Shown: piece by piece, positions 1 through 61,830 of the stretch
How positions within the stretch are numbered: position 1 is the stretch's first letter
How the letters are laid out: every line of letters begins with the position of its first letter
Assembly: GCA_031459535.1 (NCBI GenBank)
Contig: JAVKIJ010000002.1
Coordinates: forward strand, 1 to 61,830
Origin: Candidatus Fervidifonticultor quintus
GTDB taxonomy: Bacteria > Sysuimicrobiota > Sysuimicrobiia > Sysuimicrobiales > Humicultoraceae
Direction of reading: 5' to 3'
Length of the DNA: 61,830 nt
Made by a program: the position numbers and the translations under genes
The notes under the pieces: model-generated
The model's database searches: none
Seen by the model: the letters and a program-made list of their open reading frames with translations, nothing else
Told to the model about the DNA's origin: nothing

Positions 1-276
1 GTGGCCCTGGCCGGGCGGACGCCGTTCATCGGAGACGTGCGGGGGAAGGGGTTGATGATCGGCGTGGAGTTCGTCGACCCCGCTTTGAACGGGGCGCCGA
101 GCGGTGCGATCGTCCGCCGCGTCCTCGAGGAGTGTCTTCGCCGCGGGCTGATCCTCTACCCGGCGGGCTACGCCGGCCACGTGCTCCGGTTCATCCCGCC
201 GCTCACCGTGACCCCCAACCAGCTCGACGAGGGTCTGGCCATCCTCGAGGAGGTCGTCCTGGGACTCTCCCCGTGA
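1..276 (+). CDS. Class III PLP aminotransferase, C-terminal part (runs off the window)
   Basis: IGDVRGKGLMIGVEF ... GLILYPAG..HVLRFIPPL, typical C-terminus of GabT/ArgD-like enzymes. Confidence 0.9.
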   Translation: MALAGRTPFIGDVRGKGLMIGVEFVDPALNGAPSGAIVRRVLEECLRRGLILYPAGYAGHVLRFIPPLTVTPNQLDEGLAILEEVVLGLSP

Positions 277-316
277 GGTCGGCGGCGGGTCACCCTCAAC
301 GAAAGGAGGTGATGCC

Positions 317-454
317 GTGAGCGGGTCTGAGCTGTTCTGGAAGTCCGGGACCTGGCTGTTCTTCGTGGGACAGATCCTGGTCCTCGTCATCGTCGCGATC
401 ATCTACGCCTATCAGGCCCGGAAAGAACAGGAAGCGCGGCAAGGTTCCAGATAG
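317..454 (+). CDS. 45-aa single-TM protein, putative small partner of the solute:sodium symporter (absent from ORF track)
   Basis: SD AAGGAGGT at 303-310; GTG 317 to TAG 454; MSGSELFWKSGTWLFFVGQILVLVIVAIIYAYQARKEQEARQGSR (hydrophobic core, charged tail). Confidence 0.8.
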   Translation: MSGSELFWKSGTWLFFVGQILVLVIVAIIYAYQARKEQEARQGSR

Positions 455-529
455 ACCGATGCCACGGCGACCAACGACCGACGGCATGGTGTCGCTTCGG
501 CTTGGCAGGCCAGAGAGGAGGGAAGGCAG

Positions 530-2140
530 GTGATTACGGCCTACGTCGTCTTCGTGCTGTACCTCGTGGTGCTGCTGGGCATCGGCTGGTACTACATGAA
601 TCGCGTCAAGACGTATGAGGACTTCATGATCGGGGGCCGTAGGGTCGGCCCGTTTGCGTCGTCCTTCTCACTGGTGGCCTCGTACATGAGCGGGTACACC
701 TACACGGCCGCCCCCGGTCTCAGTTACCGAACCGGCTATTCCACGCTCTGGTGGGCGACCGGCGACGCGCCCGGCAACTCCCTGAGTTTCGGCGTGCTGG
801 GACGCCGGCTGCGACGGTACGCCGAAGCTCTACGGGCGATCACCCTGCCCGAATACTACGAGCACCGCTTCAACAGCCCGCCACTGCGCGTGCTCTCGGG
901 CTTGATCGTGCTCATCACGGTGTCCATGTACCTGGTCGCTCAGTTCGTCGCCTTCGGTAAACTCGTCAGCGTCATGTTCAACACCAGCTACGTGACCGGC
1001 ATGATCATCGGCAGCGTGGTCGTCATCGTCTATACGTTCATGGGCGGCTACCTGGCAGTCGTCTACACCGACGTCATCCAGTTCTCCCTCATGTGGTTGT
1101 TCACCCACGTCCTGTTCTGGACGTCGCTGGCCCTGGCCGGCGGCTTCGCGGCGTTCAACGACAAGCTGGCGGCCATCAGCCCGGCGCTGGTCGTCCCCGC
1201 AGGGCCTGACGCCGCGTACGGCACGTTCATGGCGGCGCTCACGCCCATCGTACTCATCATCATGGGGTCGTTCGGCCTTCCGCACGTGACCATCCGGCAC
1301 CTGTCGCTGAAGGACCCACGCAATGCCCGGCACGCGATGCTCATTACCGCCATCTTCGTGGTGACGTTCTCGTTCATCTACTACATGACGGGTGCCCTGG
1401 CCCGCGTGCTCCTGCTCGAACCGCCCAAGGACGTGGAGGAAGCGGGCATCCGGCTCTGGTTCGCGGTCCTGCACCCGGTGTTCGCCGGGCTCATGAGCTC
1501 GGCCGCGGTGGCCTCCATCATGTCCACCGCCGACTCGTTCCTGATCCTGCTGGTGTCCACGGTGTCTCACGACTTCCTAGACCGGTTCTTCATGCCGAAG
1601 GCGACGGACGAGCAGCGGATCAAGGTGGGGCGCTACCTAGTGGCGGTCCTGGCCTTCCTGGCCTTCCTGGTGGCCATCAGGCCTCCGGCCCTGGTGTTCA
1701 CCATTGTCATCTTCGCATTCGGCGCCATGGCCCTGGCCTTCGGCGTGCCCAACCTGTTCTCGGTGTACTGGAAGCGCACGACCGAGGCCGGCGTGCTGGC
1801 GTGCATGATCCTCTCCCTGATCGTCTACGTGGGCGCCACCGCCTGGAAGTGGAACATTCTGGGCCTGCATCCCTTCATGGTGGGCCTGATCGTGGCCGTG
1901 GTGGCCATCGTGGTGGGATCGCTGCTCTCCAGGCCTCCTGCGGGTGAGCCGAAGGCGGTCTTCGATGCGGTCGGGGGCTACGGCGACCTGCCGGCGGCGG
2001 TCAGGACCCATGCCTCCGCCGCGGTCGGCGAGGAGATCGGCGCGGGGATCGGCTCGCTGAGGCGCCGGGTTCCGCCGGAAGCCATCGGGACCGGGGTCCG
2101 GATCTTGGCGCCGGCCCCGCTGCCCGAGGCATCCGGGTAG
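530..2140 (+). CDS. Sodium:solute symporter (SSS/PutP family)
   Basis: About 13 TM segments; DFMIGGR, ITLPEYYEHRF, GGYLAVVYTD, ASIMSTADS motifs. Confidence 0.93.
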   Translation: MITAYVVFVLYLVVLLGIGWYYMNRVKTYEDFMIGGRRVGPFASSFSLVASYMSGYTYTAAPGLSYRTGYSTLWWATGDAPGNSLSFGVLGRRLRRYAEALRAITLPEYYEHRFNSPPLRVLSGLIVLITVSMYLVAQFVAFGKLVSVMFNTSYVTGMIIGSVVVIVYTFMGGYLAVVYTDVIQFSLMWLFTHVLFWTSLALAGGFAAFNDKLAAISPALVVPAGPDAAYGTFMAALTPIVLIIMGSFGLPHVTIRHLSLKDPRNARHAMLITAIFVVTFSFIYYMTGALARVLLLEPPKDVEEAGIRLWFAVLHPVFAGLMSSAAVASIMSTADSFLILLVSTVSHDFLDRFFMPKATDEQRIKVGRYLVAVLAFLAFLVAIRPPALVFTIVIFAFGAMALAFGVPNLFSVYWKRTTEAGVLACMILSLIVYVGATAWKWNILGLHPFMVGLIVAVVAIVVGSLLSRPPAGEPKAVFDAVGGYGDLPAAVRTHASAAVGEEIGAGIGSLRRRVPPEAIGTGVRILAPAPLPEASG

Positions 2141-2191
2141 TTCGGAGTTCGTGCGGGCGGCAGCCCGCGCTCTCCGGCAGGGAGAGATCAC

Positions 2192-2782
2192 GTGGCGATG
2201 CGACGCTGGGTTGCCCGGGTTACGGAGCTGCCGCCCGCCGTGCAGCAGGAAGCGCGGAAGATCGAGCCCCTGGGGATGATGCTCTATCCCTACTGGGAAG
2301 TGGACGTGCACGTCCATGTCAAGGCACCGTTGCTGCCCCGCGTCAGCCGGCGATGGCGCGCCGCGGTGGACGGCATTACCGGGCAACCGGCCGTGCTCCA
2401 TCCAGACCTCCCGGTTGCGAGCGATGATCGGCAGGACGGGACCCACCAGGGGCAGGGGGCCGGCCCGTCCACTGAAATCCTGGCCGTCACTCCATTCGCC
2501 CTGGCTGCGGAGCAGGTGGATCGCGAGCGCCTGCGGCGGGCGTTGTGGTCGTACGCTTCGCGCCGCCTGCGCTCGTGGGCGAACGTGAGCCTGGACATCG
2601 GAGACGCGCGGCCCGTGTACAAGCAACTCCGGCTGTTCGCCGTTGACTTCCACAACGGGTCGAGAGCCCTGCTGGCCCTCGACACCGTAACTGGCGAGTA
2701 CGGGGTGGCGCCTCCGGACGCGCTGACCGCCCTCCGGGCTCTGCAGACCGCCGGCGCGGAGGAGAGAAAGGAGGAGGCATGA
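2192..2782 (+). CDS. Hypothetical soluble protein
   Basis: SD GGGAGAG upstream; stop overlaps next ATG (ATGA coupling). Confidence 0.7.
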   Translation: MAMRRWVARVTELPPAVQQEARKIEPLGMMLYPYWEVDVHVHVKAPLLPRVSRRWRAAVDGITGQPAVLHPDLPVASDDRQDGTHQGQGAGPSTEILAVTPFALAAEQVDRERLRRALWSYASRRLRSWANVSLDIGDARPVYKQLRLFAVDFHNGSRALLALDTVTGEYGVAPPDALTALRALQTAGAEERKEEA

Positions 2783-3555
2783 ACACCGGGATGGCCCGCT
2801 GGGACCACCTGACCTGGCAGGAGATCGGCGAACGCCGGGCACGCGGCGCCATCGCCGTGCTGCCCGTGGGATCCATTGAACAGCACGGGCCCCATCTGCC
2901 GGTGGCCACCGACGCCCTGATCCCCATCGGGCTGGCCGACCGTCTGGCCGGGGCCCTGGGTGCAGACGACCTGGGCGCCCGGCTGGTGATGCTGCCGCCG
3001 TTCTACTACACGTACGCCAAGCACAGCAACTGGTGGCCGGGCACGCTCAACCTCGATGGTGCCACGTTGGTCACCTACACCCGCGCCGTCCTGGAGGACC
3101 TGTTCCGGCAGGGCATCTCCCGGCTGCTGGTGCTCAACGGCCACATGGAGAGCGTGCAGTTTCTGATGGAAGGTATCGAGTTGGCGCTGGAGCGATATCC
3201 GTCGACGCGCACCGTGCTGGTCAACTGGTGGGAGCTGGTGGCCGACGCGGTCATCCGGGATCTGTTTGCCGAGGCCTGGCCCGGCTGGGAGGCGGAGCAT
3301 GCCGCGCTGACTGAAACGTCGCTGATGCTGGCGTTCTACCCCGAGCTGGTTCGGACCGAGCGGATCACCGACGACCGCGCTCCTCGCACGCTGCCGTACC
3401 GGGTCTTCCCGCAGCCGCCCGAGGTCCGCCCGCCCAGCGGCGTGTATGCCAGCGCCGCGGCGGCTTCAGCGCCCATCGGGGAGCGCCTGGCGCGCCACAT
3501 CGTTGACGGCCTGGTGGCGGTGCTCAGGGAGCGGCTTGCTGAGGTGGCGGCCTAG
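2779..3555 (+). CDS. Creatininase (creatinine amidohydrolase) family protein 1
   Basis: PVGSIEQHGPHLP..TD, LNGH.E, WPGWEAEHA..TETSLM metal-binding motifs. Confidence 0.92.
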   Translation: MNTGMARWDHLTWQEIGERRARGAIAVLPVGSIEQHGPHLPVATDALIPIGLADRLAGALGADDLGARLVMLPPFYYTYAKHSNWWPGTLNLDGATLVTYTRAVLEDLFRQGISRLLVLNGHMESVQFLMEGIELALERYPSTRTVLVNWWELVADAVIRDLFAEAWPGWEAEHAALTETSLMLAFYPELVRTERITDDRAPRTLPYRVFPQPPEVRPPSGVYASAAAASAPIGERLARHIVDGLVAVLRERLAEVAA

Positions 3556-3588
3556 CACTCACGGAGGTGACGAACCGGGCCTGCGGCC

Positions 3589-4932
3589 ATGGCGACGCGC
3601 GTCCTCATCCTCGGCGCTGCGGGGCGTGATTTCCACAACTTCAACGTCTGCTATCGGGATCGCCCCGAGTGGGAGGTCGTGGCGTTCACCGCCACGCAGA
3701 TTCCGAACATCGCCGGCCGACGGTACCCACCAGAGCTGGCAGGGGCGCTCTATCCGGAAGGCATTCCTATCTACCCGGAGGAGCGCCTGGTCGAACTCAT
3801 CAAGACGCTAGGGGTCGACCAGGTCGTCTTCGCCTACAGCGACGTCTCCCACGAACACGTCATGCATCTGGCGTCGGCGGCCCTGGCCGAGGGCACCGAC
3901 TTCGTGCTGCTCGGTCCCCGGCGGACGATGCTGCATTCCGCGAAGCCGGTGGTGTCCGTGGGCGCCGTCCGCACTGGAGCGGGCAAGAGTCCCACCACGC
4001 GCCGCATTGCCGAGATCGTCCGGTCTGCGGGATGGCGCCTGGTGGTCATCCGGCATCCCATGCCCTACGGCGACATCGCTGCGCAGGCGTGTCAGCGTTT
4101 CGCGTCGCTGGACGACCTCGATCGCCACCAGTGCACCCTCGAAGAGCGGGAGGAGTACGAGCCCCACCTGCGACGCGGGACGGTGGTCTACTCCGGCGTG
4201 GACTACGAGCGCATCCTGCGGGCCGCCGAGGCCGAGGCCGACGTCATCCTCTGGGACGGCGGCAACAACGACCTGCCCTTCTTGCGGCCGGACTTCCACA
4301 TCGTTGTCGCCGATCCCCACCGCGCAGGCCACGAGCGGTCGTATCACCCTGGCGAAGCGAACCTCCGGATGGCCGACCTGGTGGTGGTGAGCAAAGTGGA
4401 CACGGCGCCGCCGGAGGCCACCAGGGCTGTGCGCGCCTCGGTCGCAGCGCTCAACCCCCGCGCGGTCATTGTGGAGGCGGCCCTGTACATCGTGGCAGAA
4501 GACGGGCAGCTCGCCGCCGGGCAGCGCGCGCTTGTCATCGAGGACGGCCCCACCCTCACCCACGGAGAGATGCCGTATGGGGCCGGTGTGCTGGCCGCCC
4601 GCAGCGCCGGGGCCGTGCCGGTGGATCCGCGGCCGTGGGCGGCCGAGTCCATCCGGGCAGTCTACCGGCAGTACCCGCACCTGGGGGCGGTCCTGCCGGC
4701 GATGGGGTATGGAGACACGCAGCTCGCGGACCTGGCAGCCACGATTGCGCAGACGCCCTGCGACGTGGTGGTATGCGCCACGCCGGTGGACTTGCGCCGC
4801 CTCATCACCATCCGCCAGCCGGTGGTGCGCGTCGGCTACGAACTCCGCGAGCGCCCGCCCGACGCCTTGATCGGCCCTGTTGTGGATGCCGTCCGGGGCG
4901 CGCTCGAACGCCGGCTGGAGAGGCCCCGATGA
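3589..4932 (+). CDS. P-loop NTPase of the arginine synthetase (ArcE) / cyclic 2,3-diphosphoglycerate synthetase-like family
   Basis: GAAGRDFHNFN N-terminus, AVRTGAGKS P-loop, RHPMPYG, EEREEYEPH, WDGGNND, EDGPTLTHG. Confidence 0.85.
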   Translation: MATRVLILGAAGRDFHNFNVCYRDRPEWEVVAFTATQIPNIAGRRYPPELAGALYPEGIPIYPEERLVELIKTLGVDQVVFAYSDVSHEHVMHLASAALAEGTDFVLLGPRRTMLHSAKPVVSVGAVRTGAGKSPTTRRIAEIVRSAGWRLVVIRHPMPYGDIAAQACQRFASLDDLDRHQCTLEEREEYEPHLRRGTVVYSGVDYERILRAAEAEADVILWDGGNNDLPFLRPDFHIVVADPHRAGHERSYHPGEANLRMADLVVVSKVDTAPPEATRAVRASVAALNPRAVIVEAALYIVAEDGQLAAGQRALVIEDGPTLTHGEMPYGAGVLAARSAGAVPVDPRPWAAESIRAVYRQYPHLGAVLPAMGYGDTQLADLAATIAQTPCDVVVCATPVDLRRLITIRQPVVRVGYELRERPPDALIGPVVDAVRGALERRLERPR

Positions 4933-5744
4933 CAGTTGGTCACATTCAAGCCGTTGACCGGGCACTGCAGATCCTCGAAGCGCTGGCCGAGGCCGGGACA
5001 CCACTGACGCTCTCCGCCATCAGCGCCCGCGCGGGGTTGCACGTGAGCACCGCGTACCGTCTGCTCAGGACGCTCCACCGGCGAGGGTTCGTGGAGCAGG
5101 ATACCGAAACGGGTCAGTACCGGATCGGGGTCAGGGCCTTTCGGGTCGGCAGCAGTTTCCTCGAGGAGATCGGCCTCGGCCGCCGGCTGCGTCCCATGCT
5201 GGCGGATCTGGCGGCGCGCACCGGGGAAACGGCCAACCTCGTGGTCAGGGACTCCCTGGAGGCCGTCTACATCGACCACGTCATCGGGAACAAGGTCAGC
5301 AAGCTGTTCACGGAGATCGGCCAGCGCGTCCCGCTGCACTGCACGGCTGTGGGCAAGGTCCTGCTGGCCTATGCGCCGCCCGCCGAGCGCGACGACCTGT
5401 TGGCGCACCTGGATCTGCGGCGCCTGACGCCCAACACCATTACCTCTCGCAGCGCGCTGCGGCGGGAACTGGTGGCGGTACGGTCTGCTGGGTGTGCCGT
5501 GGACCGCGAAGAGCACGAGCTGGGCGTGGCCTGCGTTGCGGCTCCCGTCTGGGGCGCCTCGGGCCACCTGGTGGCCGCCATGGGCGTCTCGGGCCCCGGC
5601 GGACGGGTGCTGACAGCGGTCGGCGCGCTGAGCGAGCGTGTGCGGGCCGCCGCGGCCGAGGCCTCGCGAGCCCTGGGCGGCGAAGCCTTCCGGGCCAGCG
5701 AGGGTCAACGCCAGCCCGGACGAAAGGGGGTGGTGCAGCGCTGA
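4929..5744 (+). CDS. IclR family transcriptional regulator
   Basis: ATG 4929 overlaps upstream stop; AVDRALQILE HTH, PLHCTAVGKVLL, DREEHELGVACVAAPV. Confidence 0.93.
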   Translation: MTVGHIQAVDRALQILEALAEAGTPLTLSAISARAGLHVSTAYRLLRTLHRRGFVEQDTETGQYRIGVRAFRVGSSFLEEIGLGRRLRPMLADLAARTGETANLVVRDSLEAVYIDHVIGNKVSKLFTEIGQRVPLHCTAVGKVLLAYAPPAERDDLLAHLDLRRLTPNTITSRSALRRELVAVRSAGCAVDREEHELGVACVAAPVWGASGHLVAAMGVSGPGGRVLTAVGALSERVRAAAAEASRALGGEAFRASEGQRQPGRKGVVQR

Positions 5745-5842
5745 GCGCGAGTCGGCTTTCAGAAGCCCTGGAGGCGTCCGCCGCGCACAGACCACAGGAT
5801 GCCATGGCTGCCGACACCTGAGACAAGGAGGATAGCAGGATC

Positions 5843-6943
5843 ATGCGAGGTACAGTCTGGACGTCTCGTCTGCTGGCCGTATTGGTTGTCTGGGCCCTCA
5901 TCGTGCTCGCCGCGGGGGTGCCTCCGGCCCCGGCGCAACAGAAGATCGGGGGCACCCTCAACATCCTGGTCATGCCGGGGTACGAAGAGGACCAGATCAT
6001 CAAGCCCTTCGAGCAGCGCTACGGCGTCAAGGTCAACGCCAAGATCTATCCGAGCTCCGACCAGATGTTTGCGATCCTCAGCGCAGCCAAGCCGGGCGAG
6101 TGGGACGTGACCACCCCCGATACGCCGTGGATCGCCAAGCTCGTCAAGGCCAATCTGCTCATGCCGCTCAATGCGGCTGACTACCCGGATGTCAAGAACT
6201 TCTTCTCCCGCTGGCAGAAGTTCGACCAGACCTACGTGAACGGGACACTGTACGGGCTCGTGAGCCGGTTCGGGTTCTACGGCATCGTCTGGAACTCCAA
6301 GCACGTCAAGGCCGAAGAGACCCGGTCCATCAAGATCATGTGGAACGAGAAGTACAAGAAGAAGATCGTGCTCTTCGACTGGTATCTCCCCAACATGGGG
6401 ATGCTGGGCCGCTACCTGGGGTTCAAGCAGCCGTACCGTATCACGGGCGCCGACTACAAGAAGCTGGAGGAGACCCTGTTCTCGCTGCGGCCGCAGGTGG
6501 GCATCATCGCGGCCACCAACTCCGACACCATTCAGGCCCTGGCCAACGAGAGCGCCTGGCTCAGCTTTGGTGGCGAGTGGCTGCAGGTACTGCTCAAGGA
6601 GCAGGGCCGGCCGCTAGAGCTGACCATCCCCGACGAGGGCGGCGTGAGCTGGACCGAGGCGCTGGTCATCATGAAGAACAGCCAGAACCTCCCGGCGGCC
6701 AAGGCGTACGTTCAGTACGTCCTGAGCCCCGAAGTGCAGGCGAAGCTGGCCTGGGCCAACGCGTTCCATGCCATGGTACCCAACAAGCTGGCGGCGCGGT
6801 ATCTCAAGCCCGAGCACGCCAGGATGGTCTTCATGGACGACGCGGCCCGCCTGGAAAAGATCCTCAGCCGCATCGCGACCCGCGAGATCCCGGCGAACGA
6901 GGATCAGTGGAAGCTGAGTTGGGAGCGGTTCAAGAGCCGGTAG
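5843..6943 (+). CDS. ABC substrate-binding protein, PotD/PotF (polyamine-type) family
   Basis: Signal peptide; FEQRYGVKVN, TIPDEGGVSWTE; heads a PotABC-like operon. Confidence 0.85.
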   Translation: MRGTVWTSRLLAVLVVWALIVLAAGVPPAPAQQKIGGTLNILVMPGYEEDQIIKPFEQRYGVKVNAKIYPSSDQMFAILSAAKPGEWDVTTPDTPWIAKLVKANLLMPLNAADYPDVKNFFSRWQKFDQTYVNGTLYGLVSRFGFYGIVWNSKHVKAEETRSIKIMWNEKYKKKIVLFDWYLPNMGMLGRYLGFKQPYRITGADYKKLEETLFSLRPQVGIIAATNSDTIQALANESAWLSFGGEWLQVLLKEQGRPLELTIPDEGGVSWTEALVIMKNSQNLPAAKAYVQYVLSPEVQAKLAWANAFHAMVPNKLAARYLKPEHARMVFMDDAARLEKILSRIATREIPANEDQWKLSWERFKSR

Positions 6944-6959
6944 GCTAACCTCTTGTCCT

Positions 6960-8081
6960 GTGGCCACTGCGTTTGACGTCGAACTCATTGGCGTGACCAA
7001 GCGCTACGGCGACGTCGTGGCGGTCCGCGACGTCTCCCTACAGGTCCGCCCGGGCGAGTTCCTCACCCTGCTCGGGCCCAGCGGATCGGGGAAGACCACC
7101 ATCCTCCGGATGGTGGGCGGGTTCGAGACGGTCACCAGCGGCACCGTCATCATCAAGGGTCGCGTGATGACCGACGACCCGCCGCACCGCCGGGACACCA
7201 GCATGGTGTTCCAGGACTACGCCCTGTTCCCGCACAAGACCGTGGGTGAGAACATCGCCTTCGGCCTGAAGATGCGTGGGATACCCCCAGAGGTCCGGCG
7301 CCGCCGTGTGCAGGAAGCCCTGGAACTGGTCAACCTGCCGGGCGTGGCCGACCGGATGCCCAGCCAGTTGAGCGGAGGCCAGCGCCAGCGCGTGGCGCTG
7401 GCCCGCTCCCTGGTCATCCAGCCGTCAGTCCTCCTGCTGGACGAGCCGCTGGGCGCCCTCGACGCGCAGATCCGCAAGTACATGCAGATCGAGCTCAAGG
7501 CGCTGCAGCAGCGTCTGGGGCTCACGTTCCTCTATGTCACCCACGACCAGGAAGAAGCCATGGTCATCAGCGATCGCATCGCCATCCTGCGGGACGGCGT
7601 CCTGGAGCAGACCGGTCCCCCCGAAGAAGTCTACGAGCGCCCGGCCACGCGGTTCGTGGCCAGTTTCCTCGGGGAGTGCAACCTGCTCGACGGCACCGTG
7701 GCCGAGGTCCGAGGCGCCGATCTGGCCATCAGGTGCCCGGACCTGGGCACACTGTGGGCCTCGGCCCCGCATCTGGCCTCTGCGGTGAAGCCCGGCCAGC
7801 AGGTCTCGGTCGGGGTGCGCCCCGAGCGCATGCACCTGGGTGACCCGCCCGCGGGCCGGGCGAATGCCCTCGCGGGGCGCGTGCGCCAGGCGGTCTACGC
7901 GGGCACCGTCACGCGCTACACAGTGGCGGCGGGAGAGGCCGACATCCTCGTCACCGCCCTGGGCCCCAGAGCGCACGCGGTCGGCGATGCGATCCGTGTG
8001 TGGTGGGACATCGCGGAAACCATGGTCATCCCCCAGGAGCCCCTGACCGGCCCGCGGCGCACTGAAGCCGTGCGGCCATGA
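6960..8081 (+). CDS. ABC ATP-binding protein (PotA-like)
   Basis: GPSGSGKT, LSGGQRQR, LLLDEPLGALD, TOBE tail. Confidence 0.93.
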   Translation: MATAFDVELIGVTKRYGDVVAVRDVSLQVRPGEFLTLLGPSGSGKTTILRMVGGFETVTSGTVIIKGRVMTDDPPHRRDTSMVFQDYALFPHKTVGENIAFGLKMRGIPPEVRRRRVQEALELVNLPGVADRMPSQLSGGQRQRVALARSLVIQPSVLLLDEPLGALDAQIRKYMQIELKALQQRLGLTFLYVTHDQEEAMVISDRIAILRDGVLEQTGPPEEVYERPATRFVASFLGECNLLDGTVAEVRGADLAIRCPDLGTLWASAPHLASAVKPGQQVSVGVRPERMHLGDPPAGRANALAGRVRQAVYAGTVTRYTVAAGEADILVTALGPRAHAVGDAIRVWWDIAETMVIPQEPLTGPRRTEAVRP

Positions 8082-8968
8082 GGCGTCCCGCCCGGCTTCC
8101 CGACCGGCGACGGCAGGAGCCGTGGGCCTGGTGGTTCCTGCTGCCGATCAGCCTGTGGCAACTGGTGTTCTACTTTGCCTCGGCGGCGTTCCTGGTGGTG
8201 GTCAGTTTCTGGACCATGAAAGAATACCGCCTGACGCCCACCTGGACCCTGCAGAACTACAAGATCTTCTTTACCGAGTTCATCTACCTCAAGGCGTACC
8301 TCACCTCGCTGGTCTTCGCCACCACCACGGTCCTGGTGACGATCCTCGTGGCCTATCCGTTCGCCTATGCGCTGGTCTTCGTGGTGCCCAGGCGTCTGCT
8401 GGCTGTCGCCCTCGTGGCCGTTATCGCGCCGTTCTGGACCAACTACCTGGTCCGCGCCTATGCCTGGCAGGTCATCCTGGCGGGCAACGGCATCCTGAAC
8501 TACGTGCTCCTGCAGCTACGGATCATCACCCAGCCCTTCGACATCCTCTATACGTTGGTGGCGGCGCGGATCGGGCTGGTGCACTTCCTGCTGGCCATCA
8601 TGACCCTGATCCTGTACACGACGCTGGACGGCATCGACAAGAACCTCCTGGAGGCCGCCGACGACCTGGGCGCGGGCCGGCTGCGCACCTTCACCGAGGT
8701 GATCCTGCCGCTCAGCTCCGGAGGCCTGGTCGCCGGCAGCATGTTCATCTTCGTGCTGGCGTTCGCCGACTTCGTCTCGCCGGCCGTACTGGGCGGTCAG
8801 GCCCAGCGCGTGTTCCCGCAACTGGTGGTGGACGCGGTCCAGTGGACCGTCAACTGGCCGCAGGCGTCGGCGTTCGCGGTAATCATGGTCGCGACCATCC
8901 TCACCATCGTGGGGATCTTCGCCCGGTGGATGCGCTTCGCCGGGTTCGGCAGGGCGGTGGACCGGTGA
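8078..8968 (+). CDS. ABC permease (PotB-like)
   Basis: APFWTNYLVRAYAW; EAA loop LLEAADDLGA. Confidence 0.92.
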   Translation: MRRPARLPDRRRQEPWAWWFLLPISLWQLVFYFASAAFLVVVSFWTMKEYRLTPTWTLQNYKIFFTEFIYLKAYLTSLVFATTTVLVTILVAYPFAYALVFVVPRRLLAVALVAVIAPFWTNYLVRAYAWQVILAGNGILNYVLLQLRIITQPFDILYTLVAARIGLVHFLLAIMTLILYTTLDGIDKNLLEAADDLGAGRLRTFTEVILPLSSGGLVAGSMFIFVLAFADFVSPAVLGGQAQRVFPQLVVDAVQWTVNWPQASAFAVIMVATILTIVGIFARWMRFAGFGRAVDR

Positions 8969-9789
8969 GCGCGCGCGCCATCCCGTCCCCCTCCCGCGGC
9001 ATCCCCTGGGACCGGCTGGGCACGACGCTGCTCCGCGCATACCTAATGCTGGCGTACGCCTTCCTGTTCGCCCCCATCGCGGTCACCATCATCACGTCAT
9101 TCAACGCCGACCGGTTCGTGACGTTGCCCTGGCGCGGCTTCACCTGGCACTGGTACGAGCTGGTGGTCGGCAATCCGGATCTGCTGGTGCCGCTGCGCAA
9201 CAGCGTCCTGGTGGCCACAGCCGTGGGGCTGACCTCGGTCGTGCTGGGGTTCCTGGGCGCGTACGGTCTGACCCGGACGCAGGGGCGGTGGCAGGACCTC
9301 TACATGCTGGCCCTGATCTCGCCGCTGGCCGTGCCGTGGATCCTGCTAGGCCTGGGGCTGCTGGTCTTCTTCACCCGGATCGGGCTCCCTAAGTCGCTGC
9401 TGACCGTCTGGATCACCCACACCATCTTCGCCGCGCCCCTGGCCATGTTGATCATCCGCGGTCGCCTGCTGACCATGCGGCGCAGCTACGAGGAGGCCGC
9501 CTGGGACCTGGGGGCCAGCCGCCTGCGGACCATCTGGGAGGTCGTGCTTCCGCTGACCACGCCGGGCCTGGTGGGGGCGTTCTTGCTCACCTTCACCCTG
9601 TCGTTCGACGAGTTCATCCTGGCCTGGTTCGTTTGCGGATTCGATGTGACGCTCCCGGTCAAGATCTGGGGGCTGATGCGGTCCGGCATCAACCCCACCA
9701 TCAGCGCCATCGGTACCATCGTGTTTGGCCTGTCCATCTCGCTCAGCGTGCTGGGGCAGGCCCTGCAGCGGCGGGGGACGGCCTCGTAG
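8965..9789 (+). CDS. ABC permease (PotC-like)
   Basis: GTG overlaps upstream TGA; EEAAWDLGA, FTLSFDEF. Confidence 0.92.
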   Translation: MSARAIPSPSRGIPWDRLGTTLLRAYLMLAYAFLFAPIAVTIITSFNADRFVTLPWRGFTWHWYELVVGNPDLLVPLRNSVLVATAVGLTSVVLGFLGAYGLTRTQGRWQDLYMLALISPLAVPWILLGLGLLVFFTRIGLPKSLLTVWITHTIFAAPLAMLIIRGRLLTMRRSYEEAAWDLGASRLRTIWEVVLPLTTPGLVGAFLLTFTLSFDEFILAWFVCGFDVTLPVKIWGLMRSGINPTISAIGTIVFGLSISLSVLGQALQRRGTAS

Positions 9790-9806
9790 CCCGGAGGAGC
9801 AACACC

Positions 9807-10604
9807 ATGACGGCACAGGACGCGTTCGTGGCCCACCTGACTTGGCCCGAGTTCGCCGAGCGCATCGCCCGCGAGCCTGTCGTCATCCCGGTGGGGTCCG
9901 TCGAGCAGCACGGGCCGCATCTGCCGCTAGGAGTGGACACGTTCATCCCGTTCCACCTGGCCATCCGGCTCGCACAGCGGCTACCCCTCCTCGTGGCGCC
10001 GCCGCTGTGGTACGCCGGACCCTCGGATCCCGCAAGCGGCGGCGGCCAGCGGTTTCCCGGCACGCTGGCGATACGCGGGACGACGTTGATCGACCTGACC
10101 ACCGACGTGATCACCGAGTTCTTCCGGCAGGGAGCCCGTCACATTGTGTTGTTGAATGGCCACTTCGAGAACGCGGCCTTTCTGGCCGAGGCCGCCCGGC
10201 GCGTGTTGCCCCCGGAGGACGCCTCGGGCAGGAGGATCGTCCTCGTCAACTGGTGGGAGCACGTGCCCGACGACGTCCTGCAGCGCCTGTTCCCGGAGGG
10301 CTTCCCGGGATGGGAAGCCGAACACGCCAGCCTCACGGAGACGTCGCTGATGCAGGCCCTGGTGCCCGAGCTCGTCCACGCCGAGCGCCTGCCCCCGGAG
10401 ATGGGCCCGCGACGCCAGGCGCCCCGGCACAAGGTGTTTCCGGAGCCGTCGGGGCTGGTGCCCGCAAGTGGGATCCTGTATTCAGCGGCCGGGGCCTCGG
10501 CGGAACGGGGACAGGCACTGGTGGAGGTGCTACTCCAGGCACTCGAGGACATCTTGAGGGCGGAGTGCTCCGTCCCACCGCACGAGACCGTGGACCTCTC
10601 CTGA
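9807..10604 (+). CDS. Creatininase family protein 2 (closer to bona fide creatininase)
   Basis: SD GGAGGAG; EQHGPHLPLGVD, SGGGQRFPGT, NGHFEN, FPGWEAEH. Confidence 0.92.
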   Translation: MTAQDAFVAHLTWPEFAERIAREPVVIPVGSVEQHGPHLPLGVDTFIPFHLAIRLAQRLPLLVAPPLWYAGPSDPASGGGQRFPGTLAIRGTTLIDLTTDVITEFFRQGARHIVLLNGHFENAAFLAEAARRVLPPEDASGRRIVLVNWWEHVPDDVLQRLFPEGFPGWEAEHASLTETSLMQALVPELVHAERLPPEMGPRRQAPRHKVFPEPSGLVPASGILYSAAGASAERGQALVEVLLQALEDILRAECSVPPHETVDLS

Positions 10605-10703
10605 GGTGTGAGCCCACACGGTAGGCCACCCTTCGCCGGGCGTCACAGTCCCGGAGGACGGTCTTTCCGTGCCGGAGAAATGGCACATTGGGAGGGATGC
10701 AGA

Positions 10704-11894
10704 ATGCGAAACCTCCGTGGCAGATTTTGGTTGGTCGTTGCGGCGCTGACGACGGTGATTGTAGCCGTATCGAGCGCAGCAGTGGCCCAGCCAGCACCAC
10801 CTCCAGCCACTCAAGAATGGTTGAAGGCGGCCAGGCTGGGGCCGTACGTCGAACCCCGGTTCGATGCCGCGGCCCTGCACGAGCAGGCCCGGCGGGAAGG
10901 CGCAGTCACTGTCTACTCGTACTCATCACGGATCCACGCCATTGCCAGCACATTCGAGAAGCAGTACCCGGGGATCAAGGTCAACGCCTTCGACCTGGAC
11001 GGCGCCGAGATCATCACCAAGGTGTTGGCTGAGCAGCGGGCTCGCAATTACCAGGCCGACCTGATCTTCCTCCCCGAGGTAGCCACCGTGAAGCACCAGT
11101 TGATGCCCCGGTGGATGGTCTTCAACTACGTGCCCCCGGACCTGATCACCAAGATCCCGCGGCAGTACCGGGAGCCCCTCTTGGCGCGCCACTTCAGCTT
11201 CCGAGTCGTCTTCTACAACAGTGAACGTTACGCGAGTTCGCCGGTCAACAACCTCTGGGATCTGACCCGGCCCGAATGGAAGGGCAAGGTGATGCTCCCG
11301 GATCCGCTCAAGATTCCCGAGTATCTCTCCCTCCTGGTCACGGTCGTGCAGCGGGCCGATGAGATGGCCTCGGCGCACCAGCGGAAGTACGGTGAGCTAC
11401 GGCTCAGCCCCGGGGTCGAGAATGCCGGCTACGAGTGGATCCGGCGCCTGCTGGCCAACGACCTGATCATCGCTCCGTCCACGGACGAGGTAACCAACTC
11501 CATCGGCCGGCCCGGCCAGACCGCGCCGCCCATCGGGATCTCCGCCTGGTCGCGCATGCGCGACAAGGTCCGGCGGCCGACCCTGCGGTTCGAGCCGGCG
11601 CTGGCAATGGAACCCGTGGCGGCCGTCAGCGACCTCACGATCCTGGCCATTCCCGCCCATGCCCCGCATCCGGCCGCGGCGAAGCTGCTCATTCGCTGGA
11701 TGATGGGCGACGAGAAGGGCGGCTTGGGGTTCGAGCCATTCTACATCGAAGGACACCTGCCCACGAGGACCGATGTCCCGCCACCTCCGGGCATGCCGCT
11801 CTTGCACCACCTGAAGGTCTGGCACCAGGACTACGACGTGATCTGGAAGCAGTCCACCAGGGTGAGGGACTTCTGGTTGCGGTACCTCCGGTAG
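10704..11894 (+). CDS. ABC substrate-binding protein, AfuA/FbpA-type
   Basis: Signal peptide; FEKQYPGIKV, WDLTRPEWKGKV, APHPAAAKL. Confidence 0.85.
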   Translation: MRNLRGRFWLVVAALTTVIVAVSSAAVAQPAPPPATQEWLKAARLGPYVEPRFDAAALHEQARREGAVTVYSYSSRIHAIASTFEKQYPGIKVNAFDLDGAEIITKVLAEQRARNYQADLIFLPEVATVKHQLMPRWMVFNYVPPDLITKIPRQYREPLLARHFSFRVVFYNSERYASSPVNNLWDLTRPEWKGKVMLPDPLKIPEYLSLLVTVVQRADEMASAHQRKYGELRLSPGVENAGYEWIRRLLANDLIIAPSTDEVTNSIGRPGQTAPPIGISAWSRMRDKVRRPTLRFEPALAMEPVAAVSDLTILAIPAHAPHPAAAKLLIRWMMGDEKGGLGFEPFYIEGHLPTRTDVPPPPGMPLLHHLKVWHQDYDVIWKQSTRVRDFWLRYLR

Positions 11895-11931
11895 CCTCTG
11901 GCCCTGCGCCCGGCATCCAACTGGCGGCGGG

Positions 11932-13761
11932 ATGATGGCAACTCTCAGCCCTGCGGTCATGGTGCGCCTGCACCGCTTGCGGTTCTCGCTCGAGCGCCCC
12001 CACGTTTTCATCGGTCTGGCCCTGGGCGTGGTGCTGGCTCTGCTTGTCGTGGCGCCCATGCTTCAGCTCGTCCACACGACCCTAACCTGGAGCGACGAGG
12101 ACCTGCGGGCGCACCCGGAGGCAGAACCGGGCGCTCTGACCGCCTTCCACTGGCTGCGGACACTTGGCAGCGAGATCAGCTGGAATGTCTTCTACGTCCC
12201 GCTGGTGAACTCGCTGGTAACCGCTATTGGCGCCTCGGCCATCGCCCTGGTCGTTGGGGGTCTGCTGGCCTGGCTCGTGGCGCGGACCGATGTGTCGGGG
12301 CGCATCTGGCTGCAGACACTGGGAGTTGTGCCGTACGTCCTGCCGTCGTGGACGATTGCGCTAGTATGGCTCATCCTTTTCCGTAGCGCCCGGGCCGGGG
12401 CCGGGGTCGGGCTGTTCGAGTACGCAACTGGTGCGCCGCCGCCGGACTGGCTCGCGTACGGTCCACTGCCGATCGTGGTCGTTCTGGGACTGCACTACTT
12501 CCCTTTCACGTTCCTGGTGCTGGCGGCGGCAATGCGCGCGCAGGACGCCAGCCTCGAGGAGAGCGGTGAGGTCCTGGGTGCCCGTAGCGCGACCATCTTG
12601 CGGCGGATCACCTTTCCGTTGATGTTGCCGGCGCTGCTGTCGGCGTTCGTGCTGACCTTCTCGAAAGCGCTGGGGACTTTTGGGACGCCCTACCTGCTTG
12701 GACTGCCGGTACGCTACTTCACCCTGTCCACAATGATCTACTCCCACATCGTCAGCCGTGCGACCGCAGTGGGCTACATTCTGGCCCTGGTACTCATCGT
12801 CATCTCGGCACTGACCGTCTACGCCAACCAGCGTGCCATCGGCATCCGGCGTAGCTTCGTCACCATCACCGGTCGAGGGATGCGTACGCGGATCCAACCG
12901 CTGGGCCGCTGGCGGACCCCGGCGGCGATCTTCGCCTGGTGCGTGATCCTGGTCGCGGTCGTGGTGCCGCTAGTGCTGCTGATCTGGAACAGCCTGATGC
13001 GCTACCCTGATGATTACTCCGTGCGCAACCTGACCGGCCACTTCTGGATTGGCGGCTCCGACCTGACCATCGCAGACGGCGAAGCCGGGATCCTGCGCAA
13101 CCGGTCGATCCTCGGCGCCGCATTCAACAGCCTACGCCTGAGCCTGGCCACGGCGGTCCTCACCGGAGCCGCGGGGCTGGCGGTGGGGCTCACGGTAGTT
13201 CGTGGCCGCGGTACGCTGCTCGCCAAGATCGTCGAACAGGTATCGTTCCTCCCCTACCTGGTGCCGAGCATCGCGTTTGGGGCCATCTACCTGGCGGTGT
13301 TCCTGCGGCCCTGGGGTCCCTTGCCCGCGTTGTACGGCACCTTCACGCTGCTGGTCCTGACCTGCACCGCGAAGAACCTGCCGTTCGCTTCGCGAACCGG
13401 CATCGCAGCGCTGATGCAGGTTAGCGGGGAACTGGAGGAGGCCTCGGTGGTGTTGGGCGCGGGCCTGTGGCTGCGACTGCGCCGGATCGTGGTTCCGCTG
13501 GTGGCCAGCGGGCTGCTGTCCGGAATCCTGCTGGCGTTCATCTCGACGATGCGGGAGCTGTCGCTCATCATCCTGCTGATCACGCCAGCCACCCGTACGC
13601 TCACCACCATGACCTTCCGCTATACCGAGCAGGGTCTCCCGCAGTTCGCCAACGCGATCATCGTCCTGTTGATCGCCCTCATCTTGCTGGGCGAGATGCT
13701 GGAGCGTCGTCTGGAAGCGCGAGCGATGATGGAGCCACGGGAACGCGGGGTCCGGCTGTGA
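11932..13761 (+). CDS. ABC permease, fused two-domain FbpB/AfuB type
   Basis: Two EAA loops (LEESGEVLGA, LEEASVVLGA); about 12 TM. Confidence 0.9.
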   Translation: MMATLSPAVMVRLHRLRFSLERPHVFIGLALGVVLALLVVAPMLQLVHTTLTWSDEDLRAHPEAEPGALTAFHWLRTLGSEISWNVFYVPLVNSLVTAIGASAIALVVGGLLAWLVARTDVSGRIWLQTLGVVPYVLPSWTIALVWLILFRSARAGAGVGLFEYATGAPPPDWLAYGPLPIVVVLGLHYFPFTFLVLAAAMRAQDASLEESGEVLGARSATILRRITFPLMLPALLSAFVLTFSKALGTFGTPYLLGLPVRYFTLSTMIYSHIVSRATAVGYILALVLIVISALTVYANQRAIGIRRSFVTITGRGMRTRIQPLGRWRTPAAIFAWCVILVAVVVPLVLLIWNSLMRYPDDYSVRNLTGHFWIGGSDLTIADGEAGILRNRSILGAAFNSLRLSLATAVLTGAAGLAVGLTVVRGRGTLLAKIVEQVSFLPYLVPSIAFGAIYLAVFLRPWGPLPALYGTFTLLVLTCTAKNLPFASRTGIAALMQVSGELEEASVVLGAGLWLRLRRIVVPLVASGLLSGILLAFISTMRELSLIILLITPATRTLTTMTFRYTEQGLPQFANAIIVLLIALILLGEMLERRLEARAMMEPRERGVRL

Positions 13762-14921
13762 GTAACGAAGCCGAGCGCAAGCACACCGCCTCAGGTGCCG
13801 CGGCGAGGGTTGGCCGTGAGGTCCTCCCGCATGTGGAGCTCCAGCACGTGACCAAGCGGTTCGGACAGGTCGTGGCGGTCCGGGATCTCTCCCTGACGGT
13901 GCAGGTCGGCGAATTCCTCACCCTATTGGGCCCGTCGGGGTGCGGTAAGACCACGGTTCTTCGCATGATCGCCGGGTTGGAGCACCCTGACGAGGGGGAG
14001 ATCTGGATCAATGGTCAGCCGGTCTTCTCATGGGAGCGCGGCGTCTTTGCGCCACCCGGGTTGCGCAATCTGGGAATGGTCTTCCAAAACTTTGCACTGT
14101 GGCCGCACATGACGGTCTTTGAAAACGTGGCCTTTGGCCTTCACGTGAGACGCTGTCCGCCCGGAGAGATCTCTGGCCGCGTGGAGGAGGCGCTGAGTTA
14201 CCTGCACCTCCAGGGACTGGGTCCGCGTTATCCGCATGAGCTGAGCGGCGGCCAGCAGCAGCGTGTGGCACTGGCGAGAATGCTGGTGACTCGTCCCTCC
14301 CTGTTGTTGATGGATGAGCCGCTGTCGAACCTGGACGCCAAACTCCGCACTGCAATGCGAGCCGAGGTGAAGCGGGTGCACGTCGCCTCGGGGGCCACGA
14401 CCATCTATGTGACCCACGACCAGGTCGAGGCTCTCACGATGTCGGATCGGGTCGCAGTCATGCGGGCCGGCCAAGTCCTCCAGTGCGGCCCGCCGCAGGA
14501 ACTCTACGAGCACCCGGCCACGCTGTTCGTTGCCGACTTCGTAGGCAACCCAATGATCAACCTTCTGCGCGGCGTCGTGCGGCGCAATGGCTCGGACCGG
14601 GGCATTGCCATCGGCCCGTTGTTTGTTCCCGGGCAGGCAGAGATGGCCGACGGGGCGGAAGTCACCGTTGCCGTTCGGCCCGAAGACTGGCGTCTGGCCG
14701 GCGATGGGGCGCCGGCCGCCGTCGAGCAGGTCCAACCGACCGGGTCCGACCTTCTCCTGCTGGCACGCCTGGGTGGGGACACTGTGCTGGTACGGGCGCC
14801 CAAGGATCTCCGGATCACCCCGGGCCAGGCAATCCGGCTCGCCGTGGCCCCTCACCGCGTCAACGTCTTCGACCCGTCGACGGAGCGGGCCGTGCCGTTC
14901 CATCCGACGGGTGCGGGATGA
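13758..14921 (+). CDS. ABC ATP-binding protein (FbpC/AfuC-like)
   Basis: GPSGCGKT, LSGGQQQR, MDEPLSNLD; GTG overlaps upstream stop. Confidence 0.92.
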   Translation: MSNEAERKHTASGAAARVGREVLPHVELQHVTKRFGQVVAVRDLSLTVQVGEFLTLLGPSGCGKTTVLRMIAGLEHPDEGEIWINGQPVFSWERGVFAPPGLRNLGMVFQNFALWPHMTVFENVAFGLHVRRCPPGEISGRVEEALSYLHLQGLGPRYPHELSGGQQQRVALARMLVTRPSLLLMDEPLSNLDAKLRTAMRAEVKRVHVASGATTIYVTHDQVEALTMSDRVAVMRAGQVLQCGPPQELYEHPATLFVADFVGNPMINLLRGVVRRNGSDRGIAIGPLFVPGQAEMADGAEVTVAVRPEDWRLAGDGAPAAVEQVQPTGSDLLLLARLGGDTVLVRAPKDLRITPGQAIRLAVAPHRVNVFDPSTERAVPFHPTGAG

Positions 14922-15700
14922 CGGTCTTCCCGGACGCAGTTCCACTTCCGGTGGCGGCGGATCGCCCGGACGCCATCTTCTTCGACATGGTGGGCTGCCT
15001 CGAGGACGTGCGGTCGACGCCCGAGGACCGCGCGCGGGCACGGCGGCGGCTTCACCGCCTCCTGACCCAGATCGGGGTGCGGCTACCCCGCCGCGTCTTC
15101 GAGGCCGCGTTCATCGCCGGTCGTGAGGCGTACTACCGATGGCGCGACGAGTCGCTGCGGGAGTTGCCGCCGGAGCGGATCTGGCTGGAGTACTTCCTCC
15201 GCGATCTGCTGGACGACCAGAGCCGGCAGACAGTCGCCGCAGCGGCCGAGACCCTCATGGTAGCCTACGACGAGTCCTATTACCGACGGCGGTTACGACC
15301 CGGAGTGCGCAGGGTGCTCCAGGCCCTTCAGCGGCGCGATTACCGGCTGGGCATTATCAGCAACGTCTGCAGCCGCACGATCGTTCCCCGCAACCTCGCG
15401 AGGTACGGTATCGCAGACCGGTTCGAAGCCGTGATCCTTTCGTCGGTCTCAACGCACCGCAAGCCGGGCCCACAGATCTTCCACATTGCCGCCCAGATGC
15501 TGGGGATACCTCCACACCGATGTGCCTACGTTGGCGATACCGTCAACCGCGACATTAATGGCGCGGTGGCCGCCGGGTTTGGGATTACGGTGCTAATCCC
15601 ATCGGCGCTCACCGTAGAAAAGGACAGCGAGCTGACGTACCAGGCCGCCCCAACCCACGTGATCGGTGAGTTCCGTGAGTTGCTGGCAATCTTCCCCTGA
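14918..15700 (+). CDS. HAD-superfamily hydrolase
   Basis: IFFDMVGCL, ISN, RKPGPQIF, YVGDTVNRD motifs I-IV. Confidence 0.9.
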   Translation: MTVFPDAVPLPVAADRPDAIFFDMVGCLEDVRSTPEDRARARRRLHRLLTQIGVRLPRRVFEAAFIAGREAYYRWRDESLRELPPERIWLEYFLRDLLDDQSRQTVAAAAETLMVAYDESYYRRRLRPGVRRVLQALQRRDYRLGIISNVCSRTIVPRNLARYGIADRFEAVILSSVSTHRKPGPQIFHIAAQMLGIPPHRCAYVGDTVNRDINGAVAAGFGITVLIPSALTVEKDSELTYQAAPTHVIGEFRELLAIFP

Positions 15701-15755
15701 AGCCCCCCACGTCCATCTTGCCACTTCACTCTCCTCGGCAGCCGAGCTGCTGCTG

Positions 15756-15998
15756 TCAGCAGCCACGGCCGGCTTGCAGCCGGGAGACACAGATTCTGCG
15801 TCGTGACCTCCTGGCGACTCGATCCGAGCGGCCAGGAATCGGGCGCTCCCCCGACGAAGAGCATCGGCGTTCGCCCGCCTCCCGGATCTCCTCGGTGTAG
15901 AACCCGCCGGCGCGATCGCCGAGCGTCTCGGCAAGCCTCCGGATGAGGGTGGTCTTCCCCACGCCAGGCCGGCCGGTGATCAGCAGGATGTCAGCCAT
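15756..15998 (-). pseudogene. Truncated THEP1-family nucleoside triphosphatase
   Basis: [26 protein letters not shown] matches the family N-terminus, then similarity is lost and the frame stops at about 80 aa. Confidence 0.75.
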
Positions 15999-16164
15999 CG
16001 GCCCCTCAAGCACACTTGTACCAAGGATGGCATGACGTTCTCCACCCTATTGCGACCGCTGCGCATGCGGCCCACGGCACCGGGGCTGTGGGATAACGTG
16101 CGACCAGGGCGTCGAGCGCACCGGCGGGGCGACAAACAGTGAGGCAATAGCCGAAACCGAATCC

Positions 16165-16239
16165 TGGAGCCGGCGACGAGATTCGAACTCGTGACCTGCG
16201 CATTACGAGTGCGCTGCTCTACCGCTGAGCTACGCCGGC
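16165..16239 (-). tRNA. tRNA-Thr(CGT)
   Basis: GCCGGCG acceptor, anticodon arm GCGCA-CTCGTAA-TGCGC, TTCGAA T-loop, encoded CCA. Confidence 0.97.
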
Positions 16240-16362
16240 TCGCAACACTTCCATTGTACCAGATGGGTCTGCCCGAGAAACCTAGCCTCCGTCCGAACCG
16301 GGGAGGATTCTCCCGACCACGCGCGAACAACGCCCCCGAGAACAGCGGCGAGGTGTTTCGCC

Positions 16363-16635
16363 ATGACCGAGCGGCTATGGGACATCTATGAGCAGCTCTG
16401 TCAGATCGAGATGCGGACACTCGACGAGTTCGTCCGCCGGATCAAGTCGGGCGAGTTTGGCGAGTTTCCGCGCGAGGACGTCGTAGCCTTCCTTCGCGAG
16501 ATCGAGGCGAATATGCTCACCAGCATCCAGACCAAAGCCATGGAACACCACCGATACGCGGAAATGGCCGATGAGGTGAGCGAAGAAACCCACCAGTGGA
16601 TCGACGGCCTGATCGAAGAATTTGAGCGCGCCTGA
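16363..16635 (+). CDS. Small acidic helical hypothetical protein
   Basis: SD GAGGTG; protein-like composition, GC3-biased codons. Confidence 0.75.
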   Translation: MTERLWDIYEQLCQIEMRTLDEFVRRIKSGEFGEFPREDVVAFLREIEANMLTSIQTKAMEHHRYAEMADEVSEETHQWIDGLIEEFERA

Positions 16636-16686
16636 GCCGGCACATCCTCCCCGCCGGCCGCGTATCGGACCCCGGGCGCTCACCCG

Positions 16687-17790
16687 CTAGATCAGGAACT
16701 TCCCGTTCCGGTAGATCACCTCACCGTCGGCCCACACCTCGCTGTCTGTCCGCAGGTCACAGATCATGTCCCAGTGGAGGCCTGAGCGGTTGGTCCCGCC
16801 GGTCTCGGGGTACGCGGCGCCCAGGGCCATGTGCACGGTGCCGCCGATCTTCTCGTCGAACAGGATGTTGCGCGTGAACCGGGCAATGCCGTAGTTGGTC
16901 CCGAACGCGAACTCGCCCAGGACCCGCGCGCCGGCATCGAGGTCCAGCATGGCGCCCAGCAGGTCGGCCCCCTTGGCGGCCGTCGCCTCGACGACCCGTC
17001 CCTCGGCGAACGTGAGTGTAATCCCCTGCACTTCGCGACCGCCGTAGATGGCCGGGAACGAGAAGGTCACCCGACCCCGCGTGGCCGTCTCCAGGGGCGC
17101 CGTGAACACCTCGCCGTCGGGGAAGTTGTGCTCGCCGGCGGCGTTCTGCCACCGCCGGCCGCCGACCCGGACCACCAGATCCACGTGAGCGCCCCGCAGC
17201 CGCAGTTCGTCCTTCGTCTCCAGGAAGCGGATGATGCGGTCCTGATCCTCGCGCATCTGCTGCCAGGCCGCCACGGGGTCGGGGTGGTCGAGCAGCCCGG
17301 CCCGAAACACGAAGTCCTCGTACTCGGCCAGCGACATCTCGGCTTCCTGCGCGTCGGCCTGGGTGGGATACTGGGTCTCTACCCACCGCAGCTCGCCCGC
17401 GCCCGCGCGCTCCAGGAAGCGCTGGGTGATGGGCCGCAGGGCCTCCCGGCGCGTGGCCTGTCGCCTGGGGTCCACGCTGGTCAGCGCCCGGGTGTTGTAA
17501 TGGGCCCAGATCCCGAGCCGCGCGTCGAGCCGCTCGATCTCGAACGCCGCGACCGGGGAGACAAAGCGCAGTTGCTCATCGCTCGCGTGCTTGAAGAAGA
17601 TCTCCTGCGTCCCATCCACGCTCACGTTGGTGTAGACGTGCGCGCCCGCGGCCAGGGCCTCGCGGTACGCTTCGACAATGAGCGGCGCCGCCAGGGCTGG
17701 CCCATCGATCCGCACCAACTGCCCGGGCCTCACCGCCAGGGAGTAGTGCACCAGCACCTGCGCCAGCTGCGTCAACCGAGGATCCGCCAC
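16687..17790 (-). CDS. Aminopeptidase, M29 (AmpS/PepS) family
   Basis: NFPDGEVFTAP, GEFAFGTN, LFDEKIGGTVHMALG, SGLHWDMI; GTG start after GGAGG. Confidence 0.93.
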   Translation of the reverse strand: MADPRLTQLAQVLVHYSLAVRPGQLVRIDGPALAAPLIVEAYREALAAGAHVYTNVSVDGTQEIFFKHASDEQLRFVSPVAAFEIERLDARLGIWAHYNTRALTSVDPRRQATRREALRPITQRFLERAGAGELRWVETQYPTQADAQEAEMSLAEYEDFVFRAGLLDHPDPVAAWQQMREDQDRIIRFLETKDELRLRGAHVDLVVRVGGRRWQNAAGEHNFPDGEVFTAPLETATRGRVTFSFPAIYGGREVQGITLTFAEGRVVEATAAKGADLLGAMLDLDAGARVLGEFAFGTNYGIARFTRNILFDEKIGGTVHMALGAAYPETGGTNRSGLHWDMICDLRTDSEVWADGEVIYRNGKFLI

Positions 17791-17872
17791 GCTGCAACCT
17801 CCCCAGACGTTCTGCCTTCCCACACTATCCCGGGCCGCGGCGACTGTCCACGACCGGTGGATCCCCCGGAGG

Positions 17873-19318
17873 TCAGCGACCATCCGTCCGCCGGAATCCC
17901 GACGCCGTCCAGAGGGAGAAGCGCCTGACCTCGCGCCCCCGCACGACGATCGGCACGGCCCCACGGTAGACGGGAGCCTCGAAGTACGTCTCCGGCGGCG
18001 GAACAGTCCACCCGGAGGCGACGATCCACACCACCGAAGCGTCCGAGAACTGAGCCGGCGACGGCCACACCGAGTTCTTCAGTGGCTCGGGCACCACGGT
18101 CACGGGATAGCGCCCACGCGTGTAGTAGGTAATCTGTGCGGCGCCCTCGAAGTGCGCGGCGGGAACGGCCAGCACCACGGGCGCAGCCAGCTGCGAGGTG
18201 AGGGCGTCCACCCGCTCCGCGACCTGCGACCATCCCGCGACCGACTCGACCGCCGGGGCCGGCGTGGGCAGCCAGGGCATGAGCGGCGCCAGCACCGCGT
18301 AGGCCATCAAGACCGCATTCACGCCCACCGCCAGCGCGGCAGCCCGCCCGGGCCACAGGCCGCCCAACAGCACGGCCAGCCCCAGGTACGCCGGGCCCAG
18401 CCAGTAGCCGTGCGCGCCGCCCCAGAAGAACACGACCGCAGCCACCATGACCAGGACCGGTACGGTCATCCACAGGAGGAAGGCAACGCGCTCGTCCGTC
18501 CTGCGCCGGACGGCGGGGACGAGCATCCAGAGCAGGACGAGGAACATCACGCCGGTGAACGCCAGTTGCTCGAACGTGATGGTCCCCAACCCGGCCAGGC
18601 CGGTGGCAACCTGCTGGGAGCGCTCGCGGAAGGCGTATCTGAAGTTGGCCCATCCGTTGGCCATATTCCAGACCGGCACAGGCAGAAAGAGCGTCACGGC
18701 CACGGCGGCGCCCACGTAGCACCAGGGCCGGCGCAGCACGTCGGGCCGCCTGGTCAGGACGTAGCCGATGAGCCCGAGAGGCAAGGCCGCCATGGTCATC
18801 TTGCTCAGCATGCCCAGCCCGATCGCGCCCCCCGCCGGTACCCACCAGCGATCGTTCTCCCACAGGGCCCGCCGCGCCCAGAGCAGCGCCAGGCTCCACC
18901 ACAGGAACAGCATGGCCTCCGGGGTGGCGAACAGGCCGCCGCCGGCGAGCAGTGGCACGAGCTGATAGACACCCGCCGCGATCAGTCCGGCGCGGGCGCT
19001 GAACATGTCCCGCCCCAGCGCAAAGAGCGCCAGTGTGGTGACCACCCCTCCGATGAGCGGGCCCAGTCGCAGGAGAACCTGATGGTCACCCAACAGCGTG
19101 GTCAGACGAATCATGTAGGCCACGAACGGTGGATGGTCGAGATAGGAGAGGGCCAGGTGCTTGGACCACACCCAATAGTACGTCTCGCCGTCCAACAGGG
19201 GCACGCGGACCGCCCAGATCAGGCGTCCGGCCAGGCCCGCAGCCACGATGGCCCCGAGGGCCGACCGACTCCTGGCCGCGGCGCTCCCCCGAAAGAAGCC
19301 GCATCCAGCGCGTTGCAT
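17873..19318 (-). CDS. GT-C glycosyltransferase (ArnT/PMT, GT39/83-like) 1
   Basis: DGETYYWVWSKHL..YLDHPP; multi-TM. Confidence 0.88.
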   Translation of the reverse strand: MQRAGCGFFRGSAAARSRSALGAIVAAGLAGRLIWAVRVPLLDGETYYWVWSKHLALSYLDHPPFVAYMIRLTTLLGDHQVLLRLGPLIGGVVTTLALFALGRDMFSARAGLIAAGVYQLVPLLAGGGLFATPEAMLFLWWSLALLWARRALWENDRWWVPAGGAIGLGMLSKMTMAALPLGLIGYVLTRRPDVLRRPWCYVGAAVAVTLFLPVPVWNMANGWANFRYAFRERSQQVATGLAGLGTITFEQLAFTGVMFLVLLWMLVPAVRRRTDERVAFLLWMTVPVLVMVAAVVFFWGGAHGYWLGPAYLGLAVLLGGLWPGRAAALAVGVNAVLMAYAVLAPLMPWLPTPAPAVESVAGWSQVAERVDALTSQLAAPVVLAVPAAHFEGAAQITYYTRGRYPVTVVPEPLKNSVWPSPAQFSDASVVWIVASGWTVPPPETYFEAPVYRGAVPIVVRGREVRRFSLWTASGFRRTDGR

Positions 19319-19329
19319 CAGGACTGAAG

Positions 19330-19404
19330 TGGTGGGCGCTGCAGGGCTCGAACCTGCGGCCTCATCCGTGTGAAGGATGCGCTCTTCCGCTGAGCTAAGC
19401 GCCC
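19330..19404 (-). tRNA. tRNA-Val(CAC)
   Basis: GGGCGCT acceptor, anticodon arm CATCC-TTCACAC-GGATG, GGTTCGAG, encoded CCA. Confidence 0.97.
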
Positions 19405-19421
19405 TCGTTGACGCAAAGGTT

Positions 19422-19451
19422 ATTATAGAAGCCGGGAAAAACCAGCGTCAA
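19422..19451 (-). promoter_or_regulatory. Sigma-70 promoter of tRNA-Val (probably reads into GT gene 1)
   Basis: TTGACG-N18-TATAAT on the minus strand. Confidence 0.85.
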
Positions 19452-19458
19452 GGAACCC

Positions 19459-20169
19459 GTGTCCGCTTCACGCGCGCTCGCGTCGCTCAACGCCGCCGTC
19501 ATCGCCTGCCGCCGGTGCCCGCGCCTGGTCGCTCACCGCGAGGCCGTCGCGCGCCGCCGCAAGCCGCAGTTCGCCTCGTGGGAGTACTGGGGTCGGCCAG
19601 TACCCGGGATCGGCGACCCCAGGGCGCGGGTGCTGTTGGTGGGCCTCGCCCCGGCCGCGCACGGCGCCAACCGCACCGGCCGGATGTTCACCGGTGACGG
19701 ATCGGGCGACTTCCTGACCCCGGCGCTGTACCGGGCGGGACTCGTCTCGCAGCCCACCTCGACCAGCCGGAACGACGGGCTCCGCTATCGGGGCGTCTAT
19801 CTCGCTGCCGCCGCCCGTTGCGCCCCGCCCGATAACATGCCGCTCCCGTCCGAACTGGAGAACTGCCGGCAGTACCTGCAGCGCGAGTTGGCGCTACTGC
19901 GACATGTGCGCGTGGTCGTTGCCCTGGGCGGCGTGGCCCACACCGCGGTCCTGCGGGCCGCCGAGGCTCTGGGGTGGCGGGTACCGAGGCCGCTGCCTCG
20001 CTTTGCCCACGGCGCGCGCGCCCCGCTCGCCCGGCCCAACGGCCGCGTGGTTGTACTCCTCGACTCCTACCATCCTAGCCGCCAGAATACCCAGACGGGC
20101 CGGCTGACCGCTCCGATGCTGGACCGGATCATGCGCACCGCGGCGGCCCTGGCGACGCGGCGGCCCTGA
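19459..20169 (+). CDS. udgB: Uracil-DNA glycosylase family 5 (UdgB-like, 4Fe-4S)
   Basis: CRRCPRL, GLAPAAHGANRTGRMFTGD, CAPPDN, YHPSRQNTQTG. Confidence 0.92.
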   Translation: MSASRALASLNAAVIACRRCPRLVAHREAVARRRKPQFASWEYWGRPVPGIGDPRARVLLVGLAPAAHGANRTGRMFTGDGSGDFLTPALYRAGLVSQPTSTSRNDGLRYRGVYLAAAARCAPPDNMPLPSELENCRQYLQRELALLRHVRVVVALGGVAHTAVLRAAEALGWRVPRPLPRFAHGARAPLARPNGRVVVLLDSYHPSRQNTQTGRLTAPMLDRIMRTAAALATRRP

Positions 20170-21611
20170 TGCAGCGCGACCTGCGCGGTGCCAGCGGTCA
20201 CGGGCGTGCACTGCTGGCCATTCTGGCGGTCTCCACCCTGGTACGGCTGCTGGCCGCTCGTTCCATCCCGTTGCTCGACGACGAAGCACACTACTGGGTC
20301 TGGTCCCGCCACCTCATGTGGGGCTATCCCGATCACCCCCCCATGATCGCGGGTCTCGTGGCGCTCGGCACTCGATTGGCCGGCGACAGTGTCCTCGGCG
20401 TGCGTCTGATGTCAGTCATCTATGGTACGGCCAGCACCCTGGCGATCTACGCGCTGACCGCGCGGCTCTTCTCCGCTCGCGCGGGGCTGCGGGCTGCGCT
20501 GCTGTTCCAGGCGCTGCCGGCGTTTGCGGCGGGCGGCGTCATGGCCGCGCCCGACGCCGCGCTGGGCCTGTACTGGCTGCTGGCCATGCTGTGGGGCTGG
20601 ATGGCCATCGTCGAAGGCGCCGGGTGGGCTTGGCCCGCGGTCGGCGCCGTGGCGGGCCTGGTGGTGCAGTCCAAGCTCGCAGGGGGCGCGCTGGTGTTGT
20701 CACTGGCCGGAATCGTGCTGACCTCGCGCGCCTATCGCCGTTGGCTGCTGCGGCCGGGTCCCTATCTCGCGGTGCTGGTGGGCGGCGTGGTCATAGCCCC
20801 GCTGGTCGGGTGGAATCTGACACACGACTGGGCGACGGTCAGGCGTGCCCTCGTCATCGACCCCTGGGTGCATCCGGTTGGCGCCCTGGGCAATGTAGCC
20901 GCTCTCGTGGGCTCCCAGTTCCTCTACTACGCACCGCTGGGATTCCCCATCGCCCTGGCTGGCCTGATCGCGGCGGCCCGCGCACGACGGGACGAACGAT
21001 TCCGCTTCCTGTGGTGGTGTGCGGCGCCGACGCTGCTGATCGTCCTGCTCGGAAGCGTCCGCGCCCTCTCGAAGCCGCACTACACCGGCCCGGCATTGGT
21101 ATCCGGCATCATCACCGCTGCGGCCCTGTGGCCCCGCTGGCGTCTGCAGCGGCTGCTCCGCGTGGGCGTCGCCACTAGTGCGGCGCTCACGGTGCTGGCG
21201 CTCGTCATCTCCACGGTGCCCAATCCGCTGCTCGGGGCACTCCTTCAGGAAACGCGCGCCTGGCCCCGTGTCGCGCGGGAGGTCGAGCGTCTCGTGCCAC
21301 TGCTGGGGCGGCCAGGCGAGGTGTTCCTGCTGGCGGAAACCTACCAGGGCGGTAGCCAGATCGCGTTTGCGACCGGCAACCGGATCCCGGTCGTCGTGCC
21401 GTTTCGCGGCTTCGACCTGTGGGAACCACCCTCGCGCTGGATCGGACGCAACGGAGTGCTGATCGACCACCTTGGCGGTGAGATCTCCAGCGCCCTGATG
21501 GCGGCGTTCGCGCGGGTCGAAGGCCCCCACGTGGTGCCGGTGGGCCCGGGCGTCGCAGTCCGCCTCTATCTGGGCATCGGGTTCCGCGGCCTCGGGTCGT
21601 CTCGTCCGTAA
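20169..21611 (+). CDS. GT-C glycosyltransferase (ArnT/PMT-like) 2
   Basis: DDEAHYWVWSRHL..YPDHPP; multi-TM. Confidence 0.88.
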   Translation: MQRDLRGASGHGRALLAILAVSTLVRLLAARSIPLLDDEAHYWVWSRHLMWGYPDHPPMIAGLVALGTRLAGDSVLGVRLMSVIYGTASTLAIYALTARLFSARAGLRAALLFQALPAFAAGGVMAAPDAALGLYWLLAMLWGWMAIVEGAGWAWPAVGAVAGLVVQSKLAGGALVLSLAGIVLTSRAYRRWLLRPGPYLAVLVGGVVIAPLVGWNLTHDWATVRRALVIDPWVHPVGALGNVAALVGSQFLYYAPLGFPIALAGLIAAARARRDERFRFLWWCAAPTLLIVLLGSVRALSKPHYTGPALVSGIITAAALWPRWRLQRLLRVGVATSAALTVLALVISTVPNPLLGALLQETRAWPRVAREVERLVPLLGRPGEVFLLAETYQGGSQIAFATGNRIPVVVPFRGFDLWEPPSRWIGRNGVLIDHLGGEISSALMAAFARVEGPHVVPVGPGVAVRLYLGIGFRGLGSSRP

Positions 21612-21654
21612 CCGGGCGATGGTGAGGCCGGCAGCCCCTCGTGGCCTGCCGTCG

Positions 21655-22188
21655 CTAGTGGCCCGCCGCGGCGGCCTGGGCCTGCGGGCCGCGGTAGAGG
21701 TTGGCCGTCGTGATGGTCACCACCTCGAGCGCCAGCGCCAGGTCCTCCGCGCGCTCAGCAACCATAGTGGCCAGCGCGCCTGGATGGTGCCGCGTTGGCG
21801 CCCCGCGGCCGTACGGCGCGTCCAGCGAGGCCCTCTCCAGATGCTGCAGCCATTCCCGGAGCACAGTGAGGGCCGCCAGGGTGAGCTGTGCGCCCTGGTC
21901 CACGGCCGCGTGCCCGGCCCGGACGGCCTCGATCGCGCTCCCAGCCGCTGCGGCCAGCGCGTGTTCGTCTGCGGCCCGCTCACCCGCGGCGCGCTGGATG
22001 GCGATGACGGTCTGCTCGATCTCTTCCAGGGCCGATGACAGGCCGGGTGACGGCTGCGGCCGCTGACCGGTGACCGGGTGGTACCGCAGTCCGCGCGCGT
22101 GCCTGCGGATGACCACCGCGGCCTCCCGGAGCCTCCGGGCCTGGGCGGCTGCGGCAGCCGCCCTCGCATCAGGGGAATGGGGGCTCAT
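21655..22188 (-). CDS. Hypothetical alanine-rich helical protein
   Basis: Single ORF filling the intergenic gap; no recognised motif. Confidence 0.55.
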   Translation of the reverse strand: MSPHSPDARAAAAAAQARRLREAAVVIRRHARGLRYHPVTGQRPQPSPGLSSALEEIEQTVIAIQRAAGERAADEHALAAAAGSAIEAVRAGHAAVDQGAQLTLAALTVLREWLQHLERASLDAPYGRGAPTRHHPGALATMVAERAEDLALALEVVTITTANLYRGPQAQAAAAGH

Positions 22189-22256
22189 TGTCGAAACCTG
22201 AGGTATCGTAGCATCCCAGTGCGGCCGGCAGCAACGGGACCGGCCAGGAGGGCAAG

Positions 22257-23198
22257 ATGGCCTGGAGGCAGACGCTGGAGGCGTGGGAACTGTTGGACTC
22301 GGCGCATGCCACGGGTGAGCGGGTGGCGGCCCGGCTGCGGGATCGAGGCGCGCAGTGTCAGGTGACGACCATCAGCGGCGAGCGGGGGGCCACCGATTTC
22401 GTGCGCGCCTTCTTCCCGGGCAGCCGCGGCGCGAGCAGCGGGGGCCGGGCGCGCACGCTCGGGATCATCGGGCGGCTGGGCGGGATCGGTGCGCGACCCG
22501 ACCGGATCGGTCTGGTCTCGGATGCTGACGGTGCCGTGACCGCGGTCGCCTGCGCGCTCAAGGTCGCGGATATGCGCAGGGAGGGCGATCCACTCCCGGG
22601 CGACCTGATCATCGCCACGCACATCTGCCCCCAGGCCTTCATCCAGCAGACGCCGACCGTCCCCATGATGATGTCGCCGGTGGACATCGCGACGATGAAC
22701 GCCCACGAGGTCGATCCCGCCATGGACGCCGTGCTCTCCATCGACACGACCCGCGGCAATCGCGTGATCAACCACAAAGGGGTAGCCATCACGCTGCCGG
22801 TCAAAGAGGGCTACATCCTGCGGGCGCACGACTCGGTGCTCGACATTCTCCAGTGGGTCACGGGGCTTCCCCCGGTGATCGTGCCGCTGGCCACGCAGGA
22901 CATCACCCCCTACGGCACCGGCCTGAGACACATCAACAGCATCGTGCAGCCGTCGGTGGCCACCGCCGCTCCGGTGATCGGCGTGGCGCTGACCGCAGTG
23001 GTGGCGGTGCCAGGCTCGGCCACGGGCGCCAGCCAGGCGACCGACTGCGAGACCGCGGTGCGCTTCTGCCTGGAGGTCGCCAAAGCGTTTGGAGACGGGG
23101 CGTGCGAGTTCTATGACGATAAAGAGTACGAGGAACTCGTGGCGCGGTACGGCCCGATGCGCCACCTACAGACGCTCGGGCACGCGAGTGCCCGGTAG
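22257..23198 (+). CDS. DUF1177 family protein
   Basis: TLGIIGRLGGIGARP..GLVSDADGA, SIDTTRGNR, QDITPYG..HINSI. Confidence 0.88.
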   Translation: MAWRQTLEAWELLDSAHATGERVAARLRDRGAQCQVTTISGERGATDFVRAFFPGSRGASSGGRARTLGIIGRLGGIGARPDRIGLVSDADGAVTAVACALKVADMRREGDPLPGDLIIATHICPQAFIQQTPTVPMMMSPVDIATMNAHEVDPAMDAVLSIDTTRGNRVINHKGVAITLPVKEGYILRAHDSVLDILQWVTGLPPVIVPLATQDITPYGTGLRHINSIVQPSVATAAPVIGVALTAVVAVPGSATGASQATDCETAVRFCLEVAKAFGDGACEFYDDKEYEELVARYGPMRHLQTLGHASAR

Positions 23199-23222
23199 CC
23201 GCAAGACCTCTTGGGTGATCCT

Positions 23223-24524
23223 ATGATGGCGCGAATCGTCCGATCGTTGGTCCTGCTGGTGGTCCTAGCCGTCACCGTCGTGGGGGCGACGAGGTGGCTC
23301 GCCCGCCGGCCCGCGGCCCAGGAGGCGGCCCCGCCCCCGCAGCGTCCGGCCCCCGCGGTGCGGACTGCCGTCGTGGAGTCTACTCTGCTCGTCGAACAGG
23401 GCAGCTTCCCGGGCGAGGTGCGTGCCTCGGCGACGGCCGACGTGGTCTCCCGGCTCGCCGGGAGGCTCGGCGCGGTGCTCGTGAAGGAAGGCTCGTTTGT
23501 CAGCGCGGGCAGCCTGGTCGCCCGCATCGACGATCCAGAGCTGGAACTGGCGGTCAGACAGGCTGAGGCGGCGCTCCAGTTCCAGCGTGCCCGGCTCGCG
23601 CAATTGACGGCAGGCCCCCGGGCTCCGGAGGTGGCACAGGTCGAGGCCCAGATCGCGCAGCAGGAAGCCGCCCTGGCCCAGGCCGAGCGGGAACTGGCCA
23701 GGACCCAGCAGCTCTTCGCCGACGGGCTCGTCGCCAGAGCGGCCGTGGACCGGGCCCAGACGGAGGTCGATCTGGCGAGAGCGCGCGTGAGGGCCTCCCA
23801 GGAACAGCTCGCCATCGTGAAACAGGGACCGCGGCCCGAGGACGTCGAGGCGCAGATGGCCCAGGTGCGTCAGGCGGAAGTGGCCCTGGCCCAGGCGCGG
23901 GCCCGGTTGCGAGAGCTGCGCATTCTCTCGCCCATCGCCGGCGTCGTAACCAAGGTCAACGTGGAGTCGGGCGCGGTGATCTCTAGCCAGACCGTGATCG
24001 CCACCGTGGCCACCATCCGGCCCATCGAGGTGCACGTACCGCTGCCCGAGACCGATCTGCCCCGTCTGCGCAAGACCAGCCTGGTGCGCATCACCGTCGA
24101 CGCCCTGCCCGGACGCTGGTTCGAGGGCAGGATCGCCCGGGTGGCGCCGGCCCTGGATCCGGCCTCCCGCAGCGCCCGCCTCGTGGTGGTGGTGCCCAAC
24201 GCCGACCTGGCCCTGCGGCCCGGCATGTTCGCCCGGGCCACCGTGGTGTTCGACGAGCGGCGGGGGATCATGATCCCTTCCGATGTGATCGTCCTCCGCA
24301 GGCAGACATCGGTGGTCTTCGTGGTCAAGGGTGATACAGTTGAAGAGCGGGCGGTCAAGATCGGCTATATCGAGGGCAACCGCTCCGAGGTTGTCGAGGG
24401 CCTGCGTGTCGGGGAATCTATCGTCGTGGTGGGGCAGCAGGGCCTGCGAGACGGCATGAAGGTCCGCACCGGCGGGCCACCGGGATCGGCTCCCTCGCCG
24501 GTGCAGGGGGCACCGCGGCCATGA
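23223..24524 (+). CDS. RND efflux membrane fusion (periplasmic adaptor) protein
   Basis: N-terminal TM, lipoyl halves, long alpha-hairpin, LRPGMFARA. Confidence 0.92.
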   Translation: MMARIVRSLVLLVVLAVTVVGATRWLARRPAAQEAAPPPQRPAPAVRTAVVESTLLVEQGSFPGEVRASATADVVSRLAGRLGAVLVKEGSFVSAGSLVARIDDPELELAVRQAEAALQFQRARLAQLTAGPRAPEVAQVEAQIAQQEAALAQAERELARTQQLFADGLVARAAVDRAQTEVDLARARVRASQEQLAIVKQGPRPEDVEAQMAQVRQAEVALAQARARLRELRILSPIAGVVTKVNVESGAVISSQTVIATVATIRPIEVHVPLPETDLPRLRKTSLVRITVDALPGRWFEGRIARVAPALDPASRSARLVVVVPNADLALRPGMFARATVVFDERRGIMIPSDVIVLRRQTSVVFVVKGDTVEERAVKIGYIEGNRSEVVEGLRVGESIVVVGQQGLRDGMKVRTGGPPGSAPSPVQGAPRP

Positions 24525-27500
24525 ACATCTCGCGCTTCGCGATCAACAGACCGATCACGACGGCGATGGTCTTCCTGGCCATCGCGTTCCTGGGTCTTGT
24601 CTCCTTCTCCCGCCTGCCGATCGACCTGTTGCCGGACATCTCCTTCCCCACGCTGTCGGTCTCGACGCCGTACCAGGGGGCCGGACCCCAGGAAGTGGAA
24701 CGCGAGGTCACGATTCCGCTGGAGAACGCCCTGGCTACGGTGCCGGGCGTCACCGAGATCTTCTCTACCTCCCAGGAGGGCCGCAGCAGCATCTCCCTGC
24801 GTTTCCCCTGGGGCACCGATCTGGACGCCGCGGCCAATGACGTGCGCCCCGCCATCGACCGGGTACGGAGCCGTCTACCCGAGGGCGCCGACATACCGCG
24901 CATCTTCAAGTTCGACCCCAACGCGTTCCCCATCGTCCTGCTGGGCATCGAGGCGCGCGGTGACCTGGCCACCCTGCGTGACCTGGCCGAGAACGAGATC
25001 AAGCCCAGGCTCGAGCAGGTCGAGGGCGTGGCCAACGTGGACGTGCGCGGCGCGCGCGCGAGAGAGATCCGGGTGGAACTGGACCGGGCGCGGCTCGAGG
25101 CCCTGGGGGTCTCCGCCGGCGAAGTCACCAAGGCGCTGGAGGCAGAGAGCACCGTCGACCCGGGTGGCGACGTGCGGGTAGGCAGCCAGCGACGCATCGT
25201 CCGGACCGTGGGCCGGTTCACCTCCCTGGAGCACATCGCGCAGACCGTGGTCGCTACCCGCCAGGGTGTGCCCGTCCGCGTGATGAACATTGCCACCGTA
25301 CGCGACACTTTCGAGGACGCCACCTCGATCACCCGCCTCAACGGTCGCCCGTCTATTGTCATTGCGGTCAGCAAGCGGTCTGGCACCAACACGGTGGCCG
25401 TCGCCCAGCGCGTCTTCCGCGTGGTTGAGGAACTCAACGAGCAATTCCCGCAGGCCCGGATGACCACCATCAACGACGGCTCCAGGTTCATCCGTCGCTC
25501 GATTGACAACGTCCGGTTCGCGGCCATGCTGGGCAGCGTTCTGACCATGGGCGTGCTGCTGTTCTTCCTGCGCAATGTCAGCAGCACGCTGATCATCTCC
25601 ACGGCCATCCCGCTGTCCATCCTGGCCACGGTATTGCTCATGTTCTGGGGCGGGCTCACGCTCAACCTGATCACCTTTGGCGGACTGGCCCTGGCCATCG
25701 GCATGCTGGTGGACAGCGCCATCGTGGTGCTGGAGAACATCTTCCGCCACCGCGAGGAGGGCCAGCCGGCCCGCATTGCCGCCGAGGACGCCACGCGAGA
25801 GGTCGGCACGGCCATCATGGCCAGCACGCTGACCACCGTCGTCGTCTTCCTCCCCATGTTCTTCACCACCGGCATCGCCAGCGTCATGTTCCGGCCGCTG
25901 GCCTACGTGGTCACCGTGGCGCTGCTGTGCTCGCTGGTCGTGGCGTTGACCCTGATCCCGTCGCTCTCCTCTCGCGCCCTCATCATGGGCCACGGCCGCG
26001 GTGCCGCCGGCCGCGTCGCCACCGTGCTCGAGCGTGCCCTGGTTAGGATCGAGGACGCCTATCGACGGCTGGTGGAAATCGTGGTACGGCGGCCAGCCCT
26101 GGTCATCGTGCCCTCGCTGGCCCTCATGATCGTGGCCTGGTCGGCCCTGCCCCTGATCGGGCGCGAGACCTTCCCGCCCGCGGACGAGCGGGAGTTCTTC
26201 ACGATCGTACAGATGCCGCGGGGCACGGCGTTGGAGGTCACAGATGGCGTGGCACGGCGGATTGAGCGCACGCTGCTGGAGGAGACGCCCGGGATTACCC
26301 GATTGACCACCTTCGTGGGCGGTGGGTTCGGCCCGGGCGGCTCGCACGTCGTCAACTTCCGCGCCACCCTGGCCCCGGATGCCCCGTCCACGCAGGAGAT
26401 GATCAACCGGCTCCGCCGCACGCTCCGAATCACCGGCGCTACCGTCGTCTATCGACCGTTCACGTCTCTGTTCTTCTTCCGCACGCCCGACCCGATCAGC
26501 ATCGACGTCCGTGGGTTCGATCTTGAGACCGGCAACGCCGTGGCGCGGCGGCTGCGGGGCGTTCTCGAGACCGTACCCGGCGTCGTCGATGTCCAGGTCA
26601 GCCGCGAGGAGAGTGCCGAGGAGTTCTCGCTCCAGGTGGATCCCATCAAGGCGTCAACCTTCGGCACCACGGCCAGCCAGGTGGCGGCGGCGGTCAGGAC
26701 CTACGTCGGGGGCACCACCGCCGCGCTCTTCCGCGTCGGCGGAGAAGATGTCAACGTGGTTGTGCGGCTACGGGAGGCAGACCGTGCCACACCTGACACC
26801 CTGGCCAACCTGCCGATCAGCACGCCCCGGGGCATCGTCCCGCTCCGCCAGCTGGCGCAGATCACCGGGACACCGGGACCGTTGCAGATCCAGCGGCGCA
26901 ATCGCGAGCGGATTATCACGCTCACCGGCAACATCGCAGGCCGCGACGTCGGGGCGGCGATCCGGGACGTCCGGCAGGCCGTGCTGGCCCAGCGGCTGCC
27001 GCCCGGATTCTCCGTGGCTTTCGGCGGCGAGTTCGAAGACCAGCAAGAGTCGTTCGGTCAGCTCCTCTGGGGATTCCTGATGTCCCTGGTGCTGGTCTAC
27101 ATGGTGATGGCATCGCAGTTCGAGCGGCTGCTCGAGCCCTTCCTGATCATGGCGGCTGTGCCGTTCGCGCTGGTGGGCGTCATCGCTGCCCTGGTGCTGA
27201 CCGGGACCACGCTGAACGTCCAGTCTGGCCTGGGCGCCATCGTCTTGATCGGCGTCGCCGTCAACAACGGCATCGTCCTGATCACCTACGCCCTGCAGCT
27301 CCAGGATGACGGGGTGCCCCTGCGCGAGGCGCTGGCCCGGGCCGGCCAGCGGCGACTCCGACCGATCCTGATGACCACGCTCACCACCGTCTTCGGCCTC
27401 CTCCCGCTGGCGATCGGCATCGGCGAAGGCTCCGAGCTGCAGCGGCCGCTGGCGCGGTCGATCGTGGGCGGGCTGGTCACTTCGACGATCGGGAGCCTCT

Positions 27501-27625
27501 TGCTGATCCCGGCGATGTACATGGTGCTGGATCAGGCGGTGCGCTGGGTCCGCAACCGTCGGGAGGCGCCGGCCCTGGCGGAAGGGCCAGCGGAGGGCGT
27601 GGCGGAGGGCACAGACGGGAAGTAG
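24521..27625 (+). CDS. RND efflux permease (AcrB/MdtBC family)
   Basis: 1034 aa; GMLVDSAIVVLENI, RLRPILMTT. Confidence 0.95.
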   Translation: MNISRFAINRPITTAMVFLAIAFLGLVSFSRLPIDLLPDISFPTLSVSTPYQGAGPQEVEREVTIPLENALATVPGVTEIFSTSQEGRSSISLRFPWGTDLDAAANDVRPAIDRVRSRLPEGADIPRIFKFDPNAFPIVLLGIEARGDLATLRDLAENEIKPRLEQVEGVANVDVRGARAREIRVELDRARLEALGVSAGEVTKALEAESTVDPGGDVRVGSQRRIVRTVGRFTSLEHIAQTVVATRQGVPVRVMNIATVRDTFEDATSITRLNGRPSIVIAVSKRSGTNTVAVAQRVFRVVEELNEQFPQARMTTINDGSRFIRRSIDNVRFAAMLGSVLTMGVLLFFLRNVSSTLIISTAIPLSILATVLLMFWGGLTLNLITFGGLALAIGMLVDSAIVVLENIFRHREEGQPARIAAEDATREVGTAIMASTLTTVVVFLPMFFTTGIASVMFRPLAYVVTVALLCSLVVALTLIPSLSSRALIMGHGRGAAGRVATVLERALVRIEDAYRRLVEIVVRRPALVIVPSLALMIVAWSALPLIGRETFPPADEREFFTIVQMPRGTALEVTDGVARRIERTLLEETPGITRLTTFVGGGFGPGGSHVVNFRATLAPDAPSTQEMINRLRRTLRITGATVVYRPFTSLFFFRTPDPISIDVRGFDLETGNAVARRLRGVLETVPGVVDVQVSREESAEEFSLQVDPIKASTFGTTASQVAAAVRTYVGGTTAALFRVGGEDVNVVVRLREADRATPDTLANLPISTPRGIVPLRQLAQITGTPGPLQIQRRNRERIITLTGNIAGRDVGAAIRDVRQAVLAQRLPPGFSVAFGGEFEDQQESFGQLLWGFLMSLVLVYMVMASQFERLLEPFLIMAAVPFALVGVIAALVLTGTTLNVQSGLGAIVLIGVAVNNGIVLITYALQLQDDGVPLREALARAGQRRLRPILMTTLTTVFGLLPLAIGIGEGSELQRPLARSIVGGLVTSTIGSLLLIPAMYMVLDQAVRWVRNRREAPALAEGPAEGVAEGTDGK

Positions 27626-27647
27626 CGCGCAGACCGCTCTTGGGCGG

Positions 27648-28358
27648 TCAGCTCTCGGGCGGATTGCCCGGCGGGAACGCCCGCCCGTCAACGACCAACC
27701 AGACTCCTGCGGTGGCGGCCTCCCGGCCGGCGTCGGCCGTGGCGCGCTCCCCGGCCACCGCCGCCAGCACCGGCACGGCGACGATGCGCTCGAGCAGCCG
27801 CGCCCGGCGTGCCGCCCGTTCCACGTCGCGCGCGTCCATCACCGCGGAGACCTCGGCGACGAGGTAGCACTCTTCGTCGCGATCGCGGGGCCGCCCGCCG
27901 ATGACCACATCAGCCTGCAAGAGATCCGCATGCTCGTCCAGCGAGAGAAGGCCGCGCCCCTCGGCGGCCTCGGCCATCACGGCGAGCTCCGCCCGGGACA
28001 CCGGGTGGATGGCCCGCAGGATCCTCAGGAAGTAGGCGTGCGCTTTCTCGCGGTAGTCGAGCTCGAGCACCCTGCCGCGGACGTCTCCTACGATGCCAGC
28101 GAGACGGGACACCTGGACCACGAGTTCGCTCATGTGCGCGGCCAGGGTATCCACCCGCGCGGTCAGCGCCTCCAGCCGCACGGTCAGGTCATCCACCCGC
28201 GTGGCCAGGGTGTCCACCCGCGCGGTCAGCGTGTCCACCCGCGCGGTCAGCGTGTCCACCCGCGCGGTCAGCGTGCGCAGCTCTGCCTGCGTCTCAGCCT
28301 GGGCCGCGGCCAGCCGCTGGAGAGCCACCTCAAGCCTATCCACGCGCGCTTCCAGCAC
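27648..28358 (-). CDS. Heptad-repeat coiled-coil protein with putative PD-(D/E)XK-like C-terminal domain
   Basis: LTARVDT repeats; C-terminal DVVIGGR..YLVAEVS..DVERAARRA; GTG after GAGGGG. Confidence 0.75.
   Translation of the reverse strand: MLEARVDRLEVALQRLAAAQAETQAELRTLTARVDTLTARVDTLTARVDTLATRVDDLTVRLEALTARVDTLAAHMSELVVQVSRLAGIVGDVRGRVLELDYREKAHAYFLRILRAIHPVSRAELAVMAEAAEGRGLLSLDEHADLLQADVVIGGRPRDRDEECYLVAEVSAVMDARDVERAARRARLLERIVAVPVLAAVAGERATADAGREAATAGVWLVVDGRAFPPGNPPES
28147..28275. repeat. 21-bp coding tandem repeat (3 perfect plus about 3 degenerate copies)
   Basis: GTGTCCACCCGCGCGGTCAGC at 28210, 28231 and 28252. Confidence 0.95.
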
Positions 28359-28438
28359 GTCCGTCCCCTCTAATCTATCGTCGATGCTAGCACACTTGTC
28401 CGGGGGCCGCACCGGGGTGGGCCGCCGGCTGGATCAGT

Positions 28439-29476
28439 TCATCTCGCGACACGCGGCCTCTCGAAGACGAACAGCTTCGCACGACGGATGACGAGGCGCA
28501 CCGGCCCATGGTCCAGCGGCGCCCGGTGGTCCGCCATGAGCACCTCGTCACCGACGCGCACGTAGGCCCGGTAGCCGGCGCCCAGGAACAGCACGTCCAC
28601 CACATCCCCGTCGGCCCAGGCCGCGCCCGGCGGCGGAAGGGCACCCGGAGCGGCCAGCTCGATGTCCTCAGCCCTCGCAATGAGTGTGCTGTGGCCGGAC
28701 GGCCGGATTCGGCCGTCACCATCCACCGCGGCGGCCAGCACATTGGTCGCGCCCAGGAACTCGGCCACGAAAGGATCGGCCGGGCGGGCGTACACCTCCT
28801 CGGGCCGTCCCGCCTGGGCCACCCGGCCGCTGTCCATCACGACCACCACGTCCGCAATGCTCATGGCCTCTTCCTGATCGTGGGTGACGTAGATGGCGGT
28901 AATGCCTGTGCGTCGTTGCAGCGCCCTGATCTCCACCCGCACACGGTGGCGCACCTTGGCGTCCAGATTGGAGAGCGGCTCGTCCAGCAGCAAGACCTTG
29001 GGGCGCACCGCCACGGCGCGGGCCAGGGCCACGCGCTGCTGCTGCCCGCCCGAGAGCTCCCGGGGTCGGCGGCGCTCGATGCCGGGAACGCGGTCCAGTT
29101 CCACCAACTCCAGGGCTTCACGCACGCGCCGGGGGATCTCCGCCGCGGGCACCCGGCGCAACCGCAGCCCGAAGGCCAGGTTCTCATACACGTCCATGTG
29201 CGGCCACAGCGCATAGTTCTGGAACACCATGGCGCAGTCACGCGCCTGAGGAGGCAGGGTGGTGACATCGCGGTCGCCCATCCAGACGCGGCCGCCATCA
29301 GGCGCCACGAACCCGGCCAGACTGCGCAGCAGCGTGGTCTTCCCGCATCCCGAGGGCCCCACGATCACCGTGAGTGCGCCAGAGGGGAACTCTTGCGTCA
29401 CCCCGGCCAGGGCGGTCACGGAGCCGTAGCGCTTGGTCAGGCTCTCGACGCGGACGTCCATCGTCTCACTCCGCAT
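28439..29476 (-). CDS. ABC ATP-binding protein
   Basis: GPSGCGKT, LSGGQQQR, LLDEPLSNLD. Confidence 0.93.
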   Translation of the reverse strand: MRSETMDVRVESLTKRYGSVTALAGVTQEFPSGALTVIVGPSGCGKTTLLRSLAGFVAPDGGRVWMGDRDVTTLPPQARDCAMVFQNYALWPHMDVYENLAFGLRLRRVPAAEIPRRVREALELVELDRVPGIERRRPRELSGGQQQRVALARAVAVRPKVLLLDEPLSNLDAKVRHRVRVEIRALQRRTGITAIYVTHDQEEAMSIADVVVVMDSGRVAQAGRPEEVYARPADPFVAEFLGATNVLAAAVDGDGRIRPSGHSTLIARAEDIELAAPGALPPPGAAWADGDVVDVLFLGAGYRAYVRVGDEVLMADHRAPLDHGPVRLVIRRAKLFVFERPRVAR

Positions 29477-29482
29477 CCGTCC

Positions 29483-30331
29483 TCACAGTCGCCCGAAGAA
29501 CGCCAGATACTCGGCACGCAGAAAACGCTCCATGAGCACCAGCAAGACCACCCCGGGCGCCATCAGCACCAGCGCCGTCACCGACGCAATCTGCATCTCG
29601 TAGCCCAGGCTGGCCGTGTACATGTAGACCGGCAACGTGGTCACGTAGGGCGCGCCCACCAGCAGCGTGCCGGTGAACTCATCCAGGGAGTAGATGAACA
29701 CCAGAATGGCGCTGGCCACGATGCCCGGGGTTGCCAGCGGCAGGGCGATGCGGAAGAAGGTGTGCGTCATCGAGGCGCCCAGGTTGATGGCAGCCTCTTC
29801 CAGGTCCTCCCCGATCGAGCGGAAGACCGCGGTCATGGTCCACACGGCATAGACCAGCCCCCCTACTAGGTGGATCAGCACCACGCCGGGCACTGTGCCG
29901 GCCAGGTTCCACCGGTAGAAGAGCACGGCGGCGCTGGCGAACACCGGTAGCTGCGGGAACGCCTGGGGGAGCAGGAAGAGCATGAGCACCACCGGCCCCA
30001 GCGGCAGCCGCTTCCGGGCCGCCGCATAGCTGACCGGAATGGCGGTCACGAGAGCCAGGGTCGTCGTGATAATGGCGATGGTCACACCTCGCACGAGCGC
30101 GCCGAACAGGTCACCCCGGGTGATGCGGGCCCAGTACTTCAGCCCGACCGCCTGGGGGACCAGGGCGGGCCAGTGCCAGCGCTCAGCGACCGACCACACC
30201 ACGAGACCTGCCAGAGGACCCACGATGACCGCGCACAACAGCGCCACCAGGGCCGCGCGCGCGGCCATGACCAGGAGCCCCGGATGGCGCGCGGCTGCGG
30301 GAGTGAAGGCCTCGGCCGCGTGGGTACTCAC
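29483..30331 (-). CDS. ABC permease
   Basis: LEEAAINLGA, FIYSLDEF; GTG overlaps upstream stop. Confidence 0.9.
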   Translation of the reverse strand: MSTHAAEAFTPAAARHPGLLVMAARAALVALLCAVIVGPLAGLVVWSVAERWHWPALVPQAVGLKYWARITRGDLFGALVRGVTIAIITTTLALVTAIPVSYAAARKRLPLGPVVLMLFLLPQAFPQLPVFASAAVLFYRWNLAGTVPGVVLIHLVGGLVYAVWTMTAVFRSIGEDLEEAAINLGASMTHTFFRIALPLATPGIVASAILVFIYSLDEFTGTLLVGAPYVTTLPVYMYTASLGYEMQIASVTALVLMAPGVVLLVLMERFLRAEYLAFFGRL

Positions 30332-31149
30332 CGCGACACCGCCCGCAGGTAGTAGTAAGCGGCCCCCGAGGCCAGCAGGTACGAGACCACTCCGAGCGCG
30401 CTGGCCACGCCGAAGTCGCCGTGCTGGCCGAATCGGTAGTAGAGATCGATCATGAGCATCTGGGGCCCCGAGCCCCGGCTCATCATCAGCGGAATCGAGA
30501 ACGACGCCAGCATGGAGGTCAGGGCGAGGACGGCCGCCAGGGCAATGGACGATGCCGACATCGGCACCAGCACCGCCCAGATCTGCCTGACGGTTCCCGC
30601 GCCGAACCCTCGCGCAGCCTCCAGATACGACTCGTCGACGGCGCGGAAGGCCCCCATCAGCAGGAGCACGATCAGGGCCAGGTGCTTCCATGCCAGGGCG
30701 ATGGCCAGGCCGAGCCAATCCTGACCGAACCCCAGGCTGGCGTCGGCGGAGACCAGCCCCAGCGCGTGCAGCACGGAGAGCAGCGTACCACGCGGAGCCA
30801 GGAAGATCCGCATAGCGTGCCCCACGACCACGAAGGGCACGAACAGCGGCACCTTGAGCAGGAACTCCACGGTCGCGGCGGCGTACAGCCGCAGATAGCC
30901 CGCCAGCGGAATGCCCACGCCGAAGGTCACGACCAGACCTGCGGCGGCCACCAGCACCGTGTAGATCACGTCCTGTCCGTACAGCCGGTACACCAGCCCG
31001 TAGTTGGCCAGGGTCACGCGGCCGTCGCGTACAAACGAGGCCGCCAGGGACTGGAGGAGGGGCACGCCGAACCCCACGACGATCACCGCGGTGGCGGGGA
31101 CCGCCGCCATCCACCAGAGGAACTGCTCGACCGGCCGAGCGCGTGGCAC
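30328..31149 (-). CDS. ABC permease
   Basis: YLEAARGFGA EAA loop; 6 TM. Confidence 0.9.
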   Translation of the reverse strand: MPRARPVEQFLWWMAAVPATAVIVVGFGVPLLQSLAASFVRDGRVTLANYGLVYRLYGQDVIYTVLVAAAGLVVTFGVGIPLAGYLRLYAAATVEFLLKVPLFVPFVVVGHAMRIFLAPRGTLLSVLHALGLVSADASLGFGQDWLGLAIALAWKHLALIVLLLMGAFRAVDESYLEAARGFGAGTVRQIWAVLVPMSASSIALAAVLALTSMLASFSIPLMMSRGSGPQMLMIDLYYRFGQHGDFGVASALGVVSYLLASGAAYYYLRAVSR

Positions 31150-31217
31150 CGTTCGCCCCTATCCCGTCCGGTCGAGCCCCGTCATCGGTCTCGCCCTGCC
31201 GCCCGTGATCGCCGCCG

Positions 31218-32390
31218 TTATCGGACGATCTCCTCGTAGGCCAGGAGGATGGCGTCGTAGTACTCGCCGATGGGCATCTGCTGGGAGTAGCGTGCCAGGT
31301 CTTCGGGCGTCACGCCCCTGAACAGCAGAGCCCTGGCCGCGGGCGACACCAGCGGCATCACCCGGTTGGGATCGATCCCGGGATACCACCCGAACTGCTC
31401 CACGATGACCTTGGCCTGGATCTGCGGGTTGGCCACCAGGTCGATGTACTTGGCCGCCCAGTCGCGGTTGGCCGCCTCCCGGGGTACCGTCAGGTACAGC
31501 GGATAGATGGGCAGCCCCGGGGCAATGAGGACCGGGGTGATCTCGGGGTTCATGCGGCCCTCGTTCTTCCAGGCCACGAGCTGGTCCACCCACACGGCCC
31601 CCATCCAGATCTCGGCCCGGTTCAGCGCGTCCAGCGTGCCGGCGTTCCCCGAGGTGATGACCACGTTCCTGTTGAACTCGCGGAGCTGCTCGATGGCGCC
31701 CCGGATGATCCCGTCGTTCGCCTTGTCGAACGGCCCCTGGGTGAACAGATCGTACCGGCCCGTCTTGTAGAAGACCCAGGCCATGACGAAGCCGATGCCG
31801 GATACACCGCCCTTGATCCCGTTGTAGCCGAAGCGTCTTGGGTTGGCCCGCACCCATGCTTCCAACTCTGCAAACGTCCGGGGCGGCTTGGACACGAACT
31901 GCGGGTTGTAGGCGATGGCGATCTGGTTCTTGAACATGGGGACCACGTAGCCTTTGACGTCAACGCCAAACGCGCGTACGGTGTCGGGGCCCACCACATA
32001 CGGGGCGAACTGCATCTCCGGCACATAGCGATGCAGGAGGTGCTCCCGCACCATCTGTGATGCGTACCGCATGGACACCAGAGCCACGTCAATGTCCCAG
32101 TTGCGGCGGCCGGCATCTGCCTGGGCCTTCAGCTTGGTGTAGATCGCGCGGCTGGCCGCCTCACCGGTCCCCGTGCCCACCGCGTGGACCGTTACGTGCG
32201 GGTTGTTCTTGCTGAAGGCGACGCCCAGGAAGTTGCGGTGCACCTCGACCACGTTGACGTCGGCCGCGATGGCCACCTGGAGCGTCACGCGTGCCTGCCC
32301 GAATCCGGGCTGGATGGTCGCGGCAAGCACCACCAGCGCCGCCATCAGACCCACCGTCCACTTCGTCACCCTCGTGCCAGCGCTTCGCAC
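31218..32390 (-). CDS. ABC substrate-binding protein (YnjB/PotD-like)
   Basis: Signal peptide; AIAYNP..PPRTFAELEAWVRANPRRFGY. Confidence 0.85.
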   Translation of the reverse strand: MRSAGTRVTKWTVGLMAALVVLAATIQPGFGQARVTLQVAIAADVNVVEVHRNFLGVAFSKNNPHVTVHAVGTGTGEAASRAIYTKLKAQADAGRRNWDIDVALVSMRYASQMVREHLLHRYVPEMQFAPYVVGPDTVRAFGVDVKGYVVPMFKNQIAIAYNPQFVSKPPRTFAELEAWVRANPRRFGYNGIKGGVSGIGFVMAWVFYKTGRYDLFTQGPFDKANDGIIRGAIEQLREFNRNVVITSGNAGTLDALNRAEIWMGAVWVDQLVAWKNEGRMNPEITPVLIAPGLPIYPLYLTVPREAANRDWAAKYIDLVANPQIQAKVIVEQFGWYPGIDPNRVMPLVSPAARALLFRGVTPEDLARYSQQMPIGEYYDAILLAYEEIVR

Positions 32391-32411
32391 CGTTCATTCC
32401 TCCTCCCCGGT

Positions 32412-32933
32412 CTAGGATTGCTCTTCGAGCCTTGCGCCCCCGGCGCCGGTCCGTCGCCGTGCTGCGGCGTCCCAGGCCCAGTCCACCGCCGCCTCTGGCG
32501 TGGGCGCGCGCAGGACGGGATCACCCTCGACACCTGGGCGGCGCAGTTCCCAGGTCTGCAGGCCGATGACCGGCACGCCGAACTGGAGCGCGTACGCGAT
32601 CTCCGACAGCGTCCCGTAGGCGCCGCCCACGGCCACCAGTGCCTCCGCAGTGCGGGCGATGATGACGTTGCGCGCCTCCCCCATCCCCGTGACAATGGGG
32701 ATCGTCACGAACTCGTTGCCGCTCGCGGCGCTGGAACCCGGAAGGATGCCCACGACGATCCCGCCCGCCGCCGCAGCGCCCCTGGACGCGGCCTCCATGA
32801 CCCCCTCCATGCCGCCGCAGATCAGGATGCCGCCCCGCCGGGCGATCTCCCGCCCGACCTCCTCGGCGGCTTGCAGCATCGCCGCTGAGGCGCGCCGCTC
32901 GCCGATCACCCCGATGCGCACCAGGCTACTCAC
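32412..32933 (-). CDS. TIGR00725 / LOG-like Rossmann-fold protein
   Basis: ICGGMEGVMEAA, TGMGEARNVI, GGAYGTLSEIAYA. Confidence 0.9.
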   Translation of the reverse strand: MSSLVRIGVIGERRASAAMLQAAEEVGREIARRGGILICGGMEGVMEAASRGAAAAGGIVVGILPGSSAASGNEFVTIPIVTGMGEARNVIIARTAEALVAVGGAYGTLSEIAYALQFGVPVIGLQTWELRRPGVEGDPVLRAPTPEAAVDWAWDAAARRRTGAGGARLEEQS

Positions 32934-33630
32934 GGTATACCTCGTAGCAGTAGTCCACGGGCACATCGCCGTCCGCAAAGGCCGTCCCTTCCACGATCAG
33001 CACCGGCGCACGGGGCGCGATGCCCAACAGCCTAGCCTCCGACGGCGTCGGCGTACCCGCGCGGTACGACCGATCGCACCGCGTGAAGCGGAACCCGTAC
33101 TTCCGCTGCATGACCAGATAGAGGGAGTCCGCCTCCAGGTCCAGGCGCTCCAGACCGGGGCAGCGGCGGAGCGGCACGTGCGAGACGTTGTAGGCGATGG
33201 GTTGCCCGTGCACCAGCCGCAGGCGGCGGACCTGCAGGACCTGTTCGCCCGGGCGCAAGTGGAGGGCGCGGCGGATCGGTTCGCGGGGCACCATGCGCCG
33301 TGCGCCCAGCAGCCGGTTATCCACCTCCAACCCCCGCGAGCGCATCTCCTCGGTGAATGAGAGCACGGTCCAGAACCGGCGCAGCGCCCGGGGGCGCGTC
33401 ACGAAGGTGCCGCGCCCGTGGTCGCGGCGCAGGAAACCTTCCTTCACCAGTTCCGCCACCGCCTGCCGCACTGTCATCTTGCTGACGCCGAACTGCGCCA
33501 CGAGCTCCTGCTCCGACGGCAGCCGGTAGCCCTCGGTGAATCCGTCGCGCTGGATCCACCGCATCAGGCCCGCCTTCACCTGCAAGTACTTGGGCAGGCG
33601 CGAGCGGGGGTCGACCGGGGGGATCGTCAT
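32926..33630 (-). CDS. GntR family regulator, HutC/UTRA subfamily
   Basis: LPSEQEL..FGVSKMTVRQA, GRGTFV, UTRA-type C-terminus. Confidence 0.93.
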   Translation of the reverse strand: MTIPPVDPRSRLPKYLQVKAGLMRWIQRDGFTEGYRLPSEQELVAQFGVSKMTVRQAVAELVKEGFLRRDHGRGTFVTRPRALRRFWTVLSFTEEMRSRGLEVDNRLLGARRMVPREPIRRALHLRPGEQVLQVRRLRLVHGQPIAYNVSHVPLRRCPGLERLDLEADSLYLVMQRKYGFRFTRCDRSYRAGTPTPSEARLLGIAPRAPVLIVEGTAFADGDVPVDYCYEVYRE

Positions 33631-33635
33631 ATCTC

Positions 33636-33692
33636 CTAGACGTCTAGATGTCTTTCACCTCACACCATGCCCGCGCCGGCCCCCGCTGTCAA
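33636..33692 (-). promoter_or_regulatory. GntR operon promoter with HutC-type palindromic operator
   Basis: TTGACA-N17-CATGGT; near-palindrome AGACGTCTAGATGTCT (33638-33653) next to the start codon. Confidence 0.7.
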
Positions 33693-33811
33693 GGGGGCAA
33701 CCCCGCGCCCACGGGCGAGCTCCTGGACTCGGCCCCCTCCTGACAGCCCGCGAATCTGCTACTCTAGGTCGCGAGTGCGTCTGGCGTGTCGCCTCAGTGA
33801 GGAGGGGGAGG

Positions 33812-35341
33812 ATGGTATCCTGGTGCTCGCGCGGATGGGAAGTGGTCCTTGCAGCTCTGAGCATGGTCCTGATTACCCTGACGCTCGAGCCTCTCTGGCT
33901 CGGTGCGCAGCCGAGGCCGGCCCAGACGCTGCGCATCGCTCTGGCGTCGGACGTTAACACCCTGGATCCCCACATGACGGCCACGGTGGGCACCGACCTG
34001 AGTGTCATCAGTCACATCTACACCAGCCTGGTGATTCGCGCGCCTGACCTCTCGTTGCGCCCGGCCGCAGCTACATCCTGGCGCGTCGTCTCCGACCACG
34101 TCTGGCGCTTCACTCTGCGCGATGGCATCACGTTCGAGAACGGCGAGCGACTCACCGCCCAGGCCGTCAAGTGGAACATCGACCGGGTGCGAGCCCCGGA
34201 GACCCGGGCGCGCATCCGGCCGTGGTTCGACCTCGTCGACGAAGTTCGCGTGATCGACACCCGTACGGTGGACATCGTCACCAGAACACCCTATCCTGCG
34301 CTGCCAGATCAGCTCTCGATGTTCTTCCTCCTTCCGCCCGAGTGGGCGTTGAAAACCAGCCCGGCCGCGCAAGCGATGGGGAGCGGGCCGTACCGATTGC
34401 GGGAGTGGGTGCGGGACGACCGCATTGTCTTGGAGGCGAACCCCGCGTACTGGGGACCCAAGCCGGCGTTCCAGACCGTGATCTTCCGGGCGATTCCCGA
34501 AGCCTCAAGTCGGGTGGCCGCCCTGCTGGCCGGAGATGTGGACGTCATTACCGGCGTCGCGCCCACGGACTTCGGGAGGATCAGTGCGAATCCGGCCACG
34601 GCGGTGGGGGCCACGGTGAGCATCCGGAGCGCGTTCGTCAAGTTCAATACGCTGCGGAAACCGCTGGACGACGTCCGCGTCCGACAGGCCCTGAACTACG
34701 CCGTGGACAAGGACGCCCTGGTGCGGAACCTGCTGGGCAACCTGACCTCCAAGAGCAACTGCCAGGTCCTGACCCCGGCATACTTCGGCTATAATCCGGA
34801 CCTCAGGCCCTATCCCTACGACCCCGCTAAAGCCAGGGAGTTGCTGCAGGCCGCGGGTCTCGCGGGCGGATTCGAGGTCGACTACGACGTACCAACAGGC
34901 GTCTATCTGCTCGGTGAGGTGCTCTCTCAGGCGATCGCGGGGCAACTGGAGCGCGTAGGGGTGCGGCCCAGGATCACCGAGATGCCATTCTCGGTGTACA
35001 TGAACAAGTATCTCCCGCAGCGGAATCTGGCGCCGATGTCATACCTGACCCAGGCATGGCCCACGATCGACGCCGACGGCCTGCTGTCGCTGTTCGAGGA
35101 AGGCAACCAGTACGCCTACTGGAACGATACGACGTTCAAGAACCTGCTCGCGAGCGCCCGCTCAACCCATGACCGGTCCAGACGCCTGTCCCTGTACAAG
35201 CAGGCCACTGAGCGGATGTGCGAGCAGGCCCCGGTGATCTTCCTGTTCCCGCAACCTGCCACATATGGCGTCCGACGGACGCTCGACTGGAAGGCGCGGC
35301 CGGACGACTGGGTCCGCGCCATGGATGTCCAGCCGCGCTAG
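33812..35341 (+). CDS. ABC substrate-binding protein family 5 (peptide/nickel), stand-alone
   Basis: TLDPH, WRFTLRDGITFENG, GSGPY, DVRVRQALNYAVDK. Confidence 0.92.
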   Translation: MVSWCSRGWEVVLAALSMVLITLTLEPLWLGAQPRPAQTLRIALASDVNTLDPHMTATVGTDLSVISHIYTSLVIRAPDLSLRPAAATSWRVVSDHVWRFTLRDGITFENGERLTAQAVKWNIDRVRAPETRARIRPWFDLVDEVRVIDTRTVDIVTRTPYPALPDQLSMFFLLPPEWALKTSPAAQAMGSGPYRLREWVRDDRIVLEANPAYWGPKPAFQTVIFRAIPEASSRVAALLAGDVDVITGVAPTDFGRISANPATAVGATVSIRSAFVKFNTLRKPLDDVRVRQALNYAVDKDALVRNLLGNLTSKSNCQVLTPAYFGYNPDLRPYPYDPAKARELLQAAGLAGGFEVDYDVPTGVYLLGEVLSQAIAGQLERVGVRPRITEMPFSVYMNKYLPQRNLAPMSYLTQAWPTIDADGLLSLFEEGNQYAYWNDTTFKNLLASARSTHDRSRRLSLYKQATERMCEQAPVIFLFPQPATYGVRRTLDWKARPDDWVRAMDVQPR

Positions 35342-35441
35342 GCAGGCGTCAGACTTGCGACGGAGCCGGGCACGACCCCCGGCGCTTCGTCCGTCAGGGA
35401 ACGAACGGGGCAGTCGAGCCATGGAGGAGGACTGGCAGCGC

Positions 35442-35930
35442 ATGGCTGGTCAGGACACAGGGAAAGTCGTCGACATCTACATCGCCCCACAGGCAGGGGC
35501 GCTGCCCCGCAGCGTGCCGAAGGTCACCGCCGTCGCCGGCCGCGGGCTCGAGGGGGACCGCTACGCCGCAGGGATCGGGACGTGGTCGGACCGGCCCGGC
35601 GGCGGGCGGCAGGTGACCCTGATCGCGCGGGAAGATCTGGATGCCGTCGCCCGTGACGCGGGCATTCGACTCCATCCGGCGGCATCGCGCCGCAACATTC
35701 TGACAGCCGGCATTGACCTGAGGACGCTGGTCGGCAAGACGTTCTGGGTGGGCGAGGTCCTCTGTCGGGGCGTTCGCCTGTGCGAACCGTGCAGCTATCT
35801 CGAAGAGAAAACGCAGCCTGGTGTGCTCAACGCCTTCGTGCACAGGGCGGGACTGCGGGCCGACATTCTCCAGGGAGGGGAAATCGCGGTTGGTGATTCC
35901 ATCCGGGGCAACGACGAGGGTGGCGAGTAG
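35442..35930 (+). CDS. MOSC domain protein
   Basis: GLEGDRY, RQVTLI, RRNILT, CEPCSYL, GLRADI; SD GGAGGAGG. Confidence 0.9.
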   Translation: MAGQDTGKVVDIYIAPQAGALPRSVPKVTAVAGRGLEGDRYAAGIGTWSDRPGGGRQVTLIAREDLDAVARDAGIRLHPAASRRNILTAGIDLRTLVGKTFWVGEVLCRGVRLCEPCSYLEEKTQPGVLNAFVHRAGLRADILQGGEIAVGDSIRGNDEGGE

Positions 35931-35971
35931 TTCCGCCCTGCGCAGGCGTAGGTGCAAATTGCGCCTGGCTT

Positions 35972-36049
35972 TGGTGCCCCCAGCGGGATTCGAACCCGCG
36001 TTACCGGCTTGAAAGACCGGCGTCCTGGGCCTGCCTAGACGATGGGGGC
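35972..36049 (-). tRNA. tRNA-Glu(TTC)
   Basis: GCCCCCA acceptor, anticodon loop CTTTCAA, GGTTCGAATCC, encoded CCA. Confidence 0.97.
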
Positions 36050-36161
36050 GACTCGACCGTTAGCAGTATATCACCTGTAAGGACGCTGCGCTGCGCCTTG
36101 CAGGGCGCGCGGCGGCGGCCCCATTCAACCGATCAACCCACTGCAGGCGATCTCGTGTCGT

Positions 36162-37546
36162 TCATCCCGTCTGCCCCGCTCCGAACCGCTCCAGGAACGC
36201 CGCCACCGAGCGCTCGAACAGCCGCATCCCCTCCAGCGTCGCGTACTCGTCGGGGCTGTGGGGGCGGCCGCCGTGGCCCAACCCACCCATCACGAACGGC
36301 ATCCCCAGCACCTGCGAGAACAGGTACATGGGCGCGCTCCCGGCCAGGCGTAGGGTTCGACCCCTTGGCTGCGGATCGCGGCCACCAGCGCCTGCACCAC
36401 CGGGCTCGTCCACGGCGTGCGCGCCCACGGATAGGCCTGCCAGAGGTCGATCTGGACGTCGTCGAAGCCGCCCGCGTCGATGTGACGGCGCAGACACGCC
36501 AGCGTTCGGTCGACGCCCATGCGCGGGACCAACCGCACGTCCACCCGCGCGCGGGCCTCGCGCGGCAGGACCGTCTTGGATCCGGGCCCGACCCACCCAG
36601 TGGTCAATCCGTCGATGTTCAGGGTGGGCAGGGTCAGGTAATTGCGCAGCAGCGATGCGCCGTGCTGCCCTTCGAATTTGAACCGGCGTGCGTCGTGCGC
36701 GGCCAGCACTTCGCGCTCGTCCCACACGTCGGCCAGCCGCTCGAGCAGGCGTTCCTCGTCCGCGTCGAGGTCGGCCACCTCGTCGTAGAACCCCTCAATC
36801 AGCACCTGCTCGTCCCGGCCCATCATCGAGGTCAGCGCCTGCAGCAGCCGCCAGGCCGGGCTGGCGATCCACACCGCGTGGCTGCCGTGGATGCTGCGCT
36901 GCTCAGGACCGCCCCACGCGCCACCCCGACAGACGAACTCCATGAACATGATGCCTTTCACGCCGAGATAGAGGTTGGCGATGCCGCGGGGATCCTGTCC
37001 GTAGAATGCGAAATAGGCCGCGTCCGCGCGCAGCCGGTCCCGGTGCGCCTCGACGAACCGCGGCAGGTGCCGGCTGCCGAGTTCTTCCTCTCCCTCGATC
37101 ATGAAGATCACGTTGACCGGCGGGGTCCGGCCCAGGGCGCGGTAGGCCCCGAGCACGTTGAGAAACCCCGCCATCGGGCCCTTGGAATTGAAGACGCCGC
37201 GGGCCACCAGCGAGCGGCCGTGCACCGGCAGCTCGACGATCTCGCCGGCAAAGGGCGGGACGGTCCACGCCTCGCCGTCGGCCGGCTGGACGTCGTACAT
37301 GCCATAGAACAACAGGGTCCTGGCCGCGCCGGCGTCCAGGCGTCCCCAGACTACCGGATGCCCCTCGGTGGGAATGCGTTCAGCCGTCCCCCCAATTTCG
37401 TGGATGCGTCGCGCCACCAGGTCGGCCATCGCCGCGATCCCGGTGCCGTCGGCACTGATGCTGGGCTGGCGGACGAAGCGGCGGACCTGCTCGAGGTGCT
37501 CGGCCTGATGGGCGTCCACGTACGCGAGAACGTCGGCTTCCGACAC
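36162..37546 (-). pseudogene. M20/M25/M40 metallo-hydrolase (dipeptidase-like) with a frameshift near 36345
   Basis: YGMYDVQP, RGVFNSKG, EGEEE in one frame; C-terminal GSAPMY..HSPDEY in another frame. Confidence 0.8.
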
Positions 37547-37598
37547 GGCTGTCCCCCTCACCGCTGGGATGGAGCGGCTTCCGGACGCCGCCGCTAGG

Positions 37599-38408
37599 CT
37601 AGAACGGCCCCCGGACGGCGCCGCCGTCCACCTGGAACGTCCCGCCAGTGATGAAACTGGCTCGCTCCGAGACCAGGAACACCGCCAGACTGGCGAACTC
37701 GACCGGCTGTCCCAGCCGTCCCAACGGAATCTGCGACACCCATAGCCGGCGCTCGGCCTCATCGAACGGGATGTGCTCGCGGTCGGCGTACCCCTGGGTC
37801 AGCTCTTTCAAACGATCGGTGGCAATCGGCCCGGGGCAGATGCTGTTCACCAGGATGTTGTACGGCGCGAGCTCGAGCGCCTGGGTCTTGGCCAGGCCTA
37901 CGACCGCCAGCCGGACCGCGTTCGAGAGCCCCAGATTCGGCTGCGGCTGCTTGACCGCAAACGACGTGACGTGGAGGATGCGACCCCACCGCTGGCGCTG
38001 CATGGACGGGATCACGCCGCGGCAGAGGCGGACGACGCCCATCAGCAGCGTCTGCACCGCTCCGTCCCACTGGGCCTCGGTGAGCGAGGCCACCGAGCCA
38101 GCGGGCGGGCCGCCGGCATTGGTCACCAGGATGTCCACGCGGCCCCACCGATCGAGGGCTCCGCCAACCAGCCTGTCGGTATCGTCGGCGCGACAGACAT
38201 CGGCGGCCACGGGGACGGCCTGTCCGCCTGCCGCCCTGGTGGCACGGCTGTCGTTGACGGCGGCGGCAGCGGCCGTCACCGCGGCGTCGGTGCGCGCGCA
38301 CATGACCACGGTCGCGCCCTCAGCCGCCAGCCCCTCGGCGATCGCGCGGCCCAACCCCCGGCTCGCGCCCGAGACGATCGCAATCTTCCCCTGCAGTCCC
38401 AGATCCAC
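37599..38408 (-). CDS. Short-chain dehydrogenase/reductase
   Basis: SGASRGLG, VTNAGGP, SNAVR (atypical, no YxxxK), NSICPG. Confidence 0.92.
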   Translation of the reverse strand: MDLGLQGKIAIVSGASRGLGRAIAEGLAAEGATVVMCARTDAAVTAAAAAVNDSRATRAAGGQAVPVAADVCRADDTDRLVGGALDRWGRVDILVTNAGGPPAGSVASLTEAQWDGAVQTLLMGVVRLCRGVIPSMQRQRWGRILHVTSFAVKQPQPNLGLSNAVRLAVVGLAKTQALELAPYNILVNSICPGPIATDRLKELTQGYADREHIPFDEAERRLWVSQIPLGRLGQPVEFASLAVFLVSERASFITGGTFQVDGGAVRGPF

Positions 38409-39228
38409 TGCGCGCTCCTCCCAACTGTGGAATCCAGATCACGCTGCCACGAAAGGCGGCGAGTCGTGACTTGGCGACCGGAACATGTGTCTCCTGCCCG
38501 TCATCGAGCAGCGCCGTGTGTACATGCCGTGACCATGGCACCAGTGCCGCCACCCGCGACATGTTCACCAGGAAGGCTCGGTGCGTGCGCAGGAAACCCC
38601 AGGGCGCCAGCATCGCTTCCAGTCGTCCCAGGGAGAGACGGAATCGGAAAACTCCACGGTCGGTGTGGACGTGGGCCTCGCCGCCGCGAGCCTCCACGAA
38701 CCGAATGGCCCCGGGGGCCAGTGCGGCGCGATGATCGCCGGCAGGAACGTAGACACGGGGCACAGGCGGGGCGGCCAGCGGCGGGGCTGAGGGCACTGGG
38801 GGCCCGTCGGGTGTCGCGCGCAGACCCATGGCGTGGGCGGCCGGCCGGGGGCGGACCCTCCTCCCCAGCCGTGCCCGCACCCGGCGTACCGCCTGGGCGA
38901 CCCGCTCGGCCGACAGCGGCTTGACCAGGTAGTCCGCCGCGCCCACCTCGAAGGCCGCGCTCGCATACTCGGTGTATCCGGTGGTGAAGACGACATTGGG
39001 CGGGCTGCCCAGACGCCTGGCGACCTCGAGCCCCTCGAGGTCCGGCATGCGGACATCCAGGCAGATGATGCCGGGGCGGACGCGAGCGACCGCGGCCAGC
39101 ACGTCCAGGCCGGCGGCGCACTCGGCCACGGTCTCCACGTGCGCGCGCTCCAGCAGCACGCGCAGGTGCGCCCGCGCGCCGTCCTCGTCATCGGCGATCA
39201 GCGCCCGCAGGGGCTGCGGCTGGCTCAT
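38320..39228 (-). CDS. LytTR family response regulator
   Basis: IADDE, LDVRMP, FTTGY, DYLVKP receiver; FLRTHRAFLVN LytTR; 3' end overlaps the SDR start. Confidence 0.88.
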   Translation of the reverse strand: MSQPQPLRALIADDEDGARAHLRVLLERAHVETVAECAAGLDVLAAVARVRPGIICLDVRMPDLEGLEVARRLGSPPNVVFTTGYTEYASAAFEVGAADYLVKPLSAERVAQAVRRVRARLGRRVRPRPAAHAMGLRATPDGPPVPSAPPLAAPPVPRVYVPAGDHRAALAPGAIRFVEARGGEAHVHTDRGVFRFRLSLGRLEAMLAPWGFLRTHRAFLVNMSRVAALVPWSRHVHTALLDDGQETHVPVAKSRLAAFRGSVIWIPQLGGARSGSGTAGEDCDRLGREPGVGPRDRRGAGG

Positions 39229-39896
39229 GGCCGGACGTCGGCGACCGTGGCCGGCAGGCTGATCACCGCCAGCGTCCCGCCCGCCCGGCTGAGCAGGCGC
39301 AGGCGGGCCGCGGGGCCCCACAGCGCATCCAGGCGCACACGCGCGGCGGTTAGTCCCCATCCCGGCCGGCCGCCCGGGCTGTGCACGCCGGGCCCGTTGT
39401 CCCCGACTGCCAGGATCAGGCGGCCGTCGCGCAGGCGCGCCGCAATGCGCACGCAGCCCCCGGTGGCGCGGCGGGCGATGCCGTGCCTGATGGCGTTCTC
39501 CACCAGCGCGTGCACCACCAGCGGCGGGACCATCGCCGCCATCGCCTCGGGCGGGCATGCGATCTCCAGCCGCAGCCGACTGCCCAGGCGCGCGCGCTCT
39601 ACCCCCACGAGCATCAACACCGCCTGCAGCTCGTCGGCGAGGCGGGTCAGCGGGCGTGTCGGCTGGAGCTGCGCCCGCAGGCAAACGGCAACAAAGGACA
39701 GCAGGTCCTCGGCTGCGCGGGGGCGACGGCGGAGCAAGAGGGCCGCCACGCTCAGCGTGTTGGCGAGCAGGTGCGCCTGGGCTTGACTGTTCAAAATCGG
39801 CAGAAGCCTGAGGCTGCGCCGGACCGGGTGGGCGGCGCGCCGCTGATTCAACATCGCTGGCCCCCTGCCACGAGCCTGCATCGTCGAGGCTCGCAC
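39225..39896 (-). CDS. LytS/YehU-type histidine kinase core without sensor or TM domain
   Basis: QAQAHLLANTL H-box, LVENAIRHG, DNGPG, GWGL. Confidence 0.8.
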   Translation of the reverse strand: MRASTMQARGRGPAMLNQRRAAHPVRRSLRLLPILNSQAQAHLLANTLSVAALLLRRRPRAAEDLLSFVAVCLRAQLQPTRPLTRLADELQAVLMLVGVERARLGSRLRLEIACPPEAMAAMVPPLVVHALVENAIRHGIARRATGGCVRIAARLRDGRLILAVGDNGPGVHSPGGRPGWGLTAARVRLDALWGPAARLRLLSRAGGTLAVISLPATVADVRP

Positions 39897-39946
39897 TGTG
39901 CCGCGGCGTCACCAGCGATCCGGAGGGGGGACCACCGACCCGCATC

Positions 39947-40627
39947 TCACCTGGCTGCAGCGACTGGCAAGCAGGCCGGGCGGGCGTGGTCGGCGGTTGG
40001 CGTTCGGTTCGTGAGCCGCCCGGCGCCCTCCTGCCGGGCGCGCATCATCGGTTCGCCCTCAAGGTGCCGTCGCAGCCGCGCGATGCCCCGAGCCTGGATC
40101 TCCGTGGCCCGGGTGACGGAGAGCGACAGGTGCTGGGCCACGGCTCGAAGAGGCAGGCCGTGCACCATGCGCAGCAGGAGCACCTGGCGATCCCGTGGCG
40201 GCAGGATGGCGAGCCCCTGGCGCAGGCGCCGACGCAGGTCGGCCTCGAGCGCCACGGCCTCGGGGCTCGCGTCTTCGTCGGCGGGGATTGTGGCGGCGCA
40301 GTCCAGCTCGACCAGTTGCAGGCCCGGCCCTTCCGGCGTCGAGGCCGCACCGGTCGCCTGCGCCTTCCTGGCCTTCCGCAGCGCGCGTGGCAGCGGATCG
40401 CGGGCGCGCAGACCGTCGAGGATCGCCCCCCGGATCCGGTGTCCGGCGTAAGCGGAGAACTCTACGCCCCGGCCAGGATCGTAGCGCCGCGCGGCGGCGA
40501 TCAGCCCGATTACCCCGTCGTTGACGAGGTCGTCGATCTCGACACACGACGGCAGCCCGCGGCTCATCGTCCGCGCGATCGCGCTCACCAGCGGCAGGTA
40601 GCTCGTCACCATCGCTCCCATGTCCAT
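39947..40627 (-). CDS. FliA/WhiG (sigma-28)-like RNA polymerase sigma factor
   Basis: DDLVNDGVIGLI..RYDPGRGVEFSAYA.HRIRGAILDGLR region 2; region 4 HTH. Confidence 0.85.
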   Translation of the reverse strand: MDMGAMVTSYLPLVSAIARTMSRGLPSCVEIDDLVNDGVIGLIAAARRYDPGRGVEFSAYAGHRIRGAILDGLRARDPLPRALRKARKAQATGAASTPEGPGLQLVELDCAATIPADEDASPEAVALEADLRRRLRQGLAILPPRDRQVLLLRMVHGLPLRAVAQHLSLSVTRATEIQARGIARLRRHLEGEPMMRARQEGAGRLTNRTPTADHARPACLPVAAAR

Positions 40628-40788
40628 GAGGCACCCCCGAGCAGGCTGATCTCCACTGACCACAGCATGCCGGGCCGCATTCCGCAGGGGGCTGTGCCTG
40701 CCACAAGAGGGGAAGATCCCGGGATGAGGCGTGCTGCGGATGGATGCAGGAGGGCCTGGCGCTATGATGGAGATAGGACCAAGGGGGG

Positions 40789-41583
40789 ATGGGGATGCGC
40801 CTGCAGATCGCCGGGGTGAGGCTGGGGTATGAACAGGACGGCTCCGGACCGCCGCTGGTCCTGATTCATGCCTTTCCGCTGAACCGGGCCATGTGGGGCC
40901 CGCAGGTGGCGGCGCTACGAGATCTGTTCACGGTGATCACACCAGACCTCCGAGGGTTCGGCGAATCGGACGTCCCCTCTGAGCCCCTGACCATCGACGA
41001 CTATGCGCTGGACATCGTGCGGCTGCTCGACGCCCTCGGCCACCGCCGGGTCGCGCTGGCCGGATGCTCCATGGGGGGCTACGTGGCGTTTCGGATCGTC
41101 GCGCGCGCCCCAGAGCGCGTGCACGCCCTGCTGATCGCCGACTCCCGCGCCGAACCTGACACCGAGGAAGGCCGGCAGCGCCGCTGGGCTGCCATCGAGC
41201 GGATCGAGCGCGAGGGGCCCTCGGGCTTCATCGAGGAGTTCGCTGTCAATCTGGTCGGCCCCACCACAAAGGCTCAACGCCCCGGGGTGATGGCCGCGGT
41301 GCGGCAAATCATTGGCATGCCCCATCCCCGGAGCCTCACCACGGCGCTGGCGGCGATGGCCGAGAGGCCCGACAGCCGGCCGATGCTGCCCTCGCTGGCC
41401 ATTCCGGCGCTGGTCGTCGTGGGCGAGGAGGATGCGCTCACCCCTCCGGCCTCCTCCGAAGCCATGGCGCAGGCGATGCCCCGGGCGCGGCTGGTGAAGA
41501 TCCCCTCAGCCGGGCATCTGGCCAACCTGGAAGCGCCAGAGGCGTTCAATCGCGCAGCGCGCGAGTTTCTCTCGTCGCTGTAG
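40789..41583 (+). CDS. Alpha/beta hydrolase (PcaD-like)
   Basis: IHAFP, DLRGFG, GCSMGG nucleophile elbow, GEED, AGHL. Confidence 0.92.
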   Translation: MGMRLQIAGVRLGYEQDGSGPPLVLIHAFPLNRAMWGPQVAALRDLFTVITPDLRGFGESDVPSEPLTIDDYALDIVRLLDALGHRRVALAGCSMGGYVAFRIVARAPERVHALLIADSRAEPDTEEGRQRRWAAIERIEREGPSGFIEEFAVNLVGPTTKAQRPGVMAAVRQIIGMPHPRSLTTALAAMAERPDSRPMLPSLAIPALVVVGEEDALTPPASSEAMAQAMPRARLVKIPSAGHLANLEAPEAFNRAAREFLSSL

Positions 41584-41635
41584 GCACCCCGGCTGCCGGA
41601 CCCCAGAGAGGACCGCCGCTTCCCTGGCTGGGGCG

Positions 41636-44473
41636 CTACGACCCCGCGGTGCCGGCGTGCCGGCGGTCCAGGTCGCGAAAGCGGCCGTGCTCCTTGTGGA
41701 AGAACATCTCCAGATCCGCCACGGGACCGTTGCGATGCTTGGCGATCCGGATCTCGGCCACATTCTCCTTGCCCTCTGACCGCGCCTTGGCCGTATCGTA
41801 GTACTCCTCGCGGTAGATGAAGAGGACCAGGTCGGCCACCTGCTCGAGCTCTCCGCTGTTGTGTACGATCAGGCCGTTCGCCACGAAGTTGTGCGTCCCG
41901 GGCATCACGAGATCGTACACGGGCGCCCGACCCACGGGTACGACGCCCACGACGCGGTCCCACACCACGTCATCTGTCGCCAGGTGGCAGGCGGCTTCGG
42001 CTCGCGGCCCCAATCTGTGCGGCGTCGCCGACGCCGGTTCGGGGACCGGGAGCCACCGGGCTGCGGCCACCATCGTCTCCGCGCGTAGCGCCCCCACGGA
42101 CTTCCAACCCTCTGGCGTCAGCACGGGATGTCTGGCCGTGGCCTTCAGGCGGCGACCGGCGCTGGTGCGTACTTCGAAGATGTCATTCTCGCCCTTGCCG
42201 AAGACCGCGGCAGGCCGGACCGGACCCAGCCGCAGGGCGGCGTCGAGTGAGAGCAGTCTGGGCCAGGACGCGCGCCGCATCAACTCACCGACAGTCAGGC
42301 GGCCGCCGTCCGCGTCCCAGACCACCGTGTCGGCGGTGACGCACTCCCGCAGGTGGGACAGCTGCGGCCGCCGGCTCCCTGTCACCTCCACCACGCGCGA
42401 GAGCTGCGAGATGGCCACCACGGGGATGTCGAGCTCCTTGGCCAGCGACTTGATGGCCCGGGCGATCTCCGAGACCTCTTGTGTGCGGTTCTCGGATCGC
42501 TTGTACGACTGCATCATCTGCAGGTAGTCGATGATGATCAGCCCCAGCCCGTGCTCTGCCTTGAGCTTGCGCGCCTTGGCGCGCATCTCGATGGCCGTCA
42601 CGTTAGCCGAATCGTCGATGAAGATCGGCGCCTCGGAGAGGCGGCCCATGGCGGTGGCCAGCCGCGGCCAGTCCGAGTCGGTGAGGTACCCGCTCCGTAG
42701 CCGCGAGGAGTCCACGCCAGCCTCGCTGCACAACATGCGCTGCACGAGCTGTTCTTTGTTGGTCTCCAGGCTGAAGATCGCCACGGGGATCCTGTGTTCG
42801 ATGGCCGCGTGTTGTGCGATGTTGAGGGCAAAGGTCGTGTTGTGCACGCAGACATCGTTGGCAACGAAGTTGTGTGTCTCGGGTACCGTGAGGTCGTAGA
42901 CCTGGAAGGCCCCGATCTCCTCGATGGCGACCACTTCCTCCCACATGACGTCGATGTCGTCCAGCAGCGAGCGCTGCGCGTTGCGAGCCCAGCGCCGCAG
43001 CCGCTCCCAGCCGAAGATGCCGACCTCGCGGACCAGGGTGAGGGTGGCGGCGACACCCAGGGTGAGGGTGCAGCCCTCCCGCGTGGCCGGGACGCCGAAA
43101 CGCAACAGGAGATGTTGTACGTCCCCCGCCATGCGCTGCGACGGCAGGGTCGCGACACCCTGATATCCGTTGGGATGCTCGACGATCTGCGCGAGCGCGC
43201 CGAGCAGCCGGTTGAGGAACAGCGCCAGTTTCTCCCGGCGGAGCGTGTAGACCACCCGAGGCACCGGCCTGGTCACCGGCGGTTGCGCAAGCTCCTGGTA
43301 CCGCCAGAGTAGATCGGCAACGGCCGCCCCGCCTTCCGCGCCCCCGCTGATGCCGGCCGCCGCCGACCGGGCTCCGCGCGCGCGTGCACCGGCCAGGATC
43401 GCCTCCGCGGCGGCGGCCGCATCGGCGAAGTCCTCGGCGACCTGGGGGCTGGCGGGGAGCTGGCCGGCGCAGAGGTAGGCCATCAGTTTCACCTCGTGAT
43501 CGGGGAGTTCGGCGCGGCCGAAGACCGGCAGGCGGCGCGGCACGGCCACCAGCGTCCCGGGCTCGAGTGCGGCCAGCGGCTCCCATCCCGATGGCGTCAG
43601 GAACGGATGCGTGAGCGTGGTTTCGACCTGGCGGCCACCGCTGGTGCGCACCCGGTAGACCGGCTTGATGCCGTCGTCCACGAAGTGACTGGGGGCCGCC
43701 CGGTGGAAGCAATGGTCCGCGCCCAGCGACAGCAGGTGTGCCCGGCCCTCGGCCACCATCTCCTGGATGGTGCGCACCTCGCCTGTCGCGGCGTCCAGCA
43801 CCTCGGCGTCGAACTTCAGACACTTACCCATGGACGGCCGCGCGGCCACGATGACCAGGTCGGCGGGCTGCAGCCCCGAGGTGATCCTGTCCAGCTCGGC
43901 GAACCCGGTCGGTACGCCGGTGATCGTGCCCTTGTCGCGGTAGCGCCTGTCAATGCGCTCGAAGCTCTCGCGGAGGATCTCGGGCAGGGGCACGAAGTCC
44001 TGGCCCATGCGCCGGCTGGCGATGGAGAAGACCAGTTTCTCGGCCTGATCCACCAGCTCTTCGACGTCCTGGTCTTCGTTGAAACCCATGCTGACGATCT
44101 TGGTGCCCGCTGCGATCATCTGGCGTAGCATGGACTTCTGCACGACGAGCCGCGCATGGTACTCGACGTTGGCTGCGGTGGGGACCGCGTGGAGTAGCGA
44201 GGTCACGTAGGCTGCGCCGCCCACGTCCTCGAGCATCCCTTTTGCGCGCAATCGGTCGGTGACGCTGATCAGGTCGGCAGGTTCGCCGCGCTCGAACAGC
44301 TCGGTGATGACCTGGTAGATCCTGCGATGGGCCTCGCGGTAGAAGTCTTCCTGCCGGACGAGCTCGACCACCCGTGCGATGGCATCGCGCTCCAGTAGCA
44401 TGGATCCCAGTACGCTCTGTTCGGCCTCGAGGTTCTGGGGCGGAACGCGATCTACGGGTGGCCCGATGCTCAT
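41636..44473 (-). CDS. dnaB: Replicative DNA helicase DnaB with two inteins (mature about 455 aa)
   Basis: PPQNLEAEQSVLG, AARPSMGK/TT, IIDYLQ, SQLSR, AKHRNGP. Confidence 0.97.
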   Translation of the reverse strand: MSIGPPVDRVPPQNLEAEQSVLGSMLLERDAIARVVELVRQEDFYREAHRRIYQVITELFERGEPADLISVTDRLRAKGMLEDVGGAAYVTSLLHAVPTAANVEYHARLVVQKSMLRQMIAAGTKIVSMGFNEDQDVEELVDQAEKLVFSIASRRMGQDFVPLPEILRESFERIDRRYRDKGTITGVPTGFAELDRITSGLQPADLVIVAARPSMGKCLKFDAEVLDAATGEVRTIQEMVAEGRAHLLSLGADHCFHRAAPSHFVDDGIKPVYRVRTSGGRQVETTLTHPFLTPSGWEPLAALEPGTLVAVPRRLPVFGRAELPDHEVKLMAYLCAGQLPASPQVAEDFADAAAAAEAILAGARARGARSAAAGISGGAEGGAAVADLLWRYQELAQPPVTRPVPRVVYTLRREKLALFLNRLLGALAQIVEHPNGYQGVATLPSQRMAGDVQHLLLRFGVPATREGCTLTLGVAATLTLVREVGIFGWERLRRWARNAQRSLLDDIDVMWEEVVAIEEIGAFQVYDLTVPETHNFVANDVCVHNTTFALNIAQHAAIEHRIPVAIFSLETNKEQLVQRMLCSEAGVDSSRLRSGYLTDSDWPRLATAMGRLSEAPIFIDDSANVTAIEMRAKARKLKAEHGLGLIIIDYLQMMQSYKRSENRTQEVSEIARAIKSLAKELDIPVVAISQLSRVVEVTGSRRPQLSHLRECVTADTVVWDADGGRLTVGELMRRASWPRLLSLDAALRLGPVRPAAVFGKGENDIFEVRTSAGRRLKATARHPVLTPEGWKSVGALRAETMVAAARWLPVPEPASATPHRLGPRAEAACHLATDDVVWDRVVGVVPVGRAPVYDLVMPGTHNFVANGLIVHNSGELEQVADLVLFIYREEYYDTAKARSEGKENVAEIRIAKHRNGPVADLEMFFHKEHGRFRDLDRRHAGTAGS
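41858..42343 (-). mobile_element. DnaB mini-intein 2 (162 aa)
   Basis: LRE|CVTAD...ATARHP...VYDLVMPGTHNFVANGLIVHN|SG. Confidence 0.95.
42839..43822 (-). mobile_element. DnaB intein 1 (328 aa) in the Walker A motif, with degenerate LAGLIDADG remnant
   Basis: GK|CLKFD...TLTHPF...VYDLTVPETHNFVANDVCVHN|T. Confidence 0.95.
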
Positions 44474-44475
44474 GG

Positions 44476-44533
44476 CGAACTCCTGTTCGTACTTTGGAAC
44501 CCTAGATTATCGAACAAACGTACGGTATGTCAA
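44476..44533 (-). promoter_or_regulatory. dnaB promoter with two Gram-positive-type LexA (SOS) boxes
   Basis: CGAAC-TCCT-GTTCG (44476-44489) over the SD; CGAAC-AAAC-GTACG (44511-44524) between TTGACA and TAATCT. Confidence 0.82.
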
Positions 44534-44585
44534 GCCCTCATCGGGCGCACCGGAGAGGCTTTGGGCGTGCCGGTGCACGACTCCT

Positions 44586-44671
44586 TGGGGACAGCGTGTG
44601 AATTTGCAGCTAATTCCCTGCGGACTGTCTGAGGAGAGGTCCTGGACCAGTTCCGGACACGCTGGGGACGC
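44586..44671. promoter_or_regulatory. 11-bp-phased array of degenerate DnaA-box-like 9-mers
   Basis: TGGGGACAG, TGTGAATTT, (gap), TGCGGACTG, TGAGGAGAG, CCTGGACCA, TCCGGACAC, TGGGGACGC at exact 11-bp steps. Confidence 0.6.
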
Positions 44672-44696
44672 ACGTGCGCGGCGTCGGGACGGCGCG

Positions 44697-45143
44697 CTAC
44701 CGGATCCCGGTGACGTTGAGGTCCACATGGACCACGACACCCGGGGCCACGCGGACCGGCACCTGATAGAACCCTTCGAGGCGAATGGGTTCTTCCAGTT
44801 CAATCTGTTTGCGCGAGACGGCAAAGCCCTTCTGCGCCAGCGCCTGGGCGATCTGCTGCGATGTCACTGCCCCGAACAGCCGGCCCCCTTCGCCGGCCCG
44901 GCTGCGGATTTCGAGGACGATGCTGCGCAGGCGCTGCACCTGCTGGTCAACCTGGTGCTGTCTGCGCTGGGCACGGCGCTGCTCGGCGAGCTTCTGGTTG
45001 GCCAGTGCACGAACGGCGCCTTCGCTGGCGGGCATCGCCAGTCCCCGCGGGATCAGATAGTTGCGGGCGTGCCCTTCCTTGACCTCCCGGACCTCGCCGG
45101 CCGCGCCGGTTCCGGGGACATCCTTCAGCAGGATCACCTTCAT
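44697..45143 (-). CDS. rplI: 50S ribosomal protein L9
   Basis: MKVILLKDV..G..VKEGHARNYLIP, RLFGAVT. Confidence 0.97.
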   Translation of the reverse strand: MKVILLKDVPGTGAAGEVREVKEGHARNYLIPRGLAMPASEGAVRALANQKLAEQRRAQRRQHQVDQQVQRLRSIVLEIRSRAGEGGRLFGAVTSQQIAQALAQKGFAVSRKQIELEEPIRLEGFYQVPVRVAPGVVVHVDLNVTGIR

Positions 45144-45147
45144 GGCG

Positions 45148-46131
45148 TCAGGCTCCCGGGGCCGCTGGTCGGGGCTGCCCCCACCGTTCTCGGACCTTCA
45201 GGACCGAATCGAGCAGCCCCAGCGCAAACACCACGATGCCCATCACGGGAATCACGAACACCATGGCGACCGCCGTTATCTGCGCAAACCGCCCAAACCC
45301 GTAGTTCCCGAGGATGACCCACCCCGCGACCAGGCCCTGCAGCATGAAGACCATCTGCATGGTCAGCACCAGGCTCATCCCCGCGCTGCGGATCACCGGG
45401 GGGGCCCCTTGCTGGCTCCCGGACACCAGGAGCAGGTAGCTGAGGGGGATCAGCCAGACCGCCGGCGCCGGCACCCGCCAGGTGCGCAGCGGCGGCAGGG
45501 ACGGCCACCGATACCCGAACCGCTGCAGGACGCGCCGCCCGACCTCATAGTTGAGCCAGGCAGCGATCAGCGCGCCGAACACGAGGATCGCCGGGAGCAG
45601 GTAGGGGAACAACTGCGCCACCTGGCGGACCTGCGCCGTGGTCGCGTCAATCTGGGCGGGCGACATGCCCAGGCGCGCGTAGACGCCGGCGGCCATGTCC
45701 GCGCTGCGCTCCATGGTCTTGGTCATCTCTTCCACGCTGAGGCGCTGGCCGCCCAACAGCCCGACGAAGTTCAAGAGCGTGGCTGCGAAGGACACCAGGG
45801 CGCCGAGCAGCACGGTGCGCGTCGCCGGCCAACTGCGCTGCGCCCCGATGCCCAGCACGAGGCCCATGGGTGCGAACGAGATGAGGATGGCCAGCCCCAC
45901 CAGCGGACCGGCCAGCATGGCGCCTACGAGCGTGGCCGCCACGGCGGCGATGGCGGCGGTCCTCAGGCCGTGACGGACGACCAGCACGGCCAGCGGTAGG
46001 GGACACAGCAGCGCCGTCGCGATGCCGACCACGGGGAGATATCGAGTGGCGACCGCAAAGAGCGCCACCAGGGCGGCCAGGATCGCGCCCTCTGTCAGGC
46101 CGTGGGTTCGCATGCCGCGCGCAGCTACCAT
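45148..46131 (-). CDS. YybS/DUF2232 membrane protein
   Basis: LTEGAILAAL N-terminus; multi-TM; conserved position between rpsR and rplI. Confidence 0.88.
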   Translation of the reverse strand: MVAARGMRTHGLTEGAILAALVALFAVATRYLPVVGIATALLCPLPLAVLVVRHGLRTAAIAAVAATLVGAMLAGPLVGLAILISFAPMGLVLGIGAQRSWPATRTVLLGALVSFAATLLNFVGLLGGQRLSVEEMTKTMERSADMAAGVYARLGMSPAQIDATTAQVRQVAQLFPYLLPAILVFGALIAAWLNYEVGRRVLQRFGYRWPSLPPLRTWRVPAPAVWLIPLSYLLLVSGSQQGAPPVIRSAGMSLVLTMQMVFMLQGLVAGWVILGNYGFGRFAQITAVAMVFVIPVMGIVVFALGLLDSVLKVRERWGQPRPAAPGA

Positions 46132-46176
46132 TCTGCGCTCCGGCCTCGGCGTCCGGGCTGCGGGGTGGCGACCCGC

Positions 46177-46425
46177 CTACTCACCCGTATACGGCAGCAT
46201 GGCCAGCTCCCGGGCGCGCTTGATGGCCACCGCCAGCATCCGCTGGTGCTTGGCGCAGTTGCCGGAGACGCGCCGGGGCAAGATCTTCCCCCGATCGGTC
46301 ACGTACCGCCGCACCCGCAGTGCGTCTTTGAAGTCGATCTCCTTCACCTTTTCGGCGCAGAATGCGCAGCTCTTGCGCTTGGGCCGCCGGCCGCGCCACT
46401 GTTTCTTCGGGGCTGCCTCAACCAT
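46177..46425 (-). CDS. rpsR: 30S ribosomal protein S18 (zinc-binding form)
   Basis: [28 protein letters not shown]. Confidence 0.97.
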
Positions 46426-46449
46426 GCGATGCCTCCACCTCGATCGGGA

Positions 46450-46842
46450 CTAGAAGGGAACCTCCTGTTCAGACTCTTCGGCAAACTCTTCGTTCTGGGC
46501 CACACCGGCCGGCGCGCCGGTCGCCTTGCGGTCGAGGAAGCGCACCCCGTCTGCAACCACTTCGGCAACCTTGCGCTTCTGCCCATCCTGCGTCTCGTAC
46601 GAGCGGATCTGCAACCGGCCTTCGACGGCCACCAGCCGGCCCTTGCTGAGATGCTGGCTCACCTGCTCGGCCAACTTGCGCCACGCGACGATATCGATGA
46701 AATCGGTCTCGCGCTCACCCTGCTGGTTGGCAAACGGTCGGTCGACGGCGAGGGTGAACGACGCCACCGGGTGCCCGCTCGGGACATAGCGGAGCTCGGG
46801 GTCACGGGTGAGCCGGCCGATCAACACGATTCGGTTGAGCAC
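46450..46842 (-). CDS. ssb: Single-stranded DNA-binding protein
   Basis: LNRIVLIGRLTRDPELRY; acidic tail ending EVPF. Confidence 0.97.
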   Translation of the reverse strand: MLNRIVLIGRLTRDPELRYVPSGHPVASFTLAVDRPFANQQGERETDFIDIVAWRKLAEQVSQHLSKGRLVAVEGRLQIRSYETQDGQKRKVAEVVADGVRFLDRKATGAPAGVAQNEEFAEESEQEVPF

Positions 46843-46865
46843 GGTGCTCCCTCCCTCTCGCAGGG

Positions 46866-47276
46866 CTACGCCTGTGATGCCTCAGCCTTTGGTGACTCGA
46901 CCGCCGTGGCGTCGCGAGGACCTCCAGCCGGGGTGTGTTCGGCCGCGCCCACAGCCGCCCCAGCGGGGGCGGCGGGTTTCTGCGACAGGGGTCCGACGGC
47001 TGAGGTAATAGAGGCGCGCAACACGTCTTCAATGATTCTCAGGTCGTGCCGGATGCCCGGGATACGATCGCCGGAGGCGGCAAAGCGCGTGAACACGTAG
47101 TAGCCCTCCCGATAGCGCTGAATGGGATACGCCATGCGCCGCTTCCCCCAGGCCTCAGTGTGCTCAATGGTCGCACCATGCTCGACCAGACGCTGGGTCG
47201 CCCGGTTGATGACGGCACTGATGGCCTCCGCCTCAAGGTCGGGCTTCACAATATAGACAAGGTCGTAACTGGGCAA
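46866..47276 (-). CDS. rpsF: 30S ribosomal protein S6
   Basis: [27 protein letters not shown] start after GGAGGAGGAG. Confidence 0.96.
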
Positions 47277-47282
47277 CGACTT

Positions 47283-47385
47283 CTCCTCCTCCTGTGGACT
47301 CCCGGGCCGGCCACGCTGCCCGGGGGGCGTCTCGCCCGCGGCCCACCATCTCGACCAGGCGCCGGTGGAGGGCAGGAGGAACGCG
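47283..47385 (-). ncRNA. S6:S18 ribosomal protein leader RNA
   Basis: 5' UCCUCCUG-CCC can pair with the SD-containing CAGGAGGA; CCC motif adjacent to the stem; lies between promoter and rpsF. Confidence 0.78.
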
Positions 47386-47420
47386 CGGTCCACACCACGC
47401 GCGTTCGGCAAGCGACGCCA

Positions 47421-47449
47421 ATTGTATCATCGGCCGGGGGTGGGCACAA
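47421..47449 (-). promoter_or_regulatory. Sigma-70 promoter of rpsF-ssb-rpsR
   Basis: TTGTGC-N17-TACAAT with TG extension. Confidence 0.75.
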
Positions 47450-47458
47450 GTACGGGGT

Positions 47459-48553
47459 CTAGACCGCAAAGCGCACGGTCATCACGTCGCCGTCGGCGAC
47501 GACATAGTCACGGCCTTCTGTCCGCACCAGGCCATGTTCGCGCGCGGCATGCAGGCTCCCCTGCGCCACCAGTACATCCCATGGGATCACCTCGGCCCTG
47601 ATGAAGCCGCGCTGCATGTCGGTGTGGATCTGCCCGGCCGCCTCGGCCGCGTGCGTGCCGCGCCGTACCGGCCAGGCGCGTACCTCGTTGGACAGCACGG
47701 TGAAGAAGCTAATGAGGCCGAGCAGCGAGAAGCAGGCACGGATCAGCCGCGGCAACCCGGGTTCCCGCAGACCCACGGCTTCGAGATAGGCCTGCGCGTC
47801 ATCAGGCGACAGGTCTTGCAGCTCCGCCTCAAGCTTCGCGGCCAGGGCGACGAACGCCGCGCCCTGACGGTCGGCAAGCGCCCGCACCGCCGCGGCGTGG
47901 GCTCCGCCGTCGGGCAGGGCGGCCTCGTCCACATTGGCCACGTAGATCACGGGCTTGGCGGTCAGCAACCTGAGGGTCCGGACGACCTCGCGGGCCGGTT
48001 CCTCAAGGGTCTGCCGGCGCACGGGTACACCCTCGGCGAGCCGTGCCTCGAGATGCTGGAGCGAGGCGACCAGCTCGCGCGCGTGGGAATCGCCGCTCTT
48101 GGCACGGGCGGCGGCGGCGTGCCGTGTGCGCTCCACGGCCTCGAGGTCGGCCAGCGCCATCTCGGTCTCCACGATCTCGGCGTCGCGCACCGGGTTGAGG
48201 CTTCCTTCTATGATGGCCACATCGGTGCCGAGGAAGCAGCGCACCACGTGCACGATGGCATCCACTTCCCGAATGTGGGCCAGGAACCGGTTGCCCAGAC
48301 CTTCGCCGCGGGACGCGCCCCGCACCAACCCGGCGATGTCGATGAAGCGTACGGTGGCCGGCACAATGCGCTCGGGGTGGAGGACCGCCGCCAGCGCCTG
48401 GAGCCGGCCGTCGGGCACGGCGACCTGGCCCAGGTTGGGGTCAATGGTCGTGAAAGGATAGGTGGCTACCGGGGCGCTGCCACGGGTGAGGGCGTTGAAC
48501 AGGGTCGACTTCCCGGCGTTGGGCAGACCGACGAGCCCGAGGGCCAGGCTCAT
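47459..48553 (-). CDS. ychF: Redox-regulated ATPase YchF
   Basis: [40 protein letters not shown]. Confidence 0.97.
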
Positions 48554-48765
48554 GGGCCCGTGTCGTCGAAGTCGGGGCCGCGGCGGATGAACTGCCGGAT
48601 CCGCCGCTCGAACTTCACGCGCGGCAGCAGCACACGCCGACCGCACTTGAGACAGCGGATGCCGATATCCGCGCCCAGGCGCACGACCTCCCACTGGTCG
48701 TTGCCGCAGGGATGAGTCTTACGCATGCGCACCACGTCGCCGAGGACGATCTTCAGGACTGGCAC
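48550..48765 (-). CDS. DUF951 family protein
   Basis: [14 protein letters not shown]...[15 protein letters not shown]; usual ychF neighbour. Confidence 0.92.
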
Positions 48766-48769
48766 TTCA

Positions 48770-50281
48770 TCACCGCCGGGTCGGGATCAGGGCGTCAATG
48801 GGCGCGAAATCGTCGGTCAGGACGGGGACGTCGTCGGTCCGGATGGGCCCGGTGTAGAGGTCTCCCGCAGCCGCAGCAAAGCGGTCCACGGTCACGGCTT
48901 TGCGGTCCACCAGGGCCTGCGCGCGGCGCCGGATCTCGTAGGCAGAAAGCGGCGGCGCGTCGGTCGCCACCACGATGATGTTGCGCAGGGCTCCGACGGA
49001 TCCGTACTGCGCGAAGTCTACGGGAAACACGTAGACGGTCCGGTAGACTTGGCGGACCGTCTTGTAGATGGCGCGAAACAGTCGGCTGCTGGGCCCGTCC
49101 AGGGCGCCGATGATGTTGGATGCCACCAAGCCCCCAGGTGCCAGCCGGGCCCTGGTCAGTTCGAAGAACTGCCGGGTCGCGAGGTGGAACGGGATCGTGT
49201 CAATCAGGTAGGCGTCGGTCAGAATGATGTCGTGCGGCGCGGTGGCCAGGCGCAGGTGCAGCCGACCGTCCCGCGCGGTCACGCGCAGCCGCGCGCTCTC
49301 TGCGACACCGAAGAACCGCCGGGCCGTCTCCACCACACGCGGGTCGATCTCAGCCACATCCATGATCACCGCGGGATAGTCGGCCACGTAGCGGGCGGGC
49401 ACCGTGCCGCCGCCCAGGCCGATCAGCAGGACGTGCCTCGGGTCCGGGATGAACACCAGCGGCAGGTGCATGTAGTCCGCATAGGCGAACACGGTCCGCC
49501 GTGGCCGGTCCCGGTCGAGCGCGCTCTGCCAGTAGTTGTCCAACTTGAGGTAGCGGATCGACCCCTCGTCGGAGACCGTGATCCGGTGGTAGACCGTGTC
49601 GCGGGCGTACACCAGCGTGGGGGATTGGGGTGGCTGAGCCCGCGAGACACCTGCTGCGAGCAGCACGATGACCATCCCGCCAGCGACGGCCGCAGACAGG
49701 CGGCGCGAGGTCAGCCAGCTCAGCACGGCCATGACCATGAGCACGAACCCCGACAGCGTGATGATCGCCCGCACCCCGACCACATTGATGAGGATGAACG
49801 ATGCCACCAGCGTGCCCACGATGGACCCCACGGTACTGATGGCGTAAAGGTTCCCCGCCGTCTGTCCCACCGTGCCCACCGCCCGCGCCTTCAAACGGAC
49901 GGCGAACGGGGAGACCATGCCCATGATCACGCTGGGCACCACGAACAGGATCACCGCGCCCGCCAGGGGGTTGAGCTGCGGCCCGAAATCGGCCCGGGCG
50001 ATGGCGTCGAGCACCGGCGAGGCCACCAGGGGGATCGGCACGGTGAGGAGCCCGGCCAGGAACACGATGCCGGCAAACAGCCCAGGCGACGGATACCGGT
50101 CGGCCAGGCGGCCGCCCACCGCGTAGCCGATGCTCAGCGCCGTCAGGAACACGCCGATCAGGCTGCCCCAGACGTAGATGGAGTTGCCGAAGTACGGGGC
50201 GAGCACGCGGCTGGCGATGATCTCCAGCGCGAGCAACACACCGCCGCTGACAAAGACGGTGATCTCGAGGATGACCCTCAC
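48770..50281 (-). CDS. Fused membrane domain / spermidine synthase-like methyltransferase
   Basis: [16 protein letters not shown] region; IGLGGG, AEIDP, DGR, LTDDFAP. Confidence 0.9.
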
Positions 50282-50321
50282 CTCCGGGCGCGCGGCGTCC
50301 TCGACCTGCTGCCAAACCGAG

Positions 50322-52952
<2,631 letters not shown>

Positions 52953-52978
52953 TGCTCCTGCACTCCCTCGCCTGCGGC

Positions 52979-53938
52979 CTACGACCACAACGTCTGCCGC
53001 GGATTCTCGCGCCGCACCCGGCGCAGCTCCTCGAAGAGCTCCCGCTCCCGTGGCCCAAGCCCTGTGGGCGTGACAACCTTCACCCTGACGTACAGGTCGC
53101 CACGGCCCTCACCGCGCGGGTGCGGCATCCCCAGCCCCCGCAAGCGGAACCGGCTACCGGTCTGCGTGCCCGCGGGAACCACCATCTTGACCCTGCCCTC
53201 GAGCGTCGGAACCTCGATCTCGGCGCCCAGGGCCGCCTCGCTGATCGTGATCGGGACCTCCACCACGAGGTCGTCATCGGTCCGCTCGAAGAGCCGGTGC
53301 GGTGCCACCTGCACACGGAGGTAGAGATCCTGCCCGTCCGCGGCCCCGGCGAGTCGGATCGTCTGCCCGGAGCGGATCCCCTTGGGGATCTCCACATCGA
53401 AACTGCGGCCCAGCTCCGGCACCCTGATCTGGCGCCTACCGCCGCGGAACGCCTCTTCGAGCGTGATCTCGACACTCGACTCCAGCCGCAACGCCTCAGG
53501 TGCCCGCGTCCGCGTCGCGGTGCGGCCGAACCCTCCCAGCCCACCGAAGAGCTGCTGGAAGAAGTCAGAGAACGCCCCGCCTGCGCCGCCCCGGCCGAAG
53601 ATCTCCTCGAGGTCCCCGAGATCCCCGACCTCGAACGTCACGCCTCCCGGACCGGTGCCCCAGCCACCCGGCGCGCCGGCGACGCGGCCGAACAGGTCCT
53701 GCCAGGGCACGCGGCCGCTCTTGTACGCATCGTAGATCTGATCGTACCGCGACCGCTTCTGAGGATCGCCGAGCACCTGGTAGGCCTCGTTGATCTCTTT
53801 GAAGCGCTCTTCAGCGCCCTTTCTCTTGTTGACGTCTGGGTGAGACTCGCGGGCTAGGCGCCGGAAGGCCGCGCTGACCGCCTTCTGGTCGGCGTGACGA
53901 TCCACGCCGAGGATCTTGTAGTAGTCCTTGAACTCCAT
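52979..53938 (-). CDS. Class B J-domain protein (CbpA/DnaJ-like, no zinc finger)
   Basis: [14 protein letters not shown] region, DnaJ C-terminal domain. Confidence 0.93.
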
Positions 53939-54013
53939 CTACCGGACCCGCCTCGCCCTCACCCGGCAGATTCCTCGCTCCTAACCGATCAGGCAGCTAG
54001 GCTGTCTAGTCTT

Positions 54014-54050
54014 CTGACAATAGTATTGTCAGGAATCCTATCAATGTCAA
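54014..54050 (-). promoter_or_regulatory. Promoter of J-protein/clpB operon with perfect 19-bp palindrome
   Basis: CTGACAATA-G-TATTGTCAG (54014-54032) overlapping TACTAT; TTGACA at 54045-54050. Confidence 0.75.
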
Positions 54051-54149
54051 TACCGGGTACCCAGGGAAGCTCACAGTGGCGGGGTGCAGGCGGGTTGCAC
54101 GCCGCAAAGAGGCAGAACGGCCCACCGGCCACTCAGGCCGGGAGGGCGC

Positions 54150-54620
54150 TTAGAGCCCGGGGTTCTGAGTCCACCCGGGAGGCAGGCTGCGCACCCAGAC
54201 GTACGCGCCGCCGAGGAAGAAGAACACAAAGGAGAGAACACCCGCGATCAGCGCGCCTCTACCCAGCGACTCAGCGATCTCGTCCCGGCCGCGCATGGAC
54301 CCGCCTACCGCCACCATGGCGATGGCGACAACGACCCCGGCGAGGATCGCGACCCAGCCGGCCACCCCGGGCCGCACCGGGGTCCGCAAGACAGCACCGT
54401 AGACCCCGACGAGGAAACCCTGCAGGCCCAGCAGTCCCGCGATCCTGCCAGTGTCCACGACGTCGGTGCGATGCAGCACGGGGCCGGCCAGGACCGTGCT
54501 CATCACCGCGGCCACCAGTACCATCAGGTAGAACTCCGCCCCTGCGCCGGTAGCAGCCCCACACACCCCTGCCGCCACACCGGCGGCAACCACGAGGCCT
54601 CCGGTGGCGAGGAGCCTCAT
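54150..54620 (-). CDS. Small multi-TM membrane protein
   Basis: About 5 hydrophobic segments; 3 bp downstream of the response regulator. Confidence 0.7.
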   Translation of the reverse strand: MRLLATGGLVVAAGVAAGVCGAATGAGAEFYLMVLVAAVMSTVLAGPVLHRTDVVDTGRIAGLLGLQGFLVGVYGAVLRTPVRPGVAGWVAILAGVVVAIAMVAVGGSMRGRDEIAESLGRGALIAGVLSFVFFFLGGAYVWVRSLPPGWTQNPGL

Positions 54621-54623
54621 GTC

Positions 54624-55277
54624 CTAGCGCACGAAGCCCTTGCGGATGGCGTAGGCGACCGCCTGGGACCGGTCGCGGACGCCGATCTTGCGGTAGATGG
54701 CGCGGAGGTGGCTCTTGACGGTGCTCTCGGAGACGAACAGCTGCGCCGCCAGCTCACGGCTGGTCGAGCCCCGAGCGATACCCACGAGAATCTCCACCTC
54801 GCGGTCGGTGAGACCGTCGCTGTGGATCGAGGCCATGCCCTGAGCGCGCGTCTTGCCCATGACCGAGATGCGCTCCAGCAGCCGCCGGGTGATACCCGGG
54901 TGCACGGTGGACATGCCGGCGCGCACGGCGCGGATCGCCCGCACCAGATTGGTCGGCGTGATGTCCTTGAGCACATAGCCGCTGGCCCCGGCCTGGATCG
55001 CCTGAAACACGGTCTCATCGTCTTCGTAAGCCGACAGGATCAGCACCTCGACGTGCCCGTTGGCCTCCTTGATACGTCGGGTCGCCTCGATGCCATCCAG
55101 CTTGGGGAGCCTAACATCCATGAGGACCAGGTTTGGCCGCAGCTCGCGGGCCAGGCGGACCGCTTCTTCGCCATCTTCGGCCTCGCCCACGATGCGGATG
55201 TCGCTCTCCATGTCCAGCAACGCCCGCAGCCCCGACCGGACCAGGCACTGGTCTTCCACGAGCAGGACGTTGATCAT
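54624..55277 (-). CDS. NarL/LuxR family response regulator
   Basis: LVED, LMDVRLP, GYVLKD, LTDREVEIL..SESTVKSH. Confidence 0.95.
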   Translation of the reverse strand: MINVLLVEDQCLVRSGLRALLDMESDIRIVGEAEDGEEAVRLARELRPNLVLMDVRLPKLDGIEATRRIKEANGHVEVLILSAYEDDETVFQAIQAGASGYVLKDITPTNLVRAIRAVRAGMSTVHPGITRRLLERISVMGKTRAQGMASIHSDGLTDREVEILVGIARGSTSRELAAQLFVSESTVKSHLRAIYRKIGVRDRSQAVAYAIRKGFVR

Positions 55278-55379
55278 GAGCCCCTGGTGCGCCGCTGGCC
55301 GATGATCCGATGGCAGACGCGCTCGGCGTTGGATGCAGGGTCGCGAGGAAAGTTGTCTAGACTCTTGGAAATCAAAGGT

Positions 55380-56492
55380 TTATTCTCCACGAGAGCTTGT
55401 CGCTCCTCCCCTTCCATTGGCAACCGGCAGCCGCACGACGACGCTGGTGCCGCGGCCTCGCTGCGACCGAACGGTGAGCACCCCGCCCAGGTCCTTCACG
55501 CGCTCCTGCATGCTCAGCAGGCCGAACGATCGCGCAGAACCCCGGCCGCATAGCGCCTTCCTGACGTCGAACCCCACGCCGTTGTCGCGCACCACCACTT
55601 CGAACATCCGGCCCCGCGCGCGCCCGACCACTTCTACGCGGGTGGCCGCCGCGTGGCGCGCCGCGTTGACCAGCGCCTCGTTGATCACGGCGTATAGTTC
55701 GCCGGCCGCCTCGCGCCGCAGCAGACTCTCGCCTCCCTGCCAGCGCAGCCTCCACGATACGCCGCGTGTGTCCTCCAGCCTGGCCAGCGCGCTCTTGAGG
55801 CGCTCCGGCAGCGGCGTCCTCGAGCGCGCCAACCGCAGGTGTCCGATGAGCGAGCGCATCTGGCGAATCGCCCGGCGCACCTCGGTTTCCACGCCCCCAA
55901 GGGGGACACCCCGGGAGGGCCGCGTGCCGGGCCGCCGACCTGCCCGCAGGCGCAGCAGGAGCGCTGAGAGCACCTGCAGCGGGCCGTCGTGGATCTCGCG
56001 TGCGATGCGTTCGTGCACCTCCGCCGTCGTGATGACCTCGGTGTACTGCCGCAGGCGAGCCCCCGCCGCACTGGCCGCAGCTGTCCCGGCCAGCACCAGG
56101 AAGCCGGCCATCTCGTCCTTGGTCGGGATCGGCCGGCCCGCAGAGAAGAACAGGCACAGCGAGCCCACGCCTCCGGTCGGCAGGAAGACCGGCAGTGCGA
56201 CCCCTCGTACTGCGCCCGACCCGGCCGGCCCGTTGCGGTGCCTGATCAGGACGCTCCGCCGCTGTGCGACCACGCGGGCATGCCATCGCCCCAGCAGCGC
56301 CCCTGGAGGCCACGGGCAGTCCTCCGGAAAGCGCACGTCAGGAGCACCAGGCACCTGCAGCGCCACCACGTCGGCGCGTGAGCGGGCAGCAATCTCGCGC
56401 ACCGCGATCGCCAGCGGCCCATGCACCGGATCCCGGACGCGGACCCGTGCCGCCCGCGCTACCGCTGTCAGCAGGTCGTTGGGCACCATCAA
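55380..56492 (-). CDS. Soluble HisKA_3 (NarX/DegS-type) histidine kinase with GAF-like N-terminus
   Basis: RIAREIHDG, EALVNAARHA, DNGVGF, FGLLSMQER. Confidence 0.88.
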   Translation of the reverse strand: MMVPNDLLTAVARAARVRVRDPVHGPLAIAVREIAARSRADVVALQVPGAPDVRFPEDCPWPPGALLGRWHARVVAQRRSVLIRHRNGPAGSGAVRGVALPVFLPTGGVGSLCLFFSAGRPIPTKDEMAGFLVLAGTAAASAAGARLRQYTEVITTAEVHERIAREIHDGPLQVLSALLLRLRAGRRPGTRPSRGVPLGGVETEVRRAIRQMRSLIGHLRLARSRTPLPERLKSALARLEDTRGVSWRLRWQGGESLLRREAAGELYAVINEALVNAARHAAATRVEVVGRARGRMFEVVVRDNGVGFDVRKALCGRGSARSFGLLSMQERVKDLGGVLTVRSQRGRGTSVVVRLPVANGRGGATSSRGE

Positions 56493-56556
56493 GCCATTCC
56501 GAATACGAAGGGACGAAAGGCTCTCCTATCACTTCCTTATGGACAAGCATCATCCT

Positions 56557-56613
56557 CTTTAGACAGCTTTAGACAGCGGCGCGGCCCGGTGGCCCCGCGC
56601 TATACGCGCTATA
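56557..56613. repeat. Two short tandem direct repeats in a divergent promoter region
   Basis: CTTTAGACAG x2 (56557-56576) and CGCGCTATA x2 (56596-56613). Confidence 0.85.
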
Positions 56614-56621
56614 CTGGAGAG

Positions 56622-57824
56622 GTGGTGCGACGCTGGCACAATCTGCTCTTCCTGGCTGCGCTCGCCGCGGCAGCGATGGTCCCGCCTGTGATGCCGGCTG
56701 CCACCGCCGCGGCGCCGATGCCTCTGCTCGTGCCCGCCGTGCACTACGTGCCTGAAGAGTTCCATACGGGGGGCGCCTACACCGCCATCCAGGCCGGCAC
56801 CGACGGTCGGATCTACTTAGGGACCACGGTCTACAACGGCTACGCGCACCTGTTGATCTTCACCCCGACCACCGGACGGTTCGAGAGCGCAGCCGAGATG
56901 TCGGCGGTCACCCGCGAGCGGACACCTGGGCCCTACGCTCAGGCCAAGATACACACCAAACCAGTCATCGCGCCCGACGGCCTCGTCTACTTCGGCACTA
57001 AGTCTGGCAGACCCGCGCGTGATGCGCAGGCCCAGGCCCACTACCCGGGCGGTCACCTGCTCGCATACGACCCGCGCACCGGCACCACCGCTGACCTGGG
57101 CATTGTCAAGGCGCGGGTGAGCATCATTGCCGTCGGCTACGATCCGAACCGGAACGTCGTCTACGTCGTGACCGATCCCGACAGCCACCTGGTGACCTAT
57201 GACGTGCGCGGCCGCGCGTTCACCGACCGTGGGCAGTTCGGGCCACCTGGACAGGACCCGACCCGATACCTGGTCGTCCTCGCCAACGGCGATGCGTTCC
57301 ACCCCTGGCCCGATACGAGTGTGGCGCGCTATGCGGCGGCCAGAGGCCTCATCGAGCGGCTACCGCTGGTCCTCTCAGGCGCCGGTACCCACGAGGCTCC
57401 CTACGCGCTGGCGGCGGCGCCCGATGGGCACACATTCGTGGGGGTCGGCAAGGCCACCGGGCAGGTCTACCTGTACGAACCTCGCTCGCGCGATGTCCTC
57501 GTGCGCATGCTCGGCGCGGCGATCCCCGGCGGGTATGCGCCGCCCGGGCACCACTACACCATCACGTCGGGCCCCGACGGGGCCATGTACTACACCGGCA
57601 CGTGGGGCAACGATCTCTTCGTCTTCCGGGTGCCCCAGGATCGCTACGCGCCCCACGTCGTGGGCCGCGTAGCGCCGTTGGCGCCCCCACCGCCCGGCTA
57701 CTCCCGCACCGTGGCTCGCAGCCTCATCATCCAGGGCTCAACGGCCACGCCGGACGGTACCCTGGTGATCATGACTGCCTATCCGCTGCGGCTCCTGCTG
57801 CTGCCGCGGCTCGCTGCGCCGTGA
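56622..57824 (+). CDS. Secreted beta-propeller-like protein
   Basis: Signal peptide; repeated DG..YxGT / YDP.TG...DLG blades; QAKIHT motif. Confidence 0.75.
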   Translation: MVRRWHNLLFLAALAAAAMVPPVMPAATAAAPMPLLVPAVHYVPEEFHTGGAYTAIQAGTDGRIYLGTTVYNGYAHLLIFTPTTGRFESAAEMSAVTRERTPGPYAQAKIHTKPVIAPDGLVYFGTKSGRPARDAQAQAHYPGGHLLAYDPRTGTTADLGIVKARVSIIAVGYDPNRNVVYVVTDPDSHLVTYDVRGRAFTDRGQFGPPGQDPTRYLVVLANGDAFHPWPDTSVARYAAARGLIERLPLVLSGAGTHEAPYALAAAPDGHTFVGVGKATGQVYLYEPRSRDVLVRMLGAAIPGGYAPPGHHYTITSGPDGAMYYTGTWGNDLFVFRVPQDRYAPHVVGRVAPLAPPPPGYSRTVARSLIIQGSTATPDGTLVIMTAYPLRLLLLPRLAAP

Positions 57825-59038
57825 ACCGCGCGCCGACGACTCTGGGCGTCCTCGTGCTGCTGGCTGTGGGCCTGCTGGCCAGCGCATCAGCCACGGCTCA
57901 ACGCCCGCGGCGCGGCGTGGCATTCCTGGTCGACAGCTGGCATCCGATCTCGCACGCGGACGTGATCGGTACCCGCTTGCTGGCTGGATACCGGTTGGGT
58001 GCACAGCAGGTGGACTCCCCGGTCACCGTCTCGAGCGTCTACCAGATGGCGCCTCGCGCCGATCACCTGGGGGCGCAGCTTGCCGCGCGCCACGGGGTGC
58101 GCCTGACCTCGTCGGTGGCCGAGGCCCTGCTGGATGACCCGGCGGCCACGCACCCGAAGCTGGCGGTTCACGGCGCGGTGATCGCAGCCCGGACGCTGGT
58201 GGACCTCCGGGCTCCTGCAGAGGGATCGCCCCAGTTCCGCCTGTTTCGCGAGACCATGGCCGTCTTCGACCGAACGGGCAGCGTGGTGCCGGTCTTCGTA
58301 GACAAGAACCTGGCGGCCACTCTGGACGAAAGCCTCACTCTCGTGGCCGAGGCGGCCCGCCGGCGCGTCCCGCTCATGGGAGGATCGGTGGTGCCGTGGG
58401 TCCCGCTGGAGCCGCCACTGCCAGCCGGTCGCCGGATGCAACTGGCGATTGCCGTCTCGGCCGCGCCGTACCACCTCTACGCCGTACACGCGGCCGAGCT
58501 GCTGCAGGCGGCGCTGGAGACGCGCGGCCAGCGTGAGGTGGGCGTGGCCTGGGTCCGCGAGGTCGGCCGGGGATTGTGGACGATGCCCGACCGGGACCGA
58601 TGGGGGGTGGATTTGCTGGAGGTGCTCCTGTCGGCCGCCCGGACCAGGTCGCCACGAGCGCCACGGGTGCCGGATGGTCTGACCGCCGACGATTTCGTCG
58701 TGCTGGTGGAGTACCTGGACGGGGCGCGGGGGGTGATCGCGCTGCTACCCCGGCAGTTCGACGACGCGGAGTTCCGGCTGGGCGTGCGGTACGACGGCGG
58801 GAGGGACTACGTGGGAGGCCTAGTGCTGGGCGGGGCGCCCTATGACCACTTCGGGTACCTGGTCCAGGCCCTGGTGGAGTTCTTCACGACCGGACGGCCG
58901 GTGGTCCCGGTGGAACGAACGCTGCTCTCGACCGGCATCAGCGCGTTGGGTCTGCAGTCCCGCCATGCCAGCGGGCAGGTGATGGCGGCGCGGCCGCTGG
59001 CGGTGACGTATGCGACGCCCCGGCCTGTCGGACGGTGA
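57821..59038 (+). CDS. Secreted hypothetical protein, possibly Gfo/Idh/MocA-like fold
   Basis: Signal peptide; SHADVIG.RLL.GY, PVFVDKNL, PLMGGS, PVERTLL; coupled to upstream gene. Confidence 0.7.
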   Translation: MNRAPTTLGVLVLLAVGLLASASATAQRPRRGVAFLVDSWHPISHADVIGTRLLAGYRLGAQQVDSPVTVSSVYQMAPRADHLGAQLAARHGVRLTSSVAEALLDDPAATHPKLAVHGAVIAARTLVDLRAPAEGSPQFRLFRETMAVFDRTGSVVPVFVDKNLAATLDESLTLVAEAARRRVPLMGGSVVPWVPLEPPLPAGRRMQLAIAVSAAPYHLYAVHAAELLQAALETRGQREVGVAWVREVGRGLWTMPDRDRWGVDLLEVLLSAARTRSPRAPRVPDGLTADDFVVLVEYLDGARGVIALLPRQFDDAEFRLGVRYDGGRDYVGGLVLGGAPYDHFGYLVQALVEFFTTGRPVVPVERTLLSTGISALGLQSRHASGQVMAARPLAVTYATPRPVGR

Positions 59039-60068
59039 GGGCACCGACATGGTCCAGGCAGGCCTGTGAGATCGTCAGGAACCCGCTGGCGACGAGTTCG
59101 TCTACCGTGTCGAACCGACGCGCGGTCGCGTTCCGGAGCACCAGGTCGGGGCGCGAGTCCAGGGTCGCAAGATAGGTGCGGTATTCGCTGGATCCCCGAT
59201 AGTACTGCCGCCTGTGCACGGCCTCCTCGACTCGCTGCCGAAACCCCGCAACGAACTTGTAGTGCTTGATGAGGCACGTCACGTCGGCCAGGCTGGCGCG
59301 GTCGCACTCGTGGCTGCTGTGCAGCGACGGCCTGGCGCCGCCAGCCCGCCACAACAGCGGGTGCTTGGTCAGGTCGACGCCGGCGCCGAAGACCGCCTTG
59401 CGGATCCCCCCGCGGTAGCGGTACAAGGCGGTGGCAGGGAGCTGAACGCCCGACGACGGTTGGTAGGGGACACGTTCCAGAGCCGAGTGGTCGTACCACC
59501 GGCATTCTGCCGTCATTTCCTGGGCGGTCCTCGGCCAGGCTGCCGGTGGCCCGTCGGGGAACAGATCGAGCATCTGGCCGACGACTCCGGTATATCCGCG
59601 GCGACGCAGGTAGCCCACGAACCCCCGTAGCCCGAGGCGGTCAGACAGCGGGTAGTCGAACCGTTCGTCGATATCCAGCATCAGGCACCACCCGCGCCCA
59701 CTGAACCGGTCGAACAACCACCTCCGTAGCACATGCTTGTACTGGCCATAGGGCAGCAGCGTCCGCAACACCGTCACATGATCGAACTGTTGCGCTACTG
59801 ACACAGTCCGGTCCGCAGAACCGTTGTCCAGCAGCACCACGTGGCTCACGCCTAGCGCCAGATGCGAGGCGACAAACGATTCGACGTGGAACTCCCCGTC
59901 GCGCACGATGGTCACCGCCACGACGTCCGTCGCATCCAAATCCAGGTGCCTGGGGCCGCTCACATGCTCCACGCCGAACGGCGTACGCGCCAAGCGGTAC
60001 TGCGCCCTCAGTGCTCTCGCAGTGCGCCGAACGAGTCTCGGCACCGACGCGGGGAGCCGCATCATCAA
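58938..60068 (-). CDS. Glycosyltransferase family 2-like
   Basis: IVRDG..HLALGV, LDNGSAD.T, WCLMLDIDE, HYKF. Confidence 0.87.
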   Translation of the reverse strand: MMMRLPASVPRLVRRTARALRAQYRLARTPFGVEHVSGPRHLDLDATDVVAVTIVRDGEFHVESFVASHLALGVSHVVLLDNGSADRTVSVAQQFDHVTVLRTLLPYGQYKHVLRRWLFDRFSGRGWCLMLDIDERFDYPLSDRLGLRGFVGYLRRRGYTGVVGQMLDLFPDGPPAAWPRTAQEMTAECRWYDHSALERVPYQPSSGVQLPATALYRYRGGIRKAVFGAGVDLTKHPLLWRAGGARPSLHSSHECDRASLADVTCLIKHYKFVAGFRQRVEEAVHRRQYYRGSSEYRTYLATLDSRPDLVLRNATARRFDTVDELVASGFLTISQACLDHVGALTVRQAGASHTSPPAAAPPSPARWHGGTADPTR

Positions 60069-60078
60069 CCGCCCGCAA

Positions 60079-61509
60079 TCAGCATGCCAGCGACTGTCTC
60101 AGACGTCGCGCCAGGCGCCGCGCCAGCGCCAAGATGGTTAGCGTTGGATTCGCATTTCCGCCAGAAGGAAACACCGAACTGCCCGCCATGTACAGGTTTG
60201 CAATCCCAAACACCTTGCAGTCTCGGTCGACGACACCGTATTCCGACGACGTCGCCATTCGAGTGGTCCCCATGTAGTGGGCAGCGTCGCTGAGGTGTTC
60301 GCGGCTCGGCTGCGGCTCCGGATAGTCCACGCGCCCGAAGCCGCAGTCGCCCATGGCTTCCCCCAGCACGTTGAGATACCGCCGCAGAGCTTCTATCTCC
60401 CAATCCGTCACGGTCCAGTGGAGCACCATGACGGCCTGCCCGAGCCCATTCCGCTCCTGCGGTGACGGATAAACGCGGCTGTCGGAGCAGGGCAACTGCT
60501 CCAGGTAGTGCACGAGATCATAGCAGGTCGTATCAGTCGACGATGGCATCAGGTAGGTGCTGTGGTGGGGCACCTCAATGCGCATGCGGGTCTCGGGCGA
60601 CAGCGTGAAGCCGAAGTGGAGCATCCCGGCAGAGGTCCCCCGTCTCAGCATGTGGCGCAGCCTGTGCGGGCGCGCCGGGGTCAGTCGACCCCACACGAGC
60701 TTTGGGTGGTCCATGTAGTACCGGCCGAGGACATCACCCGGGATGCGGCTCGCGGCCTCACCCTCACGCGAGGCGAACAACAGGCGCGCGTTCTCCAGGC
60801 CGCCGGCCGCCAGCACGAACTCTCGCGCCTGCACCCGCAGCGTGTCCCCCCGCACGCTGCCAGCGACCACGTGATCGACCCGTCCCATGGAATCCGTCAC
60901 CAACCGAATCGTCGTCGCGTCCAGAATCACCGTCACATTGCGCGACCGTTCCATCACGATGCGAAAGGCCTCTCCGAAGTTCAGCGGCACACGCATCTGG
61001 TAGTGATACGATCGTCGCAGCACGCGCTCTGCGCCTCTCGAGAGGCCGAACCAATCGAGTCGGCGGTCAAACAGCGCCGCCGGCACTCCGTAGCTCCGGG
61101 CGACCTCCAGATAATACGGCCGCAGCTCTGCGTAAGAAAGCGGCCACTCGGCCTGCGGCGACCATGATCTGGCCTCAAAGTCGTCAGCATGGAGGGGCTT
61201 CCACTTTCCAGACCACACGTTCGTCGTGCCGCCGAGCTGTCGGATGCTACCCTCTGCATGCCGGGCCGGATCCAGGCCCACGGCAAGAACCGGCCCATCA
61301 GGGCGCACCGGCATCGCCGTCCACCGAACCCGGGCCAACTCCTGGATTTCTTGGCGCCGTTGCCCACCGCCACTCTCCACAACCACCACGGCCACGCGCG
61401 ATCCGTCAAAGACCCGTGCGAGATCCAACCCCACTGCGCCGGCGCCGACAATGCAAAGGTCCGCACGCACGTCCTGGATCTCCGGTGAGTCGGCCAGCGA
61501 GGCAATCAT
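60079..61509 (-). CDS. GMC family FAD oxidoreductase
   Basis: IVGAGAVG, LGGTTNVW, AAGGLENARLL, HYMGTTRM, NPTLTI. Confidence 0.92.
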   Translation of the reverse strand: MIASLADSPEIQDVRADLCIVGAGAVGLDLARVFDGSRVAVVVVESGGGQRRQEIQELARVRWTAMPVRPDGPVLAVGLDPARHAEGSIRQLGGTTNVWSGKWKPLHADDFEARSWSPQAEWPLSYAELRPYYLEVARSYGVPAALFDRRLDWFGLSRGAERVLRRSYHYQMRVPLNFGEAFRIVMERSRNVTVILDATTIRLVTDSMGRVDHVVAGSVRGDTLRVQAREFVLAAGGLENARLLFASREGEAASRIPGDVLGRYYMDHPKLVWGRLTPARPHRLRHMLRRGTSAGMLHFGFTLSPETRMRIEVPHHSTYLMPSSTDTTCYDLVHYLEQLPCSDSRVYPSPQERNGLGQAVMVLHWTVTDWEIEALRRYLNVLGEAMGDCGFGRVDYPEPQPSREHLSDAAHYMGTTRMATSSEYGVVDRDCKVFGIANLYMAGSSVFPSGGNANPTLTILALARRLARRLRQSLAC

Positions 61510-61542
61510 GTACGCCTCGGCTCTCCGGCACTCGCCACCGTG

Positions 61543-61830
61543 CTACTTGAGCGCCACGACATAGAGATTGGAGGGCATCATAGAATCCGACACGCACTCT
61601 GCCTTACCGTAGCTGCGAAGAGTGTCGTACTGGCGCTTCACGAAGCGGTCGAGGATCCCCACAGTGCGAGCGAGCACGTAGACGACTGGACGGGCCGGCC
61701 AGGCCAGATCGCACTGCAAGTCAATGCGCTCCAGGAGGATGCCCAGGGTGGCAAAAGGTTGACTCGACCTCGTGATGGATACAGCCCGCCAGCCGCGAAA
61801 GAGGAGCCGCAGGCCGTACGGGGTGAAGTG
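61543..61830 (-). CDS. Probable class I SAM methyltransferase, C-terminal part (runs off the window; absent from ORF track)
   Basis: Open frame HFTPYGLRLLFRGW...NLYVVALK*; FTxxGL motif typical of glycan-locus methyltransferases. Confidence 0.55.
   Translation of the reverse strand, partial: HFTPYGLRLLFRGWRAVSITRSSQPFATLGILLERIDLQCDLAWPARPVVYVLARTVGILDRFVKRQYDTLRSYGKAECVSDSMMPSNLYVVALK

Follow-up and report, generated by a model that had tools for sequence, protein, structure and literature searches.

The locus described here raises the question of which reaction is catalysed by a second member of the arginine synthetase (ArcE) family that is encoded between two genes for creatininase-family hydrolases. 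The description of arginine synthetase dates from as recently as 2024, and in the accessible part of that report the Thermococcus enzyme alone is characterised (PMC11032458). Bacterial ArcE paralogues were not found in the accessible parts of the arginine synthetase literature since 2024, including two ArcE papers (PMC11032458, PMC13260591). The hot-spring-type bacterial lineage of the present study keeps two ArcE copies in different settings: one is associated with ornithine carbamoyltransferase (OTC), and the other, ArcE2, is surrounded by genes for importers, creatininase-like hydrolases, a regulator and a class III aminotransferase (AT). If ArcE2 is an ordinary arginine enzyme, the two copies lend themselves to the study of how one pathway is divided among isozymes under different regulation; otherwise ArcE2 would be the first member of the family with another substrate. 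If a creatinine route, as proposed in the first-pass annotation, were true, the operon would conserve energy in the breakdown of creatinine-like cyclic guanidines and do so without a creatinase.

Organisation of the ArcE2 gene cluster

All cluster genes of the window, i.e. of the whole analysed stretch of 61,830 nucleotides, are located on the plus strand at intergenic distances of -4 to 98 bp, as determined from Pfam and NCBIfam matches, start codons and gaps (Table 1). The contig starts within the aminotransferase gene, so that there is no DNA upstream of the window. The gene order of the first-pass annotation (creatininase 1, P-loop enzyme, IclR, transporters, creatininase 2) was confirmed by the same data. 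Its count of two uptake systems holds for the sodium:solute symporter (SSS) and the PotDABC-like importer but has to be corrected for a second ABC system that follows crn2 together with a HAD hydrolase; these genes are not kept after crn2 in L134, L223 or L224, and it is uncertain whether they are part of the operon unit. Profile searches of the entire contig gave no Creatinase_N, arginase-family or arginine deiminase (ADI)-family match, which agrees with the earlier observation that creatinase, arginase and deiminase are missing from the window.

Table 1 Features of the ArcE2 gene cluster in the window
Feature	Position	Strand	Evidence and remarks
Class III aminotransferase (AT), C-terminal 91 aa only	1..276	+	Pfam PF00202, E 3.5e-13; truncated by contig start
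45-aa hydrophobic membrane ORF, before symporter	317..454	+	Direct sequence reading
Sodium:solute symporter SSS (PutP/PanF-like)	530..2140	+	PF00474, E 2.3e-66; TIGR00813 at its cut-off
196-aa conserved hypothetical protein	2192..2782	+	3' end overlaps crn1 start by 4 bp
Creatininase-family amidohydrolase 1 (crn1)	2779..3555	+	PF02633, E 6e-58; TIGR04448 222.6
ArcE2, 447-aa P-loop protein, ArcE-family paralogue	3589..4932	+	Starts 33 bp after crn1
IclR-family regulator	4929..5744	+	PF09339 and PF01614; ATG overlaps ArcE2 stop codon
PotD/PotA/PotB/PotC-like ABC importer	5843-6943, 6960-8081, 8078-8968, 8965-9789	+	Pfam/NCBIfam matches, all below equivalog cut-offs
Creatininase-family amidohydrolase 2 (crn2)	9807..10604	+	TIGR04448 267.2; GGAGGAG precedes start 9807
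Second ABC system (binding protein, fused permease, ATPase) and HAD hydrolase	10608..15700	+	Pfam, NCBIfam

Some of the smaller assignments deserve a comment. The 45-aa ORF is conserved in position in L083 and L211 and is possibly a small transporter subunit. The 196-aa protein belongs to no family in Pfam or NCBIfam; its ORF has a gene-like codon-position GC, an orthologue of 55% identity is present at the equivalent position in L036, and in the protein atlas it falls into unnamed clusters of ~180 aa only. Position 4929 is the sole in-frame start of the IclR gene. The arrangement as a whole exceeds chance since crn1 and crn2 stand out genome-wide and parts of the cluster recur in other genomes.

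ArcE2 is a paralogue within the arginine synthetase family

ArcE2 carries the motif GAAGRDFHNFN at residues 9-19 and a Walker A motif (GAGKS) at residues 130-134, of which R13, F15, H16, F18, N19, G130, G132, K133 and S134 do not vary among 57 aligned homologues. The use of the first motif as family-defining is based on this alignment and on the first-pass annotation, as there is no curated ArcE model: Pfam yields weak LpxK and cobW matches, and NCBIfam has no model. Where the 8000 scored homologues are named, they are 'predicted GTPase' or 'cyclic 2,3-diphosphoglycerate synthase', and the family annotated in this way was identified as arginine synthetase ArcE by Michimori et al. 2024 in the accessible text of PMC11032458, so that the family assignment of the first-pass annotation was correct. 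The AF2 model of ArcE2 (pLDDT 93.1) has cyclic 2,3-diphosphoglycerate (cDPG) synthetase (8oru, E 2.7e-17; 8ork) and then LpxK (4ehy, E 6e-8) as nearest folds in Foldseek. Correspondingly, the model of the Thermococcus kodakarensis enzyme (TK2200p) was superimposed on LpxK 4EHY and a distant cDPG synthase similarity was noted, as far as the accessible text goes (PMC11032458). ArcE2 thus resembles T. kodakarensis ArcE (TK2200; Michimori, Yokooji & Atomi, PNAS 2024, PMC11032458; Front Microbiol 2026, PMC13260591; both in their accessible parts) in annotation names, predicted fold neighbours and the OTC/carbamate kinase (CK) neighbourhoods of the family, and by these links the 447-aa protein is a member of the ArcE family. 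The Methanothermus fervidus cDPG synthetase (8oru, 8ork, 9sxb) is the nearest solved fold and the origin of the database name of the homologues. ArcE2 is only 13-14% identical to it in the fold alignment, and the sequence match covers 87 residues with an E value of 0.0038; an assignment as cDPG synthetase was therefore rejected.

The genome contains a further family copy on contig C58, 66% identical to ArcE2 and located directly upstream of OTC. ArcE2 is hence a true paralogue in a non-canonical neighbourhood, as had been recognised in the first-pass annotation. We compared the ArcE2 clade with 268 other ArcE homologues at those positions with a conservation of 97% or more in the latter. It keeps 113 of 115 such positions, the two exceptions being L to I/V and D to E replacements, and lies within the range of 49 control clades (0-4 deviating positions); this argument is indirect, as there is no ArcE structure with substrate. 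S299L, the only change in a family-conserved motif with strong specificity for the clade, is also present in OTC-linked copies. In the phylogenetic tree a 30-row clade (SH-aLRT 98, stem branch 0.13) comprises the aminotransferase-linked copies and 10 rows of a sub-clade, of which the two members with known context both adjoin carbamate kinase. The phylogeny by neighbourhood suggested in the first-pass annotation, in which grouping with ordinary ArcE would speak against a new function, therefore gave such a grouping in part, with CK-linked copies nested inside the ArcE2 clade. Judged by its sequence, ArcE2 shows no sign of a remodelled enzyme and looks like an ordinary arginine enzyme.

Conserved partners, importers and creatininases

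We defined loci with a gene product at least 73% identical to ArcE2 as ArcE2-type, which gave 7 distinct loci for comparison with 175 other ArcE loci. OTC and/or CK is present within 6 kb at 88 of the 175 other loci and at none of the seven ArcE2-type loci; the canonical partners of ArcE2 must consequently act in trans. The same class III aminotransferase is located upstream at all seven loci, and IclR orthologues follow at six. The full-length AT orthologues are 71-78% identical, pass the NF005993 subfamily cut-off (603-626 vs 574) and have GABA transaminases as nearest solved structures. Among the 175 other ArcE loci, 15 also have a class III aminotransferase at a distance of up to 6 kb, one of these enzymes being from the same NF005993 subfamily. 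The 15 loci include operons of the type CK-OTC-ArcE-AT (L155, L158, L159, L161), whose aminotransferase is of the ornithine type; they share ArcE plus a class III aminotransferase with the ArcE2 loci but carry OTC and CK and lack creatininase, IclR and the PotD-like importer.

Of the four ArcE2 loci that have sufficient sequence, three contain creatininase genes, and a further ArcE2 locus does so if contigs C49 and C37 of G007 abut; beside the window such genes recur in the clusters of G002, L134 and probably G007, and the full gene set is found in the window and L134. The creatininase linkage claimed in the first-pass annotation is thus real but partial. G003 has AT-ArcE2 with no creatininase within 10 kb, and its syntenic rplM-rpsI-OTC-CdaA locus is devoid of ArcE1, so that ArcE2 is the sole family member found there. 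Conversely, G001 has AT-IclR-PotDABC-crn2 without ArcE2 and a separate OTC-CK-ArcE operon, and G029 likewise has PotDABC-crn2 without ArcE2. In L134, L223, L224 and L225 the gene immediately after PotC is a crn2 orthologue (72-77% identity), and PotDABC and crn2 are conserved together there; this PotDABC-creatininase unit, conserved in five genomes or contigs, is an unexplained uptake-plus-hydrolase module. The nearest solved structures of its PotD-like binding protein are spermidine/putrescine binders (E 3e-19).

The genome has 12 creatininase-family matches. On the TIGR04448 creatininase model (cut-off 235) crn2 scores above and crn1 below the threshold, in line with L134 crn2 (268.3) and the L083 crn1 orthologue (210.3); in a scan of eight other family copies, with one copy left out, seven reached 89-133, and there are one further IolN-type copy and one near-copy of crn1. 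Both proteins align over the full length with Pseudomonas putida creatininase (1j2t, 1v7z, 1q3k; for 1j2t E 9.7e-56 for crn2 and 1.8e-47 for crn1). They are identical to 1j2t in the columns of E34, H36, D45, H120, E183 and H178, which we take to be the binuclear-metal ligands and the catalytic histidine. In the columns of S78, Y121, E122, W154, D155 and W174, presumably the substrate-contact residues, crn2 has S, F, E, W, E and W, and crn1 has a loop around S78 shortened by five residues and then M, E, W, E and W. The proteins thus deviate from the P. putida enzyme at Y121 and D155, and each of them is coupled to an importer, with no creatinase or sarcosine oxidase nearby. Probably, crn1 and crn2 open an imported creatinine-like cyclic amide.

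OTC and CK are encoded in G000, G002, G003 and G007, the carbamate kinase on contig C117 of G000 scoring 358.3 bits at a cut-off of 358.25, and in the genome two carbamoyltransferase paralogues are clustered with carbamate kinase, an arrangement that is conserved. Argininosuccinate synthase and carbamoyl-phosphate synthetase are also encoded. No ADI-family match (PF02274) was detected in G000, a genome of 89% completeness. The combination of carbamate kinase with a missing ADI fits an ArcE that complements it, and in the same way ADI is absent from the T. kodakarensis ArcE pathway in the accessible descriptions.

Candidate roles of ArcE2

We favour, with moderate confidence, that ArcE2 is a second, inducible and separately regulated L-arginine synthetase isozyme that feeds an ornithine-type aminotransferase. 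By analogy to T. kodakarensis ArcE, for which it was shown, the most probable reaction is L-arginine + ADP + Pi <-> L-citrulline + NH3 + ATP. The operon would be controlled by IclR and have the class III aminotransferase followed by ArcE2 as its fixed core. ArcE2 would convert arginine to citrulline with formation of ATP, OTC and carbamate kinase encoded elsewhere would convert citrulline to ornithine and yield a second ATP, and the aminotransferase would take the delta-amino group off ornithine. Two uptake-plus-creatininase units, small ORF-SSS-unknown protein-crn1 and PotDABC-crn2, would have been recruited to this operon; the creatininase product either enters the ArcE2/aminotransferase route or is linked to it by co-regulation only.

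In the arginine deiminase (arcABC) and agmatine deiminase pathways a guanidino group is converted to a ureido group, phosphorolysis of which gives carbamoyl phosphate and, via carbamate kinase, ATP. The ArcE2 route would follow the same logic in a genome without an ADI-family gene, except that the first step would itself form ATP. Compared with T. kodakarensis ArcE, as far as this is described in the accessible text, ArcE2 is a second genome copy with a predicted activity, set apart from OTC/CK (adjacency 0/7) and placed among AT, IclR, importers and creatininase-family genes; ArcE genes are located near arcB/arcC only 'in some genomes', according to the accessible text of PMC11032458. Several points speak against the arginine reading: OTC and CK are distant from ArcE2 at all seven loci; a reason is needed for keeping two copies that share one substrate in a genome with an OTC-linked ArcE, and differential regulation is assumed as this reason; the ArcE2 operon holds the two genes that come closest to true creatininase, an association that arginine does not explain; the binding protein resembles polyamine rather than amino-acid binders; and ornithine is only a presumed AT substrate, the nearest solved structures being GABA transaminases.

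The creatininase association and the type of binding protein would be accounted for by a special case of the arginine reading, which we propose ourselves and to which we give a low probability. Here the creatininase paralogues would act upstream of ArcE2 on a cyclic amide that is cationic and imported, for example an arginine- or ornithine-derived lactam or cyclic acyl-guanidine; its hydrolysis would release arginine or ornithine for ArcE2, OTC/CK and AT. Every observed combination would be covered, from AT-ArcE2 alone (G003) and AT-IclR-PotDABC-crn2 with separate OTC-CK-ArcE (G001) to the full set, a carboxylate-free cation suits a polyamine-type binding protein, and the ArcE2 pocket is left unchanged. 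However, natural occurrence of such a substrate is not documented in the accessible literature, and crn2 keeps most of the presumed creatinine-contact residues, which favours creatinine itself.

According to the central proposal of the first-pass annotation, the creatininases would open the ring of creatinine, glycocyamidine or a similar compound. The resulting N-amidino acid, creatine or guanidinoacetate, would be deiminated by ArcE2 with formation of ATP and of the N-carbamoyl acid, a step that replaces creatinase. The TIGR04448 scores, in which crn2 passes and crn1 nearly reaches the cut-off and the other scanned copies stay far below, the retained columns of the presumed metal ligands and catalytic histidine, the position of both genes inside the operon at no more than 33 bp from the adjacent genes, their recurrence in other ArcE2 clusters, the missing adjacency of ArcE2 to OTC or CK and the absence of Creatinase_N from the contig all point in this direction. 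We nevertheless regard this new pathway as unlikely. The alpha-amino-acid end of arginine is missing from creatine, yet the family-conserved positions of ArcE2 are kept within the deviation of the control clades, S299L is shared with OTC-linked copies and CK-linked copies nest in the clade. The constant partner, the class III aminotransferase, has no substrate in a creatine pathway and also occurs beside ordinary ArcE. Moreover, the crn2 unit exists without ArcE2 in two genomes, and in G003 ArcE2 is the only ArcE and has no creatininase nearby. N-carbamoylsarcosine amidase, sarcosine oxidase and carbamoyltransferase, which the first-pass annotation had suggested to look for upstream, are absent from the cluster and from the upstream region on the near-copy contig C138.

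It appears quite improbable that the substrate is agmatine or another omega-guanidino-amine, taken up by the PotD-like importer and converted by ArcE2 with formation of N-carbamoylputrescine and ATP. Putrescine would then be freed from N-carbamoylputrescine by a carbamoyltransferase or by an amidase, for which a creatininase paralogue is a possible candidate, and be transaminated towards GABA. The relation of the binding protein to spermidine/putrescine binders and of AT to GABA and putrescine-type transaminases would fit, as would the cluster of two carbamoyltransferase paralogues with carbamate kinase. An aldehyde dehydrogenase is encoded two genes upstream in L134 and L035, but it types weakly (best match GucD, 548 vs a cut-off of 770) and not as aminobutyraldehyde dehydrogenase. 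Furthermore, crn2 resembles creatininase and not a carbamoyl amidase, and a loss of family-conserved positions, expected if no carboxylate is bound, is not seen in ArcE2. In the accessible text of Michimori et al., L-arginine was the sole substrate accepted by TK2200p among six guanidino compounds tested, and agmatine was not used.

Finally, a function of ArcE2 in salvage or biosynthesis, with the reaction running in the synthetic direction (citrulline + NH3 + ATP to arginine), is very unlikely. Reversibility of the reaction and the growth on citrulline that TK2200p supports (PMC11032458, accessible text) would fit, but the genome already has argininosuccinate synthase and carbamoyl-phosphate synthetase, and importers, IclR and aminotransferase are the make-up of a catabolic unit.

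Family assignment and sequence conservation of ArcE2

In Pfam the 447-aa P-loop protein (ArcE2) gave weak LpxK and cobW matches, and no NCBIfam family matched it. A search of 5.8 billion proteins yielded 8000 scored homologues, all with E ≤ 0.001; the best 120 of these share 62-91% identity with it, and those that bear a name are annotated as 'predicted GTPase' or 'cyclic 2,3-diphosphoglycerate synthase'. Homologues of TK2200 of Thermococcus bear the same annotation names (Michimori et al. 2024, PMC11032458). TK2200 is described there as the arginine synthetase ArcE (Arg + ADP + Pi <-> Cit + NH3 + ATP), distantly similar to cDPG synthase and with a model structurally like LpxK 4EHY (PMC11032458). 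Among solved structures, an AlphaFold2 model of ArcE2 (pLDDT 93.1, alignment of 57 homologues) comes closest to cDPG synthetase (8oru, E 2.7e-17, 14% identity), followed by LpxK structures, 4ehy among them. A PDB sequence search returned a weak cDPGS match and nothing else, and neither sequence nor fold searches found an ArcE structure in the PDB. Several lines thus agree, if indirectly, in placing the protein in the ArcE family, the likeness to TK2200 being drawn from homologue names and predicted fold. The same genome (G000) encodes a second ArcE copy on contig C58, 66% identical to ArcE2, located between rpsI and the gene of an ornithine carbamoyltransferase (OTC) that passes TIGR00658. ArcE2 is a paralogue with a neighbourhood of its own.

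We aligned 298 family members and took as reference the 268 that belong neither to the ArcE2 clade nor to its nested relatives. In this set 115 positions reach at least 97% conservation; the 20 ArcE2-clade sequences keep 113 of them, the other two being changed from L to I/V and from D to E. As a control, 49 other clades of 10-40 tips each deviate at 0-4 positions (median 0), those rich in members linked to OTC or carbamate kinase (CK) at 1-4. Once the nested relatives join the reference set, the ArcE2 clade deviates at one of 112 positions. Three positions are clade-specific, one within a conserved motif (S299L); a role of S299L as specificity switch is unlikely, L or M standing at 299 in six OTC-linked rows as well.

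The first-pass annotation had called for a phylogeny marked by neighbourhood, creatininase-linked against carbamoyltransferase- or CK-linked copies. In the trees (FastTree of 298 rows; IQ-TREE of 78 rows, LG+G4, short search), ArcE2 falls in a 30-row clade (support 98) with an unremarkable stem branch of 0.13, sister to OTC-linked copies of the same order. Nested within it is a sub-clade of ten rows, and CK adjoins both of its members of known context (2/2). As the support for this nesting is 87, the AT-linked copies may still be monophyletic. The syntenic rplM-rpsI-OTC-CdaA locus of G003, a 98% complete genome of the same genus, lacks ArcE, so that ArcE2 is the sole family member found there.

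The gene cluster and its creatininases

The window comprises bases 1-61,830 of a 73,759-base contig in an assembly of 3.1 Mb (69% GC, 138 contigs, 89% complete, 5% contamination). A single co-directional cluster on the + strand spans window 1 to 15,700, with intergenic gaps of -4 to 98 bp. Its gene order is as initially described, except that the class III aminotransferase (AT) is merely a contig-edge fragment; upstream, where further pathway genes were to be sought, there is no sequence, the contig starting at the window start inside AT.

Features of the window, by position and strand
Feature	Position	Strand	Remark
Class III aminotransferase, C-terminal 91 aa	1-276	+	Gene cut by contig start
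45-aa hydrophobic ORF between AT and SSS	317-454	+	Kept in L083 and L211
SSS symporter	530-2140	+	
196-aa protein without family	2192-2782	+	
crn1, creatininase family	2779-3555	+	
ArcE2, 447-aa P-loop protein	3589-4932	+	
IclR	4929-5744	+	ATG overlaps ArcE2 stop codon
PotD, PotA, PotB, PotC-like genes	5843-9789	+	
crn2, creatininase family	9807-10604	+	
Second ABC system and HAD hydrolase	after crn2, within cluster ending 15,700	+	
DnaB helicase, 945 aa	41636-44473	-	Intein inside (Pfam Intein_splicing, two stretches)

The 45-aa ORF may encode a small symporter subunit. The 196-aa protein matched no Pfam or NCBIfam family, and its atlas matches are unnamed clusters alone. A scan of window 1-16500 found no promoter-like site and two terminator-like sites, against 6.8 expected. 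Upstream of AT, an A+T-rich stretch that contains hexamers like TTGACA...CATAAT and recurring TGCA(A/T) words is conserved amid ~70% GC DNA in L134 (8570-8690), L035 and L083, and is by its sequence a candidate promoter and IclR operator.

The creatininase family is expanded in G000, with 12 matches, and generally tied to importers: six of nine other distinct copies (loci L214-L222) have ABC-transporter genes no further than ~3 kb away, and GntR regulators or amidohydrolases are frequent neighbours too. Against TIGR04448, the NCBI creatininase equivalog (cut-off 235), crn1 scores 222.6 and crn2 267.2, compared with 89-133 for seven other copies (eight of the nine others were scanned); the copy on contig C12 is a 3-dehydro-scyllo-inosose hydrolase of the IolN type. 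Apart from a near-copy of crn1 on contig C138, crn1 and crn2 thus differ by score from the family copies scanned in G000. Each aligns along its whole length with the creatininase of Pseudomonas putida (crn1 E 2e-47, crn2 E 1e-55), crn1 being five residues short in one loop, and neither shows a change in the columns that we take to hold the metal ligands and the catalytic histidine of that enzyme. The absence of a creatinase from the window, noted at first pass, is confirmed by the lack of any Creatinase_N match on the contig; the whole genome has 13 such matches, which may be creatinases or peptidases.

A near-copy of window 1-3555 is found on contig C138 (L211, 5464-9506), where it stops at the contig end. 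Besides AT and the small ORF it comprises SSS (97% identical in aa sequence), crn1 (92%) and the gene of the 196-aa protein (93-96%), which seems to be frameshifted. It reflects either another strain binned with this one (contamination 5%) or a true duplication. Genes for a Dpp-type binding protein and permease and for a ROK regulator lie upstream of it in the reverse orientation; OTC, CK and carbamoyl amidase genes are absent from this neighbourhood.

Neighbourhoods of ArcE2-type genes

ArcE homologues and their flanks were collected from 61 related genomes, a species-representative genome collection and metagenome contigs, the latter two scans comprising the best 80 of at least 599 and at least 596 stretches; ArcE2-type loci among the matches listed there number three and one. 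Neighbours were scored by tblastn in 182 locus rows after merging of identical sequences (L070, L078 and L083 duplicate L033, L034 and L036, each pair entering the counts a single time). One OTC-linked row comes from the unpublished genome G013, and the conclusions are independent of it. Seven rows are of the ArcE2 type (73-100% identity to ArcE2): the window, L036, L033, L034, L035, L006 and the metagenome locus L134; 15 further such proteins (P0002-P0016) stand outside the counts.

Genes within 6 kb of ArcE genes, among the matches listed
Neighbour	ArcE2-type	Other ArcE
OTC and/or CK	0/7	88/175 (58 OTC, 60 CK, 30 both)
Class III aminotransferase	7/7	15/175
IclR	6/7, downstream of ArcE2	0/175
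Creatininase at least 40% identical to crn1 or crn2	3/7	0/175

The seven aminotransferases are 71-78% identical to one another and lie upstream of ArcE2 on the same strand, at 22-39 bp in five loci; in the window and L036 a unit of SSS, the 196-aa protein gene and crn1 is inserted between the two. At one of the 175 other ArcE loci, a remote member of the creatininase family is encoded on the opposite strand. ArcE2-type genes are present in five of 94 genomes, in two genera of a whole-phylum sample, all of one order, and the nearest named records among the matches listed belong to Candidatus Fervidifonticultor and to MAGs of the CSP1-3/Sysuimicrobiota lineage entered as 'Armatimonadota bacterium'. 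The OTC-CK-ArcE operons at L227 (G001 contig C60) and L228 (G029 contig C40) carry a third ArcE type that is more distant (55-58% identical); this type is the sole ArcE in the same-genus genome G001 (55% identical) and in the genomes of genus g4.

The creatininase linkage noted at first pass holds elsewhere in part. The order AT-SSS-unknown-crn1-ArcE2-IclR is repeated in L036 (same genus) and AT-ArcE2-IclR-PotDABC-crn2 in L134. The latter order is likely shared by G007, as judged across a contig break: contig C49 ends within PotD, and contig C37 (L225) opens with PotA-PotB-PotC-crn2. At L033 of G003, on the other hand, AT-ArcE2 has no creatininase within 10 kb, and the other two ArcE2 contigs do not reach far enough to show or exclude one. 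Conversely, G001 carries AT-IclR-PotDABC-crn2 without ArcE2 (L224, contig C95; AT-IclR gap ~120 bp), and G029 carries PotDABC-crn2 with none of the window's other cluster genes upstream (L223, contig C1). PotDABC-crn2 is a conserved five-gene unit whose proteins in L223, L224 and L225 are 66-86% identical to those of the window. From these joined and separate occurrences, AT-ArcE2(-IclR) and PotDABC-crn2 are fixed units, often but not always joined, and creatininase-plus-importer units have repeatedly been recruited to the ArcE2 operon.

Possible role of ArcE2

Genes for OTC and CK are both present in G000, G002, G003 and G007, and no ADI-family match was found in the 89% complete G000 assembly. 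G000 also encodes argininosuccinate synthase and carbamoyl-phosphate synthetase and hence a conventional arginine biosynthesis, so that both its ArcE copies are probably catabolic. The aminotransferases of the ArcE2 loci pass the cut-off of subfamily NF005993, and their closest solved structures are GABA transaminases. Several class III subfamilies adjoin ordinary ArcE genes: a RocD type in L108 and L140, a GABA-AT type in the CK-OTC-ArcE-AT operons of L155, L159 and L161, and an NF005993 type in L105. Ornithine would fit as their common substrate. The upstream aldehyde dehydrogenase, tried as a discriminator between ornithine and putrescine routes, was non-discriminating (best GucD, 548 bits vs cut-off 770).

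We consider it somewhat probable that ArcE2 acts as an IclR-controlled isozyme of L-arginine synthetase, coupled to the ornithine-type aminotransferase of its operon, for which OTC and CK would be supplied in trans. The first-pass annotation had instead proposed that ArcE2 deiminates creatine, or another ring-opened guanidine, with ATP yield after creatininase. We regard this route as very unlikely, since no conserved positions are released in the ArcE2 clade and the AT-ArcE2 and PotDABC-crn2 modules occur independently. The same two observations make a route through agmatine about as unlikely. TK2200p used L-arginine; D-arginine, agmatine, guanidine and two Arg dipeptides were not used in the assays described (PMC11032458), which indicates that the enzyme recognises the alpha-amino-acid end of its substrate. 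The unchanged conserved positions speak indirectly against a shift to creatine or agmatine. To unite the L-arginine isozyme with its creatininase neighbours, we suggest that creatininase-type hydrolases might act on an imported cationic cyclic amide and so free arginine or ornithine. The literature searched yielded no description of an ArcE paralogue that uses another substrate, nor of a cluster joining ArcE and creatininase, although the published ArcE distribution and tree (PMC11032458 Figs S10-S11) may already show this clade; 'creatin' and 'arginine' do not occur in the main text of the Sysuimicrobiota paper PMC11604079.

Two further G000 loci carry carbamoyltransferase genes. Contig C117 (L212, 7582-13370, - strand) encodes two PLP (PALP) enzymes, two carbamoyltransferase-type proteins and CK; the aspartate-carbamoyltransferase-type protein scores 248.6 on TIGR00670 (cut-off 237), and the OTC-like one stays below its cut-off (234 vs 281). 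The carbamoyltransferase pair is also found together in G002, G003 and G007, with CK adjacent in G002 and G003. A second OTC-CdaA pair on contig C115 (L213, 5534-7270) has no ArcE upstream; its OTC is 70% identical to the C58 OTC, and the pair possibly stems from a second population in the bin.
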